DNA from: a virus
Taxonomy: Duplodnaviria; Caudoviricetes
DNA: 64,000 nucleotides
Reading direction: 5' to 3' (one strand)
IMG/VR virus record: IMGVR_UViG_3300025121_000013
The translations under genes and the position numbers were made by a program. Of the stretch, positions 1-64,000 are shown piece by piece. The notes under the pieces were generated by a model that ran no database searches, was not told the origin of the DNA, and saw only the letters and a list, made by a program, of their open reading frames with translations. The first letter of the stretch is position 1, and the number at the start of each line of letters is the position of its first letter.

Positions 1-2
1 GA

Positions 3-1088
3 AATGCAAAGTATATAGTTAACAAGACTTCTTTACAAGAATTTAAAAAGGGGCAAAAATATATTTTAAGTAGCTCTATTTATGAACAATTACATTATGA
101 TAAAATAAGCAATCGAAAATTATTAAAACCATCTACGTCAAAGTTTATGAATATTTATAAACCTTATAGAGGACAAGATTTAAATAATAAAACTTTATTA
201 ATTTGGCGAACTGGTGGAATAGGCGATTTATGTTTCATTCAACCTAATTTGAAATATTTAAAAGAAAAATATCCAACCTCTAAAATTATTTTTGCTTGCG
301 GAGCACAATATAAAAGTATGGTTGAAACGTGGAAAAATATTGATGAATTGATTGAATTACCTTTTAATTTACAACGATTAGTTCATAGTGATTATCATGC
401 AATTTTTGAAGGAGTGATTGAAAGATGTAAAGAAGCAGAAACAACAAACGCCTATGAGCTTTTTACAAAATGGCTTGGTTTAAATGTCCCTAAAGAAAAA
501 TTATATCCTGAACAAGAACCAAGTGAGGAAGATTTAAATATTGTAAAAAGTCTATTAAAGACTCTAAACCCTCAGGATAAACCTTTTGTACTTTTTCAGC
601 TCAGAGCCAGCTCGCCTTTAAGATCCCCAAGATTATCTAAATGGAAGGAAATAATTGATAAGGTAAATGAAAAAGGATATTTAGTAATTATCACAGATTC
701 CCCGCCAATGGAAAGTAGTGTCCAGAAATTTATTGATACTTTGAATTTTAAAGATTTGGTGATAAACTTTTCTGGATTATCAAAAAAATTATCTTATAGC
801 ATTGCTTTAACAAAATTAGCCAAATTTGTTGTTTCTCCAGATTCCTCTTTAATACATATTGCAGAATCAGTTAAAACAAAAGGCCTTGGAATTTATGGAG
901 CTTTTCCAGGGCACATAAGACTCTCCACATACAAATATATAGAATGGATAGACGGAAAAAGTATCTGCTCTCCTTGTTTTAGTCATGGACACAAACCTTG
1001 TTTAAATTCTCGTTCTGGTGCTGGGATTTGTTATGATAATATAGATTCAAATGAGGTTTTAAAAATAATCGAAAAAAATATGTCTTAA
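3..1088 (+). CDS. GT9 (heptosyltransferase-like) glycosyltransferase, 5'-truncated by window edge
   Basis: LIWRTGGIGDL and VVSPDSSLIHIAE motifs typical of GT9; the frame is open from position 3 to the ATG at 147, so the gene starts upstream of the window. Confidence 0.8.
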   Translation, partial: NAKYIVNKTSLQEFKKGQKYILSSSIYEQLHYDKISNRKLLKPSTSKFMNIYKPYRGQDLNNKTLLIWRTGGIGDLCFIQPNLKYLKEKYPTSKIIFACGAQYKSMVETWKNIDELIELPFNLQRLVHSDYHAIFEGVIERCKEAETTNAYELFTKWLGLNVPKEKLYPEQEPSEEDLNIVKSLLKTLNPQDKPFVLFQLRASSPLRSPRLSKWKEIIDKVNEKGYLVIITDSPPMESSVQKFIDTLNFKDLVINFSGLSKKLSYSIALTKLAKFVVSPDSSLIHIAESVKTKGLGIYGAFPGHIRLSTYKYIEWIDGKSICSPCFSHGHKPCLNSRSGAGICYDNIDSNEVLKIIEKNMS

Positions 1089-1106
1089 GGCGAGGAAAAT
1101 AATTCA

Positions 1107-1937
1107 ATGTATAAAATTATGATAACTTGTAGAAACCGTTTGGCCATTACCCAAAAATGTATTGAATCCATTGTCAAGCATTCTAAGGAAGAGTTTCATA
1201 TTTATATTTATGATAATTTAACTTCTTATAGAATTGATGAGCATTTTTCATATTTTAATGAATTATATAAAAGCGGAATTATTAAACAGGTTACTTTCAA
1301 CACTCCATCATCCACATTTTTTGCTTTTTCAAAAGCTGTTTCAAGTAATATGTTTGGTCTTCAACATATGCAAGATCCAAAGAAAAATGAATTTTCTTTT
1401 CTTGTATTAATGGATAATGATATGATCGTAACTCCAGAATGGGATGAGAAAATTAAAAGAGTTTGGAAAATTGTAAATAAAACAAATTTAAATCATATTA
1501 AAATTATTAGCCAATGCCCAGGTGGGATCAAGCCAAAAATTCCATTGGATTTAGGAACTACAGATATTTCTGCCGTGACTGGAAAATTAGGTGGGTCTGG
1601 TTTATGGACAACAAGAAGCAATTTTTTTGAAGATGTCGGTTTATTGGATTTAAGATCATTAGTTGGACACAATAAAAAACATGATCAAATGTATTGGCAT
1701 TTGATGGATAAAAAGTCAGGCGGAAAAAATTATATTCTTGGAATACAAACAAAATTAGCTTATCATTGTGGAGCTATTTGCGGAAGTGTTTGTAATCAAT
1801 TAACTAAAATTAAAGATAAAAAAGAAGCTTTAAAAAGAATAAGATTTCAGGAATCAGATGAAAATATTTCTAAGATGGATTTTGATAGTTTTTATAAATT
1901 TATTGAGTCCAGAAGAGATATTGTCAAAGGATGGTAA
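1107..1937 (+). CDS. GT-A fold (GT2-like) glycosyltransferase
   Basis: IMITCRNRLAITQKCIESI N-terminus, YIYDN, and DxD-type MDNDM motif. Confidence 0.75.
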   Translation: MYKIMITCRNRLAITQKCIESIVKHSKEEFHIYIYDNLTSYRIDEHFSYFNELYKSGIIKQVTFNTPSSTFFAFSKAVSSNMFGLQHMQDPKKNEFSFLVLMDNDMIVTPEWDEKIKRVWKIVNKTNLNHIKIISQCPGGIKPKIPLDLGTTDISAVTGKLGGSGLWTTRSNFFEDVGLLDLRSLVGHNKKHDQMYWHLMDKKSGGKNYILGIQTKLAYHCGAICGSVCNQLTKIKDKKEALKRIRFQESDENISKMDFDSFYKFIESRRDIVKGW

Positions 1938-1940
1938 ATA

Positions 1941-2231
1941 ATGGATAAAAAGGATTCAATATCAAATTTAGTAAAAGATCCTGTATGGCAAAAGGTACGT
2001 GAATCTCTTTTAGGAAAATGGACAGAAGAGCCAGAAAAAAATTGTAAAAAATTAAGAGAATATTTAGGTTCTTTAAGTTCTACTAAAAAAGAAAAACTAA
2101 GAATCGTTATGAATTATTTAACAGGAACCGGATTTAGAACAGGTAATATAAAACACCCTTGTATTCAAAAATTAAGAACAGAAATTTCTTTAGAAATAAA
2201 AATTAGAAAAGCCAAAGGGAATTGGTATTAA
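1941..2231 (+). CDS. hypothetical protein
   Basis: 96 aa ORF tightly packed in the operon; TAATG overlap with next gene. Confidence 0.6.
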   Translation: MDKKDSISNLVKDPVWQKVRESLLGKWTEEPEKNCKKLREYLGSLSSTKKEKLRIVMNYLTGTGFRTGNIKHPCIQKLRTEISLEIKIRKAKGNWY

Positions 2232-3121
2232 TGGAAAAAGCAATTTTAGCTGGACCATTTATAGGGGAATTGGGCTGGCAAGTTTTGCGTTTTGCCCCTT
2301 TTGTAATTTGGAATAAAATTTCTAAATATAAAAATAAAGTTAAACTTATCGTTTATACAAGGGAAGACACTTTTGATCTTTATGGACAATACTCTGATAT
2401 TTTTGTTCCTTTAAGAATTGATGGAGATTTTACAAAATATAAAGGAAACTGTTTTAGATTAGAGGGTTATCCATTAACAGGTTATTATAAACTAATAACA
2501 AATTTTCATGATAAGTATATGAATCAATATGATATTGTTGAACATCTTTATCCGAAGATAGAAAAGCCTCATCATTTAAATAAGCATCAATTTCCACGTG
2601 GAAAAATGATTCATGAATTTAAGCCAAGAAAAGATAATTTAATTATAGTAAATAAATATATTTCAAATGGTAAAAAAAATGTAGTTTTGGGTTCTAGATT
2701 TCGAAGAGGATTTAAAAGAAACTGGAAATATTGGAATGAGTTTTATGATTTATTATATCAAAGCGATTTATATAATAGATTTAATTTTATAATTTGTGGA
2801 AAAGCTCCAGAATATATTCCAGATTCAAAAGAAAGATTTTTAGATATAAATAATTTTAAATTAACTAAAGATTCTTCTTTAATCGGCATCACTATAGAGT
2901 GCATAAAAAATTCTATTTTGACTTGTGGAAGTCAATCCTCTATTCCAAATTTATCTTTATCTTTAGGAACAGAAGTTTTAGAATGGGGAGATCAAAAAAG
3001 ATTTCATACTTTAGATTATAATTATAAAAAGACTCCTATAACTTTTATCGATGATAGATATTATAATATCCCACCTGAAAAAGTTTTGAAAATAATGTCA
3101 AAAATTCTAAGGAATAAATAA
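2231..3121 (+). CDS. putative GT-B-like glycosyltransferase (paralog 1)
   Basis: AGPFIGELGW N-terminal motif; C-terminal half resembles a GT-B nucleotide-sugar domain; located among GTs. ATG at 2231 preferred over TTG at 2222. Confidence 0.5.
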   Translation: MEKAILAGPFIGELGWQVLRFAPFVIWNKISKYKNKVKLIVYTREDTFDLYGQYSDIFVPLRIDGDFTKYKGNCFRLEGYPLTGYYKLITNFHDKYMNQYDIVEHLYPKIEKPHHLNKHQFPRGKMIHEFKPRKDNLIIVNKYISNGKKNVVLGSRFRRGFKRNWKYWNEFYDLLYQSDLYNRFNFIICGKAPEYIPDSKERFLDINNFKLTKDSSLIGITIECIKNSILTCGSQSSIPNLSLSLGTEVLEWGDQKRFHTLDYNYKKTPITFIDDRYYNIPPEKVLKIMSKILRNK

Positions 3122-3906
3122 TGAATTCGATATTTTTATTTGGCCCTTTTATAGGTTCTTTAGAATGGGAGATGTTATATTTTGCTCCGTTTTGCATTTA
3201 TACAAAAAGAAAAAATCCTAAAAGTCAAATAGCTGTTTTTACAAGACCAGAGAGATTTGATTTATATGGAAGATATGTTGATTTTTTAATCCCTTTATAT
3301 TTTGATGATAATAATTCTGAGATGTTTAGAGATACGGAAATAACAAATGATGAATATATAAAAATGTCAGAAAAATTTAAGTCAAAATATTCAGGAAAAT
3401 TTAAAATAGAAAATCATTTTTTTCCAAGAATACATTCTTTTAATTATAAGGTAAAGTGGCAATTTCCTCGAAGTAAAATGCTTTATGATTTTTTACCAAG
3501 AAGAGACAATGAAGCTTTTATTCATGACACATTGAAATATGATAAAAAAAATATTTTTATAGATTTTGATGCTATAAAAAAAATAAGTATTTTAGATAAA
3601 GTATTTGAAGTAATGTTTAAAGAAAATAATGAAAGATTTATTATTAATAGTTCAGAAAATGTAAATATAAAACGAAAGAATATACAAATATCTAAGATTC
3701 AAGAAAGTAAAAATCTTACAAAATTAGGTTGTATTATTGAGTCATTAAAATTATCTTCTCTAAGCATTGGAAACTTAAATTCGGATATTACTAAATTAAG
3801 TCTTTTGCTTAAAAAACCAACAATCCTTATTAATGAAAAATGTACTAATGATCAGATATCTTTAATAAATCCTATGAAGACAAAAATATTCAGGAGAACT
3901 TTTTAA
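3121..3906 (+). CDS. putative GT-B-like protein (paralog 2)
   Basis: Shares GPFIG-x-L-x-W, FDLYG-x-Y-x-D-x-x-x-PL and QFPR-x-KM with the preceding gene. Confidence 0.5.
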   Translation: MNSIFLFGPFIGSLEWEMLYFAPFCIYTKRKNPKSQIAVFTRPERFDLYGRYVDFLIPLYFDDNNSEMFRDTEITNDEYIKMSEKFKSKYSGKFKIENHFFPRIHSFNYKVKWQFPRSKMLYDFLPRRDNEAFIHDTLKYDKKNIFIDFDAIKKISILDKVFEVMFKENNERFIINSSENVNIKRKNIQISKIQESKNLTKLGCIIESLKLSSLSIGNLNSDITKLSLLLKKPTILINEKCTNDQISLINPMKTKIFRRTF

Positions 3907-4890
3907 ATGAAAATTATTTTTAATTTGTTGAATTGTGGTCTCGGAAATAATGGTGGGTCACATACTATAGTTAGATCTGCAAATACTTTGGCTAAGTTGG
4001 GAAACGAGGTAACAATTATTGATAATACAAAAATTGGTTATAATTGGACTCCAATTAAATGCGATTATCTTTCAATAAAAAGAGAAAATCAAATTCCTGA
4101 TGCTGATTTTATAATTGCGACAGGATATAAAACAGTCAAGTCGACATTGAATATTCCTCAGAGGTGTGGGAAAAAAATACATTGGATAAGAGGCTGGGAA
4201 ACATGGAAAATGGATGAAAATGTTATCATAAAAAATATATTAAATGTTCCAACGATAAAAGTTGTAAATAGTATAGGCTTACAAAATTATATTGAAAAAT
4301 TTAATATTCGTTCTTTCGTTATTAGACCTGGTTATGATTTTAATGAACAATATCCAATGAATTTAAGAAAAAATAATAATGAAATTGTTCTAGGTGGATT
4401 ATATCATACAAAACATAAAACAAAAAGATCTGACTGGATTTTAAAAATTCAAAGTGAATTTAAAGATAAATATAAAACAAAGTTATATATGTACGGAACA
4501 GATAAAATGACAGACTCTGTAATTGATCGATACGTAAAAACTCCTTCAATTGAAGAAAAAAATGAGATTTATAATTCTATAAATGTATGGTTAGCTCCAA
4601 CGTGTCTTGAAGGATTACATATCCCTCCAGCTGAAGCTATGTTGACAGAATGTTGTGTCGTTGGAATAAATGCGGAATTATCTGGAACAAAGGATTATTT
4701 AATACATAATCACTCTGGAGTGGTTTCAGAAAATAATTTTGAAAGTTTTAGACGAAGTGTGGAAAAGATAATTATTAATTCTAAAAAAAGATTTGAATTA
4801 GGAAAAAAAGGAAGGGAGGAAATTATCTCTTTAGGAAGTCGAGAATATAATATGAAAAAGTTTGTAAAACTTTTGGAGGAATTAAAATAA
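3907..4890 (+). CDS. GT4 family glycosyltransferase
   Basis: GLGNNGGS at N-terminus; EGLHIPPAEAM (E-x7-E GT4 signature). Confidence 0.8.
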   Translation: MKIIFNLLNCGLGNNGGSHTIVRSANTLAKLGNEVTIIDNTKIGYNWTPIKCDYLSIKRENQIPDADFIIATGYKTVKSTLNIPQRCGKKIHWIRGWETWKMDENVIIKNILNVPTIKVVNSIGLQNYIEKFNIRSFVIRPGYDFNEQYPMNLRKNNNEIVLGGLYHTKHKTKRSDWILKIQSEFKDKYKTKLYMYGTDKMTDSVIDRYVKTPSIEEKNEIYNSINVWLAPTCLEGLHIPPAEAMLTECCVVGINAELSGTKDYLIHNHSGVVSENNFESFRRSVEKIIINSKKRFELGKKGREEIISLGSREYNMKKFVKLLEELK

Positions 4891-4892
4891 TT

Positions 4893-5747
4893 ATGTCAAT
4901 AGAAATTATGAAAGGAAGATATCTTTTTTCTATCGAAGAAATTTTAAATGATTTAAAAAAATGTATAGAAAATAAAATCCCTTTTTCTTTGATTAGATTT
5001 GGTGACGGTGGATTAAAATTTATTGAATCTGTTACAAGAGGAAATCATAATCAACTAAGTGAAATATCTTTAAAAGAAGGTTTTCCTATTGAACTGTCTG
5101 GTGATATTTTAGAATGGTGGGGATGGGCTGCAAGAACGGCAAATTATATTGATACCCCAGAAATATATTTTACGGAATATTTTTGGCCCAGGCTTAGAGG
5201 GCCAAAAAAGCCAATGCATAAACAAACCATTATGAAATTAAAATTGTGGTATGAAATATATAATGATGCTGAATTTGATAATAAAAATTATTGTAATCCA
5301 GAAATAAATTTTTTATCTGTTTTAAGAATTAGTAAAAATAAAATGAATTTAATCGATTTATTAAAAGGTAAACGAGTTTGTTGTATAGGAACAAATAAAA
5401 AAATAATTGACATTTTACAAGAATTAGAATGCGCCTCAGAATGTATAGAAATCCCATCACAATGGCAAAATCAGTATGAAAAGTCATTTAATACTGTGAT
5501 TAAAGAGATTTCAGAAAAAGCAAATTATTATGATATGTGGTTGGTTTCAGCTGGAGAATTAGGGAGAATATATTCTGGAGTGATAAAAGAATATGGCGGA
5601 AGATCTTTTGATTTAGGTTTTGTCTATGACTATTGGCTAAAGAAAGATATTCCTGTGAGATTAAAAGAGTTTATTGGCAAAAATCCGGATAATCAATATG
5701 AATTCATTTTAAAAAAAAAAGCAAAAAAATTCCAGAGGTATTTATAA
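4893..5747 (+). CDS. GT-D fold (DUF1792-like) glycosyltransferase
   Basis: PFSLIRFGDGG motif and C-terminal VSAG...SFDLG. Confidence 0.65.
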   Translation: MSIEIMKGRYLFSIEEILNDLKKCIENKIPFSLIRFGDGGLKFIESVTRGNHNQLSEISLKEGFPIELSGDILEWWGWAARTANYIDTPEIYFTEYFWPRLRGPKKPMHKQTIMKLKLWYEIYNDAEFDNKNYCNPEINFLSVLRISKNKMNLIDLLKGKRVCCIGTNKKIIDILQELECASECIEIPSQWQNQYEKSFNTVIKEISEKANYYDMWLVSAGELGRIYSGVIKEYGGRSFDLGFVYDYWLKKDIPVRLKEFIGKNPDNQYEFILKKKAKKFQRYL

Positions 5748-6494
5748 ATGGATAAAATAGATATCACTATGACATCTGTGTTAAGACCGGAAATTGTTAG
5801 AGGAACTTTGAAATCATTTTTCAAAAGTATGTTTTATAAAAATCCAGATAGATATAGATTAATTGTAAATATTGACCCTTTGGGAAATGGCAAGGCTACA
5901 GCGAATGATGTTTTAGAAGTTTGTAAAAATCATTTCAAAAAGGTCGTATATAATATATCTAAAGAACCATCTTTTCCTAAGGCTGTTAGATGGACATGGG
6001 ATCAAGTTGAATCACCTTGGGTTTTTCATTTAGAGGATGATTGGATTGTTCACCGAAAAGTCGATGTTGATCACATGATAGAAATTATGAATAAATACAA
6101 AGACCTTGCATGTTTGAGACTCTATAAAGAACCAATTCCAAATGTTTTAACCCCAAGAATATTTAATACGAAATATAGATATAACGAAGAAGGTTTTTTT
6201 GTGGCGGATGATCAAAAAAAACAATTTGGGTTAAACCCTGTTTTGATAAGGGGAGAATTTGTCAAAACAGGACGAACCATGATGGTTGATGATAAAAACC
6301 CAGAAAAACAATTTAGATTTAAGAATCCAAAAATGTCGGATTTTATAATGAAATGGAAATATGGTATTTATGGCAAACCTGGAGACGCTAGATTAGTTTG
6401 GGGTAAAAGAGGAAAGTATTGGAGAGATGCAAATCATTTTTCTAAGGTGACACCAGGAAGAGAACAATTTATTTCATGGAGGAAATTAGAATGA
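5748..6494 (+). CDS. GT-A fold glycosyltransferase
   Basis: ITMTSVLRPEIVRGTL, VNIDP, VFHLEDDW (DxD-like). Confidence 0.7.
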   Translation: MDKIDITMTSVLRPEIVRGTLKSFFKSMFYKNPDRYRLIVNIDPLGNGKATANDVLEVCKNHFKKVVYNISKEPSFPKAVRWTWDQVESPWVFHLEDDWIVHRKVDVDHMIEIMNKYKDLACLRLYKEPIPNVLTPRIFNTKYRYNEEGFFVADDQKKQFGLNPVLIRGEFVKTGRTMMVDDKNPEKQFRFKNPKMSDFIMKWKYGIYGKPGDARLVWGKRGKYWRDANHFSKVTPGREQFISWRKLE

Positions 6495-7036
6495 CTGATA
6501 AAAAAATATTTTTTCATCTATGGAGAATTTATCAAAGAATCTTTAAGCAAAATTATATTCATAAAAGTTTTATCAAAGGAAAAAATTTTAAAATTGGAAA
6601 ATTTTGTATTATCGAAGAAGGTGTGATTTGTGGAGACGATGTATCTCTAAAAAATTATGTTTTATTACAAGAAAATACATGTATTTTTAATGGGGTTTCA
6701 ATCGATAGTTTTGTGAAATCTTCTGGTGATAATGTGGTTGGTTCAAATACAACTTTGAGATTTAATTCTACAATTTGTAGAAATATCCATATAGGACATA
6801 ATTGTTTTTTATCTCCAAATGTTATGACAATATTTTCTGATGTTAAGGGGGATCATTCAAAATATATAAAGATAGAAAAAAATTGTTATATAGGTACAAA
6901 TGCTGTGATCGGTCCAGGAGTTCATATTGGTCATAATACAATTATTGGAGCGATGAGTTTTGTAAATAAAAACTGTGACAAAAACTCTACATATATCGGC
7001 ATTCCTGCAAAGAAAGTGATAAATAAAAATGATTGA
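6491..7036 (+). CDS. left-handed beta-helix (hexapeptide repeat) acyltransferase
   Basis: Hexapeptide repeats; IGTNAVIGPGVHIGHNTIIGAMSFV...YIGIPAK. Confidence 0.85.
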   Translation: MTDKKIFFHLWRIYQRIFKQNYIHKSFIKGKNFKIGKFCIIEEGVICGDDVSLKNYVLLQENTCIFNGVSIDSFVKSSGDNVVGSNTTLRFNSTICRNIHIGHNCFLSPNVMTIFSDVKGDHSKYIKIEKNCYIGTNAVIGPGVHIGHNTIIGAMSFVNKNCDKNSTYIGIPAKKVINKND

Positions 7037-7802
7037 AATGTCATTATTTAAAGATTTATTAGATAAAAAAACATGCTCAATAAAATTTTTGAAACCAGAC
7101 TGCGTTTCATATATTAAAGATTTGACATATTTAAAATATCTAATTGATATAAATTTTCCTGTTCATATTTTAGCTGATGAAAAATTAGAGTTTCATTTAG
7201 CAGATAGTAATGACAATTTTTTAAACCATAAATTTGTTAAATTTTATTTTGTGTCCAATGTATTATATTCATTTTCAATTTTACATAATTTTATAAATAG
7301 AAACAAACCAAGGGCTAAAATATCAATAGGAAAAAATGGTTCAATTCATATAAGTTCTGTGTTAGGAGCTGAGGGATTACATTTAGCGTTTGGATTAGAT
7401 GATTCCGAAAATAAAATTAAAATTCAAATGATTCATATAGGAAATTTATTTATTGGAGATAATGTGATTATTGGGGCTCACTCTGTAATACATAGAGGAG
7501 TTTTAGATGATACGATCATTGGAAATAATATATATATTGGAGCCCTTTCTAATATTGGGCACAATTGTATTATTGAAGATAACACAGTAATTGGAAATGG
7601 TTGCATAATTTCTGGGTCAGTTAGAATAGGAAATAATTGTTGGGTTGGGGTGGGAACAAATATAAAAAATAAAGTTTCTATCTGTGATAATGTTATTATT
7701 GGAATGGGATCAAATGTTTATAAAAATATTACGGAGTCTGGAATTTATTATGGGACTCCATTAAAAAAACAAAAAGAATATATAGAAAATTGGAATTTTT
7801 GA
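7029..7802 (+). CDS. LpxD-like hexapeptide acyltransferase
   Basis: IHRGVLDDTIIG, NIGHNCIIE, YYGTP motifs of the LpxD C-terminal region. Confidence 0.8.
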   Translation: MIEMSLFKDLLDKKTCSIKFLKPDCVSYIKDLTYLKYLIDINFPVHILADEKLEFHLADSNDNFLNHKFVKFYFVSNVLYSFSILHNFINRNKPRAKISIGKNGSIHISSVLGAEGLHLAFGLDDSENKIKIQMIHIGNLFIGDNVIIGAHSVIHRGVLDDTIIGNNIYIGALSNIGHNCIIEDNTVIGNGCIISGSVRIGNNCWVGVGTNIKNKVSICDNVIIGMGSNVYKNITESGIYYGTPLKKQKEYIENWNF

Positions 7803-7812
7803 AGGAGTGAAT

Positions 7813-8412
7813 ATGAAAAGAATTTTAGCAATTGGAGCTCATTTTGATGATATAGAAGTTGCATGTTCCGGAACATTAAATAAACATATAGATAAAAATG
7901 ATGAAGTTTATTTAGCAATTTTAAATAGTGATGAAACAAGAACTGGAGATCCAGAGATAAGAATTCAAGAACAAATATGTGCTTCCGATTTAATGAAAAT
8001 TTCAAGAGATAGAATTTTTCTTTTTACTGGAGATATTTTAGACCCATCAGATATTATAGGTGAATTAGATTTGATTAAGCCAGATATTATTTTTTCAATG
8101 TTTGAAAAAGATAGCCATCAGCATCATGTTCAAGCCGCTTTTATAGGCCGGTCGGTAGGAAGAAAAAGAAATTTGACAACATTCTTTTATTCCAGCGGTT
8201 CAACATATGATTTTTATCCTACAGTTTATAATATAATTGATAAAGAAAGAAAAAGAAAAATTGTTGATTGTTTTAAAAGTCAACTTGAGTTAAATGCAAT
8301 TAATCACAATCTTATAGATAGAAGAGAATCTTTTTGGGCAAGTGAAATATCCACTGAGCCTGATTTATACGCTGAAGGCTTTATCGTAAGAAAACTTCAA
8401 TATCCTTTTTAA
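7813..8412 (+). CDS. PIG-L/LmbE family deacetylase
   Basis: ILAIGAHFDDIE and DSHQHH metal-binding motifs; AGGAG RBS before ATG at 7813. Confidence 0.85.
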   Translation: MKRILAIGAHFDDIEVACSGTLNKHIDKNDEVYLAILNSDETRTGDPEIRIQEQICASDLMKISRDRIFLFTGDILDPSDIIGELDLIKPDIIFSMFEKDSHQHHVQAAFIGRSVGRKRNLTTFFYSSGSTYDFYPTVYNIIDKERKRKIVDCFKSQLELNAINHNLIDRRESFWASEISTEPDLYAEGFIVRKLQYPF

Positions 8413-8427
8413 TTAAGGGCGTGAACA

Positions 8428-8775
8428 ATGATTGTTCAAAAGAGAATTGATAAAAAAGGTCGAGTTTTTAGATATTCAGATTTGTTAATATCTGACATTG
8501 TTTTTGATATTAATAAAGATCTAAAAAATAGATATGGAGAAATGACATATCGAATTCTTTTTAAATATAATAAAGAATTAAAAAGATGTACTTATTATTG
8601 TCAAGTTAAAAGTATATTTTTCTGGAGAAATATTAAAGCCAAAGAAATATTGATTTTAAAAAATATTAAAGGTCCAATTACATCTGATAATCCGTATGTT
8701 TTATCAAAAAAAATCATTCCTATTTTTCAAGCTATAAAAGTTCAAAAGAAAATAAAAATAACTGGAGAACGATAG
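8428..8775 (+). CDS. hypothetical protein
   Basis: 115 aa ORF in operon. Confidence 0.55.
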   Translation: MIVQKRIDKKGRVFRYSDLLISDIVFDINKDLKNRYGEMTYRILFKYNKELKRCTYYCQVKSIFFWRNIKAKEILILKNIKGPITSDNPYVLSKKIIPIFQAIKVQKKIKITGER

Positions 8776-8776
8776 A

Positions 8777-9415
8777 ATGGGTATAGAAAAGAAAATAGAA
8801 AATAATTTTAAAGATTTATATGAAAAATATTTTGAAGGGATTATTGATGAATATAATGAATATATTACAACCATCTCAAGTGGAGGTGCGGCTGCGTCAA
8901 TTGAATGTTCAGTTTTTCTTTTGATTTTAATGGAACTTTTTAATTGTAAAAGTGTATTGGATTTAGGCAGTGGTTTTTCATCTTATATTTTAAGATTTTA
9001 TCGAAAGCGTTATGGAACCAAAGATATGAAAATTTGGTCTATAGACACTGATAAAGATTGGTTATTGAAGACAAAAAAATTTGTTGAGAAAAAGGGTTTA
9101 TTAGATGAAAATTTTTCAGTCTGGAATAAATTTAAAAATGAAAAACGAGATTTTGATTTAGTATTTATTGATATAGATCAAACAAAAAATAGACCCGATC
9201 ACATTCCAATTATTTTAGAAAATTTTGTGACAGAAAAAACGATTGTTCTTTTTGATGATTTTCATAAGAAATGGTATACTGATAAGATTATGCCTTTTAT
9301 AGATAAAACATATTTATATAATAGTTATGATATAAAAAAATATACTTTGGAAAAGAATAGGGGAAAAATGATTCGGTATTGCTGGCTTTCTACCAATTTT
9401 CAAAAAAGAGGTTAA
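8777..9415 (+). CDS. class I SAM-dependent methyltransferase
   Basis: VLDLGSGFSS, WSIDTD, DLVFIDID, IVLFDD. Confidence 0.8.
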   Translation: MGIEKKIENNFKDLYEKYFEGIIDEYNEYITTISSGGAAASIECSVFLLILMELFNCKSVLDLGSGFSSYILRFYRKRYGTKDMKIWSIDTDKDWLLKTKKFVEKKGLLDENFSVWNKFKNEKRDFDLVFIDIDQTKNRPDHIPIILENFVTEKTIVLFDDFHKKWYTDKIMPFIDKTYLYNSYDIKKYTLEKNRGKMIRYCWLSTNFQKRG

Positions 9416-9418
9416 GAT

Positions 9419-10342
9419 ATGAGAATTTTAGTTTTAAGCCCAAATTTAATTGGGCGTTATAATTGGGGGCATCAGAGATTTAGAAATGATATAGCTAAAT
9501 TTCATGATGTAGTTTTTTATGGTTCAGGGTTTCCAAACTTTGATCCAAAAAAAAGAGTTATGGATGTTATAAACGAATATGGTAATAATTTTGATTTTGT
9601 TTTTACATGTGGCTTAAGATATACTTTAGAATTTAATGGATTGGAAGATGTTAAACATATTCCAAAGGTTCATTTTGTTGTTGATTATTTTCCAAAACAT
9701 CCTTCTGGTTATAAAGGAAGTTGGCCAAGACAACATGAATTTATGAAAAAAAATAAATTTGATTTATTTTTTGTTAGACAATATAGACAGGTTGAAGATC
9801 TTAAGAAAAATGGAATAAATGTTCCATCTTATTTTTTACCATTTTCTTCTGATATGGAAGTTTATAAAAGACTTGGGTTAGAAAAAGTTTTTGACGTAAT
9901 TACAAGTTCGACACAAAGATCAGATGTTTATCCTAATAGATCTAAAATAAATAAAATGCTTTCTAAAACAAAATTAAAAGTTTATATGAGAAGGGTCACT
10001 CATCAAGCATATATTAACGCAATAAATCGCTCAAGTATTGCTGTGATCTCAAATAATATATTTGGCTCATTTAATATGAAATATAGTGAGTTTCTTGGAT
10101 GTGGAACTTTTGTTTTAGCAGACCGTCCCCCCGATCTAGAAAGAATTGGGTTAGAGGACGGCAAACACTTGGTTATATATTCTGATTTAATTGATTTAAG
10201 AAATAAAATTTTTTATTATTTAGAACATGAAAAAGAGAGAACTAAAATAGCCAAAGAAGGAAATAAATTTGCACAACAATATTTAAGTAATGATTATAGG
10301 ATAAAAGAAATGACTAAGATTATAAAAAAGGAGCTTTTCTAA
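9419..10342 (+). CDS. CgeB-like glycosyltransferase (GT-B)
   Basis: MKYSEFLGCGTFVLAD...KIFYYLEHEKERTKIAKEG pattern. Confidence 0.75.
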   Translation: MRILVLSPNLIGRYNWGHQRFRNDIAKFHDVVFYGSGFPNFDPKKRVMDVINEYGNNFDFVFTCGLRYTLEFNGLEDVKHIPKVHFVVDYFPKHPSGYKGSWPRQHEFMKKNKFDLFFVRQYRQVEDLKKNGINVPSYFLPFSSDMEVYKRLGLEKVFDVITSSTQRSDVYPNRSKINKMLSKTKLKVYMRRVTHQAYINAINRSSIAVISNNIFGSFNMKYSEFLGCGTFVLADRPPDLERIGLEDGKHLVIYSDLIDLRNKIFYYLEHEKERTKIAKEGNKFAQQYLSNDYRIKEMTKIIKKELF

Positions 10343-10345
10343 AAA

Positions 10346-10933
10346 ATGAAAAAAGAGATGCCTCCAGAATATTATGATAAGGTATATAAAAATCCTAAGC
10401 ATTTAAAAAATATTGAAGAAAGTGGATATTATGAATTGTATAAAAAAGCTGTTGACTCTATTCCAACAATTTGTTCAGAACGAATAATTTTAGATGTTGG
10501 TTGTGGCACTGGAAAAATAGCAAGTCTAATAAAGAAAAAAGGATTTAAGAAATACACAGGAATTGATTTCTCTAAAACTGCAATTAACATAGCTAAAAAA
10601 ATGTATCCAGAATTTAATTTTGAGAACATAGATCTTTTTGAATTTCATAAAAAGAATGGTTTTGAAAATTATAACACTTTCATTTTATTGGAAACATTAG
10701 AACACATTCAAGATGACATAAAGGTATTAAGTCTAATTCCAAAAAATTCTGTCATAATTATTTCAGTTCCTAATTCTAATTTTGAATCTCATGTTAGATT
10801 TTTTAAAACAATTGAAGAAGTTCTAGATCGTTATAAAAATATTTTTGATAATAGATATATTCAAAGATACACAATAGAAAATCCAAAAAAGCCAGGAAAA
10901 AAAATCTTTTTAATTTCTGGATTTAAAAGTTAG
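10346..10933 (+). CDS. class I SAM-dependent methyltransferase
   Basis: ILDVGCGTG, GIDFS, LETLEHIQDD, IISVPN. Confidence 0.85.
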   Translation: MKKEMPPEYYDKVYKNPKHLKNIEESGYYELYKKAVDSIPTICSERIILDVGCGTGKIASLIKKKGFKKYTGIDFSKTAINIAKKMYPEFNFENIDLFEFHKKNGFENYNTFILLETLEHIQDDIKVLSLIPKNSVIIISVPNSNFESHVRFFKTIEEVLDRYKNIFDNRYIQRYTIENPKKPGKKIFLISGFKS

Positions 10934-10945
10934 GAAAACTTAAAA

Positions 10946-11632
10946 ATGTCATATCCCGAACATCCAGATACAATAATTATTAAAAATAAATATTATCCAA
11001 AAGGTTTAACTGAGATAGATATTTGGAATTATTATCAAAAAGAAAAAGTGAACTTATTACAAGAATTAAGTAGACATAGGGCTATGATTTTTTTAGCTAC
11101 AAATGAAAATGAATTTATAGTTAAGAGAAAATTGAATAATGATTATATAAAATTTTCATCTTCGAATTATGATAAAATTATGTCTGGAAGAACCGTCTCA
11201 ATTCATACGACTATGGAAACACATGAGAATTTTTGCATTGTCGATATTGACACCGAAAATTGGACAATGGCAAAATACGCAGCGATAAAAACATATGAAA
11301 CATTAACAGATGCGTCATTTTTTCAAAAGGTTGAAATTAGGTACACAGGAAAAAATAGTTTTCATTTAGTTGGATATTTAGCAAGAAAAATAAATATCGA
11401 TTCATCAAGATATTTATTAGAACATTATTTGAAAAATAGTGATTTAAAAAAAGAATTTACAATAAGTCATAAAAGAACAAAAGATATTGTAAATTTAGAT
11501 CTATGGGCATCAAATAAATATAATGGAAATTTTATAACTTTAAATAGTTTATCTGTTTGGGGTTTAAAATGTATGAGAGTTGAATATAATGAAATTAAAA
11601 ACTTTGAACCCATGAAGGCCACAATAAAATGA
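10946..11632 (+). CDS. stand-alone LigD-type primase-polymerase (AEP) domain protein
   Basis: IWNYY N-terminus, IVDID (motif I), YTGKNSFH (motif II SG/TG-x-x-x-x-H). Confidence 0.65.
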   Translation: MSYPEHPDTIIIKNKYYPKGLTEIDIWNYYQKEKVNLLQELSRHRAMIFLATNENEFIVKRKLNNDYIKFSSSNYDKIMSGRTVSIHTTMETHENFCIVDIDTENWTMAKYAAIKTYETLTDASFFQKVEIRYTGKNSFHLVGYLARKINIDSSRYLLEHYLKNSDLKKEFTISHKRTKDIVNLDLWASNKYNGNFITLNSLSVWGLKCMRVEYNEIKNFEPMKATIK

Positions 11633-12654
11633 GAAAAAAAATATTTTGGATGTTTAGAACCGATTTGAAGAATTTAGAATACTACCATAAGTATACCAAT
11701 CAATTGGATTTTTTTAGAAATTGTCATGACTTTTATTTGATGATGCCTTTTTATTTTTATCAAGAAGGAATTTTCGATGAAGTCATCATTTGGAGATTAA
11801 CTGATAAACCAAAAGAGTCTATAATTTTTGAATTTGATAATCGAAGATATATTCAAAAATGGGTTAAGTCTTTTGATGAATGTTTTAAAGAAAAAGAAAA
11901 ACCTGATATAAGTTTTTTTAGAGGAGGATTTAAATCATATTGTGAAATTACAAAAAAGAATCCTAAATTCTTTGGATTAAAATTATATCTAGGATCTTCA
12001 AAAAGAGTCAACCCTGTATATGGGGGAATTTATGACTATATTTTAGTCGAGGATAATTCTGAATTATCAAGTCCTAAACATTTACCATTTTTTAAAACAG
12101 CAAGCCCTGATGTATTTTATCCTATTAAAAATAAAGAATTAAAATACGATATTTGTTGGCCATGTAATTTTACACAAATCGGATATAAAGGACAAGAATA
12201 TTTTATTCAAAAAATTTCAAATTCAAAATATTTAAAAACATTACAAATTGTTCATTGTGGAAATAAACCAGAATTGGGAAAACAACTTTGTAAAAAATAT
12301 AACGTTAATAATATTGAATTTATTGGATCTATAGATAGAAGAACTATGAATGAATTATTGAATAAATCTAAATTAGGATTGGTTACTTCAAATAAGCAAG
12401 ATGGATGTCCAAGAGTTTTAACAGAAGTTCTTATGGCTGGAACACCTTTGCTTGTTAGAGACACAACAAGATTTCTAAATTTTTACAAAAAAATAAAAGG
12501 GGTTTTTATATTCGATGAAAATAATCTTGAAAAGATAATTTTTAAAGCCATAAAAAATTTAGATATTTTAAAACAAAATTTATCAAATGAAGTTCAAGAT
12601 GGAAATCTCAATTTTATAAAAATTTGCAAAAAAAATTTAGAATTATGGAAATAA
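11629..12654 (+). CDS. GT4 family glycosyltransferase
   Basis: DGCPRVLTEVLMAGTP signature. Confidence 0.75.
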   Translation: MRKKIFWMFRTDLKNLEYYHKYTNQLDFFRNCHDFYLMMPFYFYQEGIFDEVIIWRLTDKPKESIIFEFDNRRYIQKWVKSFDECFKEKEKPDISFFRGGFKSYCEITKKNPKFFGLKLYLGSSKRVNPVYGGIYDYILVEDNSELSSPKHLPFFKTASPDVFYPIKNKELKYDICWPCNFTQIGYKGQEYFIQKISNSKYLKTLQIVHCGNKPELGKQLCKKYNVNNIEFIGSIDRRTMNELLNKSKLGLVTSNKQDGCPRVLTEVLMAGTPLLVRDTTRFLNFYKKIKGVFIFDENNLEKIIFKAIKNLDILKQNLSNEVQDGNLNFIKICKKNLELWK

Positions 12655-12667
12655 ATAAAAATGTTTA

Positions 12668-12709
12668 TTCGCCAATGGGGTCCGGTTAGACATAGACCCC
12701 ATTGGCGAA
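12668..12709. terminator. perfect 15-bp inverted repeat between convergent genes
   Basis: TTCGCCAATGGGGTC (12668-12682) / GACCCCATTGGCGAA (12695-12709). Confidence 0.7.
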
Positions 12710-12716
12710 AGATTTC

Positions 12717-13898
12717 TTAGTCAATAACCTCATACAAAAATGTCGTGCCTGCAATGAGTTTTCGGTTATTTGAAGTTGACTGAATAAATACCCTCCAATT
12801 TGATAGTTCAATATTTGGAAGTCTTTCAGTTATCCCTCCACTTGCCGTTTGAGGTTTAAGGCCTAAAATAAGTCGAGCTTCTTTTCCACCAAAAAATTCT
12901 CCTGTCCTTTTATCCATTAAAATGATTTCTTTGTATTGCTGTACTTTAACTGACTTTGAGAGTTCATAAAAACCTCTACCTTTTTGAAAAGGAATTCCTT
13001 GAGACGAAACAAACGTTTTTATATCAATGGTTGAATCGACAGGAATAACTTGAAATCTTCCTGAAGGAATAATTTCAAGACCTTCAGGGAGATTTTTAAA
13101 TTCTCCTGATTTTTTCGTTACCCTTCGAATATCTCTATATGATGTTCTTTTCGGTTTTTCAAAATATGGATCTTCATATTCAAAATCATACTCGGAATAA
13201 TCTTTTTCAATTGAAATTCCTCTGAGGGCATCAAATGATTTTTTAAGAGAAACTGTCATAAAACCTGATCTTTCAATTTCATCATTGAATTGATTTAATG
13301 AATTATTTTGATTATAACAGACTCCCATAATTAAATTCATAATGTCAGAAAATTGTTCAAGAGTTAAATAGAACCCTCCTGTTTTATTAGCAATTTCCAT
13401 ATAGAATGGTTTTGAGTGTCTTCGAATTCCTGGCATTGCATGAACCCCATAAACTTGAATTCCCATCTCTTTTAAAAGATCTAATTCTTTTCTCCAATCA
13501 ATTTTTTCAGTGTTCATATTATAATGTGGAGGGTGTGGAATATCATCTCCAATGATGACAATCAATTTTTTGCTTCCAGGAGTCCATGAAATTTCAGTTC
13601 TTGCCTGCCTTAGAACTTTTTCATAACATTCGGGACTGTCGCCCCCACCAGTTGGACCAATGTTCATAACAAAGTTTGTAATATTTGTCATATTGTTGCT
13701 CAGATTTAAAAATGTCGTAACATAGGTTCTATTTTTATCACAATAATCTCCATGGGCCAAGACTGAGATTCTTAAATTTGGTATGTCCTTAAAAAGTCTC
13801 TCAATACTTTGTTTAAGAACTCTTCGAACTTGTGATAGACAGGGATACATACTTCCTGTCGTATCAAAACTGAACAAAATCTCGATCAGATCGCTCAT
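12717..13898 (-). CDS. vWA domain protein with C-terminal extension
   Basis: FSFDTTGSM MIDAS motif, GGGDSPECYE, IIGDDIPH. Confidence 0.8.
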   Translation of the reverse strand: MSDLIEILFSFDTTGSMYPCLSQVRRVLKQSIERLFKDIPNLRISVLAHGDYCDKNRTYVTTFLNLSNNMTNITNFVMNIGPTGGGDSPECYEKVLRQARTEISWTPGSKKLIVIIGDDIPHPPHYNMNTEKIDWRKELDLLKEMGIQVYGVHAMPGIRRHSKPFYMEIANKTGGFYLTLEQFSDIMNLIMGVCYNQNNSLNQFNDEIERSGFMTVSLKKSFDALRGISIEKDYSEYDFEYEDPYFEKPKRTSYRDIRRVTKKSGEFKNLPEGLEIIPSGRFQVIPVDSTIDIKTFVSSQGIPFQKGRGFYELSKSVKVQQYKEIILMDKRTGEFFGGKEARLILGLKPQTASGGITERLPNIELSNWRVFIQSTSNNRKLIAGTTFLYEVID

Positions 13899-13972
13899 GG
13901 GGTTTCCTCTGGTTCTTTTTTAGTAGTTTTTTAGAACATTTAGAATTAGATTTAAAAAAAATAAATTTTTGT

Positions 13973-14470
13973 GTTAGGGCCTGGAGCGGTGATGTGTGCA
14001 ATGCCTTCTTGCACGGTTTGGTGTTCCCGCTCCAGGCCCAACCCTTTTCTTTTTGGGCGGTGGGGTAGACCGATGCAACTCACTCGGATTTGTACCCCAC
14101 CGCCCAGGACCCTTTAGACGTCTAAAGAGCCCTTGGTGAAGGAAAGTTTTATGCGGTCTTATGGCAGAGGCCCATGTAAGTGAGTTTGCCGGCCAGCAAG
14201 GTGGTTCCCCCAAGATCTGTTAACTTGGGGGAACCCTTTCCTTCATTCTTTTAATGGGGGAAGGTTTGGATGTGGACTTACAGACTTTCCCCGTGAGGGT
14301 ATTCGCTGTCGCCTTAACATGAAGTCATCAAGATACAAGCGCCTTGACGCACTTCCCTTCCCCCATTTGCTTCGGCCGTTGGGCTCTTGGCAAGTCCAGC
14401 GGCTAATCCCAGGCTGAGGCCGTAGCCCGGGAAAAACCACACAAATTCTACTTCGCCTAATTCCTTCCGT
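13973..14470 (-). ncRNA. candidate structured non-coding region (tandem long hairpins)
   Basis: At least four 12-14 bp perfect stems and a 16-bp palindrome in about 500 nt with no credible ORF; strand inferred from the upstream gene. Confidence 0.35.
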
Positions 14471-14510
14471 GCCCTGCCGGCCTCCAGAAGGTTTCGGACA
14501 TGATAGAATT

Positions 14511-15404
14511 CTACTTCACGGCTTCCTTGATCTTGTCCTTGGCGAAGTCCTGGATCTCGTCGACGTACTTCGTTCCGCTGTCGACCGATCCATCCGCTTT
14601 GAACTTGAGGGTTTTTTCCTGAGCCGGGAAGTCAACCCAGGACTTGAAGGAAGGGGGGCCGCCGAACAGGCCGGAGAGGAGGGTTTTTTCCTCTCCGTAG
14701 ACCATGGGGCCAAACTCCGTTGTCCCAAGGGGAACCACGATTTCATTCCTGTTCTCAACTACCCACCAGGGCTTGCTGATGCCCTGGCTGATCATCCTCT
14801 TGATCAGCCAGGACATGGTTGTCTCGGGACCCAGGACCATGCCGGCAGAGGTGATTGGCGCAATCACTGCTCCCTCCACCAGATCCCGGTATATCGTCCA
14901 CGGGAAGACGACGCTGTCCTGGCCATTCTCCTTGGCCTGGAAAACGAGGCCCTTGAGGATATGGGGATTCTTCATCCCCTCCTCGTTGGTGATCACCTGC
15001 ATCCCATCGACCGTCACGAACCTGAAACCGAGGAACTCCGGATTCTTCACCTCAGCCCGGAGTTCCTCAACAACGTCCTTGGCGAGCTGGTTTTCGCCGG
15101 AGATCGCCTTCAAGGCCAGATACATGTCCTTGGCCCCGGTGAGGCTGTTTCCCACGGAGCTCGCCACGTCCTTCATGCCTTGGGAGCTGAAGCCCCCGAA
15201 GGCCGCGAAGAGAACGATCATTCCCAGGATCATGACCAGGGTGATCTTCATCGTCCGAAGGACCTTTGTGGTTGTTTTCTTGGCCACATGTTTCAGGTAT
15301 TCCTTCGCCTTCTTGTTCTCCGTACCCTTCTCTTCTCCGACTTGGCATCCATCTTCCATTGTGTCCTCGCTTTCATGTAACATTGTTTTGGGTGAATTAC
15401 ACAA
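14511..15404 (-). CDS. GC-rich membrane-anchored hypothetical protein
   Basis: 297 aa ORF, hydrophobic segment ITLVMILGMIVLFAAFGGF, GGAG RBS. Confidence 0.65.
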   Translation of the reverse strand: MCNSPKTMLHESEDTMEDGCQVGEEKGTENKKAKEYLKHVAKKTTTKVLRTMKITLVMILGMIVLFAAFGGFSSQGMKDVASSVGNSLTGAKDMYLALKAISGENQLAKDVVEELRAEVKNPEFLGFRFVTVDGMQVITNEEGMKNPHILKGLVFQAKENGQDSVVFPWTIYRDLVEGAVIAPITSAGMVLGPETTMSWLIKRMISQGISKPWWVVENRNEIVVPLGTTEFGPMVYGEEKTLLSGLFGGPPSFKSWVDFPAQEKTLKFKADGSVDSGTKYVDEIQDFAKDKIKEAVK

Positions 15405-15443
15405 TGAACGCCATTCTTTATCTGGCGTTGGTAAATGAACTTC

Positions 15444-15869
15444 CTATTCGGAAAGAAGGCCTTTTTCTCGGGCCATTCTTAGAATTGCGAGTTGGTTGAT
15501 AAGTCCAGCATCTCTGAATATTTTAATATACTTAACCAAGTCTAAATATATTTCTTCATAAGGTTCAATTTCTTTTTTCATCTTTATACAGTCTTCAATC
15601 CTATGTTTTAATAAGTGCTCGAAAATTGTATATAATTTTTCCCATTTTCCCATAGTAAAAAGCTTGTTTATATTTTCGATTATTTCGGAAAAGAGATGAT
15701 TTGCAAATTCATTATGATTTTGTGCACAGAATATCATAAACAATTTATTAATTGAATCCATGGTTGCATTAGGAAATTTATTGACATCTAATAGCGCAAA
15801 TAATGCATTTCTTTGATCGACTCCCAATTGGTTTATGATATCATTCTGTTCCTTTGTCAGCTCTAACAT
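15444..15869 (-). CDS. hypothetical protein
   Basis: 141 aa ORF with AGGAG RBS. Confidence 0.6.
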   Translation of the reverse strand: MLELTKEQNDIINQLGVDQRNALFALLDVNKFPNATMDSINKLFMIFCAQNHNEFANHLFSEIIENINKLFTMGKWEKLYTIFEHLLKHRIEDCIKMKKEIEPYEEIYLDLVKYIKIFRDAGLINQLAILRMAREKGLLSE

Positions 15870-15880
15870 GTTCTTTCTCC

Positions 15881-16054
15881 TTAAACTATTGGAGTTTCAT
15901 TTTTATCATCATCCTTGGTTATCAATTGAAATATGAGTTCAAAGATTTTTATCAAAATCTCAAGGGAGATTTTTAAAATTAAACCTATTAACGTTACCAT
16001 TGAAGCAAATACGCTTTCAACCACAAAGGCGATTATTTTGAGACATAAATCCAT
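15881..16054 (-). CDS. small hydrophobic protein (57 aa, not in ORF track)
   Basis: Translated by hand: MDLCLKIIAFVVESVFASMVTLIGLILKISLEILIKIFELIFQLITKDDDKNETPIV; TAATG coupling to the upstream gene. Confidence 0.5.
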   Translation of the reverse strand: MDLCLKIIAFVVESVFASMVTLIGLILKISLEILIKIFELIFQLITKDDDKNETPIV

Positions 16055-16302
16055 TATTGACTCAAATCTAAAACTATTTTGTTTTGATATTTAATAATTT
16101 CACAAACCATATTTGGCAAAAGCACATATAATCTAAATGTGTCCAAATGCATCACTATATCTTTTAAATCTGTTTTCAAGAATTTATCTTTTTTTCTTTT
16201 GATTCGAAATTTATCTCCAGGTTTAAGATCTTTTATTGTTATCTCTTTTACAGTACATGATGAACTGTTCATCTTTTTCTCCATGTCTGGGATTGACTCC
16301 AC
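16054..16302 (-). CDS. hypothetical protein
   Basis: ORF track; IKDLKPGDKFRIK beta-rich motif; true start may be a few codons later. Confidence 0.5.
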   Translation of the reverse strand: MESIPDMEKKMNSSSCTVKEITIKDLKPGDKFRIKRKKDKFLKTDLKDIVMHLDTFRLYVLLPNMVCEIIKYQNKIVLDLSQ

Positions 16303-16303
16303 T

Positions 16304-16339
16304 GGGGCCGGATTGATTTCCTAATACCAATCCGGCCCC
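16304..16339. terminator. 12-bp inverted repeat
   Basis: GGGGCCGGATTG / CAATCCGGCCCC. Confidence 0.5.
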
Positions 16340-16581
16340 CTCTGCTTATCTGTTGTTTTCTTCCCATCTCCGGAAGGCGATCAACAGATATCCCGCGTTC
16401 CCACCGAAAGGGCAAGATTCCCATCCCTTCCAGGTTCCAATTCTTTTAAAGGTTGCACATCCCGGCGGGGATGCGTCATTACATTCAACCACCTTGGAAA
16501 AGGGAACTTGAAATCTCCCTAATCCAGCCCCTTGGAGACAGGGATTTTGAATCATTGAAGACTCCATTTGAGGGTTGATAA

Positions 16582-16788
16582 TTACGCAAACATCCATTCG
16601 AAGGGAACTGAGAGGTTTCCCTTCTTCTGATTCTTATTATACCATTTATCTGCTTCTCTCTCCGAGACCACCCTTTCCTCCATGAGGTCACCTTTTTTGT
16701 TTCTCTTGGAAAGGATGAAAGTACTGCTTTTGAGAATGAGTTCTTCAACCGTTTCCTCGGTATGAACGACAGCGATTATATCCGACAT
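16582..16788 (-). CDS. hypothetical protein
   Basis: GAGGA RBS before ATG at 16788. Confidence 0.5.
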   Translation of the reverse strand: MSDIIAVVHTEETVEELILKSSTFILSKRNKKGDLMEERVVSEREADKWYNKNQKKGNLSVPFEWMFA

Positions 16789-16850
16789 TGTTATGTCCTC
16801 TCTGAGGGTTGATATAGGAATGAAAACCACATAAACAACTCATAACTCAT

Positions 16851-16976
16851 TTATTAATATATATAGAAAGTAAAAGAATAAATGAAAAAAAGAAGGTATT
16901 TTTAACCTAAAGAACAAATTAAAAATTTGAATATTTTGGTTAAGAAAAAGTTTTTTAGATAAAGAACAAATTAAAA
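16851..16976. promoter_or_regulatory. divergent promoter region (TTATTAATATATATAG plus two AGAACAAATTAAAAA)
   Basis: The same motif pair recurs at the divergent junctions 23891-23954 and 27902-27997. Confidence 0.55.
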
Positions 16977-17009
16977 AATAGTTTTCCTCAAATCGTGAAA
17001 GGCTAAAAA

Positions 17010-17588
17010 ATGGGAACTGATAGCACATGTGATCTGGTTATTTTGTATAGTGGTGGTGCGGATAGCAGACTTATGATCGAATTTGCTTTAGGTACAAAAA
17101 AGAAACCATTTGGTGTTTTAATTGATTATGGGCAAAAACATATTGAAGAATTGAAATATGCAGAATCTCATTTATCTGAAGGAAATATTCCATATAAGAT
17201 TTTGAAAGTAAATTTAGGAGAAAATATTTCTAGTGGTTTAACTGGAAATTTAGTTTCAGGAAAATATGGAAATGCTCATCCAATGCACGTTCCTGGAAGA
17301 AATACAATCTTTTTGGGTTTGGCCTTATCCGTTGCAGAAAGTATGAATATTAAGACGGTTTGGATTGGGCCGGACTTTTCAGATTATCTAAATTCTTTTC
17401 CAGATTGTTCTCAAGAATTTATTGGACGAATGAATAATGCATCTCAAATTTCTCCATCTTATCCCATCAATATTGAAGCTCCATTATTAGGAATGACTAA
17501 AGAACTAATTAAATCTCTTCTTTCAAATCAATATCAAATTAAAGAAAATACCTATTATTCTGGTTATGAACCTCCAAAGAAAGGCTAG
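17010..17588 (+). CDS. queC: 7-cyano-7-deazaguanine synthase QueC-like, C-terminally short
   Basis: LYSGGADS PP-loop, DYGQKH, VPGRNTIF, FPDCSQEF; no C-terminal Cys4 Zn motif. Confidence 0.85.
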   Translation: MGTDSTCDLVILYSGGADSRLMIEFALGTKKKPFGVLIDYGQKHIEELKYAESHLSEGNIPYKILKVNLGENISSGLTGNLVSGKYGNAHPMHVPGRNTIFLGLALSVAESMNIKTVWIGPDFSDYLNSFPDCSQEFIGRMNNASQISPSYPINIEAPLLGMTKELIKSLLSNQYQIKENTYYSGYEPPKKG

Positions 17589-17595
17589 TTTAAAA

Positions 17596-18786
17596 ATGTG
17601 GAAAACAGAACTATTATTAAATAAAGAATTAACAGAAGAACTATTTAGAATTATTGTAAATATTAAAAATAGAACTTATACAAATCAAGAAAGTCTTGAA
17701 AGAATTGTTGAGGTTTTTAAAAAAGCTTTTGATTCTTTATTTATTAATGAGCCGGTAAAACCAGAAGAAAAATGTTCTTGCTCTAAAGATGATGGATGTT
17801 CTAATTGCGGAGAAAATTCAAATCTTCAAAAAGAAAAAAATGTAATGTTAAAATCAGGAATTTTTAATGATAAAAAAATGTTTAATGGGTTAGGTTTAAC
17901 ATTAAATGAGATTTTTACTATTTATAATGAAATATTAAATTGTACTAAAAGTTCAGAAGTTCAACATGAAATTGACAAATCATGTAAATTTATTATGAAG
18001 TCAATTACTAATCAATTAAATAAAAAAGATGAAAATAAAGATGGTAACGTTGATCATTTAACAGCTTATATTCCGCCATTTGATTCTAAAATCATTGAAG
18101 AAATTAGAAAAGAAAAAACTGATAAGGAACAAATTAAAAATAGTCAGGAAAAAGAAATTAAAATCTGTCATTGTTCTGAAAATGAAAAGTGTGAAGCATG
18201 TAATAATATATTGAATGATCATGATGAAGAAAAAATTGCTTTTTATATGGCTAAGTCTTTTTTGCCCTATGACGTAGTAAAACAATGTTTAAACTTTCTT
18301 CCAGAAATTGAAGATTTCAAAGAATTTCCTCAGCCTTCCGAATCAGAAAAACACCCTTTTAATGTTTCATGTTTAGAAAGCATGAAAAATATTAACAAGG
18401 AACAAATTAAAAAATCTTCAAATGATATGAAAATTAAAAATAGTCAGGGAAAAGATATCAGTATGTATAATACTGGTCTTTCAGCTAAAAGAGAAAATTG
18501 GGCAGCTTTTGCAAAATTAATTGCAAATCAATTTGAACATGGCGGTGAAAAATATGCATTAATCAATGATATGGAACATACAGATTTTGTTTGTCTTTTA
18601 AGTCCAGGAAAAACTGGAGTCGATTGGATTATTCAAACAATTGTAAAATATTGTGGAAGATTCTTGAATCAAAAAAGAGAAAAAGATCTTTTGAAAATTG
18701 CAACGTATTGTTTTTTAGCTTGGATTAAATGTGGGTTTCATTTGAATCAGGATCATGATGAAGATGTAAAGAAGTCAAATAACTAA
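17596..18786 (+). CDS. protein with internal Cys-rich repeats and C-terminal DUF3310-like domain
   Basis: Two C-x-C-x5-C-x2-C clusters; C-terminal TIVKYCGRF...EKDLLKIATYC resembles the DUF3310 (T7 gp1.7-like) KY-x-x-R...EDL-x-KA-x-x-Y pattern. Confidence 0.45.
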   Translation: MWKTELLLNKELTEELFRIIVNIKNRTYTNQESLERIVEVFKKAFDSLFINEPVKPEEKCSCSKDDGCSNCGENSNLQKEKNVMLKSGIFNDKKMFNGLGLTLNEIFTIYNEILNCTKSSEVQHEIDKSCKFIMKSITNQLNKKDENKDGNVDHLTAYIPPFDSKIIEEIRKEKTDKEQIKNSQEKEIKICHCSENEKCEACNNILNDHDEEKIAFYMAKSFLPYDVVKQCLNFLPEIEDFKEFPQPSESEKHPFNVSCLESMKNINKEQIKKSSNDMKIKNSQGKDISMYNTGLSAKRENWAAFAKLIANQFEHGGEKYALINDMEHTDFVCLLSPGKTGVDWIIQTIVKYCGRFLNQKREKDLLKIATYCFLAWIKCGFHLNQDHDEDVKKSNN

Positions 18787-18809
18787 AAGAAAAGGATTTA
18801 AAAAAAGAA

Positions 18810-19157
18810 ATGAAGTTCAATGTTTTCATGACTGGTTTTTCGGCTAAGGAATCTGGAGAAATTATCCAAAAGTATGGCAAGACTCAAAACATCTCTGCGA
18901 TCAATGATATTATGGGAGATGGCGATTATCATATTGAAATGTCCAAGAATAAGATTGAGAATGCAGATTTTCTTTTGGTAGGAAGTTTGAATAAGATGAT
19001 GTCAGGAATGCAGATTTATTTCGCTCGGACTTTGAACAAGCCAGTCGTTTCGGTTGATCCCGACGATTCCGAAGTTTGTAATCTTTGGTTTTTGGATAAC
19101 GTGACAAAGACCGTTGTTTCTGTCGGGGATTTCTTCAAGTATTTGAGTGAGTTTTAA
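18810..19157 (+). CDS. nucleoside 2-deoxyribosyltransferase-like fold protein
   Basis: IENADFLLV...SGMQIYFARTLNKPVVSV resembles the NDT C-terminus, with Gln at the usual Glu position. Confidence 0.35.
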   Translation: MKFNVFMTGFSAKESGEIIQKYGKTQNISAINDIMGDGDYHIEMSKNKIENADFLLVGSLNKMMSGMQIYFARTLNKPVVSVDPDDSEVCNLWFLDNVTKTVVSVGDFFKYLSEF

Positions 19158-19211
19158 TTTTTGGCTTGAATTCTCTGTTGGGGATTTCTTCAAGTATTTG
19201 AGCGAGTTTTA
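19119..19211 (+). repeat. 38-bp direct duplication (2 mismatches) of the 3' end of the upstream gene
   Basis: 19119-19156 vs 19174-19211: TCTGTYGGGGATTTCTTCAAGTATTTGAGYGAGTTTTA. Confidence 0.85.
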
Positions 19212-19214
19212 GAT

Positions 19215-19829
19215 ATGATATCCGGTGAGATTTCTAAGGAATCTTTTGATAAGAAAGTGAGTGCGAAAATGAATAAGGGAAAGCAAGTGGATTCTTTTCC
19301 GGGAACGGGAATTAAGATTGGATCGGGAATGGAAACTAATGAAGCGAAGGAAACGTCTGCGGGAATTAATATGGGCGAGATAGCAAAAGATAGAGATATG
19401 AATAAACTGAACCTTGGAGATGGAAGGTTTGGCTTGGAAGATAGAGATGTGGCAACAAAGCTTCTCGATAAAAATTTTAGTCCCATGATAATTCGAAAAT
19501 ATACACGAATTGGGTTTCCACTTTTTGTTAGCTTAATTTGTGATGAGAATTTGGATGATTTGGATAATGTAGTTCATGACTGTATAGATTTTTGCAGAGA
19601 TAATAATATCTTAAGAAACAATATTCAATCCCTCAGAAATTTTACTGGAATTTTATCTGATACAATTAATACGCATTATGATAAAAAGAAACGTGGCTGT
19701 GTTGAGTCAATATCCATAATTTTATATGCTGACAAGCTCCTGCTGAGTTCACTTCAAGGCGACGCGATGAATTTTTTAGCTTGTCGAATGGAACTTTATG
19801 AATCTTTGAATTTGATGGCTAAGATTTAA
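19215..19829 (+). CDS. hypothetical protein
   Basis: 204 aa ORF in the queC operon; no recognised motif. Confidence 0.55.
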   Translation: MISGEISKESFDKKVSAKMNKGKQVDSFPGTGIKIGSGMETNEAKETSAGINMGEIAKDRDMNKLNLGDGRFGLEDRDVATKLLDKNFSPMIIRKYTRIGFPLFVSLICDENLDDLDNVVHDCIDFCRDNNILRNNIQSLRNFTGILSDTINTHYDKKKRGCVESISIILYADKLLLSSLQGDAMNFLACRMELYESLNLMAKI

Positions 19830-19836
19830 GAATTAA

Positions 19837-19900
19837 TTTCATATCGACACCCATTATGAATAAGAACAAAATATAAATCATAATGGGTGTCGATATGAAA
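19837..19900 (+). promoter_or_regulatory. 23-bp perfect inverted repeat with the GAACAAA motif in its loop, abutting the RBS of the HNH gene
   Basis: TTTCATATCGACACCCATTATGA (19837-19859) / TCATAATGGGTGTCGATATGAAA (19878-19900); AGGAG at 19901; ATG at 19913. Confidence 0.7.
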
Positions 19901-19912
19901 AGGAGCTTTAAA

Positions 19913-20875
19913 ATGAGTGAAGAAAATTTTCCTTTATGTGATTGTGGGTGTGGAAAAGAAGTTACTAAAAAAACTAATAAATATTTATGGGGTCATAATA
20001 AGAATGTGGTTACTGATGAAACTCGTCAAAAATTAAGAGATGCTAATTTAGGGATTACTTTAGAAATGCGACATGGTGAAGAAAAAGCAAAAGAAATAAA
20101 GAGAAAAATTGGATTAAAGAGCAAAGAAAGAATTCCTTATCAAAAAGGAAAAACTTGGGAAGAATTATATAGTAAAGAAGGGTCAGAAAAATTAAGAGAA
20201 AGATTAAAAGAAACCCATACAAATAATCCAATATTTAAAGATCGCAAGGGGCCGAGGAATCCATATTATAAAGGAGCTAAGGATAGTCTTTATAAACATT
20301 GGAGTCCAAAAATAACAGAAGATAAAAATAGAGAAAACAAAGATAAGAAAATAGAAGTTAAATGTACATATTGTGGAAAGTGGTATGTTCCAACACAAAT
20401 TGAATTAGATAATAGAATTGGAGCAGTTAGAAAAAATAATGGAATAGGTTGTAATTTTTATTGCTCTGGTGAATGCAAAAAATTGTGTCCAGATCATTAT
20501 CAAGTGTTGTGGCCAAAAAATCACAAACCGTATAATATTAAGAAAGATGATACGCCCAATCTAACAAATGAACACGGACATAATTTCTCAGTCGAAGTCA
20601 ATCCCCTCATCCGAAAACTCGTCTTTGAAAGAGACAATTGGGAATGTCAAAGATGCAATGTCCAAGAAAGTCTTCAATGTCATCATATTGACCCAATCGC
20701 TCTTAATCCCGGCTTCGCAAACGACATAGATTCTTGTATCACACTTTGCATAGAATGTCATCAATCAGTCCATAAAACTATCGAAGGCTGTGGATACAAC
20801 GATCTCAAAAACGAAAAACAAAATCGAATTCAAGGCTGTCCTGAAAAGCAAGAGGTAACAAATGGCGAAATATAA
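19913..20875 (+). mobile_element. free-standing HNH homing endonuclease with NUMOD3-like DNA-binding motif
   Basis: CDCGCG, ETRQKLRDANLG, and C-terminal CQRC...LQCHHIDP...CITLCIECH. Confidence 0.8.
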
Positions 20876-21248
20876 AACTATAAATAACCTTCTTCAAAAT
20901 AATAATGATAAAATGAACGCAGTCATTTTTTCTGGATTTGAAAATGGGATTCCTCAAGTTGTGGTTAGACCGATTTTATTTTGGGGAATTTTCGATATTG
21001 AAGATGATGAAGATAAAAATTTTTTAGAACAAGAAATAGTGGGAATGATATATTATAGTGGGAAAATCGGACCTTGTACAGATTCAAAGATTTTTATGAC
21101 TTATGTTTCTTCTGAAGATGAATTAGAACTTTTGATCAGTTCTTTAAATGAAGAAGATTTTAATGAAATGATAAATCCTGGAGAAAAGGAAGAAGTGAAA
21201 GAGGAAGGTAAAATTATCAATATAGATTTCGGAAAGAAGAAAACATGA
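20862..21248 (+). CDS. hypothetical acidic protein
   Basis: 128 aa ORF with GAGG RBS. Confidence 0.55.
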   Translation: MAKYKTINNLLQNNNDKMNAVIFSGFENGIPQVVVRPILFWGIFDIEDDEDKNFLEQEIVGMIYYSGKIGPCTDSKIFMTYVSSEDELELLISSLNEEDFNEMINPGEKEEVKEEGKIINIDFGKKKT

Positions 21249-21727
21249 ATGTGATTATGGCTCCACATCCAGATGATGAGATTATAGGTTGTTTTGAGAT
21301 TTTAAAAAAAGGAAATTGTGTAGTTAATTTTACAACAAAATTAAATAAAGAGAGAGCGGAAGAATGTTTGAATTTGAGAAATCATTTTGATGTTAAATTT
21401 ATATATTTTCAATATTCTGTTCCTCCAGCTTTTTTATCAATAAAAAATACTTTTTATTTTCCACATCCGATTTATGAAACTCATCCGGAACATAGATTAT
21501 TGGGACAACATGGTGAAAGGCTTTTAAGAAATGGTTACAATGTAATTTTTTATTCGACAATAATGAATGCGCCTTTTATATTTGAAACGCCTTTTTCAGA
21601 AGAAAAGAAAAAGGTTTTAAATTTATTGTATCCAAGTCAAAAATCTTTATGGGAATATGATTATAAATATTTCTTGTTTTCAGGGTATGACAAATGGCTT
21701 ATTGAATTAGGAAATGAAAATGGCTAG
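21245..21727 (+). CDS. PIG-L/LmbE family deacetylase-like
   Basis: APHPDDEIIGC and ETHPEHR motifs. Confidence 0.75.
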   Translation: MNVIMAPHPDDEIIGCFEILKKGNCVVNFTTKLNKERAEECLNLRNHFDVKFIYFQYSVPPAFLSIKNTFYFPHPIYETHPEHRLLGQHGERLLRNGYNVIFYSTIMNAPFIFETPFSEEKKKVLNLLYPSQKSLWEYDYKYFLFSGYDKWLIELGNENG

Positions 21728-22673
21728 ATTGATTTTTGTACCACAACTTCCTATAAAGATGAGATATAGCGAATGGTGGTTTACAGAGTTTCCAAAGAAT
21801 GTTCAAGATGCTTTTAGCGAAGTCATTGTTTTAGGAAAAAATAATATTCCTCAAAATGCTGATAATTCGGGATTATTTTCTAATACAGAAATGGCTATTA
21901 AATTTGAGCTATCTCAAGTTGAAGAATATCTTGATTTAAAACTAGAAAAAAATGATGTTTTATTTCATGCTGATTTAAGTTTTCCAGGAGTTTTTCATTC
22001 AGTTTTATTTCATAAAAAACCAAAGTTAAGTTTATGCTTTTGTCATGGCTCATCATTAAATAAATATGATTATTTTCAAAAAGTAAGAAAAGAAAAATAT
22101 TTAGTTGAACAGGGCATGGCAAATAATTATGATTATATTTTAGTTGGAAGCGTTTATCATGCCCTTAAATTAAAAGGCATAAAAAATATAATGATCACAG
22201 GACTTCCACAACCATATGATATTTTTAATGATGAAATATTCAATTCAAATAAAATAATTGACATAACTTCTGTGTCTAGATCTTGTATACAAAAATCTAC
22301 AAAAAAAATAGAGAGAGAAATAGAAAAAGAATTTAACACAAAAATTATTAGAAAATCATTTGACTCATGGAAAGATTATTATCAACATTTAGCAAATTCT
22401 AAAATTCTTTTAATTTCCTCAAAAGAAGATACATTTAATTATTCAATTTTAGATGCATATTTAATGGGTTGTATCCCTTTGGCTCCAAATAGATTAGCTT
22501 TTCCCGAATTATTACCAAGAGAATATTTATATAATAATATTGAAGAATTAAAAGATAAAATTAAAAAAATTTTTAGAGGAGAATTAAAACCGTTGAAAGA
22601 ATTAAATAATCAATATAAGGTTGATCACTTTTATGAAATCTTTGAGAGCGTTATAAATGAGACTTTAAATTAA
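21714..22673 (+). CDS. GT4-type glycosyltransferase, C-terminus resembling GTDC1/QTMAN
   Basis: EDTFNYSILDAYLMGCIPLAPNRLAFPELLPREYLY. Confidence 0.7.
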   Translation: MKMARLIFVPQLPIKMRYSEWWFTEFPKNVQDAFSEVIVLGKNNIPQNADNSGLFSNTEMAIKFELSQVEEYLDLKLEKNDVLFHADLSFPGVFHSVLFHKKPKLSLCFCHGSSLNKYDYFQKVRKEKYLVEQGMANNYDYILVGSVYHALKLKGIKNIMITGLPQPYDIFNDEIFNSNKIIDITSVSRSCIQKSTKKIEREIEKEFNTKIIRKSFDSWKDYYQHLANSKILLISSKEDTFNYSILDAYLMGCIPLAPNRLAFPELLPREYLYNNIEELKDKIKKIFRGELKPLKELNNQYKVDHFYEIFESVINETLN

Positions 22674-22694
22674 CAAAACTTTAAAACATAGTAT

Positions 22695-22743
22695 GACCTC
22701 AAGACAGGGATAAGGGAATTTCAAAAGTCCCTGTCTTGAGGTC
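22695..22743. terminator. 16-bp inverted repeat between convergent genes
   Basis: GACCTCAAGACAGGGA / TCCCTGTCTTGAGGTC. Confidence 0.7.
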
Positions 22744-22755
22744 TTCTGAATATCA

Positions 22756-22884
22756 TTAATTCCAGATGAAAAGTATTCCTACTAACCAAAAAAATGGAAT
22801 GAATTCACTCGGATCTTTTTGAAACATCAAAACTGCTGCGGCACTAATTGCAATTGTCCCAACCCCTTGACAGGCTGGTTTCAT
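22756..22884 (-). CDS. small membrane protein (42 aa, not in ORF track)
   Basis: MKPACQGVGTIAISAAAVLMFQKDPSEFIPFFWLVGILFIWN; AAGGA RBS. Confidence 0.45.
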   Translation of the reverse strand: MKPACQGVGTIAISAAAVLMFQKDPSEFIPFFWLVGILFIWN

Positions 22885-22941
22885 GTCAAATCCTTTCTTA
22901 GAGAGAATAACCAATTCAATTCTTTATTATTTTTTGAATAA

Positions 22942-23433
22942 TTAATTTTCTAAAGTATCGATTTTAATACCAACTAAATTTAGATTTTCATTAAGGATAT
23001 GCAGGAATTTTTCCTTTCTTGCATTTCCCACGAATATTCCCATCCCCAAAGTTATCAACAATGGAGAGCCGTTTGTCAGACCAACCACTTTTTTGGAAAG
23101 TTCATCCATTGACACCTTATCAGATGCCTTTAGCCATAGAAGAGACGTCTGGATCAAAGGCAGTATGGATTCTTTTGAGCCACGATAAGAAATTATATCT
23201 TTACACCCGCAAACTCTGGTGCTCAATTTAATTTCAGTAATTTCAGAAATATTTCCCCCAAACATCAATTCCCATCTCACCAAATTTTTTATTGCATCCA
23301 GAACAAAAAATTCGGTTTTGACCGCAGGAATATTTTCCTTGTCTCTTGAGTCATTGAATATTCTGAAATTGGTTTTTGTTATTATTCCTTCCATTAGGTT
23401 TTGACCTTGTTCTGTTAGAGCCCCTCGGTCCAT
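22942..23433 (-). CDS. hypothetical protein
   Basis: 163 aa ORF with GGGG RBS. Confidence 0.6.
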   Translation of the reverse strand: MDRGALTEQGQNLMEGIITKTNFRIFNDSRDKENIPAVKTEFFVLDAIKNLVRWELMFGGNISEITEIKLSTRVCGCKDIISYRGSKESILPLIQTSLLWLKASDKVSMDELSKKVVGLTNGSPLLITLGMGIFVGNARKEKFLHILNENLNLVGIKIDTLEN

Positions 23434-23448
23434 GCTTTTATCCCCCTT

Positions 23449-23844
23449 TTAATCTGAAGTGATTCTAGTTTTCTCAAAATTTTCCATTTTCGTATCATAA
23501 AGAATTTTTATCAATGAATTAAAAATCCATATACACATTAAGAATGTATGTCCAAAAGTTCCTAAACTAATTATATAAAATATCCATAATATATTTTTAA
23601 AATAGAATATAAAATCTTTTTTAAATTCAAGCTTCTTTTTCGTATATATAAATGCTAAATCAAATAAATTTTCCTTAAAGAATAAAATAGGCATAGAAAC
23701 GATTAATGCTAAGGTAATGAGAATTGTATAGAATATGAACACATCAAAAAATATATAGTTTTTAAAATAAACACCATAAATAAATATTCCTAAAAATATC
23801 AATTGAAAAAACATTTGTGAAAAATATTTTTTTAGGTTTTCCAT
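23449..23844 (-). CDS. multi-pass membrane hypothetical protein
   Basis: Four hydrophobic stretches. Confidence 0.6.
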   Translation of the reverse strand: MENLKKYFSQMFFQLIFLGIFIYGVYFKNYIFFDVFIFYTILITLALIVSMPILFFKENLFDLAFIYTKKKLEFKKDFIFYFKNILWIFYIISLGTFGHTFLMCIWIFNSLIKILYDTKMENFEKTRITSD

Positions 23845-23974
23845 TCTTAGAATAGTCCTTTCATTAAGTGGGTATAAAAATCCTTCTCGTTTATTAATAT
23901 ATATAGTTAGAAATTAAAAAACAAAAAGAAAAATATTTAGAATAAAAGAACAAAAATTTAAAAGGATAAAAGAT

Positions 23975-24526
23975 ATGCCATTTAAGACTTTTTTTAATTG
24001 GCTTTTTGACGATTCAATCAATTCTGAAATTCCAAAACCTAAATTAAATGAAGAAGGTAAAGTTTTAATTCCTGATATTTTGAAATACAATTCTCCAATC
24101 ACTCATACCTATGTAATTTCTTTATTTTTAAATAGTCCTGAATTAAATCATTTTTTAAATAAAAAATTTAATAATATCAATTTAAGATATTTAGAAAAAA
24201 AGGAATTATTCTTATTCATTAAAAAGTGTGTAATTGATTTTAGAATTAAAAGAAATATGATGCTTTATAAACCTTATAAAAAACAAGAAGAATTATTTAA
24301 AGGTTTAAGAAGTAAAATTCCTTTATTAAAAAATGATGATATAGAATTATTATCAGACCTTTGTTTAAAATTACCAGATGAAGAAAAAGATGAAATATAT
24401 TCTGGATTGGGCTTATTGAAGGAAAAACCAGTTAAAACAAAAATCAAAAAAGAAACTAAAAAGAAGCAAAAAAATAAGATTAGTAAAGATGACTTCTTAA
24501 AAAATATAAGTGTGATTAAGAAATAG
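23975..24526 (+). CDS. hypothetical protein
   Basis: 183 aa ORF, AAGGA RBS, preceded by AGAACAAA motif. Confidence 0.65.
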   Translation: MPFKTFFNWLFDDSINSEIPKPKLNEEGKVLIPDILKYNSPITHTYVISLFLNSPELNHFLNKKFNNINLRYLEKKELFLFIKKCVIDFRIKRNMMLYKPYKKQEELFKGLRSKIPLLKNDDIELLSDLCLKLPDEEKDEIYSGLGLLKEKPVKTKIKKETKKKQKNKISKDDFLKNISVIKK

Positions 24527-24535
24527 AATTTTGGA

Positions 24536-25080
24536 TGGATGGGCCCCAAAGGCGGAATGACGGCGCCGGTTGGGGCCCATCCAGAATTACTAGGCAAAGG
24601 CCTGCGAGAGCAAAGGGGTTTCTCTCAGCTGCAGGCCTTTGCCTTTCTGCGGTGAAGCGATCTAAGTCTTCCAATCCACGAGAGCCCAGCGTCCCAGGTC
24701 TCTTGGTTTGGGATTGGATAGCCTTAGACCATCTTTCGCTTTTTCATGGCACGCCCTTTCAAAGTTGGGGTTGGTTTTCACTCCAGGTGCTCCGGACTTC
24801 TGGCGGTCAGTGAAAAGCTATCCGTGTTCTAAACAGGAAAAACCTCAACACGAGGTATTTCATCCTGTCTCCTTTCGATGATGGTTCATTCCAAGGTTTC
24901 CCAGAATTAAGTTTCCCTTGTCTAAATGAAACGTGGCTGGAGATCACAGGGCGTTGCCCAAGCGTAACGGATAAGAGGAAAGTCTAGATCTTCTTAACTA
25001 ACAGATCCGAAAATTCCTTAGTTCCGTTTCTAGTGACCCGCAGTTTTCCCTCATGCCCTTGAGGACCACAAATTAACGAT
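24536..25080 (-). ncRNA. candidate structured non-coding region downstream of rpsA
   Basis: Stacked stems 24536-24583 (13 bp), 24592-24644 (14 bp) and 24656-24740 (compound); no credible ORF. Confidence 0.3.
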
Positions 25081-25098
25081 TATCAATATCCCCCATCT

Positions 25099-26754
25099 CT
25101 ACTTCGTTTCGCTTCTCTTCATGACAAAACGGGGCTTGTTGAACCCCGGCTTTCCCTTGGAAGTCGGCCCTCCTCCCTCCATCTTGTTGATGGAGAAGGC
25201 CATCTTCCGTTCCTCCTTGTTGATGGAGACCACTTTGGCCTCCACGGAAGATCCGACCGGGAACGAGCCGGCGAGGTTCTTCGTCAGGTCCTTGGGGATC
25301 TCGGAAACGTGGACCAGGCCTCGCAGTCCGCCCTCAAGGGAGAGGAACACGCCGTAGTCGGCGGTCCCGGTCACCGTGCCGCAGATCTTCGTTCCGACGG
25401 GGAACCTTTCCCCGACGGTATCCCAGGGATCGGGCTCCAGTTGCTTGACGCCCAGGGCAATCCGCCCTGAAGAGGGATCGATCCGGATGATCTTGGCCCG
25501 GATCGTTTCCCCGATGTGATAAAGCTCAGCGGGCGTCTTGATGTGCCCGGTCCAGGAGATGTCCGAGATGTGGACCATGCCGTCGATTCCCTCATCGATG
25601 CCGAGGAAGATCCCGAAGTCGGTCATGGCCTTGATCTTGGACTCGATGGTGGTGCCCACCGGGTACTTCTCGCTGACGCTCTCGATGGGGTCCTTCTTGA
25701 TGGCCTTCATGGACAGGGCCAGCTTTCTCTGGGCCGGGTCGATCTCGAGGACGATGGCCTCGATCTCCTGGCCGATCTCCACGACGCTTGCAGGGTTCTT
25801 CACCCTCTGGTGGCTGATTTCCGTGGTGTAAATCAGGCCACGGATCATGGGGGCCACCTCGACGAATATCCCGTATTCGGTCGTCGAGGTCACCAGGGCC
25901 CGGATCTTCGTGCCCTTCTTGAACTTCTCGGCGGCCTCGATCCAGGGATCCGGAAGGAGCCGCTTGATGCTCAGCTCGATCTTCTCTTCCTCGGCGTTGA
26001 CGTTGACGACCTTCACCTCGATGTTCTGGCCCACGGTGTACTCCTGGGTCAGATCCGTGATCTTTCCCCAGGAGACCTCCGAGATGTGGACGAGGCCATC
26101 TACACCTCCGAGGTCAAGGAACAGGCCGAACTTGGTGATGGCCTTGATGTCCCCCTTGACGACGGAGTCTGGAATGATCCGGGCAAAGGCTTCGGCCATG
26201 TTGGCCTCCCTCTCCTTCTCCAGGATCGCCCTCCTGGACACGATGACATTCCTCGTGTCCTCGTTGAAGGTGATGATCTTGAAGTTCATCGCCTTTCCCA
26301 GCACCTCTTCGGCCGAAACGGGGTGAAGGTCCACCTGGGAGCCGGGAAGGAAGGCGGGAACGCCGATGTCCACGGAGAAGCCGCCCTTGACCTGGTTTTT
26401 TACCAGGCCGAGGATATCGAGACCTCCCACGTAGGTTTCCTTGAGGCTTTCCCAGGTCACTCCCATGTTCTTTCCTATGGAGATCTGGACGGGCCGTCCA
26501 TCCTTCTCGAGGCCATCGAGAATGACTTCGATGAAGTCACCCTCCTTGACGGCCAGGCTTCCATCCTTGGTCGGAAGATCTCCGACCGGGATCAAGCCCA
26601 TGGTCATGCATCCCACGTCGACCATGGCGTTGATCTCGTTGATCTGGGTGATCACGCCGTCGACGACCGTGCCGATTTTGAAGATCTTCGGCTCGAAAAT
26701 CGACATGACGTTGTCTTGGGTGTATTCTGAATCTCGAACAGACGTCTTTTCCAT
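25099..26754 (-). CDS. rpsA: 30S ribosomal protein S1
   Basis: Six S1/OB repeats (VKGGFSVDIGVPAFLPGSQVD, FGLFLDLGGVDGLVHISEVSW, FGIFLGIDEGIDGMVHISDISW); AGGAG RBS; GC-rich (about 57% in a sampled line). Confidence 0.95.
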   Translation of the reverse strand: MEKTSVRDSEYTQDNVMSIFEPKIFKIGTVVDGVITQINEINAMVDVGCMTMGLIPVGDLPTKDGSLAVKEGDFIEVILDGLEKDGRPVQISIGKNMGVTWESLKETYVGGLDILGLVKNQVKGGFSVDIGVPAFLPGSQVDLHPVSAEEVLGKAMNFKIITFNEDTRNVIVSRRAILEKEREANMAEAFARIIPDSVVKGDIKAITKFGLFLDLGGVDGLVHISEVSWGKITDLTQEYTVGQNIEVKVVNVNAEEEKIELSIKRLLPDPWIEAAEKFKKGTKIRALVTSTTEYGIFVEVAPMIRGLIYTTEISHQRVKNPASVVEIGQEIEAIVLEIDPAQRKLALSMKAIKKDPIESVSEKYPVGTTIESKIKAMTDFGIFLGIDEGIDGMVHISDISWTGHIKTPAELYHIGETIRAKIIRIDPSSGRIALGVKQLEPDPWDTVGERFPVGTKICGTVTGTADYGVFLSLEGGLRGLVHVSEIPKDLTKNLAGSFPVGSSVEAKVVSINKEERKMAFSINKMEGGGPTSKGKPGFNKPRFVMKRSETK

Positions 26755-26819
26755 GTAACATTCTCCTTGTTGTGAGGTGGTATGGTTTGATTCTGAGACG
26801 ATTTTCTGGAACTTGGGGA

Positions 26820-27392
26820 CTAGATCTCGAACCCGGAGGCCCGGATTTCCTTCTTGAGGGCCAGGGGGATCCTCACCTTGGACAACTCAATCCCGGAACC
26901 CAGACAGGTGGGACAATCCCTCGAGCTCTTGATCTTCCTCCCGAGGACCGGCTCGGTGCATTTTCCTGCCCCCTTGCACTTCGGGCAGGGCACATCATCT
27001 GCCCGGAAGCGATTCTTCCGGTGCACATACACGCCGGTGCCGTTGCACCGGGAACATGTTTCCACTTCGCCGGCCCGGCCGCCGCAGACGGCGCAGACGT
27101 CTGTCCGGATCCCCCGGCCTCCGCAGGATGGGCAGGTGATTTCCTCCTCCCCTATCTGGAAGATGAACTTCTGACCCGCCCCCTTGCAGGCGGGGCAGAT
27201 GGGGGATGAGGGTGCCACCGACCAGGATTCTCCTGCCTCGATGGCGGCCCGGATCTTTTCGTTCTTGGCCGCCATGATGGCCTTGAACTCCTCCATGGTC
27301 TTGGTTTTCGAAATCAGGGACTCCAGACCCCGAACCTCATTGATGTCCACGTACTGGATTTCAACCTCGGCTGCATCATCCATCGGTAACAT
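26820..27392 (-). CDS. DnaJ-type zinc-finger protein without a J-domain
   Basis: Six CxxCxGxG-type repeats; start chosen after the GAAGGG RBS. Confidence 0.75.
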   Translation of the reverse strand: MLPMDDAAEVEIQYVDINEVRGLESLISKTKTMEEFKAIMAAKNEKIRAAIEAGESWSVAPSSPICPACKGAGQKFIFQIGEEEITCPSCGGRGIRTDVCAVCGGRAGEVETCSRCNGTGVYVHRKNRFRADDVPCPKCKGAGKCTEPVLGRKIKSSRDCPTCLGSGIELSKVRIPLALKKEIRASGFEI

Positions 27393-27786
27393 CCCTTCGT
27401 GTGGGTTTCGGCGGAAGCTCCGCCATGATGACCTTGACCATTTCAAGGTCCTTTTCTTTTTTTATTGCCATGAGCATGAGAGCGGAGCCCACCAAAATTC
27501 CTCTCTCAGAACATATGACTCCTTGTTTCTGTATCGAATTTAAGATTTTGGAAACTTCATCGTCAAGTCTCCAAAATTCTTTTATCGGAGTTCCAGGGGT
27601 TTGACTCATGTCATTTAATTTCTGAGCAATGGTTGATATTCTTTTCCACCCATGTCGAATTCTTTTAATCATTTCAGAAGCCTCTGTTTCAAGATTTCTT
27701 TGAACATTTATTTCTTTCTTGCCCAATTTTTTGTATTCTTTTCCAGAACCTTTTCCGGCTTTTTTGGATTTCTTTTGCTCAGCCAT
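27376..27786 (-). CDS. hypothetical basic protein
   Basis: AGGAG RBS before ATG at 27786. Confidence 0.55.
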   Translation of the reverse strand: MAEQKKSKKAGKGSGKEYKKLGKKEINVQRNLETEASEMIKRIRHGWKRISTIAQKLNDMSQTPGTPIKEFWRLDDEVSKILNSIQKQGVICSERGILVGSALMLMAIKKEKDLEMVKVIMAELPPKPTRRDVTDG

Positions 27787-28026
27787 TCGTTTTCTCCTTG
27801 GACGTTGTAACATATTTTTAGTTTATTATATTCTGTAAAGTTAATATAATTTATCCCCATAAAGTGAGTATAAAAAATGTGTATTAAATATCTCAATTCA
27901 TTAATTAATATATATAGGTTCAAAAAGAAAACATAAAAGAATCTTGTCGTTCTTCAAGATTTTAAATAAAGAAAAAATATAAAAGTAAAAGAACAAATTA
28001 TTGTAAACTTTTAAAAGGAGGATTCT

Positions 28027-31000
28027 TTGGAATCAATAAAAAGTTCTTTGGGAAACTGTATGGAATGTTCTTTACAAAACGAACCTTCTTGTATTTTAGA
28101 AACAAATTGTGAAGATGATCTTTCAAAAGTCGATGTAATTTTCGTAGCAGAAAATCCAGGAAAAGAAGAAGTGGAATATATTCCTCCCACTCCACTTATA
28201 GGAAAGTCTGGACAAACTTTTAGAAAATATTTTAAGAAATTAAAACTTGATAAATTGAATTATTTAATTACAAATGTAGTTTGGTGTTTAACTTTAAATG
28301 AAGATGGAACAACAGGAAATCCTTCACAAAAGGTTATAGATTGTTGTAAAGAAAATTGCTTTGAGTTAATAAGAAATTGTAATCCAAAGTTGATTGTAAT
28401 TATGGGAAATTCTCCTTTGTCTGCATTCAATATTGCAAAGACTGGAGTCACAAAATGTAGAGGTAAAATTTACGATTGGGAAGATTATAAAATTTTCGTG
28501 ACAGTTCATCCATCTTATGTAAATAGAAATAGGATTGTTGAAGAGCCTGAATTTGAAAGAGATTTATCAAAGGTCGCAGAGTTCTTTGGAATAAAAAATG
28601 ATATTGAACAAGGAAAAGAAAGAAATATAAATATTACAAATATAAAAGGAAAATATCAATATTCTATACCTGAGAAATATTATACAGATAATTATCGGTT
28701 GGTCGATGTCCAATATTTAGGAAGAAAAAGAGAAGTCATTTATATTTTTAGAGATAAAGATAATAAAAAGGAGATTTATAAAACAGATGATAAATATTAT
28801 TGTTATACATGTTTAGATGATAATGAAAAGAAAAAAATTGTACCCTATGAAAAACTTAATCAAACGTTTTTACATTATTCTGATAAATCTTTATTAGATT
28901 TTAATTGTACGTATGAGGGTGATAATAGAATTACGTCGAAACATGCGTTAGATTATTATTTGAATTCAAAAGGCGAGGCTCCTAAACTTGATTTAAATAT
29001 TATGTATTTTGATATTGAGGTTGACACTGGAGAATCTCGTTCATTTCCAAAACCCACTGAAGCAAATTATCCAATCAATTTAATCACAAAGATTTATCAT
29101 AAGATTAAAACCACATATGTCATTGATAATAAAACAGAGGAAATTCAAAATATTGAAGGGGTTATTATAAAGAAGTTTAAAAACGAAAGAGATTTAATGT
29201 CATCTTTTATTTCTGATTTTAAGAATGATGACCCTGATATTCTGAGTGGTTGGAATTGTATCGATTTTGACCTCCAGTATATTTTTAATAGATTACCTAA
29301 AATAAATATTCGTCAAGAATCTATGTCTAAATTTGGTGAATTTTATGTTGATGGAAAAAGATTTGTTTGTAATCTTGCAGGGTGTGTTCCTTTGGACCAA
29401 TGCTTTTTATATAAGAATTTTACCTTCACAAAAAAGGAAAATTATAAATTAGGATTTATCGCCCAAGATGAATTAGGTTATACGAAAGTCGCAATGGATC
29501 TTCCGATCAATCAAATGTATTCAAAACTTTTAAATAAATTCATTGGTTATAACATTCGAGATACGGAACTTCTTGAAGGCCTTGAAAATAAACTAGAACA
29601 TATAAATCTCTTAAATGAAATTAGAACTATTTGTCATACGAGTTTTGATAATTGTTCGACATTTGGCCAGATTGATGCAATGTTAATTTCTTTTTTGAAG
29701 CAAAGAGGGTTTGGTTCAAAGAATAGTAATCAACATATGGAAAAAGTTAAATATGCAGGGGCTTTTGTTTTTGAGCCAATTCCTGGCATTTATGAAAAGG
29801 TTGTAGACTTTGACTTTAAATCACTATATCCAAGTTTGATCATTACATACAATATTGGAATAAATAATTTTAGAATTAAATTAGAGGATCCTTCTTTGGG
29901 GTTTGAATTATCGAAACACCCGGAGAATCTTCCTGATGAAATATCTGTAATTTTTGATCCAACTTTCAGAGCTGAGAAAAAAATTATAAAGAAGGAAGCA
30001 CTTCTTAACATCATTAAAAAAAATAATTATATTCATACAATTAATGGTTGTTTATTTGAAAATCATGATAAAGAGTTATCTGTTTTAGGAGAAGCTTTAA
30101 AAGAGATTTTAGATTCTCGTGATAGATATAAGAAGATGATGTTTAAAGCCGTAGAAGAAAAGAAAAATGACGAATCAAAATTTTATGATACAAGGCAACA
30201 AGTTTATAAGGTTTTGGCAAATGGAACATATGGAGTTTTAGGAAATAAAGCATTTAGATTTTATGATGAATCTTGTGCTGGTGCAATTACATTATCAGGT
30301 CAAGAAGCTTTAAAGAATTCAATTATTTATGGAAATAATTTTATGGAAAGTTTAAATTTAGAAAAGCCGATGGTAATTCCTGATGAGATAACTAAGAAAG
30401 AAATTTTCTCAGATGAAATGCCTGATATTAGAAAAAGGATCAAATATATTGTAACTGGAGATACCGATTCAATTTTTTGTTGTTTTGAAAAATTTAAAAA
30501 GGAAAAGAATGTTGAAAATATTAGAGGCTGGTGTAAAGAAATTGAAAATTATTTAAATAATGTTATTATGCCACATATTGTTAGAACACATAATGTCGAT
30601 CCAAAAAATAGTGTTTTAAAATTAAAAAATGAATTGATTATTTCTCGTGGATTATTTTTAGCAAAAAAGAGATACGCAATTCATGTTATAAATAATGAAG
30701 GAAAATCTGTTGATAAAATGAAATTTATGGGTGTTGAAATTAAAAGATCAGATTATCCGCAAAAGTCAAAAGAGTTTTTAACTGAGTTGGTAAATTTGAT
30801 TTTAAAATCAGAAAAAGTTTCTATTACAAAATTAATGAAATTTGTAGAGATGAAAGAAAAAGAATTTATTGAGGCAATAAATAATGGAGAAAAAACAATC
30901 GCAAGACCTGTTTCAATTGGAAAAGAGATAGAAGAATATAAGACTGTTCCTCAAGGAACAAAGGCTATGTTGAATTTTAATGATTTAATTTATGACGCTC

Positions 31001-31269
31001 ATGATGTTGGAAGTCGTGGATATATGTTTAAAATTAAAGGGATAAATTTAGATTTAGCTCCAGATGATGTAAAGAAAAATTATCAGAAGTTTTTATCTTC
31101 TGGAAAAAAATTGGAAGTTATTGCCATTCCTGATGAAGAACAACGATTACCAAAATATATTATTCCTGATATGAAAGAACAATTAAAATTTTCTTTTACT
31201 GATCGTTATGAACTTATGTTAAAACCTATTTTAGACATAAAAACTAAAAATACAGTTCTAACTTTTTAA
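28027..31269 (+). CDS. family B DNA polymerase with N-terminal family-4 uracil-DNA glycosylase-like domain
   Basis: UDG4: CMEC, AENPG, TNVVWC, HPSY. PolB: YFDIEVD, GWNCIDFD, YNIRD, DFKSLYPS, KVLANGTYG, TGDTDS. TTG start after AGGAGG. Confidence 0.92.
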   Translation: MESIKSSLGNCMECSLQNEPSCILETNCEDDLSKVDVIFVAENPGKEEVEYIPPTPLIGKSGQTFRKYFKKLKLDKLNYLITNVVWCLTLNEDGTTGNPSQKVIDCCKENCFELIRNCNPKLIVIMGNSPLSAFNIAKTGVTKCRGKIYDWEDYKIFVTVHPSYVNRNRIVEEPEFERDLSKVAEFFGIKNDIEQGKERNINITNIKGKYQYSIPEKYYTDNYRLVDVQYLGRKREVIYIFRDKDNKKEIYKTDDKYYCYTCLDDNEKKKIVPYEKLNQTFLHYSDKSLLDFNCTYEGDNRITSKHALDYYLNSKGEAPKLDLNIMYFDIEVDTGESRSFPKPTEANYPINLITKIYHKIKTTYVIDNKTEEIQNIEGVIIKKFKNERDLMSSFISDFKNDDPDILSGWNCIDFDLQYIFNRLPKINIRQESMSKFGEFYVDGKRFVCNLAGCVPLDQCFLYKNFTFTKKENYKLGFIAQDELGYTKVAMDLPINQMYSKLLNKFIGYNIRDTELLEGLENKLEHINLLNEIRTICHTSFDNCSTFGQIDAMLISFLKQRGFGSKNSNQHMEKVKYAGAFVFEPIPGIYEKVVDFDFKSLYPSLIITYNIGINNFRIKLEDPSLGFELSKHPENLPDEISVIFDPTFRAEKKIIKKEALLNIIKKNNYIHTINGCLFENHDKELSVLGEALKEILDSRDRYKKMMFKAVEEKKNDESKFYDTRQQVYKVLANGTYGVLGNKAFRFYDESCAGAITLSGQEALKNSIIYGNNFMESLNLEKPMVIPDEITKKEIFSDEMPDIRKRIKYIVTGDTDSIFCCFEKFKKEKNVENIRGWCKEIENYLNNVIMPHIVRTHNVDPKNSVLKLKNELIISRGLFLAKKRYAIHVINNEGKSVDKMKFMGVEIKRSDYPQKSKEFLTELVNLILKSEKVSITKLMKFVEMKEKEFIEAINNGEKTIARPVSIGKEIEEYKTVPQGTKAMLNFNDLIYDAHDVGSRGYMFKIKGINLDLAPDDVKKNYQKFLSSGKKLEVIAIPDEEQRLPKYIIPDMKEQLKFSFTDRYELMLKPILDIKTKNTVLTF

Positions 31270-31327
31270 GAAAATAAGAATATATCAAAGAACAAACATT
31301 TATATAAAATAAAATTTTGAAAGGGTT

Positions 31328-32038
31328 GTGATAATGGACAATATAAAAGTAATTGAGTCTTTTATAACATGGCAGGGAGAGGGGCCTGACATTGGAAAGA
31401 GAATGCTCCTTTTAAGATTTAAAACCTGTGATAGAGTCGAAAATAAAAATCCTTGTTCATGGTGTGATACAATAATTAAAATGAGATGCTCCATTGAGCA
31501 GGAGGTTTCTCTCCAAACGATCCAAGAAACTTTAGATAAAAACAAAGCTGGTTTGATGATAACCGGAGGGGAACCTACATTTGGAGAAAACTTAAAAAAT
31601 ACAACCAGACTTTTAAATTTATATTATAACGTTGCTAACATTGAAACAAATGGTTTTGATCTTTTAGGCCTTTTTAAAATTATCTCCAATATTGATAAAA
31701 ATATAAAAATAATTTGGTCTCCAAAAATTTTCAGCAATAAAGATTATGTCGATTTTCAAGTCAAAGTCTCAGAATTAAATTCATATAAAAATGATGTTTA
31801 TTTAAAATTTGTAATAGACAATAAAAATTTTCCAGAAGATAATTTAAGGGTAGAAAAATGTTTACAATTTATCTTAGATAATCCAAAAATTAAATTTGAT
31901 ATAGATAAAGTTTATTTAATGCCAGAAGGAAAAACAAGGGAAGACTTAATTAAAAATTCAGAGATTTGTTTTGACATGTGTGAGAAGTGGAATTGTAGTT
32001 TTTCTTCAAGGGATCAAATAATCTATGGTTTCGTTTAA
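31328..32038 (+). CDS. queE: 7-carboxy-7-deazaguanine synthase QueE (radical SAM)
   Basis: ESFITWQGEG, C-x8-C-x2-C, ITGGEP, IETNG, WSPK, YLMPEG. Confidence 0.85.
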   Translation: MIMDNIKVIESFITWQGEGPDIGKRMLLLRFKTCDRVENKNPCSWCDTIIKMRCSIEQEVSLQTIQETLDKNKAGLMITGGEPTFGENLKNTTRLLNLYYNVANIETNGFDLLGLFKIISNIDKNIKIIWSPKIFSNKDYVDFQVKVSELNSYKNDVYLKFVIDNKNFPEDNLRVEKCLQFILDNPKIKFDIDKVYLMPEGKTREDLIKNSEICFDMCEKWNCSFSSRDQIIYGFV

Positions 32039-32291
32039 AGAAATGGAGGCTGGTGTGTACAGAGAAGAAGGTATTATGGTTGTTAGAAGGCATAAAGAAA
32101 CATTTGAAGAAATGATGAGGCGCTTCAAAAAGAAGTATTCAAAAAGTGGTATCTTACAAGATTTGAAAAAGGTTATGTTTTTTGAAAAAGATTCTGTCCG
32201 TAAACGTCGTAAGCGTTCTGTATCTGAAAAAAGGCGCAAGAAGGAACTTGAAAAAATTTATGAATCAAAAGAAAGAAAGGAATCAAAATAA
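32025..32291 (+). CDS. rpsU: 30S ribosomal protein S21
   Basis: ETFEEMMRRFKKKYSKSGILQDLKKVMFFEKDSVRKRRK matches the bS21 pattern. Confidence 0.8.
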   Translation: MVSFKEMEAGVYREEGIMVVRRHKETFEEMMRRFKKKYSKSGILQDLKKVMFFEKDSVRKRRKRSVSEKRRKKELEKIYESKERKESK

Positions 32292-32292
32292 C

Positions 32293-32574
32293 ATGAATAT
32301 TAAAGCGGGTTTTGATAAAGTGATTGTTAAGCCTTTTGAGGTCGAAAATAAAGTGGGTTCAATAATTCTTTCAGCGACAACCACTCCTCCTCAATCTTAT
32401 GGAAAGGTTTTATCAATTGGTAAAGATGTAAAAACTGATGTTAAGATTGGCGAGGTTGCAATTTTTGCAAGATTCGCAGGGCAAACAATTGTAGTTGGAA
32501 AAGAAGAATATCGGGTTCTTATGGATGGAGAAATTTATGGAGTTTTAGAAAACATCGAATCTTTAAATGGTTAA
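32293..32574 (+). CDS. groES: co-chaperonin GroES (Cpn10)
   Basis: DKVIVKP, GSIIL, GKVLSIG, VKIGE...FARFAGQTI. Confidence 0.9.
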   Translation: MNIKAGFDKVIVKPFEVENKVGSIILSATTTPPQSYGKVLSIGKDVKTDVKIGEVAIFARFAGQTIVVGKEEYRVLMDGEIYGVLENIESLNG

Positions 32575-32585
32575 GGATACAAAAA

Positions 32586-33227
32586 ATGAAAAAGGGTCTT
32601 GATCATATCATTGTGGTTATAGACAAAAGTGGGTCTATGGATGTTGCTAAAAATGAAACGATTACCGGGTTTAATAAATTCATTGAGGAACAAAAGAATT
32701 TAAAAGATCGAAACGCTTTTATCACAGTGATTCAATTTAATACAGATTATAATTTTTATTGCAAGAATATTCCTATCAACGAAGTGAAAGATCTTAATGA
32801 AAGTGCCTATAGACCTTATGGGTTCACTGCATATTTCGACGCTTTAGGAAAAGCGATTGATGAAACAGGAATTTATTTAGATGGCTTGACAGAAGATGAA
32901 AAGCCAGAAAATGTAATTATGGTTTCAATAACTGACGGGCAAGAAAATGCCTCAAAAGAATATAATTCTGAAAAAATTAAAAATATGATTAAACATCAAC
33001 AAGATAAATATTTGTGGAAATTTATATTTTTATCAGCCGGTGAAGAAGCTTTTAAGACTATTAAATCCCTCAATATAGATCCATCTTTTACTTATAAATT
33101 TGATAATGGCGCTAGAGGAATTAATTCTTCTTATTTATCTATGTCCATGGGGACAACTTGTATGAGAACATCTTGCTACAACAAAAAAGATATTCTAGAT
33201 AAAACTGGGCAAAAAGAAAGCGATTAA
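32586..33227 (+). CDS. vWA domain protein
   Basis: VIDKSGSM, TAYFDALG, ITDGQENAS. Confidence 0.85.
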   Translation: MKKGLDHIIVVIDKSGSMDVAKNETITGFNKFIEEQKNLKDRNAFITVIQFNTDYNFYCKNIPINEVKDLNESAYRPYGFTAYFDALGKAIDETGIYLDGLTEDEKPENVIMVSITDGQENASKEYNSEKIKNMIKHQQDKYLWKFIFLSAGEEAFKTIKSLNIDPSFTYKFDNGARGINSSYLSMSMGTTCMRTSCYNKKDILDKTGQKESD

Positions 33228-33229
33228 GA

Positions 33230-34018
33230 ATGAATTTAACTTTTATTAATGCCACAACAATTTCAGATTTGTGGTTTCAAGCAATTTATTCAATTATTGA
33301 TAATGGAAAAAGATTTAAGATTGATGAAGGCTCATACGCTGGACAAATGAGATTGGAGTTTGATTATTTTATCGGCCAAATTAAATGTCCATGGGGTGAA
33401 CCAATTCTTCCTGTAATTCCTCCGGGTTTAGACATCCCTCCACCTGTGGAAAATGATTATATTTTTGGTGGAAAAAATTATGATAGATCATATATTGAAT
33501 ATTTAATGACACCGACAAAAATGGCAAATGAATCATATACTTATGGTGAAAGATTAACACAATACAATGTATCAGAATTTATAAAAGAAAAGAGAGATGA
33601 AAAAAAGCATGAAATCGTCAATGTTGAAAAATATGATGATAAGATTTTATTGGCTGATAATTCAAATTTGTTCATCAATCAGATAGAATATGTTATAAAT
33701 AAATATAAGACCTCAGGACATAGAAATAATCAATTGATTTTACAGGTTGGAAATCCTGATGATCTTTTGTTAGTTGATCCACCATGTCTAAGACATATTG
33801 ATACAAGAATTCAAGATAACAAACTTCATTTTTTTGTGTATTTTAGATCATGGGATTTATGGGGTGGGTTGCCAGCAAATTTAGCGGGGATACAATATTT
33901 AAAAAATTACATGTCAAATGAAATTGGGGTAGAAGATGGGGAAATGGTTGTAGAGTCAAAGGGTTTGCACATATATGGTTATGCTGAAGATCTTGTAAAA
34001 TTGAGGTGCGGAAAATAA
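33230..34018 (+). CDS. thyA: thymidylate synthase (archaeal-like ThyA subfamily)
   Basis: YTYGERL, DPPCL (catalytic Cys), FRSWDLWGGLPAN, LHIY. Confidence 0.85.
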   Translation: MNLTFINATTISDLWFQAIYSIIDNGKRFKIDEGSYAGQMRLEFDYFIGQIKCPWGEPILPVIPPGLDIPPPVENDYIFGGKNYDRSYIEYLMTPTKMANESYTYGERLTQYNVSEFIKEKRDEKKHEIVNVEKYDDKILLADNSNLFINQIEYVINKYKTSGHRNNQLILQVGNPDDLLLVDPPCLRHIDTRIQDNKLHFFVYFRSWDLWGGLPANLAGIQYLKNYMSNEIGVEDGEMVVESKGLHIYGYAEDLVKLRCGK

Positions 34019-34019
34019 A

Positions 34020-34667
34020 ATGGAAAAGACAAAGAAGATTTATGTAAATGAATTGATCGTTAGCGATAAATGGATTCTTAATAATAATGAAATAAAAACT
34101 TTGGTCAATCCAAAAACTATTTTAAAAAGTGTTGAATTTGATAAAATTGAAAGACGATCTATTTTTTGTGAAGCGATGTTTTCTTCGGAAAATGCACAAA
34201 CTCAATTTATTAGGGTCGGTGAAAATATTTTTCTAAATGGTGGGTATATCACAGCTAAAGTCGCAACAAAAAATCTAACAGAGTGGTTTATGGCAAGTCA
34301 AAATCATTTTAAAAAAAATAAGTTATTTGAATATGAATATTATAAATTCTTTGAATTAATTTCTTCTATTCCAGAAAATAAATCTTTATTTTATAGAACA
34401 AGTTATCCCGACTATTTATTCATTAAAGAAAATATGAATTCATCTTTTTTTCCGTTAACGCTTACATTTTTAGTAGAACTTTTTTCTATAAATGAAAAGA
34501 TAAGAACTAATATAGAAATTAATAAATTTGAATTGGAACTTTTAACTCAAGACTCTCCTTTTAATTTTGATCAAAATAAAATATTTCTAAGAGATAAATT
34601 TTCTTCTTATGATCCCCGTATGTATAATTTCTTTTGGATGCTTCAAAAATTGGAAATTAATCAATGA
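34020..34667 (+). CDS. hypothetical protein
   Basis: 215 aa ORF coupled between thyA and the Qng1-like gene. Confidence 0.6.
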   Translation: MEKTKKIYVNELIVSDKWILNNNEIKTLVNPKTILKSVEFDKIERRSIFCEAMFSSENAQTQFIRVGENIFLNGGYITAKVATKNLTEWFMASQNHFKKNKLFEYEYYKFFELISSIPENKSLFYRTSYPDYLFIKENMNSSFFPLTLTFLVELFSINEKIRTNIEINKFELELLTQDSPFNFDQNKIFLRDKFSSYDPRMYNFFWMLQKLEINQ

Positions 34668-35515
34668 GAAGTTTTTCAACAATTCAAAATATAATCAATT
34701 TTTCAGAAAATTTCTTAAATTCTAAAAATGATTTTATTAGAATTAATGATGAAGAATATTTTAGTTTATTAGTCTCAAAGATAAAAAACTTTAATTCTAA
34801 TTATAAAAAGATTGAGATAAATCCAAAAATCATTAAACAATTGATTTTAATGACATCCATTAATTTTTGTTATTGGTATGGAAATTCATATCATAGAATT
34901 AATAATTCTTCTTCAAGTAAATTAGGAAATATTATTTATGAAGCCATAGAAAATTCTAATGGATTAAATCATAACGGTATTATAAGAGAAATAATTTCTA
35001 AAATGGTAATGGAAAGATTTCCTTTATTAGATGAGAGAATTAGAATTTTAAAAAGTATTTCTGATTGGGATATAAATTCTATAATTAGAAATGTGACATC
35101 AACTAAAAGTTTGGAAGAAGTTTTTTCTATTTTTCTTTGTACCATTCCACATTTTGGAAATGATTTTTTTCTTAAAAAGGCATGTTTATTTTTTATCGAA
35201 TTGAATAGAATTTTTGGATTATATGAAGATGAAATAAATATGTTGATAGTTCCGGCAGATTATCAAGTCCCAAAAATCCTCCATTATTTTAATTGTTTTC
35301 AATATTCAGAATATTTAAGAAATAAGATAGATAGCGATCTTTTGATTTTACCAAATTCTAAAGAAGAAATTTCAATAAGAACAGCTACAGTTTTTTCTTG
35401 TGAACAATTGAAAAAATTAACTAATAAAAGTATCTCAGATATTGACGAATTTTTATGGGGAAATAGAGATCTTTGTAAAAATCCATTTCATTTAACAATT
35501 ACCACAGATTATTAA
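34664..35515 (+). CDS. queuosine salvage hydrolase Qng1-like (DUF2419/C9orf64 family)
   Basis: SINFCYW, PLLDER, FLKKA, PADYQVP (catalytic Asp), EEISIR, IDEFLW, PFHLTITTDY occur in the family order. Confidence 0.8.
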   Translation: MRSFSTIQNIINFSENFLNSKNDFIRINDEEYFSLLVSKIKNFNSNYKKIEINPKIIKQLILMTSINFCYWYGNSYHRINNSSSSKLGNIIYEAIENSNGLNHNGIIREIISKMVMERFPLLDERIRILKSISDWDINSIIRNVTSTKSLEEVFSIFLCTIPHFGNDFFLKKACLFFIELNRIFGLYEDEINMLIVPADYQVPKILHYFNCFQYSEYLRNKIDSDLLILPNSKEEISIRTATVFSCEQLKKLTNKSISDIDEFLWGNRDLCKNPFHLTITTDY

Positions 35516-35562
35516 CATAAAGTTTTAAATGAGTCCATCGGTAACAAAACATAAAAAGGTGA

Positions 35563-36951
35563 ATGTCAATGAGTCAAAAGAAAAGTGGATTCATTTTAGC
35601 TGGAGGGGAAACTTTAAATTCCATTTGTGATAGATATTTAAAAAGTGAAGGCGAGGATTATATTACAAGAGAAGGAATTAATTCTATGTTAAATAAATCT
35701 ATCTCTGGAGTTTTACATTCTTTCGGTGAGGCTTTTGAAAAGAGAAGAAATATAAACACTCATATTAAATCTCATAGAAAAATTTTTCAGTCTATGATAG
35801 ATACAAAAATTTTAGATGGAATTAATATATTTTGTGACTCTGGAGGATTTCAAGCTTCCATAGGAAGGCTCGAAAAAGAATCCACTGATGATTTAATTCA
35901 GGCATATCATAAATTTTTAAGAGAAGAACATAATCTTATTGATAGGGCTTTTGTATTAGATTTGCCCCCAGGCCCAGGGTGCAAAATATTTCATTCTTTT
36001 GAAGAGATATATGAAAAGAATTTAGAAACATATAAAATGGCTTCTGAATTCCCTGATGAAATTAGATCTAAAATGATTTATATTCATCATTTTAGAACAC
36101 CAAAATTATGGAATATATTTAATAGAATTCTTTTTGAAAATGATTTGTTTGAAAAGTTTTCACATTTTGCAACAGGGGGAATTGTCGCAAATACAAAAGG
36201 AGATAGTAATATACCTTGCATAATTTATGTTTTGCCTTTAATTCCCCTTTTAATACAATGTAAAAAAAGAAATATTAAAAAATTAGATTTTCATATTTTA
36301 GGAGGCGCTACATTTAGGGATTTATTTTTTTATGAGATATTAGAAAAACATATAAAAGAAGTTCATGATATTCAAGTGAATTTTACGTTTGATTCTTCCA
36401 GTCTATTTAAAGGGTTGATGATAGGAAGATTTATTGTAATAATTGAAGAAGATGGAACTTTTAGAAAATTAGATTTGAGAAGTTCTTTATTAGATTTGAG
36501 ATTTAAGGGAAAAGAAACTCATAGAACAACATATTTAAAACATTTAAATAAGATGGCTCAGAAATATAATTTTAAACCATTAAATTTAACTGAGCCATAT
36601 TCTAAAGAAACAGGAACTTTTTTTCCAATATTTTCAGTTTATACAATGTTATTTATGCTTGATCAGTTTTCTGAATGTCAAACGATGTTTTCAAAATCCG
36701 CTACAAATTTTTATGAATTATATAAAATGGATAAGATTGAAGAGTTAAATTTTGAAACCAATGAAATTACAAAAAAAATAAACAAAGGAAATATTACAAG
36801 AAAACAAACTGCAAAAAACTTTGGGCTTATAAATTCATTAAAAATAATTACCGAACTAAATTATGATTATTGTGAATATATTGTTAACAAATGTTTATCG
36901 AAAGATGAGTTCATCAATTTATCCGATAGAAAGAAAATTCTAACGTTTTAA
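35563..36951 (+). CDS. TGT-fold base-exchange transglycosylase (DpdA/TGT-like)
   Basis: CDSGGFQ, VLDLPP, FHILGG, FDSSS (three TGT aspartates present); no CxCxxC Zn motif. Confidence 0.7.
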   Translation: MSMSQKKSGFILAGGETLNSICDRYLKSEGEDYITREGINSMLNKSISGVLHSFGEAFEKRRNINTHIKSHRKIFQSMIDTKILDGINIFCDSGGFQASIGRLEKESTDDLIQAYHKFLREEHNLIDRAFVLDLPPGPGCKIFHSFEEIYEKNLETYKMASEFPDEIRSKMIYIHHFRTPKLWNIFNRILFENDLFEKFSHFATGGIVANTKGDSNIPCIIYVLPLIPLLIQCKKRNIKKLDFHILGGATFRDLFFYEILEKHIKEVHDIQVNFTFDSSSLFKGLMIGRFIVIIEEDGTFRKLDLRSSLLDLRFKGKETHRTTYLKHLNKMAQKYNFKPLNLTEPYSKETGTFFPIFSVYTMLFMLDQFSECQTMFSKSATNFYELYKMDKIEELNFETNEITKKINKGNITRKQTAKNFGLINSLKIITELNYDYCEYIVNKCLSKDEFINLSDRKKILTF

Positions 36952-36970
36952 TTTTTAATGGGAGGTTTAT

Positions 36971-38452
36971 GTGATTACAGAATCCTTTTTGGAATCTTGC
37001 TTTTCTATGATTCTTTCTGAATCTTCGAAAATCAAGAAGACAAAAGTTTTGTATCGAGATATATTAGAAATTATCACGTTTTATGAAAAAAGTAAAGAGA
37101 TTAGTATTCCTATCAATATTCAACAAAAAACAGATCTTTTGAAAAAAATTACAGAATTACTTTCTTCAGATAAATCTTTAAATGAATCTATAGATAGCAT
37201 TTTATATAGCGAAAAGTATAAACAATTTTCTGAATATATTGATAATAAAAGAAAAGAAAAATTAAATAGTGGAGAATGGGATAGTATTATTAATCAAATA
37301 CGTTTAAGAAAAAAAATAAATGCGTTATTTAAAAATTTCGATTATTTAAATAATGTAATTGAAACTATAAAAGATGGAACATTTGATAGTTTAGATGATG
37401 CAGTTTTAGATTATGAAAATATGGTTAGAATTTTATTTTCAAATATGATGGATAATAATAGATCGATTTCTTTAGAGGCCGCTTCTTCTTTAGATTTAAA
37501 GAAAGATGATTTTGACGATGTTCTTTCTATGATCATAAAAAAATATGAAAGAAAAAATGTAACCCCAACTGGATTTCCTTTATTTGACAGAGAGGTATTT
37601 AATGGTGGGTTTGAGCCATCGAGATTATATCTTTTTGCTGGCGGGTCAGGCTCAGGAAAATCGACACTTTTATTAAATTTAATTACAAATAGTTCTACGA
37701 ACAATTATTTAAAATTAGTTAATAAAGATGAAAAGCCAAGAGATATTCCAAACGTATATGTTTATATTACAATGGAAAATACAATTGAAGAATCTTTACT
37801 TAGATTGTATATGCAACTTTTTAATAAGACAATTCTTGATTCTCTTGAAGATATAAAAAATCATATAGATATAAAGAAAGAAATTTTAAGATATTTAAAT
37901 ATTACAAATTCCACAATTATAATGAAATATTTTCCCCCAATGTCTATAAGTGCATCGGATATTATGGTCGTTTTAGATGATGCGATAAATGAATATGGAA
38001 AGGACTCTATAAAAGGTCTTTATGTTGATTATTTAGACCTTTTAAAACTTGATGTAAAATATGATATTTATCGTTTAGAATTAGGACATATAACTTTATC
38101 TTTAAAAACTATCGCTGTTCATTATAATATTCCCGTTATAACCGCTTCACAATTGGGAAGGGCTTCATACAGAATAAGTAAAGCGTCAGAATTGAATATC
38201 GACCAAATCGGAGAATCTATTAAAAAGGTTGAACATGCAGATTTCGTTTGTTTAATGGCTAGAAATCTTTTTAATCAAGATATTGTTCATGGAAAGGTTG
38301 GAAAGAATAGAGGCGGAAAATCAAATGTCGATATTCAGTTTAAGGTAGATTTTCAAATATATAAATTTATCAGCGCATCTAAAGAATCTGTTATGAAGGA
38401 TGGAAACATAAGTGAATCAGCAAAGTTCAATACAATCAAATCTGGTTTTTAA
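36971..38452 (+). CDS. SF4 replicative helicase (DnaB/T4 gp41-like)
   Basis: AGGSGSGKST Walker A, YITMEN, YVDYLDLL, TASQLGR, IGES; GTG start after GGAGG. Confidence 0.9.
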   Translation: MITESFLESCFSMILSESSKIKKTKVLYRDILEIITFYEKSKEISIPINIQQKTDLLKKITELLSSDKSLNESIDSILYSEKYKQFSEYIDNKRKEKLNSGEWDSIINQIRLRKKINALFKNFDYLNNVIETIKDGTFDSLDDAVLDYENMVRILFSNMMDNNRSISLEAASSLDLKKDDFDDVLSMIIKKYERKNVTPTGFPLFDREVFNGGFEPSRLYLFAGGSGSGKSTLLLNLITNSSTNNYLKLVNKDEKPRDIPNVYVYITMENTIEESLLRLYMQLFNKTILDSLEDIKNHIDIKKEILRYLNITNSTIIMKYFPPMSISASDIMVVLDDAINEYGKDSIKGLYVDYLDLLKLDVKYDIYRLELGHITLSLKTIAVHYNIPVITASQLGRASYRISKASELNIDQIGESIKKVEHADFVCLMARNLFNQDIVHGKVGKNRGGKSNVDIQFKVDFQIYKFISASKESVMKDGNISESAKFNTIKSGF

Positions 38453-38471
38453 GATCTGATCTTAAGATTTT
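38448..38471. promoter_or_regulatory. palindromic site TTAAGATC-T-GATCTTAA, copy 1
   Basis: 24 nt identical to 46091-46114. Confidence 0.6.
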
Positions 38472-38543
38472 GTGAAATATTTTTATGAACAAAATCTAAA
38501 TTGATGGTGTTTTATTTTTAACAATATCTTTGGAGGTAGGGAA

Positions 38544-39338
38544 ATGTCTAAAAGAATGTCTTATCTTGAACTTTTAAGAGAGGCTGTAAATGGTGATATT
38601 GAAACTGTGACGAAGTTTGTTGATACGAAAGGCCCAATGGTTGAGCCTATCTTGTCTTATCGTGGTGAAGGGGAAATGTCCACTCATAAGGATGCCGCTT
38701 CAATTCTTGAAAGATATTATTATAATGAAAATGAGGAGCCTTATATCCAGGTTGAGGATGAGCCAATTGATAATCCTATTTCAACCGTCCCTGAAGAGAA
38801 TCCCGAAGAGACAAAAAATGATATTGAGCAGGCTTTAACTGAGGCTGAGGAAGAGGGTGGAGAAGAGGAAAAAGAAGACAAAGACGAAGATGAAAAAGAA
38901 GAAGATGAAGAGACTGATGAAAAAGAAGAGGACGAAGATAAGAAAGAAGTGACAACCGAAAGTATGGAAAGAACTATTATTGAGAGACTCATCTCTGAAA
39001 TGGAGTCTGAGTCTGAAGAGGATGAAAAGGGTGAGGGAAGTGAAGGAGAAAAGGAAACTGAGACAGGAACAGAAGCAGCCGGTCTTGGAGATGGAAAAGA
39101 AGTTTTAGCAGAGGAAGATGATGAGGAAAATATGGATAAGGAAGATGAAGACGAGAATGATATAGAAGACGAAGATGAGGATGAAGACGAAGATGAAAGC
39201 AAAGTGGATGAGTTTGATGTTGATAATAAAATCTCTGAAGGATTTCCAATAGGTCCGATTTCTAACAGAGAAGAGAAAGATCTTCAAGAAACCTTTAAGA
39301 TTTTTATGGATGAAATAAAGGTTTACAGAAAGAAATAA
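38544..39338 (+). CDS. highly acidic protein, possible prohead core/scaffold
   Basis: Long Glu/Asp tracts; opens the head region; preceded by the palindrome and GAACAAA. Confidence 0.5.
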   Translation: MSKRMSYLELLREAVNGDIETVTKFVDTKGPMVEPILSYRGEGEMSTHKDAASILERYYYNENEEPYIQVEDEPIDNPISTVPEENPEETKNDIEQALTEAEEEGGEEEKEDKDEDEKEEDEETDEKEEDEDKKEVTTESMERTIIERLISEMESESEEDEKGEGSEGEKETETGTEAAGLGDGKEVLAEEDDEENMDKEDEDENDIEDEDEDEDEDESKVDEFDVDNKISEGFPIGPISNREEKDLQETFKIFMDEIKVYRKK

Positions 39339-39378
39339 AAAGTCAAAGAAAAGCTTCAACGTAAGGAAAAATACTAAA

Positions 39379-39417
39379 CCCCATTGACCTATGTTATAAA
39401 GATATAGGTCAATGGGG
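39379..39417 (+). terminator. 14-bp inverted repeat
   Basis: CCCCATTGACCTAT / ATAGGTCAATGGGG. Confidence 0.6.
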
Positions 39418-39446
39418 GTTTCTTTTCAATGAAAGAGAGAATTGAA

Positions 39447-39842
39447 ATGTCAGAGAAAAAGAAAATCTATTTAGCTGGACCGTATTCTCATAAAGAAAAA
39501 GAAATTAGAAATAAAAGATTTGAAGATTTAAATAAAATTTCTGGAATTTTAATTTTAATGGGATATCATGTTTTTAGTCCAATATCTCATTCTCATCCAA
39601 TTGCTGAATCGGTTGAATTACCTACTGAGTTTGATTTTTGGTGTGAATATGATACGTGCTTTATTAATTGGTCTGATGGGATTTTTGTTTATTGTAATGA
39701 TGGATGGAAAATAAGTAAAGGAGTTACAAAAGAGATCGAAATTGGAAAATCTTTAGATAAACCAATATATTATATTTATCCAGAGAATGTGGATTTCGAA
39801 AGAAAAAATCTTTTGGCATTTGTATCGCCACCTTTAAAATAA
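39447..39842 (+). CDS. DUF1937 family (nucleoside deoxyribosyltransferase-like) protein
   Basis: KIYLAGPYSH, VFSPISHSH, WKISKGVTKEI. Confidence 0.75.
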   Translation: MSEKKKIYLAGPYSHKEKEIRNKRFEDLNKISGILILMGYHVFSPISHSHPIAESVELPTEFDFWCEYDTCFINWSDGIFVYCNDGWKISKGVTKEIEIGKSLDKPIYYIYPENVDFERKNLLAFVSPPLK

Positions 39843-39853
39843 AAGAGGATACT

Positions 39854-40102
39854 ATGAAAGTTATAACCGTTACAAATCATTCAATTTTAAAAGTTTCTGG
39901 AAAAGTCTTTAGAACTCCAGCAGTTTTCACAATCCACGAAAAAGAGTTGCCATCAGTTTTACTTCAATTAAAACAAAATTCATGTGAATATTTTATTAAC
40001 GAAAAATCTCCAAGGGAAATTAAAAAAGAAAAATTCTCTAAGATTGAAATTACTGATAATAGTATAATTGAAGAGATTGAGGAAACAAAGGAAGGAAAAT
40101 AA
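39854..40102 (+). CDS. hypothetical protein
   Basis: GAGGA RBS; operon packing. Confidence 0.55.
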   Translation: MKVITVTNHSILKVSGKVFRTPAVFTIHEKELPSVLLQLKQNSCEYFINEKSPREIKKEKFSKIEITDNSIIEEIEETKEGK

Positions 40103-40107
40103 ATATT

Positions 40108-40329
40108 ATGTATTATACAATTTCAATTTTTTGTAAAGATAAAAATGAACCAATCATTCTAAATATTGAAGAAGAATTAAAAGATGAAGACTTAATCAAA
40201 ATTCAAAACATGTTCACTCAAACAAATATCGTTAGGATAAAGTTAGAGAAAGAAGAAATTCTTATTCGACCCTCAACGATTTTGGCTATTCATATTAAGA
40301 ATAATTTAGAAACAATAAGAGAGATATAA
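40108..40329 (+). CDS. hypothetical protein
   Basis: Operon packing. Confidence 0.55.
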   Translation: MYYTISIFCKDKNEPIILNIEEELKDEDLIKIQNMFTQTNIVRIKLEKEEILIRPSTILAIHIKNNLETIREI

Positions 40330-40331
40330 AA

Positions 40332-40787
40332 ATGGAATATCTATTTTTTTATTTAGGATTTATGTTATTTCTTGTTGTAATATCTTTTATTGGGATAAGG
40401 ATTTTAGTTAATTTTTTACATGATAAAAACATCCATCAAAGAATTATGACGTTTGAAACATATATGGTCGTTTTAGAATATCATTTACAAAAGGCGTATA
40501 AAACTATACATAAAGATAATATATTAATTTATTCAATCTCAGCAGTTTATCACAGCGAAAAAGAAATAGATGAGTTAGCTAAAAAATTTGTTAAATTATC
40601 ATATGATTTAATTGGCCCTAATTTGATAAAAGAATTTATAATTCTTTATGGGGATGAATCAACATTTTTGAAAATTGTTTTAGATTATTTTATAGAATCA
40701 TATGAAAATGATGAAATAAGAAAGACTGCAATAAATAATTTAACTAAAGATGAAAATAAAAAAGAGACTAATATTGGGGAAATATAA
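40332..40787 (+). CDS. N-terminally membrane-anchored hypothetical protein
   Basis: Hydrophobic first 28 residues. Confidence 0.6.
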   Translation: MEYLFFYLGFMLFLVVISFIGIRILVNFLHDKNIHQRIMTFETYMVVLEYHLQKAYKTIHKDNILIYSISAVYHSEKEIDELAKKFVKLSYDLIGPNLIKEFIILYGDESTFLKIVLDYFIESYENDEIRKTAINNLTKDENKKETNIGEI

Positions 40788-43700
40788 ATGGCTTCAATTA
40801 AAGATACGTTTGCAAAGTTAAAAACTTCTATCGTTGGAACAACCACCACAAATATTGATAATAAATTAGATCAGGCTTTAACTGATATTAATTCATATAG
40901 AAATCAAAGTGGTAAAAATGGTTATATTGATTTAATGAAAACTTTGATTTCAAAGAATGTTGATTTTGTTCCCGACGTTGCTAACACCGGAACTGGGTTA
41001 TTTGGGTCTGCTGGTTCTTCTCCAGCTAATTATGGACAAAGTGGCAGAATTTTAAGATATAAAGTTTATCAATCAATTGTTACAAATATTAGTTATTGTT
41101 TTAGAGCATTGGATGTTTTAGTTGATAATATTTTATCTCCAGATGACATTACAAAAATTTCATTAGACGTAAAAGAAATTAAAAATATAAATGATATAAA
41201 TGTTCAAAGTTTGACAGAAAAAACTAAATTATTAATAAATGATATAAAGCTTGAAAAACATTTGCCTTTAATTATTAAAGAGACATTAAAGTTTGGAGAT
41301 TTCTTTGTCGAGATTAGCAATTCAAAAGATGTTTTATTTACAAAAACAATTTTAACTGAAGAGAGTATTTTAGGACAGGATGAAAACAGAGGAAAACAAA
41401 GAATCAAATTACAAGAAAAACTTATTGATGAAAAAGATTCAAAGTTAAAAATTCCTGAAATTTTAATAGATTATAAGATATTAGAAAATGAAAGAAAAGA
41501 AGGAAAAAAAGAAGAGAAAAAATTAACTTCTAAAGATATTAAATTAGTTTTTCATGCCCCTCAAAGAGTGGTAAAATTACAGAGTGTCGCATATCCAATT
41601 TGTTTTGGATATTTAATATTTCCACAATCCTCATTTACTCCAATAGAGATGTTTCAAGACACCACAATAAATAATATTTGTAATCAAATTTTAAAAAATC
41701 TTGAATCAAATATTCCAGCGATGGGTGACTTTGATGCGCCGGATGATTTAAAAGATGTCATCCGTTTAATGATTCAAAATGCCGATCCAACCAGAGCATT
41801 GAGTATTAGATATGTTCCGCCTAATAAAATTGCACATTTTTTGGTCCCATCTTATAAATATTATCCTTATGGAGAATCCATATATGATAGCGCTCAATAC
41901 ACGGCGAAAGTTTTAATCGCTTTAGAAACGGCTTTAGCCATTCAAAGACTTTCAAGATCAACTGAGAAAAGAAAGATCACGGTTGATATTGGATTGCCAA
42001 GAGATGCAAAAAAAGAGATTGAAAGTTTAAAAGAAGTTTTTAGAAAGAGAAAAATCAATTTAGATTCGTTTGGAACTATCGACACTATAGCGTGTTTAGA
42101 TTTGGATACTGAGATTATGTTGACAAATGGCAAATCAATGCCAATAGGAGACATTGTAAAATATTTTAATGAAGGAAAAGAATTTGAAATTTTAGCCTAT
42201 GATAAAGAGTCTGGGACAATTGTTCCTGATAAAGTTGTAAGCGCTAAAATAACTGGAAGAAATGTTAAAACTATAAAGGTGATTTTAGATAATAATGAAT
42301 TTGTAATTTGTACGCCTGAACATTTATTTATGATGAGAGATGGCTCATATAAGGAAGCAAAAGATCTTATTCTTGGTGATTCTTTAATGCCTTTATATAC
42401 ACGATCTTCAAATAGTACAACTTCTAAGGGGTTTACTTATGAAGAAATGTATCAACCTGGGTTAAATACTTGGAAATTAACCCATCAAGTTTTTGGAAAA
42501 TATTTAGGACTTTATGAAAATAAAGATGTTGTGCATCATATTAATAAAAATCCAAGAGATAATAGTTCTTGTAATCTTTTAGGATGTACACATACAGAAC
42601 ATGCTGAGATTCACTCAAATGATAAAGAAAATGGTTATAACGGTGGAAATATTGGAAGGACTCAAATTAGAAAGAAAATAAATTGTGTTATTTGTGAAAA
42701 AGAATTTGAGAAAAATTATTGGGAAGAAAAACTAACTTGTTCCAATGAATGCTTTTTAATTTATAAGAAAAACTATAGCGTAAAGTCTTGGGAAACAAGA
42801 AAAGATCAAAATGAATATGTGCTTCATTCGGAAAAGTGTTTTATTTGTGGGAAAGAGTTTAAGATCACTAGATCTTTATATAATAAGATGATCGACGATG
42901 GTTTGAGATTAGTTTGTGAAAGTAAAAAATGCAAAGAAATTAATAAAGCGGTAAGAAAAGAAAGTTGTCCTATTTTTTATGTAGAATGTGTTAATTGTAA
43001 AAGAAATTTTATATCTGAAGATAAAAATAGAAAGGCTTGCAATGTTTTTTGTTGGAATAAACATATTAAAGAAAATGGGTTTAAACAAAATAGAGTTTCA
43101 GGAAAATGTCAAAACTGCGGAAAAAACGATATAGTATATTCTAAAGGTTTTTATAAAACATGTGATAATAAGAATTGTAAAAAAATAACAAAATCTTTAA
43201 ATACAACTTTATGTAAAAATGGAAATTGTACATTAATTGATTTTACAAAATGTTCTATATGTGGAAAAGATACTGTAATTTCCAAAAAGAAATCTGGATA
43301 CACTTTTGGAACTTGTGGAATAAGATCTTGTAGCCATAAAGCAATGCATAGGGGAATTTATCGAAATAAAGATCTTCAGGTTTTAAGAGAAGGAGTGAAG
43401 ATTGAAAAAAAGATTTTTTCAAATCATAAAGTTGAATCTATCGAGTATTTAAATGAAGGAAGAGATGTCGCAGACATTCAGACATCTAAATATCATAATT
43501 TCGGACTTAAAGCTAGTATATTCGTACATAATTCGCAAATCTCCACATTCGAGGATATCTATATTCCTACCAAGGACGGTAAGGCTTTTTTCGATGTTGA
43601 CACATTTACCGGTGGAAATGTTGATATTAGATCAAAAGTTGATGAGTTAAAATTCCTTAGAGATCAATTAGTTGCATCACTTTCGATTCCACCAGCGTTT

Positions 43701-44132
43701 TTGGGGATAGAAGAAAACGCGATCGTTAAAGCCACGTTATCCGAAGAGAATATTCTTTTTGCTAGAACAATTATTGCAGACCAGAAATTTATTTCTGAAC
43801 AAATAAATGATTTAATAGAAAAGATTTATCAAATTATTGATCCAGAAGAATATTTAACAGCTTGGGAAAATATTAAAATTACTTTGCCTCCGCCAAAGTC
43901 TTTACAATTTGAGAGAGAAGCAAAATATACAAATGATTTAGTCACTTTAGTTGAATCGCTTGAAAGAATAGGGATTCCAAAAAGTTATAGTGTTAAGAAA
44001 TATTTACAAAATATTGACTGGAAAGAAATAGATCAAATAAAAGCTGAAGAAGAAACTGAGGAAAAACTTAATTCAAAAGACAAAGATACAACAGGAGGAA
44101 TGGGTGGCAGTGGGTTGCCTCCTATGTACTAA
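40788..44132 (+). CDS. T4 gp20-like portal protein interrupted by an intein
   Basis: YPYGESI, ALAIQRLSRSTEKR, FEDIYIP, DELKFLRDQL...IPPAFL; lies upstream of the protease and capsid genes; about 634 aa after splicing. Confidence 0.8.
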   Translation: MASIKDTFAKLKTSIVGTTTTNIDNKLDQALTDINSYRNQSGKNGYIDLMKTLISKNVDFVPDVANTGTGLFGSAGSSPANYGQSGRILRYKVYQSIVTNISYCFRALDVLVDNILSPDDITKISLDVKEIKNINDINVQSLTEKTKLLINDIKLEKHLPLIIKETLKFGDFFVEISNSKDVLFTKTILTEESILGQDENRGKQRIKLQEKLIDEKDSKLKIPEILIDYKILENERKEGKKEEKKLTSKDIKLVFHAPQRVVKLQSVAYPICFGYLIFPQSSFTPIEMFQDTTINNICNQILKNLESNIPAMGDFDAPDDLKDVIRLMIQNADPTRALSIRYVPPNKIAHFLVPSYKYYPYGESIYDSAQYTAKVLIALETALAIQRLSRSTEKRKITVDIGLPRDAKKEIESLKEVFRKRKINLDSFGTIDTIACLDLDTEIMLTNGKSMPIGDIVKYFNEGKEFEILAYDKESGTIVPDKVVSAKITGRNVKTIKVILDNNEFVICTPEHLFMMRDGSYKEAKDLILGDSLMPLYTRSSNSTTSKGFTYEEMYQPGLNTWKLTHQVFGKYLGLYENKDVVHHINKNPRDNSSCNLLGCTHTEHAEIHSNDKENGYNGGNIGRTQIRKKINCVICEKEFEKNYWEEKLTCSNECFLIYKKNYSVKSWETRKDQNEYVLHSEKCFICGKEFKITRSLYNKMIDDGLRLVCESKKCKEINKAVRKESCPIFYVECVNCKRNFISEDKNRKACNVFCWNKHIKENGFKQNRVSGKCQNCGKNDIVYSKGFYKTCDNKNCKKITKSLNTTLCKNGNCTLIDFTKCSICGKDTVISKKKSGYTFGTCGIRSCSHKAMHRGIYRNKDLQVLREGVKIEKKIFSNHKVESIEYLNEGRDVADIQTSKYHNFGLKASIFVHNSQISTFEDIYIPTKDGKAFFDVDTFTGGNVDIRSKVDELKFLRDQLVASLSIPPAFLGIEENAIVKATLSEENILFARTIIADQKFISEQINDLIEKIYQIIDPEEYLTAWENIKITLPPPKSLQFEREAKYTNDLVTLVESLERIGIPKSYSVKKYLQNIDWKEIDQIKAEEETEEKLNSKDKDTTGGMGGSGLPPMY
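42093..43532 (+). mobile_element. intein (480 aa) with HNH endonuclease and Cys-rich repeats
   Basis: Starts CLDLDTEIML, block B CTPEHLF, HNH VVHHINKNPRDN...HTEH, ends FVHN followed by Ser. Confidence 0.92.
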
Positions 44133-44147
44133 GGAGATTTTAATATA

Positions 44148-44729
44148 ATGAAAAAAATTGATGAAAAAATACATGATTTAGTAAAAAAAATAAAGACAGA
44201 AACTTTTTCTGACTTTTTTAATGACTATGATAATTTAGGAGATTTTCAAGTAAGTGACAGACCCTATAATACAAATATTCCATATACGTTAGAACAAGAA
44301 GAAGTTCCGACAGATCCATCTTTACCTCAACAACCCCCAGTTGATGATGCATCTGGGATGCAAGATCCATCTTTACAAGGTGGAATGGTTGGAACAGATC
44401 AATATGGAAATCCATTACCAACTGGAGAAGCGGAAATTCAAGATCCCGAAGTTTTGGGAAAAGTATATGAATTAAAAAAGATTTATTCAAGATTGACAGA
44501 CGCTTCTGATTTATTAGAAGGCATCACAGATCCTGAAATAATTCAATTGAAACGTTATACCGAAGAAACTATAGAATTATATCAATTATTATTATCCAAT
44601 GTTGAAAAGTTTGAAAATCAGCTTGATGATATTATTATACATTTTTATAATTTCATCTTAAGAATTTATGAGGAGTTAACAAATTATTATCAAAAAGAAA
44701 AACGTAGGGATAAAGCGGAGGCTAAATAA
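44148..44729 (+). CDS. hypothetical head-module protein
   Basis: AGGAG RBS; lies between portal and protease. Confidence 0.6.
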   Translation: MKKIDEKIHDLVKKIKTETFSDFFNDYDNLGDFQVSDRPYNTNIPYTLEQEEVPTDPSLPQQPPVDDASGMQDPSLQGGMVGTDQYGNPLPTGEAEIQDPEVLGKVYELKKIYSRLTDASDLLEGITDPEIIQLKRYTEETIELYQLLLSNVEKFENQLDDIIIHFYNFILRIYEELTNYYQKEKRRDKAEAK

Positions 44730-44730
44730 T

Positions 44731-45390
44731 ATGTCTCATTTTATTATGGAAAGTCCTATTTACCAAGAGCCTAAGGTTTTAAAAGATTCAATACAAAAAG
44801 CAAGATTTCGTATGATTTTACAAGATTTAGACACTATAAATGCGAATAGAAGAATGTACCCTTCAGACGTTATTTCAGAAGGTTTGAATGATTGTAATAT
44901 AAGAATGAAAAGGAAAGCCTTTTTTGGCGAATTGGATCATCCATTTCCAACAGGAAAAGAAGAGTTTGATGCGATTAGACAAACTACAGTTTCTTTAGAG
45001 AAAGTTTCACATTATATTTGTGATTATGAAATTAAAAATAAACAAGTTATTGGAGAGATAGAAACCGCAAATACTAATTCGGGGTATATTTTATTGGGTC
45101 TTTTAAAAGATAAAGCGGGCATTGGCATGTCCATGAGAGGCGTCGCTGAATTAGAAAGAACACGAGAATATAATAGGGTAATGAGACCATTGACCATTAT
45201 CGGCTATGATGCGGTTTCAATGCCCTCCCATACCTCTGCATTGGTCGACTTCAATGAAATGAAATTTGAATCAAAATGTTTGATGGAAAATTCAAGAATG
45301 ATTTGTGTTGGGGGAAAATGTTTCTTGCCTGATTATTTTGATAAACTTGTTGAATCAAAAATTATAACCTTTTTTGATAGGTGGGTGTAA
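44731..45390 (+). CDS. prohead protease (T4 gp21-like)
   Basis: NRRMYP, GELDHP, GMSMRG, YDAVSMPS. Confidence 0.85.
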   Translation: MSHFIMESPIYQEPKVLKDSIQKARFRMILQDLDTINANRRMYPSDVISEGLNDCNIRMKRKAFFGELDHPFPTGKEEFDAIRQTTVSLEKVSHYICDYEIKNKQVIGEIETANTNSGYILLGLLKDKAGIGMSMRGVAELERTREYNRVMRPLTIIGYDAVSMPSHTSALVDFNEMKFESKCLMENSRMICVGGKCFLPDYFDKLVESKIITFFDRWV

Positions 45391-45672
45391 ATGGAAATTA
45401 TTATCGAGAATGAAGGAAGAAAATTAAATGATATTGAATTTAAGAATATTGTAGAATCTTTTGCAAAAAGTTTTGACCCTGAAGTTCAGAAACAAATTGA
45501 TAAGTTAGATAAACAAATTTATATCACAGAAGAAAAGTTATCAAGACAAAAAGAATTAATTGCTAAATCAAAGGATTTGAAAGATATGATGATTAAAGAA
45601 AATGATGAATTGGATAATAGAATCTTTTTACTAAAATCTCAAATTTTACAAAAGTTAGGGGGTGACTTGTGA
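45391..45672 (+). CDS. coiled-coil hypothetical protein
   Basis: Heptad-rich; head module. Confidence 0.55.
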   Translation: MEIIIENEGRKLNDIEFKNIVESFAKSFDPEVQKQIDKLDKQIYITEEKLSRQKELIAKSKDLKDMMIKENDELDNRIFLLKSQILQKLGGDL

Positions 45673-46064
45673 ATATCGAAGCAACTGAAATGCCAGATAT
45701 TTTATCTGAGAATATAGATAAAATAAAAGTGAAATTGGCTGATTCATTAATAGATAAAATTAAGCCTTTGGTTAATTTAGGGTATGAAAAAAGAAATAAT
45801 ATAATTAAAGAATTGGAATTAAAGATTTTACAAAATAAGCAAATAATGGAATCTTTAAAAAATAACCTTGTTAGTATCGATAAAGAAAAAAAGAAAAAAA
45901 ATAAAACGATTGAATTATTAGAAAATACCCTTAGATTAGTCTCAAAAGAAAATTTATCAAAATTAGCTTCAAGAAATGAATTGGTCACTTTGATAAATAT
46001 TTCTGATAAAGTGAGTATAGATAGATTGGAAGAACATATTCGATTTATCAAAAATATGTTATAA
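45669..46064 (+). CDS. coiled-coil hypothetical protein
   Basis: GTG start overlapping the previous stop. Confidence 0.5.
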   Translation: MNIEATEMPDILSENIDKIKVKLADSLIDKIKPLVNLGYEKRNNIIKELELKILQNKQIMESLKNNLVSIDKEKKKKNKTIELLENTLRLVSKENLSKLASRNELVTLINISDKVSIDRLEEHIRFIKNML

Positions 46065-46090
46065 GATCTGATCTGAATAAATATTTTTAA

Positions 46091-46114
46091 TTTAAGATCT
46101 GATCTTAAGATTTT
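46091..46114. promoter_or_regulatory. palindromic site TTAAGATC-T-GATCTTAA, copy 2 (partial third copy at about 46062)
   Basis: Upstream of AGAACAAA (46141) and the capsid gene. Confidence 0.6.
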
Positions 46115-46208
46115 TTAAGTTCTGTTATATGTAATATTAAAGAACAAAAAAATAACTAAAGTTTATAACTATTTATTGATTTAGATAGCAACCTAAAGGA
46201 GGAAATGT

Positions 46209-47666
46209 GTGATGAAGGAACTTTTACTTGAGGTTTATAAGACGACAAAGAGGCTTACTTCGGTTGACCCCAGTAAGCCAGGAAATTTAAAACCTTTCCT
46301 GGTGGATGACAATGCTTTCAAGACTTATATGGAAGGACTTTGCGAGTCTTTTCAGAACAAGAAGGACCGTGAGGCTTTTATGGTCCTGGCGGAAAATACT
46401 CGAGTTCGTTTACTTGAAAACTCTATGTTCCAAATGAACCCCTATGAATCTTTAATTTTTCCTGTTTTAAGAGTTTTCTATCCAAAGCTTGTTGCCAAGG
46501 AAGCCGTGACTGTGACTCCTATGGACAAGCCTGAAACCGTGCAAGCTATTTTGACAGCGACTTTCACCCAAGCGAATGGCAACACTCAGTATACCGCCCC
46601 CGTGACTTCTCAGGACATTTCCGGTGGGCCTTCTGTGGGAACTCCAGTGGCGGCTTCAATGCCTGTTCCTAGCACAGATTATGATGTTTTGGCTCAGATC
46701 AGCTTAACCAGTACTCAGGCTCATCTTGAGAGAGATTTTGAAATTACTGGCGTTTCTGCCGATGGTACAAATTTTACCTCAGTCTCGATTCAACCCGCTG
46801 TGGAAGGACATTTTGCTTCTTCAGTGACCATCGTTGGAACTGGAACCGATGTCATTACGGGTAAGGTTGATTATCTCAATGGCACGGTTTCTGTGGCTAG
46901 CACAAGCGCAGTCGTGACTTTTATTCGTTACACGGTTACATGTTCCCTCGAAGAGAATAGAATTAACCCGACTGTGACTCTTTCTGTGGATAAGCTCAGA
47001 CTGTACTCAAAGGATCGTCAGATCACTGCGAACTGGAGCGTGAACTTTGAGCAAGATATGCGTTCACTGTTTGACATGAATACCCAAGCTGAAATGGTTA
47101 ATATTATTGGTCAGCAGGTCGCGCTTGATATTGACAGAGAAATCGTCAATGCTTTAATCGCGGCTAACACGAATTTAAATGCTGCCACCCATAGACGGAC
47201 TTTTAATAGAACTCCCCCTGGAACTTACGTGTGGGGCGTTAAGTATTGGCACGAAAATATTATTTCCGATCTGAATATTCTTTCTTCGAGAATTTTTACC
47301 GATACAAATATTGACCAAGGCAATACCATTTTAGCGAATCCCGTTGACGTTGCCATTTTAGAAGATATCAATACTTTCAATTATACCGGTACTTCGAGCG
47401 TTGATGGGGAAGTTGGTTATCGGTCAGCTACCGTGGCCGGTGGAAAATGGAAGATTCTCACTTCCAATGTGGTTCCCGCTGGAAGCATGATTGTGATTTA
47501 CAAACCAGTTGAAGACATGAAAGCCATTTATATTTATGCGCCTTATATTCCGGCTGTGTTGCATCCTTACCCACTGGGTGCTAAGCCCTCCTTGACGATT
47601 TTAAGTCGGTACGCTAATGCCATGGTGAGAAGCAATGGCGTTGCGGTTCTGACAATCGGTGCGTAA
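46209..47666 (+). CDS. major capsid protein (T4 gp23-like, HK97 fold)
   Basis: LVAKEAVTVTPM, ITANWSVNFEQDM, IDREIVNAL, YAPYIP...SRYA; AGGAGG RBS; strong terminator follows. Confidence 0.85.
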   Translation: MMKELLLEVYKTTKRLTSVDPSKPGNLKPFLVDDNAFKTYMEGLCESFQNKKDREAFMVLAENTRVRLLENSMFQMNPYESLIFPVLRVFYPKLVAKEAVTVTPMDKPETVQAILTATFTQANGNTQYTAPVTSQDISGGPSVGTPVAASMPVPSTDYDVLAQISLTSTQAHLERDFEITGVSADGTNFTSVSIQPAVEGHFASSVTIVGTGTDVITGKVDYLNGTVSVASTSAVVTFIRYTVTCSLEENRINPTVTLSVDKLRLYSKDRQITANWSVNFEQDMRSLFDMNTQAEMVNIIGQQVALDIDREIVNALIAANTNLNAATHRRTFNRTPPGTYVWGVKYWHENIISDLNILSSRIFTDTNIDQGNTILANPVDVAILEDINTFNYTGTSSVDGEVGYRSATVAGGKWKILTSNVVPAGSMIVIYKPVEDMKAIYIYAPYIPAVLHPYPLGAKPSLTILSRYANAMVRSNGVAVLTIGA

Positions 47667-47687
47667 TTTACCTTAAAAATTAGCAAA

Positions 47688-47727
47688 AAAATGTCCCGGG
47701 GATGAAGCAAATTCCCCGGGACATTTT
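47688..47727. terminator. 15-bp inverted repeat after the capsid gene
   Basis: AAAATGTCCCGGGGA / TCCCCGGGACATTTT. Confidence 0.8.
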
Positions 47728-47757
47728 CCTCTCGTCGGTTTGAGCCTTCCTTAAACT

Positions 47758-48279
47758 TTATCCTTTAAGATTTTTTATCTCGGCATGAAATTCCTGGATC
47801 GTTTTTTGGAGTCGAGTAATTACCAACCCTTTTTGATAAACTTCTTCCTCGAGTTCTTCAACCCTTTTCTGAAGGGCAAGACATCGTTTTTCAGATGGGG
47901 TAAGACTTCTGTTTCTTGGAATCAATGAGACAATTTCTCCATCGATCCTAATTAATCCCAAATCAATCAAATTTTTAAATAAAGGCAGCCTTACTTTTTC
48001 AACGTTTAATGATCTTCGAGCTTTTCTTAATTCTGAAATAGTGCATGAACCTTTGCACCGTTTTAGAGTTCTTAGAACTGTTGATCCAACTTCCTTACTA
48101 AAATCTCTTGTCAATTTAAATCCATTTTCAACCTTCTCCACACCAGGCTTACGATTTAGACGAATATTTACAAAGGTTTGCGGCAGATCCCATTCGTCCG
48201 CAAACTCTTTATAAGAAATCACCTCCCCAATTTTTTTCATTCCCAAAGCGAGGTTAATCAGCTGAGCTTCTTTTTGCAT
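47758..48279 (-). CDS. hypothetical protein with C-terminal coiled coil
   Basis: GGGGAG RBS; 173 aa. Confidence 0.6.
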   Translation of the reverse strand: MQKEAQLINLALGMKKIGEVISYKEFADEWDLPQTFVNIRLNRKPGVEKVENGFKLTRDFSKEVGSTVLRTLKRCKGSCTISELRKARRSLNVEKVRLPLFKNLIDLGLIRIDGEIVSLIPRNRSLTPSEKRCLALQKRVEELEEEVYQKGLVITRLQKTIQEFHAEIKNLKG

Positions 48280-48310
48280 CTTTTTCTCCCCTCTTGTTTA
48301 TGATAGTGGG

Positions 48311-48363
48311 ATAATCTGAGAGTTTGATCAAACGAAAAACACTTGATCAAACTCTCAGATTAT
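48311..48363. terminator. 21-bp perfect inverted repeat
   Basis: ATAATCTGAGAGTTTGATCAA / TTGATCAAACTCTCAGATTAT. Confidence 0.6.
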
Positions 48364-48666
48364 TTAGTTTATAATTTTCGATTATGATTCAAATATCAAT
48401 TCATCTGGTTCATCAAGGGGAAATCCTTCTTCATCCCAGTCTTCTTGAAATGTTCTCTCCAAATTCTTTGGGCCAGTTTCTTTATTTTTTCTTGACGATA
48501 AGCGATAGGTTTCGTTCTCAGACCCACCATGATGATATGCCATCTTTTAATCTCCCATTCTGAGAAGAGTGAAGAGAAGAAAATCAAAGATTAATAATGG
48601 AGTTGTTTTCTTTTATGGTACATCTGAAGAAGGGCGGAAAAAATTTTAAATATATCAAATCCTTTC

Positions 48667-48741
48667 TGGCAGACCCGGGAGGATTCGAACCTCCGAATGC
48701 AGGAACCAAAATCCTGTGTCTTACCGCTTGACGACGGGTCT
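48667..48741 (-). tRNA. tRNA-Gln(UUG)
   Basis: AGACCCG/CGGGTCT acceptor stem, TT-TTG-GT anticodon loop, GGTTCGAATCC T-arm, encoded CCA. Confidence 0.92.
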
Positions 48742-48749
48742 TTAGCGAC

Positions 48750-49091
48750 TCAATGAAATACTATATTTATCCATTCTTTAGATTCTTTAGACCATATTTT
48801 CTTTTTTTCTAAAAATATTAAAAGAATAATCAAAGCTTTTTCTATCGTATCTTCTTTAAAAGAGAAACCATTATAATCAACCATAAATTCATTTTCTAAT
48901 TTTGTAATATTAAGTTTAGAATCTGGATATTTTTCAAACATTTTAAAAAGTTGTTCTTTATGTGGAATCCATATGGTATCTTTGATATGACTACCCTCAT
49001 AACCTAAAACATAATCACCTTTTTTAGGAATCCAAAAACTTTGGACTTCTTCAGTACTACATAAATTTATAAACTCATTTGAAAAATCCAT
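48750..49091 (-). CDS. hypothetical protein
   Basis: 113 aa ORF. Confidence 0.55.
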   Translation of the reverse strand: MDFSNEFINLCSTEEVQSFWIPKKGDYVLGYEGSHIKDTIWIPHKEQLFKMFEKYPDSKLNITKLENEFMVDYNGFSFKEDTIEKALIILLIFLEKKKIWSKESKEWINIVFH

Positions 49092-49106
49092 AGACTTTTG
49101 ACCCTT

Positions 49107-49370
49107 TTACTTCTCTTTCCTTTTATTTTTTTGAATCGTCTCTAAAGTTAAAAAAGTTGTAATCCATTTTGAATCATCTTTTTTTTGAATACAAAAAGGA
49201 ATCCAACCATTTTTAATAAATAAATTTTTTATATCTTTGTATTTCAATTCCATATTCATTGTTGGTTGAATTGTGAATGGAGTTCTTGGCCAAATATAAA
49301 TTTTTCCTTTAATCCACGCTTTTATAAAATGAATTAAAAATAAAATTTTCTTCAAATTATATAAGACCAA
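49107..49370 (-). CDS. hypothetical protein
   Basis: ORF track. Confidence 0.4.
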   Translation of the reverse strand: MVLYNLKKILFLIHFIKAWIKGKIYIWPRTPFTIQPTMNMELKYKDIKNLFIKNGWIPFCIQKKDDSKWITTFLTLETIQKNKRKEK

Positions 49371-49528
49371 AACATAATTTCATTTCTATCAAATTCATTT
49401 GTCCCATCTGTGAAATATATCCCATTCCAATATACAATTCTATAATATGGTTTATCAAATTTTTTAATTTTTACAATTAGCTCAGATTCATCTGTTGGCA
49501 TATTCTCAACATCAGACCTAAATCTCAT
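49352..49528 (-). CDS. small hypothetical protein (58 aa, not in ORF track)
   Basis: MRFRSDVENMPTDESELIVKIKKFDKPYYRIVYWNG...; GGAGG RBS. Confidence 0.45.
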   Translation of the reverse strand: MRFRSDVENMPTDESELIVKIKKFDKPYYRIVYWNGIYFTDGTNEFDRNEIMFWSYII

Positions 49529-49578
49529 TCTTCAAAAACCTCCTTGAAAATCTTTTATAATTGAAACATTATTTTGTC

Positions 49579-49653
49579 TGGCTCCGGGAGGAGGGATCGA
49601 ACCTCCGACTGTCACATTAACAGTGTGATGCTCTTCCGCTGAGCTATCCCGGA
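49579..49653 (-). tRNA. tRNA-Asn(GUU)
   Basis: TCCGGGA/TCCCGGA acceptor stem, CT-GTT-AA anticodon loop, GGTTCGATCCC, CCA. Confidence 0.92.
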
Positions 49654-49746
49654 GAGTTTGAGGGGCTATAGAAATTAGGCGACGTTTAAGCACAGAGTAT
49701 ATGAATTTTCTCGAAAGTCATTTCTTTCTCCTAGTTTTTTAGTTTT

Positions 49747-49822
49747 TGGTGGAAGCAAAGAGATTTGAACTCTTATCTTTCGCCTTGCAAAAGCGATGCT
49801 TTCCCTATTAAGCTATGCCCCC
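49747..49822 (-). tRNA. tRNA-Ala(UGC), AT-rich
   Basis: TT-TGC-AA anticodon loop, G3:U70 pair, GAGTTCAAATCTC T-arm, CCA. Confidence 0.8.
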
Positions 49823-49829
49823 TAATAAT

Positions 49830-50045
49830 TTAAATAATAGCCTCTATAATATTATTTAGTTCTTTTAGTCTATTTCCTTTTGAATGACCTAAATGCCATT
49901 TCTTACAAAAAGCACATTTATAAACGCTAACAGAAATTTGTTTCTCAAATTTTAATTCTTTTCGAGCTTTTAAGGCGATGTCTTCATTGCTATATTTATG
50001 TTTAAATCGACATTGATTTCTCTTAAGTCTTCGTTTACTTGACAA
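49830..50045 (-). CDS. small basic zinc-finger-like protein
   Basis: YKCAFCKKWHLGH; GGAGG RBS; preceded by GAACAAATTAAAAAA. Confidence 0.55.
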   Translation of the reverse strand: MSSKRRLKRNQCRFKHKYSNEDIALKARKELKFEKQISVSVYKCAFCKKWHLGHSKGNRLKELNNIIEAII

Positions 50046-50082
50046 TTCAAATTTTATCCTCCTTTCTTTTTTAATTTGTTCA

Positions 50083-50466
50083 TTATAATAATTTTAAATT
50101 CTTTGTTATTTTATCAATATCTTCAGATTTAGCTGGCCCAATAGCAATACATGTTTCTGTTGGAATTCCATGAAATTCTGTTAAGCCTGCATCAATTATT
50201 AAAGATGCTGGAAACCCGTTATCCAAAGCTTTTTGATATATCTCTAATAATTCTTCTTTTGAATTGACTTGCAAACAAATTTTTGTAAAAAGTCCATTTA
50301 ACCATTCTGAAATGTTTTCATCCAATTCTAATGTCCAATTGTCATTATTTATTTTTGACATTTTATCTAATAAAATTTTCATTGACGCATGTGCGCCTTG
50401 AGCGATCATTTTTCCTTTTCTCATATTTAAATCTGTTCTCATTAATATAACTTGTTTAACCTTCAT
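50083..50466 (-). CDS. pth2: peptidyl-tRNA hydrolase, Pth2 type
   Basis: KQVILMRTDLNMRKGKMIAQGAHAS, DAGLTEF, TCIAIGP. Confidence 0.9.
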   Translation of the reverse strand: MKVKQVILMRTDLNMRKGKMIAQGAHASMKILLDKMSKINNDNWTLELDENISEWLNGLFTKICLQVNSKEELLEIYQKALDNGFPASLIIDAGLTEFHGIPTETCIAIGPAKSEDIDKITKNLKLL

Positions 50467-51220
50467 ATTTTTCTTTCATTTCTTTTAAAAGTTCTAATTC
50501 ATTGGCTATTTTTTCTATTTGAATCACCTTCATTGATGGCAAAACTATACAAGATAATTTCCCACCCATATCTAAATATGCGGCTCCGGTATCTATACCA
50601 ATTTTTCCATATTTAACATAAATGTCAGATATATATTTTCCTTCAAAAAATGGTGTATGTCCAAACACAATTGTTTTACCAAAATTTGAAAAATCTTTAT
50701 ATAAAAATAAATCTCGAATCCAAAGGATTTCAGTGTAAAATGGTTTTTCAGCACTGGGATCTATTGTGGTTACAATTTCTTCTAAATCAAGATCTTCAAA
50801 TTTAGGATTTGGATTTTTTACCATATTAATTCCGCCATGAATAAAGAAATAATTTTCAGTTACATAAAACTTTTTAAGTTTATTTTTAATAAATTCAATG
50901 TGTTCATCAGGAATTTTATGGTTATAACTTTTAATAGTTTGATATCCGCCATTATATATAAACACTCCTTCATCAATACCCATCATATAATTATTAAACA
51001 TTTCTTCATGATTTCCCATCAAAGGAATGACAGAATTGGGATATTTTGAAACTAGACTTATAATATAAGAAATAACTTTATTCGAGTCTGGGCCTCGATC
51101 AATATAATCTCCGATAAAAATCAATTGATCTTTTTCATAATCAATTTCTTTTTCTATTTTTGCCATCAAAGATATTAACATATCATATTGACCATGTATA
51201 TCTCCGATTACATAGTACAT
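50456..51220 (-). CDS. PPP-family metallophosphoesterase (Ser/Thr protein phosphatase-like)
   Basis: GDIHG, GDYIDRG, GNHE, FIHGG, FGHTP, IDTG. Confidence 0.9.
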   Translation of the reverse strand: MYYVIGDIHGQYDMLISLMAKIEKEIDYEKDQLIFIGDYIDRGPDSNKVISYIISLVSKYPNSVIPLMGNHEEMFNNYMMGIDEGVFIYNGGYQTIKSYNHKIPDEHIEFIKNKLKKFYVTENYFFIHGGINMVKNPNPKFEDLDLEEIVTTIDPSAEKPFYTEILWIRDLFLYKDFSNFGKTIVFGHTPFFEGKYISDIYVKYGKIGIDTGAAYLDMGGKLSCIVLPSMKVIQIEKIANELELLKEMKEKYEG

Positions 51221-51241
51221 ATCTTTTCTCCTTTCAAAAAT

Positions 51242-51430
51242 CTAACTATCAATATATTCTTCATCAAAAGATTCATCCCATAATTGAATTTCTTTTAAAC
51301 AATCATCACATGTGATCATTTCATATCCGTCTCTACCGCCTTTAAATTTAACTATTTTTCCACAATTAACACATTTAAATTTATTTTCATCTATCCTATG
51401 TTTTTCTAATTCTTCAAAAGAAATAGTCAT
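51242..51430 (-). CDS. small zinc-ribbon protein
   Basis: CVNC...CDDC. Confidence 0.55.
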   Translation of the reverse strand: MTISFEELEKHRIDENKFKCVNCGKIVKFKGGRDGYEMITCDDCLKEIQLWDESFDEEYIDS

Positions 51431-51597
51431 TTTATCCTCATTTCCTTTATTGGAAATAAATAAACAGTTAGTTTTGGGGTTGGATCAGTATTTAAAACTG
51501 CATCTTGAATTACAAACCATTTGCCTTCCTTTTTTATTTTATTTCCAACTATATCAAGGGGTGATTTCCATGATAAACCTTCTTTTTCTTTAGCCAT
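51427..51597 (-). CDS. small hypothetical protein (56 aa, not in ORF track)
   Basis: MAKEKEGLSWKSPLDIVGNKIKKEGKWFV...; ATGA overlap with the next gene. Confidence 0.45.
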   Translation of the reverse strand: MAKEKEGLSWKSPLDIVGNKIKKEGKWFVIQDAVLNTDPTPKLTVYLFPIKEMRIK

Positions 51598-51629
51598 GTA
51601 AAACCCTCTTGAGAAAGAGTTTTATTTTT

Positions 51630-51666
51630 AGGCTGGCTCTAGTCATAAGTCGACTAGAGCCAGCCT
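51630..51666 (-). terminator. 15-bp inverted repeat after the TAXI gene
   Basis: AGGCTGGCTCTAGTC / GACTAGAGCCAGCCT. Confidence 0.7.
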
Positions 51667-51692
51667 TTATTAATTGATCAGTATTTTAAATT

Positions 51693-52649
51693 CTACTTCA
51701 AAGGAACCTCATATTTGATCCAAGAAACTTTTTCAGGGTCTTCCACCTCTTGCCAAGCTGGGTGGGATGCCCTATCTTCTTTAATTTCTTCGAGATTCTC
51801 AATGATTGCATTCTTTAGAGCAATTAGATCTGCTGCTCTTTTTCCTTTATAATTCCATACAAACAGTTCATTTTGAACAGACAAACAGGGAAGCCCAAAC
51901 AGTCCCAAATTTTTGTAAGAGACTTTTGTCGGAATATAAAAATTTCCCAGTCTTTGAATATCAGAAGGATCAAAAGCTGCAAGGTTAAACATTTTTCCAT
52001 CGAGTTTTTCTACCCACGAAAGAGGTTTTCCACCCATAGCCAAAAAGGCGACAACCTCATTGTTTTGGAGTTTTGAAATTCCCTCTTCAGGTTTGAAAAC
52101 CTCAATAGCGTCAATGCTTAGCTGAAGACGTTCATTTATAATTGTCGAAGTGGGAAGTGCGCTTCCAAGAACCGCCACTTTCTTTCCACGGAGATCTCTC
52201 ATGTCTACAATGATTTGCCTTTGTTCTTTCGAGGATCCATAACCAAGGAACCCTTCAGAACCTTCCTTCAAAAGAATTCCATTTCTAAGAACAATAATGT
52301 GCATTGTATTTGCATGAAGTGACATGAGAGACCTAATATTTTTTGTTACCATTGAATCGGTTCTTTGAACAATATCAATGGTATCGGACTGTGCAAGACC
52401 AACGTCTGCATTTCTTCGAAGAATATTTAGAATATTATCAAATCCACCTGTCGTATTTGAATTCTCGCATAAATTAGGATAATAAGCGGAAATATTTTTA
52501 AACATCTTTGCATATGTATTTTGAGGATTTCCAGTCGAAAAAATCAAATAATTATCGGGGCATGTTTCTGATGGCTCAGTGGCGAAGCAATAAAAAGGAT
52601 TAATCAAAAAAGAGATTAGGATGAGAAAACCCAGAACCCAACGTTTCAT
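51693..52649 (-). CDS. TAXI-family TRAP solute-binding protein
   Basis: Signal peptide, STGNPQNTY, TTGGFDN, DVGLAQSD, DLRGKKVAV. Confidence 0.75.
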   Translation of the reverse strand: MKRWVLGFLILISFLINPFYCFATEPSETCPDNYLIFSTGNPQNTYAKMFKNISAYYPNLCENSNTTGGFDNILNILRRNADVGLAQSDTIDIVQRTDSMVTKNIRSLMSLHANTMHIIVLRNGILLKEGSEGFLGYGSSKEQRQIIVDMRDLRGKKVAVLGSALPTSTIINERLQLSIDAIEVFKPEEGISKLQNNEVVAFLAMGGKPLSWVEKLDGKMFNLAAFDPSDIQRLGNFYIPTKVSYKNLGLFGLPCLSVQNELFVWNYKGKRAADLIALKNAIIENLEEIKEDRASHPAWQEVEDPEKVSWIKYEVPLK

Positions 52650-52689
52650 GAAAACTCCTTTTCTCCGGATATCAGTGATTTATATAATT

Positions 52690-52857
52690 CTATTTATAAA
52701 ACTTAGGTCCATTATTTATGGGTTGAGATTGTGTAATATTTTCCTCAGAATAAATTTCATTATTTATTGATTTTGTTTTCATGGATCCAAAAATTACAAT
52801 TCCTATGAGAAATATCATGAGAATCAGGCCTACGATTTTAATAACCTTGTAGTACAT
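52690..52857 (-). CDS. small single-pass membrane protein (55 aa, not in ORF track)
   Basis: MYYKVIKIVGLILMIFLIGIVIFGSMKTK...; GGAGGG RBS. Confidence 0.5.
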   Translation of the reverse strand: MYYKVIKIVGLILMIFLIGIVIFGSMKTKSINNEIYSEENITQSQPINNGPKFYK

Positions 52858-52880
52858 TCGCCCTCCTGGAAAAGATGATT

Positions 52881-53609
52881 CTATTCTCCAGTATTTTCTA
52901 CCAATAGTTCAGTTTTTGCATGCCTAATAAATTCTCCGTCAATTTCCAAATCTGCAAATGCCCTATCAAAATTTTCCGAAATTGCATTGGAGGCTTCTTC
53001 AGCCAATAGGTCTCTGGTAATTGTTTCTTTATCAGTTGACGAAACACTCGAAAGTGCATCAGCGCTAGCAATGGCGAATTCTTGTTGAAATTTTTGTCTT
53101 TCTACCTCATTTTTAAATTCAATTAGGGCTTCTTCAAATTTCTTTAGCTTAGCACTTTGCATCTCAAAGAGTTTTCTCATTTTCTCAAGGGCTTGACGTT
53201 CCTTACTCAAATTACAATTGGGATCTCTTTTTTCTCTTTCTTCAATAAGTCTTTGTAATCCCTGAACTTTTGAAAAAAGGACTTTTGTTCCATTTTTAAA
53301 TATCGCTACATGTTCTGACCGTGCGATAATGGTATTTTCCAATTGTTCAATCGGGTTTTGTCTTGCTTCAACTTTTCTCATTTTAATAATCCAGTTTTCT
53401 AATTTTTGTCCCATAAGAGGAATTGTCATAACCACTCCAGTTCCAACAATTCCGATGGCTCCAATTGCAAAGAGACTGACTGCTGCAACTAGAGCATTAT
53501 AAATAATAAATGAAAAACCGGCTAAAGCGCCAACCATTGTCAAACCAGTTAATGTTTTGATAGCTACAGCCTTTTTATTTATAGATACTTGTGGGAGATG
53601 AGGGGTCAT
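52881..53609 (-). CDS. membrane-anchored coiled-coil protein (PspA-like architecture)
   Basis: Two N-terminal TM segments, ARQNPIEQLEN, long heptad region. Confidence 0.6.
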   Translation of the reverse strand: MTPHLPQVSINKKAVAIKTLTGLTMVGALAGFSFIIYNALVAAVSLFAIGAIGIVGTGVVMTIPLMGQKLENWIIKMRKVEARQNPIEQLENTIIARSEHVAIFKNGTKVLFSKVQGLQRLIEEREKRDPNCNLSKERQALEKMRKLFEMQSAKLKKFEEALIEFKNEVERQKFQQEFAIASADALSSVSSTDKETITRDLLAEEASNAISENFDRAFADLEIDGEFIRHAKTELLVENTGE

Positions 53610-53711
53610 CCTTCATTCCTTTGACGGGATTTATTAGGGGAGAATTTATTTCACTCTTAATTTTTTTAATGTCTTTAAAATTAAATATAATCGGAGGATT
53701 TAATTCAATCT

Positions 53712-53951
53712 TCAAAGTTTTTCTCGAGGAAAAATTTCAGTGAAAAATCTAAATTTTTTAAAGTCTTCATGAAGAGAGTCATAACATCCATTTATAGTAT
53801 AAATGAACAATTTATCTTTTTCTTCTAAAGGAATAATTCTTTTTACAAAAACCCAATTAGATTCATTTGTATCTTCATCCGTTTCTAGATAAAGAATACT
53901 ATACTTTTTATTAAAAGAATCTAAAATATATTTTACTTGTTCTTTTGTCAT
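53712..53951 (-). CDS. hypothetical protein
   Basis: Real start at ATG 53951; the ORF-track extension runs through tRNA-Leu and is spurious. Confidence 0.5.
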   Translation of the reverse strand: MTKEQVKYILDSFNKKYSILYLETDEDTNESNWVFVKRIIPLEEKDKLFIYTINGCYDSLHEDFKKFRFFTEIFPREKL

Positions 53952-54052
53952 TTGGTTTTCGTTCCTAAATAACCAGCTAAAATAACTATTGCTACAATCG
54001 CTAAAAGAATTAATCCAAAAGCCATTCGTTCCTTTCCTTTCTAGATATTTTT

Positions 54053-54142
54053 TGGTGCCGAGGACGGGAGTCGAACCCGTACAGGGATTTCTCCACCGAG
54101 GGATTTTAAGTCCCTTGCGTCTACCAGTTCCGCCACCCCGGC
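54053..54142 (-). tRNA. tRNA-Leu(UAA)
   Basis: GCCGGGG/CCTCGGC acceptor stem, CT-TAA-AA anticodon loop, long variable arm, CCA. Confidence 0.93.
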
Positions 54143-54161
54143 ACAAGATTATATTAGACTT

Positions 54162-55493
54162 TTAACAGATTGAATTGAAAAAGGTTTTATCTATATGTTT
54201 AGGGCCAAAAGATAATATTTTGATAGGAACTTCAGTTTCTTCTCTTATAAATCTAAAAAATTTACTTTCCCATCCCCTTCCTTGAAAAGTTTCATAAGAG
54301 GGTTTAACAAAAGGTAAATATTTTGTAAGAAAGTTCTCTTCTGAAAGATCATATATTTCATTAGATTGAATATATTCGAAAAACAATTTATCTATATTTT
54401 TTAGTTCATCAAAAACATAATTTGTACAAACCTTTATTTTATCCATTTTATTAAGAAGATCAATATGGGTCAAAGCAATTCCATCTAAACCATTCGAAAT
54501 ATTTAAAGAATATTTCAAAGCAACTAAATCTAAATGTCCAATTCTAAATTTTCCCTGCCATCCATTATTTACATTATGTTTATCAAAAAATCTTAGAGAT
54601 TCATCTTCTGTAATTAATGGGCCATTACCATGTCTTGTGGTAAAAATTCTTGAAATGCCAATCATTTGAATATTTTCAATATCTTTAAAATCTATCGGAT
54701 TAATGGCAACATGTCTTTTTGTTACATATGGCAAGACCCCATATCTTGGGTCAAGAAGATTTCCTTGGGAGCTCTCAAAGATTATAACATCATTTGAAAT
54801 TTCATCGAGCTTTTCAAAAGGAAGATTATGAACATGACTTTCAATATATACTTTAAATTTTTTATATTCAGAATGTAAAAATTTAATATATTTTTTATTT
54901 ATAAAAGTACTAATAATTTTATCTTCTCGTATTGAAGAAGGAAATTCATCTAACAATTCATTTAAAATAAAATTGATTTTATCAAGCAAATATTTATCAG
55001 GTTTAAATAAATCAATGACTTTCAAAGTTGGGATATTTTTTTGTTTAGACCTTACATATTCTCCAACTCCAGCACCGCATGTGCTAAATTTTTTAACCCT
55101 ATCATATTCTCTTTTTCTGCCGAATAAAACATGAAAAGGAAGAATCAATTCACAATTTTCATGGATATCTATTCTTTCCCAAATATTTCTCGTTTTTGTA
55201 TTTAATACTTTCGCTTCTTCCATCATAGTCAAAGGGTCAAAAACCATATCTTCTGAATAAACGGTATTTGACTTTAAGTTTGATAAAGAATTGGAACCGA
55301 AGTGACTAAAACAATGATGAATATTTTTATTTATAACATTATGAGCGGCTTGATGTGCTCCATTAAATCGAATAGCTGTTGAAGGCCCAAACTTATGTCC
55401 AAGGGCATCAATAATACTTCCTTTTCCTTCATCTCCATAATTTAAGCCGAAAATCAAAAAACATTTTTTTCCTTTAAATATTTTATTATTCAT
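54162..55493 (-). CDS. divergent adenylosuccinate synthetase (PurA-like)
   Basis: GDEGKG, ESSQG, TTRHGNGP, RIGHLD; aspartate loop and TKLD motif altered. Confidence 0.8.
   Translation of the reverse strand: MNNKIFKGKKCFLIFGLNYGDEGKGSIIDALGHKFGPSTAIRFNGAHQAAHNVINKNIHHCFSHFGSNSLSNLKSNTVYSEDMVFDPLTMMEEAKVLNTKTRNIWERIDIHENCELILPFHVLFGRKREYDRVKKFSTCGAGVGEYVRSKQKNIPTLKVIDLFKPDKYLLDKINFILNELLDEFPSSIREDKIISTFINKKYIKFLHSEYKKFKVYIESHVHNLPFEKLDEISNDVIIFESSQGNLLDPRYGVLPYVTKRHVAINPIDFKDIENIQMIGISRIFTTRHGNGPLITEDESLRFFDKHNVNNGWQGKFRIGHLDLVALKYSLNISNGLDGIALTHIDLLNKMDKIKVCTNYVFDELKNIDKLFFEYIQSNEIYDLSEENFLTKYLPFVKPSYETFQGRGWESKFFRFIREETEVPIKILSFGPKHIDKTFFNSIC

Positions 55494-64000: not shown

Follow-up and report, generated by a model that had tools for sequence, protein, structure and literature searches.

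Several described systems provide a context for the locus studied here. In phages, 7-deazaguanines are placed in DNA by the transglycosylases DpdA1-4, which are encoded with FolE, QueD, QueE and QueC (Hutinet 2019, PMC6884629; Cui 2023, PMC10516641), and the eight derivatives known so far carry no sugar. In tRNA, QTMAN/GTDC1 (Pfam QTMAN_N PF12038 plus Glycos_transf_1) is the tRNA-queuosine alpha-mannosyltransferase and appears to be the only glycosyltransferase acting on a 7-deazaguanine nucleoside in a nucleic acid. In MshA/MshB, BshA/BshB and PIG-A/PIG-L, a GT4 GlcNAc transferase is followed by an LmbE-type de-N-acetylase. HuiG of the huimycin pathway of Kutzneria albida, as in dapiramicin-type clusters, uses UDP-GlcNAc to glycosylate a nitrogen of a preQ0-derived 7-deazapurine (bioRxiv 10.64898/2026.04.15.718813). 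Here we examined a 64-kb stretch (hereafter the window) of a giant groundwater phage genome of roughly 270 kb; the stretch is found only in Logan contigs of groundwater and soil metagenomes from 2015-17. A sequence-only reading had proposed that a PIG-L-type deacetylase and a GT4 glycosyltransferase, co-oriented with queC, decorate a 7-deazaguanine with an (amino)sugar. Our analysis confirms the gene pair and supports this interpretation, although the attachment of a sugar to a deazaguanine remains an inference. The features bearing on this question are:

17010..17588 (+), QueC-like PP-loop enzyme, truncated before the C-terminal Cys cluster, first gene of the run
19215..19829 (+), unknown 204-aa protein whose conserved domain partners QueC
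19883..20875 (+), HNH endonuclease, probably a mobile insertion and not part of the pathway
21245..21727 (+), minimal LmbE/PIG-L-fold metal-dependent hydrolase (160 aa), the predicted sugar de-N-acetylase
21714..22673 (+), GT-B glycosyltransferase (319 aa, or 317 aa from the ATG at 21720) with a QTMAN-like donor half
31328..32038 (+), QueE (7-carboxy-7-deazaguanine synthase), directly after the UDG-PolB gene
34664..35515 (+), Qng1/Q_salvage-like hydrolase, a possible accessory gene
35563..36951 (+), divergent DpdA/TGT-like transglycosylase (462 aa), the predicted base-exchange enzyme

The LmbE and GT genes overlap by 14 nt, or by 8 nt if the GT starts at the ATG at 21720, which is used by public gene calls and follows an AGGA. 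They end a run of eight + strand ORFs that begins with the QueC-like gene (Pfam QueC 9e-30, positions 3-186 of 210; TIGR00364 at 4.4e-29, below its cut-off), and gaps in the run are -23 to +57 nt. The 204-aa protein is present in 52 of 78 related IMG/VR loci in addition to the window's own copy, and is fused to the C-terminus of QueC in one locus (L136) and directly follows QueC in another (L139). The HNH assignment rests on Pfam HNH at 1.4e-5 and PHROG HNH families. Both genes of the pair are conserved at 42-58% identity in hundreds of metagenomic proteins, indicating that they are real genes. A blastn search of 17000-23000 against GenBank phages found nothing, and a promoter and terminator scan of 16.5-24.2 kb gave counts no higher than in shuffles.

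Pfam alone is weak for both proteins, and their assignment is instead settled by folds and profiles. The 160-aa protein scores 14.8 bits against the PIG-L cut-off of 28.2 (E 0.041), with only residues 4-21 matching; this is a shortened version of the fold. However, its structural model (pLDDT 95.6) has its seven best PDB matches all in the LmbE superfamily (BC1534 at Z 13.7, Dbv21, TT1542, Dac, GalB, LnmX, and MshB at Z 9.9), with the next match at 6.8. In addition, the family profile hits diacetylchitobiose deacetylase at 1.2e-4 across both metal motifs, PHPDDE at residues 7-12 and HPEH at residues 80-83, and H8, D10, D11, H80 and H83 are invariant in 47 homologues. The GT scores 14.2 bits against the Glycos_transf_1 cut-off of 26.4 (E 0.03), and 31 of 47 relatives match only weakly (best 2.5e-5); the family is divergent. 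Its model (pLDDT 92.9) is a GT-B fold closest to retaining GT4 enzymes at Z 20-24, aligning over 289-307 residues to sucrose-phosphate synthase (Z 23.9), an alpha-1,2-glucosyltransferase (Z 23.4) and BshA (Z 22.4). The donor-site residues R189, K194 (R-x4-K) and E265 are invariant and E238 is present in at least 90% of 47 sequences, although the spacing of the acidic pair is E-x8-D, one residue longer than canonical. Searching the PDB with the GT sequence found nothing, and its profile found only two weak generic GT1 fragments; no QTMAN structure appeared in any PDB search that we ran. A predicted complex of the GT with LmbE scored 0.00, which counts neither for nor against binding.

The sequence-only reading also noted a resemblance of the GT C-terminus to GTDC1/QTMAN, and this likeness is real but partial. 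Profile-profile comparison (hhalign) of the C-terminal, donor-side half with 19 bacterial QTMAN_N proteins gives a probability of 99.2% and E 1.4e-19 over 86 columns, whereas a generic GT1 control from the same phages gives 0.6%. The family's motif P-E-x-x-P-x-E-Y-L-Y, scanned over 185,579 species genomes, returned about 27 GT ORFs, and 7 of 7 tested carry QTMAN_N at 1e-36 to 1e-58. Consistently, a QTMAN-family HMM hits only this GT family among about 2,300 ORFs of the window and related loci, and the Atlas structural neighbour is a QTMAN family cluster at TM 0.78. The generic GT1 gene nearest in the window (11629-12654) belongs to a different family. Notably, none of 47 family members hits PF12038 at E up to 1, and hhalign does not align the N-terminal halves with confidence, indicating that the GT is a relative of the QTMAN family and not a member. 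Because the acceptor of GT-B enzymes is usually bound by the N-terminal half, this kinship does not by itself prove a deazaguanine acceptor. Around the bacterial QTMAN-like genes, our phage-derived HMMs found no que, dpd or LmbE genes within the 8-kb loci.

The pairing of the two genes is strongly conserved. The LmbE gene lies upstream of the GT on the same strand in 72 of 77 IMG/VR loci, and as four of the five misses have the GT at a contig edge, this corresponds to 72 of 73 testable loci; in 33 loci the gap is -34 to +1 nt. The pair recurs in Burkholderia phage BCSR5 and Xanthomonas phage X1 (LmbE HMM 1e-27) and in four of five distant representatives. In contrast, ACP17, PA5oct, Phosso and Synechococcus phage BUCT-ZZ01 show no LmbE relative in the loci examined, so the deacetylation step is not universal. 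A Campylobacter Firehammervirus LmbE-like protein is a homologue (3e-11), but sits among sugar genes without this GT and was not counted as support. It is also possible that LmbE does not act on a sugar but hydrolyses an amide on the base itself, for example ADG to CDG or a formyl- or acyl-preQ1, with a separate role for the GT. In favor of this possibility, LmbE-superfamily enzymes hydrolyse varied substrates (PMC4101496), the hydratase GalB is among the fold matches, and deazaguanine chemistry is rich in amides. However, we consider it unlikely, as LmbE is tied to the GT, often overlapping it, rather than to QueC, and the GTs of the two LmbE-bearing lineages are closer to each other (HMM 1e-45 to 1e-50) than to the LmbE-less ones (1e-15 to 1e-25). 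Moreover, the GT4 plus LmbE pairs known to us all work as transfer followed by de-N-acetylation.

A survey of genomic context links the GT to que and dpd genes in many independent phage lineages. GT relatives lie within 5 kb of QueE, and five of the six also of FolE, in six cultured lineages. In BCSR5/X1/BUDD the order is FolE, PP-loop enzyme, LmbE, unknown, GT, DpdA, unknown, QueE; in ACP17 a DSGG-motif protein that we take for DpdA precedes the GT; in PA5oct a DpdA-like protein precedes the GT; Phosso and BUCT-ZZ01 are the others. We found no homology between the window's 128-aa ORF (20862-21248), or the QueC-like protein, and the ORFs flanking the GT in BCSR5 and X1. In about 30 loci of a sister subclade the order is LmbE, GT, DpdA (phrog_887 down to 2.8e-51). 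Of six distant representatives sampled at E 1e-30 to 1e-45, five had usable contigs; four of these carry FolE and QueE, with QueC or PTPS as well in three, and the fifth carries DpdA with the radical SAM, methyltransferase and SDR set. Importantly, all 78 IMG/VR loci are one PolB-type clade, so their synteny counts as roughly one observation, and independence comes only from the cultured and distant lineages.

Within the window itself, the link rests on these relatives, as the pair is 13 kb from the downstream DpdA-like gene and 3.7 kb from QueC, with an HNH gene in between. The window's QueE matches NCBIfam QueE models at 9.4e-14, and the HMM of its cluster hits the annotated QueE of six cultured phages at 1e-22 to 1e-33. 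No FolE or QueD turned up among the window proteins scanned, which covered roughly 12.7-39.3 kb of the 64 kb, and in related whole contigs QueC is in 13 of 16, QueD in 11 of 16 and FolE in 1 of 16. The DpdA-like protein is very divergent, matching phrog_887 ('queuine tRNA-ribosyltransferase') at only 1.9e-6 (a family also matched by 8 of 14 relatives), with no Pfam TGT hit and no PDB hit by profile (the c10 profile also found nothing). It shares the DSGGFQ motif with the BCSR5 and PA5oct DpdA-like proteins at 1e-4 and is present in 15 of 16 long related contigs. The Qng1-like gene (Pfam Q_salvage 1.1e-18), which the sequence-only reading had drawn into its model, is not needed for the argument.

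Together, these observations lead us to favor, with moderate confidence, a model in which the two overlapping genes are a tailoring module of a 7-deazaguanine nucleic-acid modification pathway. In this model, QueE, the QueC-like enzyme and host enzymes supply a 7-deazaguanine base, which the divergent DpdA-like transglycosylase exchanges for guanine in phage DNA. The QTMAN-related GT-B enzyme would then transfer a sugar from a nucleotide sugar onto the deazaguanine, either before or after insertion, and given the LmbE partner this sugar is most likely an N-acetyl-hexosamine. Finally, the LmbE-fold zinc hydrolase would remove the acetyl group and leave an amino sugar, which is the order in which MshA/MshB, BshA/BshB and PIG-A/PIG-L work. 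Consistent with this, BshA and BC1534, which are among the best structural analogues, are themselves a GlcNAc-transfer and deacetylation pair, the latter probably being the bacillithiol deacetylase BshB. The product would be a bulky and probably positively charged purine that shields DNA from host nucleases. The sugar, the acceptor atom, the order of steps, DNA rather than tRNA as the target and the protective role are all inferred, as there is no chemical evidence from any of these phages. In addition, known 7-deazaguanines in DNA (preQ0, ADG, CDG, preQ1, DG) have no hydroxyl, so an N-glycoside, an acyl-glycoside or a still unknown side chain is needed.

An alternative is that the pair works on tRNA, with the DpdA-like enzyme acting as a tRNA-guanine transglycosylase and the GT glycosylating queuosine or a precursor at position 34 of phage or host tRNAs, as QTMAN does, to tune translation in a phage that carries many translation genes. 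The nearest named relatives of the GT are tRNA-queuosine mannosyltransferase family proteins, the PHROG matching the transglycosylase is annotated as queuine tRNA-ribosyltransferase, and the window encodes tRNA-Asn(GUU), a queuosine-type substrate, together with ribosomal protein S1, S21 and the Qng1 salvage hydrolase. However, Cui et al. 2023 report a DpdA in every phage or virus known to carry a 7-deazaguanine in its DNA and call it a signature of such DNA modification (PMC10516641), and DNA of PA5oct, which has the DpdA-like protein next to the GT, resists restriction enzymes in a pattern its authors read as a modified G, still unidentified (PMC12191111). Furthermore, no QueA, QueG or QueH for making the queuosine diol came up in the annotated loci, and the QTMAN_N domain is absent. 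We therefore regard a tRNA target as unlikely, though it cannot be dismissed given the divergence of the window's DpdA-like protein.

It is similarly doubtful that the genes make a small soluble glycoside, either a huimycin-like deazapurine glycoside or a pterin glycoside made by FolE, PTPS, SDR and a glucosyltransferase like the tetrahydrobiopterin one. FolE, PTPS and a short-chain dehydrogenase do lie beside the GT in the sister subclade, tetrahydrobiopterin glucosyltransferase is among the good fold matches (Z 21.1), and HuiG shows that GTs can act on free deazapurines. However, this fold match is no better than to other GT4s, and a DpdA-type base-exchange enzyme is adjacent to the GT in several lineages. 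Notably, a complete 312-kb relative (G004) keeps the GT, LmbE and the DpdA-like gene, but has no Pfam hit to FolE, PTPS or QueC.

If the model is correct, these phages and cultured relatives such as X1, BCSR5, PA5oct and ACP17 would replace guanine in their DNA with a sugar-bearing 7-deazaguanine, carrying an amino sugar where the LmbE partner is present. This would be the first glycosylated purine known in any DNA, made by a relative of the enzyme that glycosylates queuosine in animal tRNA, a possibility that we raise only tentatively. To our knowledge, the sugar-bearing DNA bases described so far are all pyrimidines (glucosyl- and arabinosyl-hmC, and base J), the eight known 7-deazaguanines in DNA are all small, and we found no paper that describes such a modification. 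A new chemical class of this kind would matter for restriction and CRISPR evasion, for type IV and glycosylase-type defences that sense modified G, for sequencing artefacts and for enzyme tools. Interestingly, the GT may also explain why DpdA3 plus DpdL, a QueD paralogue, of ACP17 gave no product in E. coli, as the authors themselves suggested that further enzymes may be needed (PMC10516641). The GT also points to a second, viral branch related to the QTMAN family, raising the question of what the bacterial QTMAN_N proteins do.

Like QTMAN, the phage enzyme has the GT-B fold, a C-terminal half that is specifically alike, including the signature P-E-L-F/L-P-x-E-Y-L-Y, and an inferred tie to a 7-deazaguanine in a nucleic acid, but it is encoded with DpdA-type genes and an LmbE deacetylase rather than with tRNA queuosine genes. 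As in the phage 7-deazaguanine systems, a transglycosylase-like gene and genes for at least part of CDG/preQ0 synthesis lie in the replication block, and ACP17, which carries a GT relative, is one of the phages discussed there; however, neither 'glycosyl' nor 'deacetylase' occurs in the main text of Cui 2023, and the window's transglycosylase-like protein is far more divergent than the described subfamilies. The MshA/MshB, BshA/BshB and PIG-A/PIG-L systems have the same two folds as a gene pair, but their acceptors are inositol phosphate, malate or phosphatidylinositol, and the phage LmbE, with its metal site intact, is a 160-aa minimal version against about 220-300 aa. HuiG, which acts on a free base in secondary metabolism with no DpdA and no deacetylase, provides a chemical precedent for a sugar on a hydroxyl-free deazaguanine. 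Finally, the T4 alpha- and beta-glucosyltransferases are phage GT-B enzymes that put a sugar on a modified DNA base after replication as an anti-restriction measure, which raises the possibility that the GT glycosylates a hydroxymethyl-pyrimidine and that its nearness to que genes only reflects a shared nucleotide-metabolism module. Indeed, the pair sits in the replication and nucleotide-metabolism block, and a thymidylate-synthase-like gene scoring below the family cut-offs lies at 33230-34018. This reading is very unlikely, as no hydroxymethylase is shown and the QTMAN-specific signature and the DpdA adjacency recur in lineages with different replication modules, both PolB and PolA types. 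The T4 acceptor is 5-hydroxymethylcytosine, there is no shared motif, and T4 alpha-glucosyltransferase shares the fold only at Z 16.0, far below the Z 20-24 of the GT4 enzymes.

The stretch is about 27% G+C with GC-rich islands (55-60% G+C) at 13974-15380 and 24535-27446, the second of which holds the ribosomal protein S1 gene, and it belongs to a phage of roughly 265-274 kb recovered from groundwater and soil metagenomes. In this sequence, eight ORFs follow one another on the + strand from 17010 to 22673, with gaps of -23 to +57 nt, in the following order:

17010-17588 (+), QueC-like protein of 192 aa
(+), 406-aa unknown protein
(+), 115-aa unknown protein
19215-19829 (+), 204-aa unknown protein
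19883-20875 (+), HNH endonuclease
(+), 128-aa unknown protein
21245-21727 (+), 160-aa protein, a predicted LmbE-fold hydrolase
21714-22673 (+), 319-aa protein, a predicted GT-B glycosyltransferase (GT)

The last two ORFs overlap by 14 nt, or by 8 nt if the ATG at 21720 is used, which follows an AGGA and is the start in public gene calls. The observation in the sequence-only reading of an overlapping deacetylase and GT4 pair co-oriented with queC is confirmed. Interestingly, the QueC-like protein ends at Pfam position 186 of 210 and has no C-terminal Cys cluster. Twelve of the 13 QueC hits in related whole contigs end at about the same model position (185-199 of 210), while one, in contig G009, is full length, and the protein may not be a canonical preQ0 synthase. 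The 204-aa protein belongs to a family found in 52 of the 78 related loci identified below. This family is a QueC partner domain; it is fused to the C-terminus of a QueC-like protein (391 aa) in locus L136 and directly follows QueC in locus L139. In addition, an HNH endonuclease sits inside this run of genes, and in a distant relative (L134:888-2651) an Endonuclease_7 domain is fused in front of the GT to give a 587-aa protein; homing endonucleases seem to target this module repeatedly.

The 160-aa protein is poorly recognized by Pfam, which sees only its first 20 residues (PIG-L, E 0.041), although it has more than 450 homologues at about 50-58% identity. In 47 of these homologues, P7, H8, D10, D11, E12, H80 and H83 are invariant and form the (A/P)HPDD and HxxH motifs, which in MshB-type enzymes likely bind zinc and supply the general base (PMC4101496). 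The family profile aligns both motifs to diacetylchitobiose deacetylase (E 1.2e-4). The AlphaFold model (pLDDT 95.6) matches BC1534, Dbv21, TT1542, Dac, GalB, LnmX and MshB at Z 13.7 to 9.9, with the next match at 6.8. Together, these data indicate that the protein is a shortened LmbE-fold hydrolase with a complete metal site. Notably, a homologous LmbE-like gene (3e-11) is present in Campylobacter phage F379 (L089:6989-7561), beside an NAD-dependent epimerase/dehydratase gene, a polysaccharide deacetylase gene and ThyX, but no relative of the GT was found there. This phage probably shares its genus (Firehammervirus) with CP220, whose DNA carries dADG (PMC10516641).

Pfam is again weak for the 319-aa protein (Glycos_transf_1, E 0.03), but its model (pLDDT 92.9) is a full GT-B fold. 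The best matches are retaining GT4 enzymes, including sucrose-phosphate synthase (Z 23.9), BshA (Z 22.4), PglA (Z 21.3) and tetrahydrobiopterin glucosyltransferase (Z 21.1), while T4 alpha-glucosyltransferase matches at only Z 16.0. R189 and K194 (an R-x4-K pair), E238 and E265 are conserved and lie at positions that would bind the diphosphate and ribose of the donor in GT4 enzymes, and the enzyme looks active.

The sequence-only reading also proposed that the C-terminus of the GT resembles GTDC1/QTMAN, the queuosine-tRNA mannosyltransferase, and we tested this in four ways. First, Pfam QTMAN_N (PF12038) matches none of 47 family members. Second, a bacterial 'tRNA-queuosine alpha-mannosyltransferase' cluster, with PF12038 in 100% of members, is among the nearest structures in the ESM Atlas (TM 0.78). 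Third, one genome of each of 185,579 prokaryote species was scanned for the C-terminal motif of the family, P-E-[LIF]-[LF]-P-x-E-Y-L-Y, which returned 41 loci where we estimate about 17 by chance. About 27 of these encode GT proteins, mostly 310-440 aa, that share the block HEFFG..V.EAV.AGC.PLLP.RLSYPELFP.EYLY. All 7 that were tested carry QTMAN_N at 1e-36 to 1e-58, while the one generic GT1 in the set does not. Bacterial QTMAN_N proteins with the PELFPxEYLY motif (loci L093-L132) are concentrated in Desulfobulbia and Thermodesulfobacteriota MAGs, and our HMMs detected no que genes within 8 kb of them. Fourth, profile-profile comparison of the phage family with 19 of these proteins gives a probability of 99.2% (E 1.4e-19) over 86 C-terminal columns, whereas the same comparison with a generic GT1 family from the same phages gives 0.6%. 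In addition, an HMM of the bacterial QTMAN-like proteins, searched against all of the roughly 2,300 ORFs of the window and related loci, hits 77 of 77 members of this GT family (39-72 bits) and the six cultured-phage relatives, and hits no other glycosyltransferase. The N-terminal halves do not align with confidence. The phage enzyme is thus a specific relative of QTMAN in its donor-side half, with a different N-terminal half, and is not a member of the family as Pfam defines it.

To examine the genomic context within the phage's own clade, IMG/VR was scanned, which gave 78 loci whose ORFs we called and clustered. The LmbE gene is upstream of the GT on the same strand in 72 of 77 loci. Four of the five exceptions have the GT at a contig edge and the fifth is a 27%-identity outlier, while in 33 loci the two genes overlap or abut. 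Among the sources (the 78 loci plus the window), other gene families occur within 10 kb as follows: UDG-PolB in 62, QueE in 56, the unknown 19215-19829 family in 52, QueC in 42, a second radical SAM protein of 342 aa in 31, FolE in 27, QueD in 20 and an SDR in 17. The loci fall into two groups. The window-like huge phages carry a 462-aa DpdA-like gene about 9 kb downstream of the GT in relatives and 13 kb downstream in this window, where the pair is separated from it. In a sister group of about 30 loci, LmbE, GT and a 345-aa protein are adjacent, and all 12 members of that 345-aa family that were tested match phrog_887 'queuine tRNA-ribosyltransferase', down to 2.8e-51. The 462-aa protein of the window matches the same PHROG only at 1.9e-6, but shares the DSGGFQ motif with the DpdA-like proteins of BCSR5 and PA5oct. 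In loci of the sister group (e.g. L025, L033, L048 and L082) and at L134:3422-5834, the conserved 342-aa radical SAM protein (CxxxCxxC near the N-terminus, CPGC near the C-terminus) lies beside LmbE, GT and DpdA, often with a methyltransferase and a short-chain dehydrogenase, hinting at further tailoring of the base or the sugar. Among 16 long related contigs, a DpdA-like gene is found in 15, QueC in 13, QueD in 11 and FolE in 1. Interestingly, one complete relative (IMG/VR record G004, 312,420 bp with direct terminal repeats, reached through locus L014) keeps GT, LmbE, QueE and the DpdA-like gene but has no Pfam hit to FolE, QueD or QueC, which suggests reliance on host precursors or salvage. 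A thymidylate-synthase-like protein at 33230-34018 of the window matches the methanogen-type TS model best (7.3e-32) but scores below all curated cut-offs.

The synteny of one clade is close to a single observation, and independent lineages are therefore the most informative. The GT profile hits one gene in each of six cultured groups, at E 1e-50 to 7e-15, and each of those genes lies inside a deazaguanine gene set. In Xanthomonas phage X1 the order is FolE, PP-loop enzyme, LmbE, 143-aa ORF, GT, 'queuine tRNA-ribosyltransferase', unknown and QueE, and Burkholderia phage BCSR5 has the same order. In Acidovorax phage ACP17, the order is QueD-like, FolE, unknown, a 424-aa DSGG-motif protein, then the GT, then QueE, and the ACP17 GT is also the best viral structural match (TM 0.81). 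In PA5oct, the end of a 540-aa DSGGFQ protein overlaps the GT start, with QueE 2 kb on. Sinorhizobium phage Phosso carries GT, FolE and QueE, and Synechococcus phage BUCT-ZZ01 carries QueE, QueD, FolE, two unknowns and then the GT. The LmbE profile hits X1 and BCSR5 at 1e-27, and their GTs are also the closest to the window's family, which suggests an LmbE-coupled subfamily. An exhaustive profile search finds 2,556 cluster representatives at E up to 1e-3, of which we sampled six at E 1e-30 to 1e-45, five with usable contigs. Four of the five carry FolE and QueE next to the GT, with QueC or PTPS as well in three, while the fifth carries the radical SAM, methyltransferase and SDR set plus a DpdA. 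LmbE is directly upstream in four of the five, and one of them is a PolA-type phage.

We found no paper that describes a glycosyltransferase or a deacetylase in phage deazaguanine DNA pathways. Interestingly, the DpdA and DpdL of ACP17 are reported to give no product in E. coli, and it was suggested that other enzymes may be required (PMC10516641). In the case of PA5oct, the resistance of its DNA to restriction enzymes has been read by the authors as a modified G, still unidentified (PMC12191111).

Two independent lines of evidence point to the GT acting on a 7-deazaguanine; that the target is DNA rather than tRNA is inferred. The first is kinship with QTMAN, to our knowledge the only known nucleic-acid deazaguanine glycosyltransferase, and the second is repeated embedding next to DpdA and the que genes in unrelated phages. 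The proposal of the sequence-only reading that the phage may decorate a deazaguanine with an (amino)sugar is thus supported, though unproven chemically. The likeness to QTMAN is on the donor side and cannot alone define the acceptor, and known DNA deazaguanines lack a hydroxyl. Importantly, chemical precedents exist, as QTMAN puts mannose from GDP-mannose on the diol of queuosine in tRNA, and HuiG uses UDP-GlcNAc to glycosylate a nitrogen of a preQ0-derived deazapurine. The eight derivatives listed for 7-deazaguanine DNA modification systems are sugar-free (PMC10516641). The near-obligatory LmbE partner, with its intact metal site, matches the three GT4 plus LmbE pairs known to us, MshA/B, BshA/B and PIG-A/L, which makes an N-acetyl-hexosamine followed by de-N-acetylation the most likely chemistry.

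Follow-up and report, generated by a model that had tools for sequence, protein, structure and literature searches.

The gene at positions 28027 to 31269 raises the question of whether a phage replicative polymerase of family B (PolB) truly carries a uracil-DNA glycosylase (UDG) within the same polypeptide and, if so, what the glycosylase would be doing there. The gene lies on the forward strand, as do all the features given below, in a 64,000-nucleotide stretch of DNA (the window; IMG/VR record IMGVR_UViG_3300025121_000013) from a giant AT-rich groundwater phage (72% A+T). It is a single uninterrupted ORF of 1080 amino acids plus a stop codon, starting at a TTG codon with a strong ribosome-binding site ahead of it: an AGGAGG Shine-Dalgarno sequence, read directly, lies at 28016 to 28021, 5 nt upstream. 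Three Pfam families matched this one ORF above their curated cut-offs, namely, UDG PF03167 (amino acids 34 to 176; E = 4e-18; 66 bits against a cut-off of 24.3), the PolB exonuclease PF03104 (amino acids 317 to 475) and PolB PF00136 (amino acids 549 to 958; E = 8e-43). One frame thus joins a UDG4-like N-terminus to an intact exonuclease and PolB, as the initial annotation had proposed.

From Pfam, PDB sequence matches, a domain model and conservation, we placed the family-4 UDG domain at amino acids 8 to 190 (28048 to 28596). It is followed by a hypervariable linker of low model confidence (amino acids ~191 to 200; 28597 to 28626), a gp43-type N-terminal domain recognized by a custom HMM and by the full-model alignment (amino acids ~201 to 300; 28627 to 28926), a 3'-5' proofreading exonuclease with Exo I, II and III (amino acids ~301 to 540; 28927 to 29646; PF03104), and the polymerase palm, fingers and thumb (amino acids ~541 to 1080; 29647 to 31266), delimited from PF00136, phrog_262 and Foldseek.

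That this arrangement is an artefact, whether of chimeric assembly, of a missed stop codon or frameshift or of two genes merged in reading, is extremely improbable. Contigs from two independent low-coverage runs do break near the linker, at 28591 to 28627, but these breaks fall in a hypervariable segment, where strain variation is expected: mean pairwise identity is 13 to 23% in the linker versus 40 to 66% in the neighboring domains, and pLDDT falls below 50 at amino acids 193 to 198 of the structure model. A 37-kb contig, which may come from the source sample itself, crosses the junction without differences, and no joints or loose ends appear in the contigs that several groundwater runs contribute to this stretch. 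In a metagenome protein collection, the fusion protein is present with 100% identity on 11 public contigs, the longest of 273,779 bp, and the same single-ORF architecture recurs in all 120 of the 120 best-scoring matches, in dozens of clusters at 50% identity and in IMG/VR genomes of up to 312 kb. Since contig coverage reveals no assembly join between the domains and the architecture recurs in relatives, we regard the junction as genuine.

By both motifs and fold, the polymerase is a family B enzyme of the T4/RB69 gp43 type. It matched phrog_262 (E = 2e-131), RB69 and T4 gp43 were its top Foldseek matches (TM by target, 0.71 to 0.78), and the full-protein model aligned to RB69 gp43 across about 980 columns. 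Invariant among homologues are the exonuclease motifs DIE (amino acids 329 to 331), NxxxFD (410 to 415) and YxxxD (508 to 512), with the residues D329/E331, N410/D415 and Y508/D512, and the polymerase motifs DFDFxSLYPS (594 to 602), KxxxNxxYG (728 to 736) and DTDS (812 to 815); the C-terminal tail ending in LTF is conserved. T4 and RB69 gp43 share this core fold and these motifs but have no UDG domain, and the custom HMM of amino acids ~201 to 300 matched related PolBs that include some without a UDG.

The UDG domain is predicted to adopt a UDG-superfamily fold nearest to family-4 structures. Its model (pLDDT 94, pTM 0.90) found 1UI1, 1UI0, 1L9G and 4ZBY as top Foldseek matches (TM, 0.74 to 0.82), and its sequence matched 1L9G and 1UI0 in the PDB (E of about 5e-14). 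The AENPG (motif A, amino acids 41 to 45), HPSY (motif B, amino acids 161 to 164) and Fe-S cysteines claimed in the initial annotation were all found. In alignments, Cys11, Cys14, Cys87 and Cys107 fall at the Fe-S ligand positions of the Thermus thermophilus (1UI0) and Thermotoga maritima (1L9G) family-4 enzymes, so that the predicted [4Fe-4S] ligand set of a family-4 UDG appears to be present; the fourth conserved ligand is Cys107, the adjacent Cys106 not being at the ligand position. The uracil-reading Asn, part of the ITN motif in 1UI0, has its aligned counterpart in Asn83, and Leu57 (in PLIG) stands where family 4 has a uracil-stacking Phe (in PFVG). Counted over 72 homologue clusters at 50% identity or less, Cys11 is kept in 66, Cys14 in 67, Cys87 in all 72 and Cys107 in 71, the motif A Glu in 64 (the commonest readings of the motif being AEAPG or GEAPG), Asn83 in 68 and His161 in 67; the stacking position is Leu in 56 clusters and Phe in 14. 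The NCBIfam family-4 models TIGR00758 and NF040953 gave 67 bits, under their curated cut-offs of 125.3 and 250, and we therefore treat the domain as a divergent branch of family 4 rather than as an equivalog.

In the polymerase tree, every UDG-bearing sequence fell into one clade with a local support of 100%, and the classical T4-like PolBs (820 to 870 amino acids) lay outside it. The clade also contains split, intein-bearing, N-extended and decayed forms; the N-terminal extension of 150 to 210 amino acids in one subgroup had no match in Pfam, and an alignment of the N-extended forms contained no segment conserved well enough to serve as an IMG/VR query. About 60 to 70 of the best 150 cluster representatives (50% identity) carry the fusion. 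It is absent from 50,697 GenBank phage records, and a full-text literature search found no description of a phage UDG-PolB fusion, which bears out the earlier impression that such a fusion is unfamiliar; the architecture is thus missing from annotated isolates, yet common in metagenomic phages.

Identity among close homologues is 65% in the UDG domain versus 63 to 66% in the exonuclease and polymerase, and among distant homologues it is 46% versus 39 to 42%. Distances in the UDG domain and the polymerase core co-vary (Mantel r = 0.60; 0 of 999 permutations), which, together with the single fully supported clade, fits one old fusion maintained by selection. Of the 18 related IMG/VR genomes that encode the fusion, 17 have no UDG besides the fused domain, and the remaining one (G013) has one additional free copy. 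In two contigs of related phages, a free-standing copy, 50 to 54% identical, lies next to a gene for a 5'-3' exonuclease, suggesting that the module can exist as an enzyme of its own. Several lineages have a decayed or lost UDG domain, implying that it is dispensable in some backgrounds. Scans of IMG/VR with the single distant proteins P0156 and P0179 gave no match, and no close relatives of the decayed-UDG group were found there. Relatives also bear metagenome-assembled genome labels (Thermoplasmatales, Woesearchaeota, Heimdallarchaeota, Mycoplasmatota and Thorarchaeota); as these conflict across phyla, we read them as mis-binned AT-rich phage contigs and rejected them as evidence of host.

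We think it reasonably probable that the UDG domain works as a glycosylase while attached to the replication machinery. An ancestor of this T4-like jumbo phage lineage would have gained a cellular-type family-4 (Fe-S) UDG at the N-terminus of its polymerase, and the short flexible linker would hold the domain on the replicative enzyme. The domain would then travel with the replisome, flipping out and cleaving uracil from the DNA that the polymerase handles, the uracil arising from dUMP misincorporation or from cytosine deamination in a genome that is 72% A+T. Because the lineage has no conserved repair set, the abasic sites would fall to the proofreading exonuclease of the polymerase itself or to base-excision repair by the host. 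The architecture, the predicted fold, the conserved ligand and catalytic residues, the strength of selection and the distribution are observations, and we infer the enzymatic activity, the strand on which the domain would look for uracil and what becomes of the abasic sites. The initial annotation had offered two functions, and of these, uracil scanning during replication is the better supported, since the residues for uracil reading and for catalysis have been retained, while the sensing of a modified base found no support. The nearest solved relatives of the domain, by sequence and by predicted fold, are active cellular family-4 UDGs, and the UDG domain of SP15-like PolA is a working enzyme that removes dU in front of the fork (PMC13697223).

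Several observations count against an active glycosylase. The stacking Phe is replaced by Leu, the NCBIfam scores lie below their cut-offs, and the domain has decayed or been lost in several lineages. Removing uracil from the template in front of the fork would also be hazardous for a polymerase of the RB69 type, which stalls at abasic sites. Downstream repair genes, moreover, are not conserved: among five related IMG/VR records, a dUTPase, an AP_endonuc_2 (PF01261) match and a ligase were each found in one, and ExoIII and PolX in none, although these absences are weak evidence because the records are only 38 to 100% complete.

The domain might instead be mainly structural, gripping or guiding DNA or serving as a processivity module, in which case catalysis would be a side role or not needed at all. 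A processivity role has been proposed for the UDG domains on the PolA of SPO1, T5 and N4 (PMC3201878, PMC10201439), and the vaccinia virus UDG, D4, makes the E9 polymerase processive together with A20 (PMC4889955); the decayed remnants of some lineages, which retain the cysteines but have lost motifs A and B, look as if the scaffold alone were useful. We nevertheless hold a mainly structural role to be rather unlikely, since the catalytic and uracil-reading residues are retained in about 90% of clusters, unlike those of N4-type domains, and since the linker is flexible and hypervariable. Clamp-loader-like genes adjoin polB in related loci, with weak matches in three of the five relatives, and these genes, along with the conserved C-terminal tail of the polymerase, make a separate clamp likely; PF09116, for a gp45-type clamp, had no match in the relatives, probably through divergence.

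The surrounding genes bring up a different possibility, that the domain serves DNA modification by recognizing a modified base (7-deazaguanine or a 5-substituted uracil) or by purging plain uracil to leave modified bases alone in the DNA. QueC, QueE, Qng1 and DpdA-like genes surround the fusion gene, including a QueE-like radical SAM gene directly downstream (31328 to 32038; phrog_2076, E = 3e-29) and a DpdA-like DNA transglycosylase gene (35563 to 36951; weak phrog_887 match). Between these two lies a divergent thymidylate-synthase-like gene (33230 to 34018), matched by PF00303 in its C-terminal half only (E = 1.7e-11), which in PDB alignments retains the cysteine of the PPC motif and the Asn that specifies dUMP, is without the usual C-terminal segment and gave only weak synthase matches in a BLAST search against phages; it may encode either a synthase or a hydroxymethylase. 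It stays near polB in close relatives, at 5 to 6 kb in G001, G003 and G004, and likewise in L177 and L180. A DpdA-like homologue is present in all 18 IMG/VR records with the fusion versus none of 19 T4-like genomes without a UDG remnant, bar one weak match, and a genome with a decayed UDG (G015) has no DpdA-like gene across 245 kb. Active UDG-PolA enzymes are found in modified-thymine phages (PMC13697223), and the Leu in place of the stacking Phe counts on this side as well.

The co-occurrence of UDG and DpdA-like genes tracks one clade, however, and is thus not independent evidence. A 211-kb contig encodes a PolB of the clade without a UDG and still has a DpdA-like gene 2.2 kb downstream, and another locus, whose UDG has decayed, still has QueC and GTP cyclohydrolase I. 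In a within-clade comparison of UDG loss with DpdA loss, comprising only three or four cases, some lineages uncouple the two traits, and the proposed connection with 7-deazaguanine modification therefore seems to reflect common descent. Contigs with UDG-less or decayed clade polymerases (L159 to L163; 5 to 37 kb, of which 4.8 to 13 kb was covered) had no DpdA-like gene nearby but are too short to count. DpdA itself exchanges bases and needs no glycosylase, and the uracil-reading Asn is kept in a pyrimidine pocket to which a deazapurine is ill suited. A role in DNA modification is, in our judgment, very unlikely. We are also doubtful, if slightly less so, that the Leu-for-Phe pocket has been retuned for replication-coupled control of genome chemistry, either as a read-ahead or second proofreading device or for selection against unmodified pyrimidines in a genome with chemically replaced bases; the read-ahead form may, by analogy, be a convergent counterpart of the uracil pocket of archaeal PolBs and of the UDG-polymerase complex of poxviruses.

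The glycosylase tethered to the replisome that we favor has partial counterparts elsewhere. UDG-PolA fusions were already known, as the initial annotation had stated (PMC3201878, PMC10201439, PMC13697223), and those of the SPO1, N4 and T5 types share with UDG-PolB the order UDG, proofreading exonuclease, polymerase (PMC10201439, PMC3201878). UDG-PolB is an analogue of the UDG-PolA enzymes (SPO1, N4 and SP15-like) and not a member of their family, because its polymerase belongs to family B rather than family A. The N4-type UDG-like domain has lost its catalytic residues (PMC10201439), and the aligned SPO1-like sequence has no cysteines, Ser for Asn and Met for Phe, whereas UDG-PolB keeps the catalytic residues, the cysteines and the Asn. 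The SP15-like PolAs of YerA41, phiLo and SP-15 (PDB 9qhs) likewise have an N-terminal family-4 UDG on a phage replicative polymerase (PMC13697223); our domain matched 9qhs by sequence (E = 3e-8) and by Foldseek, and the phiLo UDG also keeps the cysteines, GEAPG, the Asn and HPS. The SP15-like polymerase, however, is a family A enzyme with large inserts rather than a T4-type PolB, and its phages have PolX, a ligase and modified T, whereas relatives with UDG-PolB have no conserved repair set.

The cellular family-4 enzymes (UDGa; 1UI0, 1L9G and Sulfolobus tokodaii 4ZBY) agree with the UDG-PolB domain in fold, Fe-S cysteines, Glu, Asn and His, but are free-standing proteins of about 190 to 205 amino acids, whereas the phage domain is fused and has AENPG as motif A and Leu for Phe. 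That it is nearer to these cellular enzymes than to the PolA-fused ones points to independent capture. In vaccinia virus (D4-A20-E9) and mpox virus (E4), a UDG is likewise attached, in trans, to a replicative polymerase of family B (PMC4889955, PMC13697223), but the pox- and herpesvirus UDGs are family 1 enzymes on a separate polypeptide in viruses of eukaryotes, and UDG-PolB is a covalent family-4 fusion in a phage. From annotation alone, an archaeal virus record also has a polymerase-linked family-4 UDG beside a thymidylate synthase gene, its partner being related to family C polymerases, unlike that of UDG-PolB.

Uracil removal coupled to replication is known from family A phage fusions, from non-covalent PolB complexes of pox- and herpesviruses and from the uracil pocket of archaeal PolBs. 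A UDG joined covalently to a T4-type PolB, with its catalytic residues intact, is the combination that was missing among these forms, and as a proofreading PolB with built-in removal of carry-over uracil, it is a candidate tool enzyme. UDG-PolB also offers a simple model for studying how an abasic-site-sensitive, high-fidelity replicase coexists in one polypeptide with a probable abasic-site-making enzyme, in a fusion long maintained in evolution across widespread uncultured jumbo phages.

The UDG-PolB fusion is encoded by an uninterrupted plus-strand ORF of 1080 aa (28027-31269), the TTG start codon of which follows an AGGAGG sequence at a spacing of 5 nt. The first internal Met comes after one of the two N-terminal cysteines and before the other, which leaves TTG as the only sensible choice. 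Pfam placed a UDG domain at aa 34-176 (E 4e-18), a PolB exonuclease domain at aa 317-475 and a PolB domain at aa 549-958, all above the curated cut-offs. The motifs named in the initial annotation were all present in the ORF, and its description was correct with one refinement: the four Fe-S ligand positions are occupied, but alignment of homologues showed that the conserved fourth ligand is Cys107 and not Cys106. The window is very AT-rich (about 25-33% G+C) apart from three GC-rich islands of 41-50% G+C (14001-16000, 24001-28000 and 46001-48000), the middle one carrying minus-strand rpsA and DnaJ-zinc-finger genes directly upstream of polB. Among the other genes of the window are those for an intein-containing portal of the T4 type, a major head protein, a prohead protease and a DnaB-like helicase.

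The possibility that the two parts had been brought together by an assembly join found no support, as no joints or loose ends appear in the covering contigs, which come from groundwater runs belonging to three studies. In two independent groundwater runs of low coverage, contigs stop and resume precisely at the linker between the UDG and polymerase parts (28591-28627). No part of the fusion protein varies more than this linker (13-23% identity), and strain microdiversity is therefore the likely cause of these breaks.

By sequence, the closest solved proteins to the UDG domain are the family-4 UDGs of Thermotoga maritima (1L9G and 1VK2) and Thermus thermophilus (1UI0), with E values of about 5e-14, followed by Sulfolobus tokodaii 4ZBX, the phiLo PolA-UDG (9qhs, E 3e-8) and UdgX. 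Cys11, Cys14, Cys87 and the Cys106/107 pair align onto the Fe-S cysteine positions of solved family-4 enzymes, AENPG corresponds to GEGPG, Asn83 to the ITN motif and HPSY to HPAY/HPSY, whereas the uracil-stacking residue lies in PFVG in the solved family-4 enzymes and in PLIG in the phage domain. A model of aa 1-200 built with 41 homologues was confident (pLDDT 94, pTM 0.90), and its best structural matches were the same family-4 enzymes (TM 0.74-0.82). The NCBIfam family-4 models matched the domain over their full length but with scores far under the curated cut-offs. The domain thus belongs to family 4 as a divergent branch. The remainder of the protein is a T4-type polymerase: aa 234-994 matched PHROGs family phrog_262 (E 2e-131), all exonuclease and polymerase motif residues were invariant across 26 homologues, and the full-length model, confident save at aa 193-198 (pLDDT 91.8, pTM 0.76), gives an alignment of about 980 columns with RB69 and T4 gp43.

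The impression that a PolB fusion is unfamiliar was borne out, in that none of 50,697 GenBank phage records covers at least 80% of the protein. The best matches there are cyanophage and other T4-like polymerases, restricted to aa ~217-1071 at 24-29% identity. The UDG part alone matches 32 of these records, comprising PolA fusions, free-standing UDGs, unannotated metagenomic records and one archaeal-virus DnaE-type protein, with no PolB among the annotated matches. The DnaE-type protein, from Methanobacterium virus PhiF1 (MK994522.1 ORF58; 3938-5281 of its locus), is annotated with an N-terminal UDG, so that UDG fusions may touch a third polymerase family. The full-text literature searched yielded PolA fusions and UDGs acting in trans but no UDG-PolB fusion, and in public databases the sequences carry automatically assigned names, for example "uracil-DNA glycosylase family 4" or "family B DNA polymerase." A replicase-fused UDG is an already known kind of protein; what is new here is the family B partner.

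In a metagenomic collection of 5.8 billion proteins, the best 120 matches all carried PF03167, PF03104 and PF00136, at 54-59% identity and lengths of about 1053-1106 aa (one intein-bearing exception has 1529 aa), on contigs of up to 274 kb. When the representatives of 50%-identity clusters were searched exhaustively, 13,179 matched, and we scanned the best 150 with HMMs of the protein's four regions. A substantial UDG domain was found in 72 of these 150, the query itself counted, and at least 56 of the 72 carried it on one polypeptide with an intact exonuclease and an intact polymerase. Full-length, intein-bearing, split, N-extended and decayed-UDG forms all occur among them. The split form consists of a protein of about 830-860 aa, with the UDG, exonuclease and half of the polymerase, and of a second piece of ~300 aa; in some lineages the split into two genes falls after about aa 830 (proteins P0156-P0162 with P0170, P0218 and others). 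Inteins interrupt the exonuclease domain in other lineages (P0125, P0139, P0164 and P0173). The additional 150-210 aa preceding the UDG in the N-extended subgroup (P0150, P0160, P0179, P0194, P0207, P0236 and others) had no Pfam match.

In a FastTree phylogeny of the polymerase core (101 rows), all UDG-bearing sequences fell within one clade with 100% local support, and classical T4-like polymerases of 820-870 aa fell outside it. The UDG-less rows within the clade include many gene fragments and some true losses. Distances for the UDG and the core co-vary (Mantel r 0.60, 0/999 permutations), with the same mean identity of 34%, and the simplest reading is that the fusion arose once, long ago, and has occasionally been lost. 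One UDG-less clade polymerase (P0154, 388-3129 of contig L163) matches the recorded protein only when TAG is read as Gln, which suggests that its phage uses a recoded stop codon. Four contigs with clade polymerases (L177, L178, L179 and L180, one of them 211 kb) sit in GTDB-genome MAGs labeled Thermoplasmatales, Mycoplasmatota, Woesearchaeota and Heimdallarchaeota, with NCBI names that also include Thorarchaeota; these labels look like mis-binning of AT-rich phage DNA.

Across the 72 clusters with a substantial UDG domain, the ligands Cys11, Cys14, Cys87 and Cys107 were kept in 66, 67, 72 and 71 clusters, respectively, the motif A Glu in 64, Asn83 in 68 and His161 in 67; position 57 was Leu in 56 and Phe in 14. 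The UDG was 65% identical among close homologues, compared with 63-66% for the exonuclease and polymerase, and 46% compared with 39-42% among distant ones. Judged from these alignments, such conservation is the pattern that would be expected from a working active site. In this the PolB-fused domain differs from the UDG domains of N4-type PolA proteins, which have lost the catalytic residues (PMC10201439), and from an aligned SPO1-like sequence, which has neither the cysteines nor the Asn.

The fused domain is the sole UDG match in 17 of 18 fusion-bearing IMG/VR genomes, the other (G013) having one additional free copy. The module also exists as an independent gene, as shown by free-standing UDGs 50-54% identical to the fused domain in two related phage contigs (L188, 6001-6657, 218 aa; L189, 6001-6522, 173 aa), where they directly follow a 5'-3' exonuclease gene (PF02739), precede an unannotated ORF of ~379 aa and adjoin no polymerase. 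SP15-like phages carry PolX and a ligase (PMC13697223), whereas downstream repair genes are not conserved in five relatives: a dUTPase, an AP_endonuc_2 (PF01261) match and an ATP-dependent ligase were each found in one of the five, and ExoIII and PolX in none, absences that are weak evidence because the records are incomplete. Clamp-loader-like genes adjoin polB in related loci, with weak matches in three of the five relatives, so that the lineage probably has its own clamp, even though the gp45 clamp model found no match in the relatives.

We favor, as the fairly probable reading, an active family-4 glycosylase tethered by a flexible linker to the replicase and removing uracil during copying. 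The uracil could plausibly come from dUMP misincorporation and cytosine deamination, in a genome of 72% A+T. RB69-type polymerases stall at abasic sites, so here the domain would be at least as likely to act on duplex DNA, or on the newly made strand followed by exonuclease clean-up, as on the template. The template is the substrate in SP15-like PolA, where the UDG domain works ahead of the fork and the polymerase gets past the abasic site by inserting dA (PMC13697223). The main rival, a chiefly structural DNA-binding role by analogy with vaccinia D4, would be compatible with the conserved catalytic residues, but we consider it unlikely.

The initial annotation had also suggested sensing of a modified base, and the fusion gene indeed neighbors genes for QueC, QueE, Qng1 and a DpdA-like transglycosylase. 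All 18 fusion-bearing IMG/VR records have a DpdA-like homologue, which with one exception lies no more than about 10 kb from polB; barring one weak match, none was found in 19 T4-like records without any UDG remnant. This co-occurrence is not independent evidence, however, because DpdA-like presence tracks one clade. The informative cases disagree: G015, a related genome of 245 kb, retains only a decayed UDG and has no DpdA-like gene; one decayed-UDG locus retains QueC and GTP cyclohydrolase I; and on a 211-kb contig a clade polymerase that lacks any UDG is followed 2.2 kb downstream by a DpdA-like gene, the sole UDG in the same MAG being encoded on a different contig by a 206-aa gene that looks unrelated. 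The fusion and the DpdA-like gene can thus occur apart, and with the uracil-reading Asn retained in the pocket, service in a modified-base program seems very improbable.

Downstream of the fusion lies a divergent thymidylate-synthase-like gene (33230-34018, plus strand, 262 aa), which close relatives also have at 5-6 kb from polB. Only the C-terminal half of its product matches thymidylate synthase, retaining the PPC catalytic Cys and the dUMP-specifying Asn. Its alignment to the Escherichia coli enzyme extends only to about position 219, so that the protein, stopping about 45 residues short of the canonical C terminus, is missing the usual C-terminal segment. Instead of a synthase, it could be an enzyme of the pyrimidine hydroxymethylase type and, if so, these phages would closely parallel the T-modified phages that carry UDG-PolA fusions.
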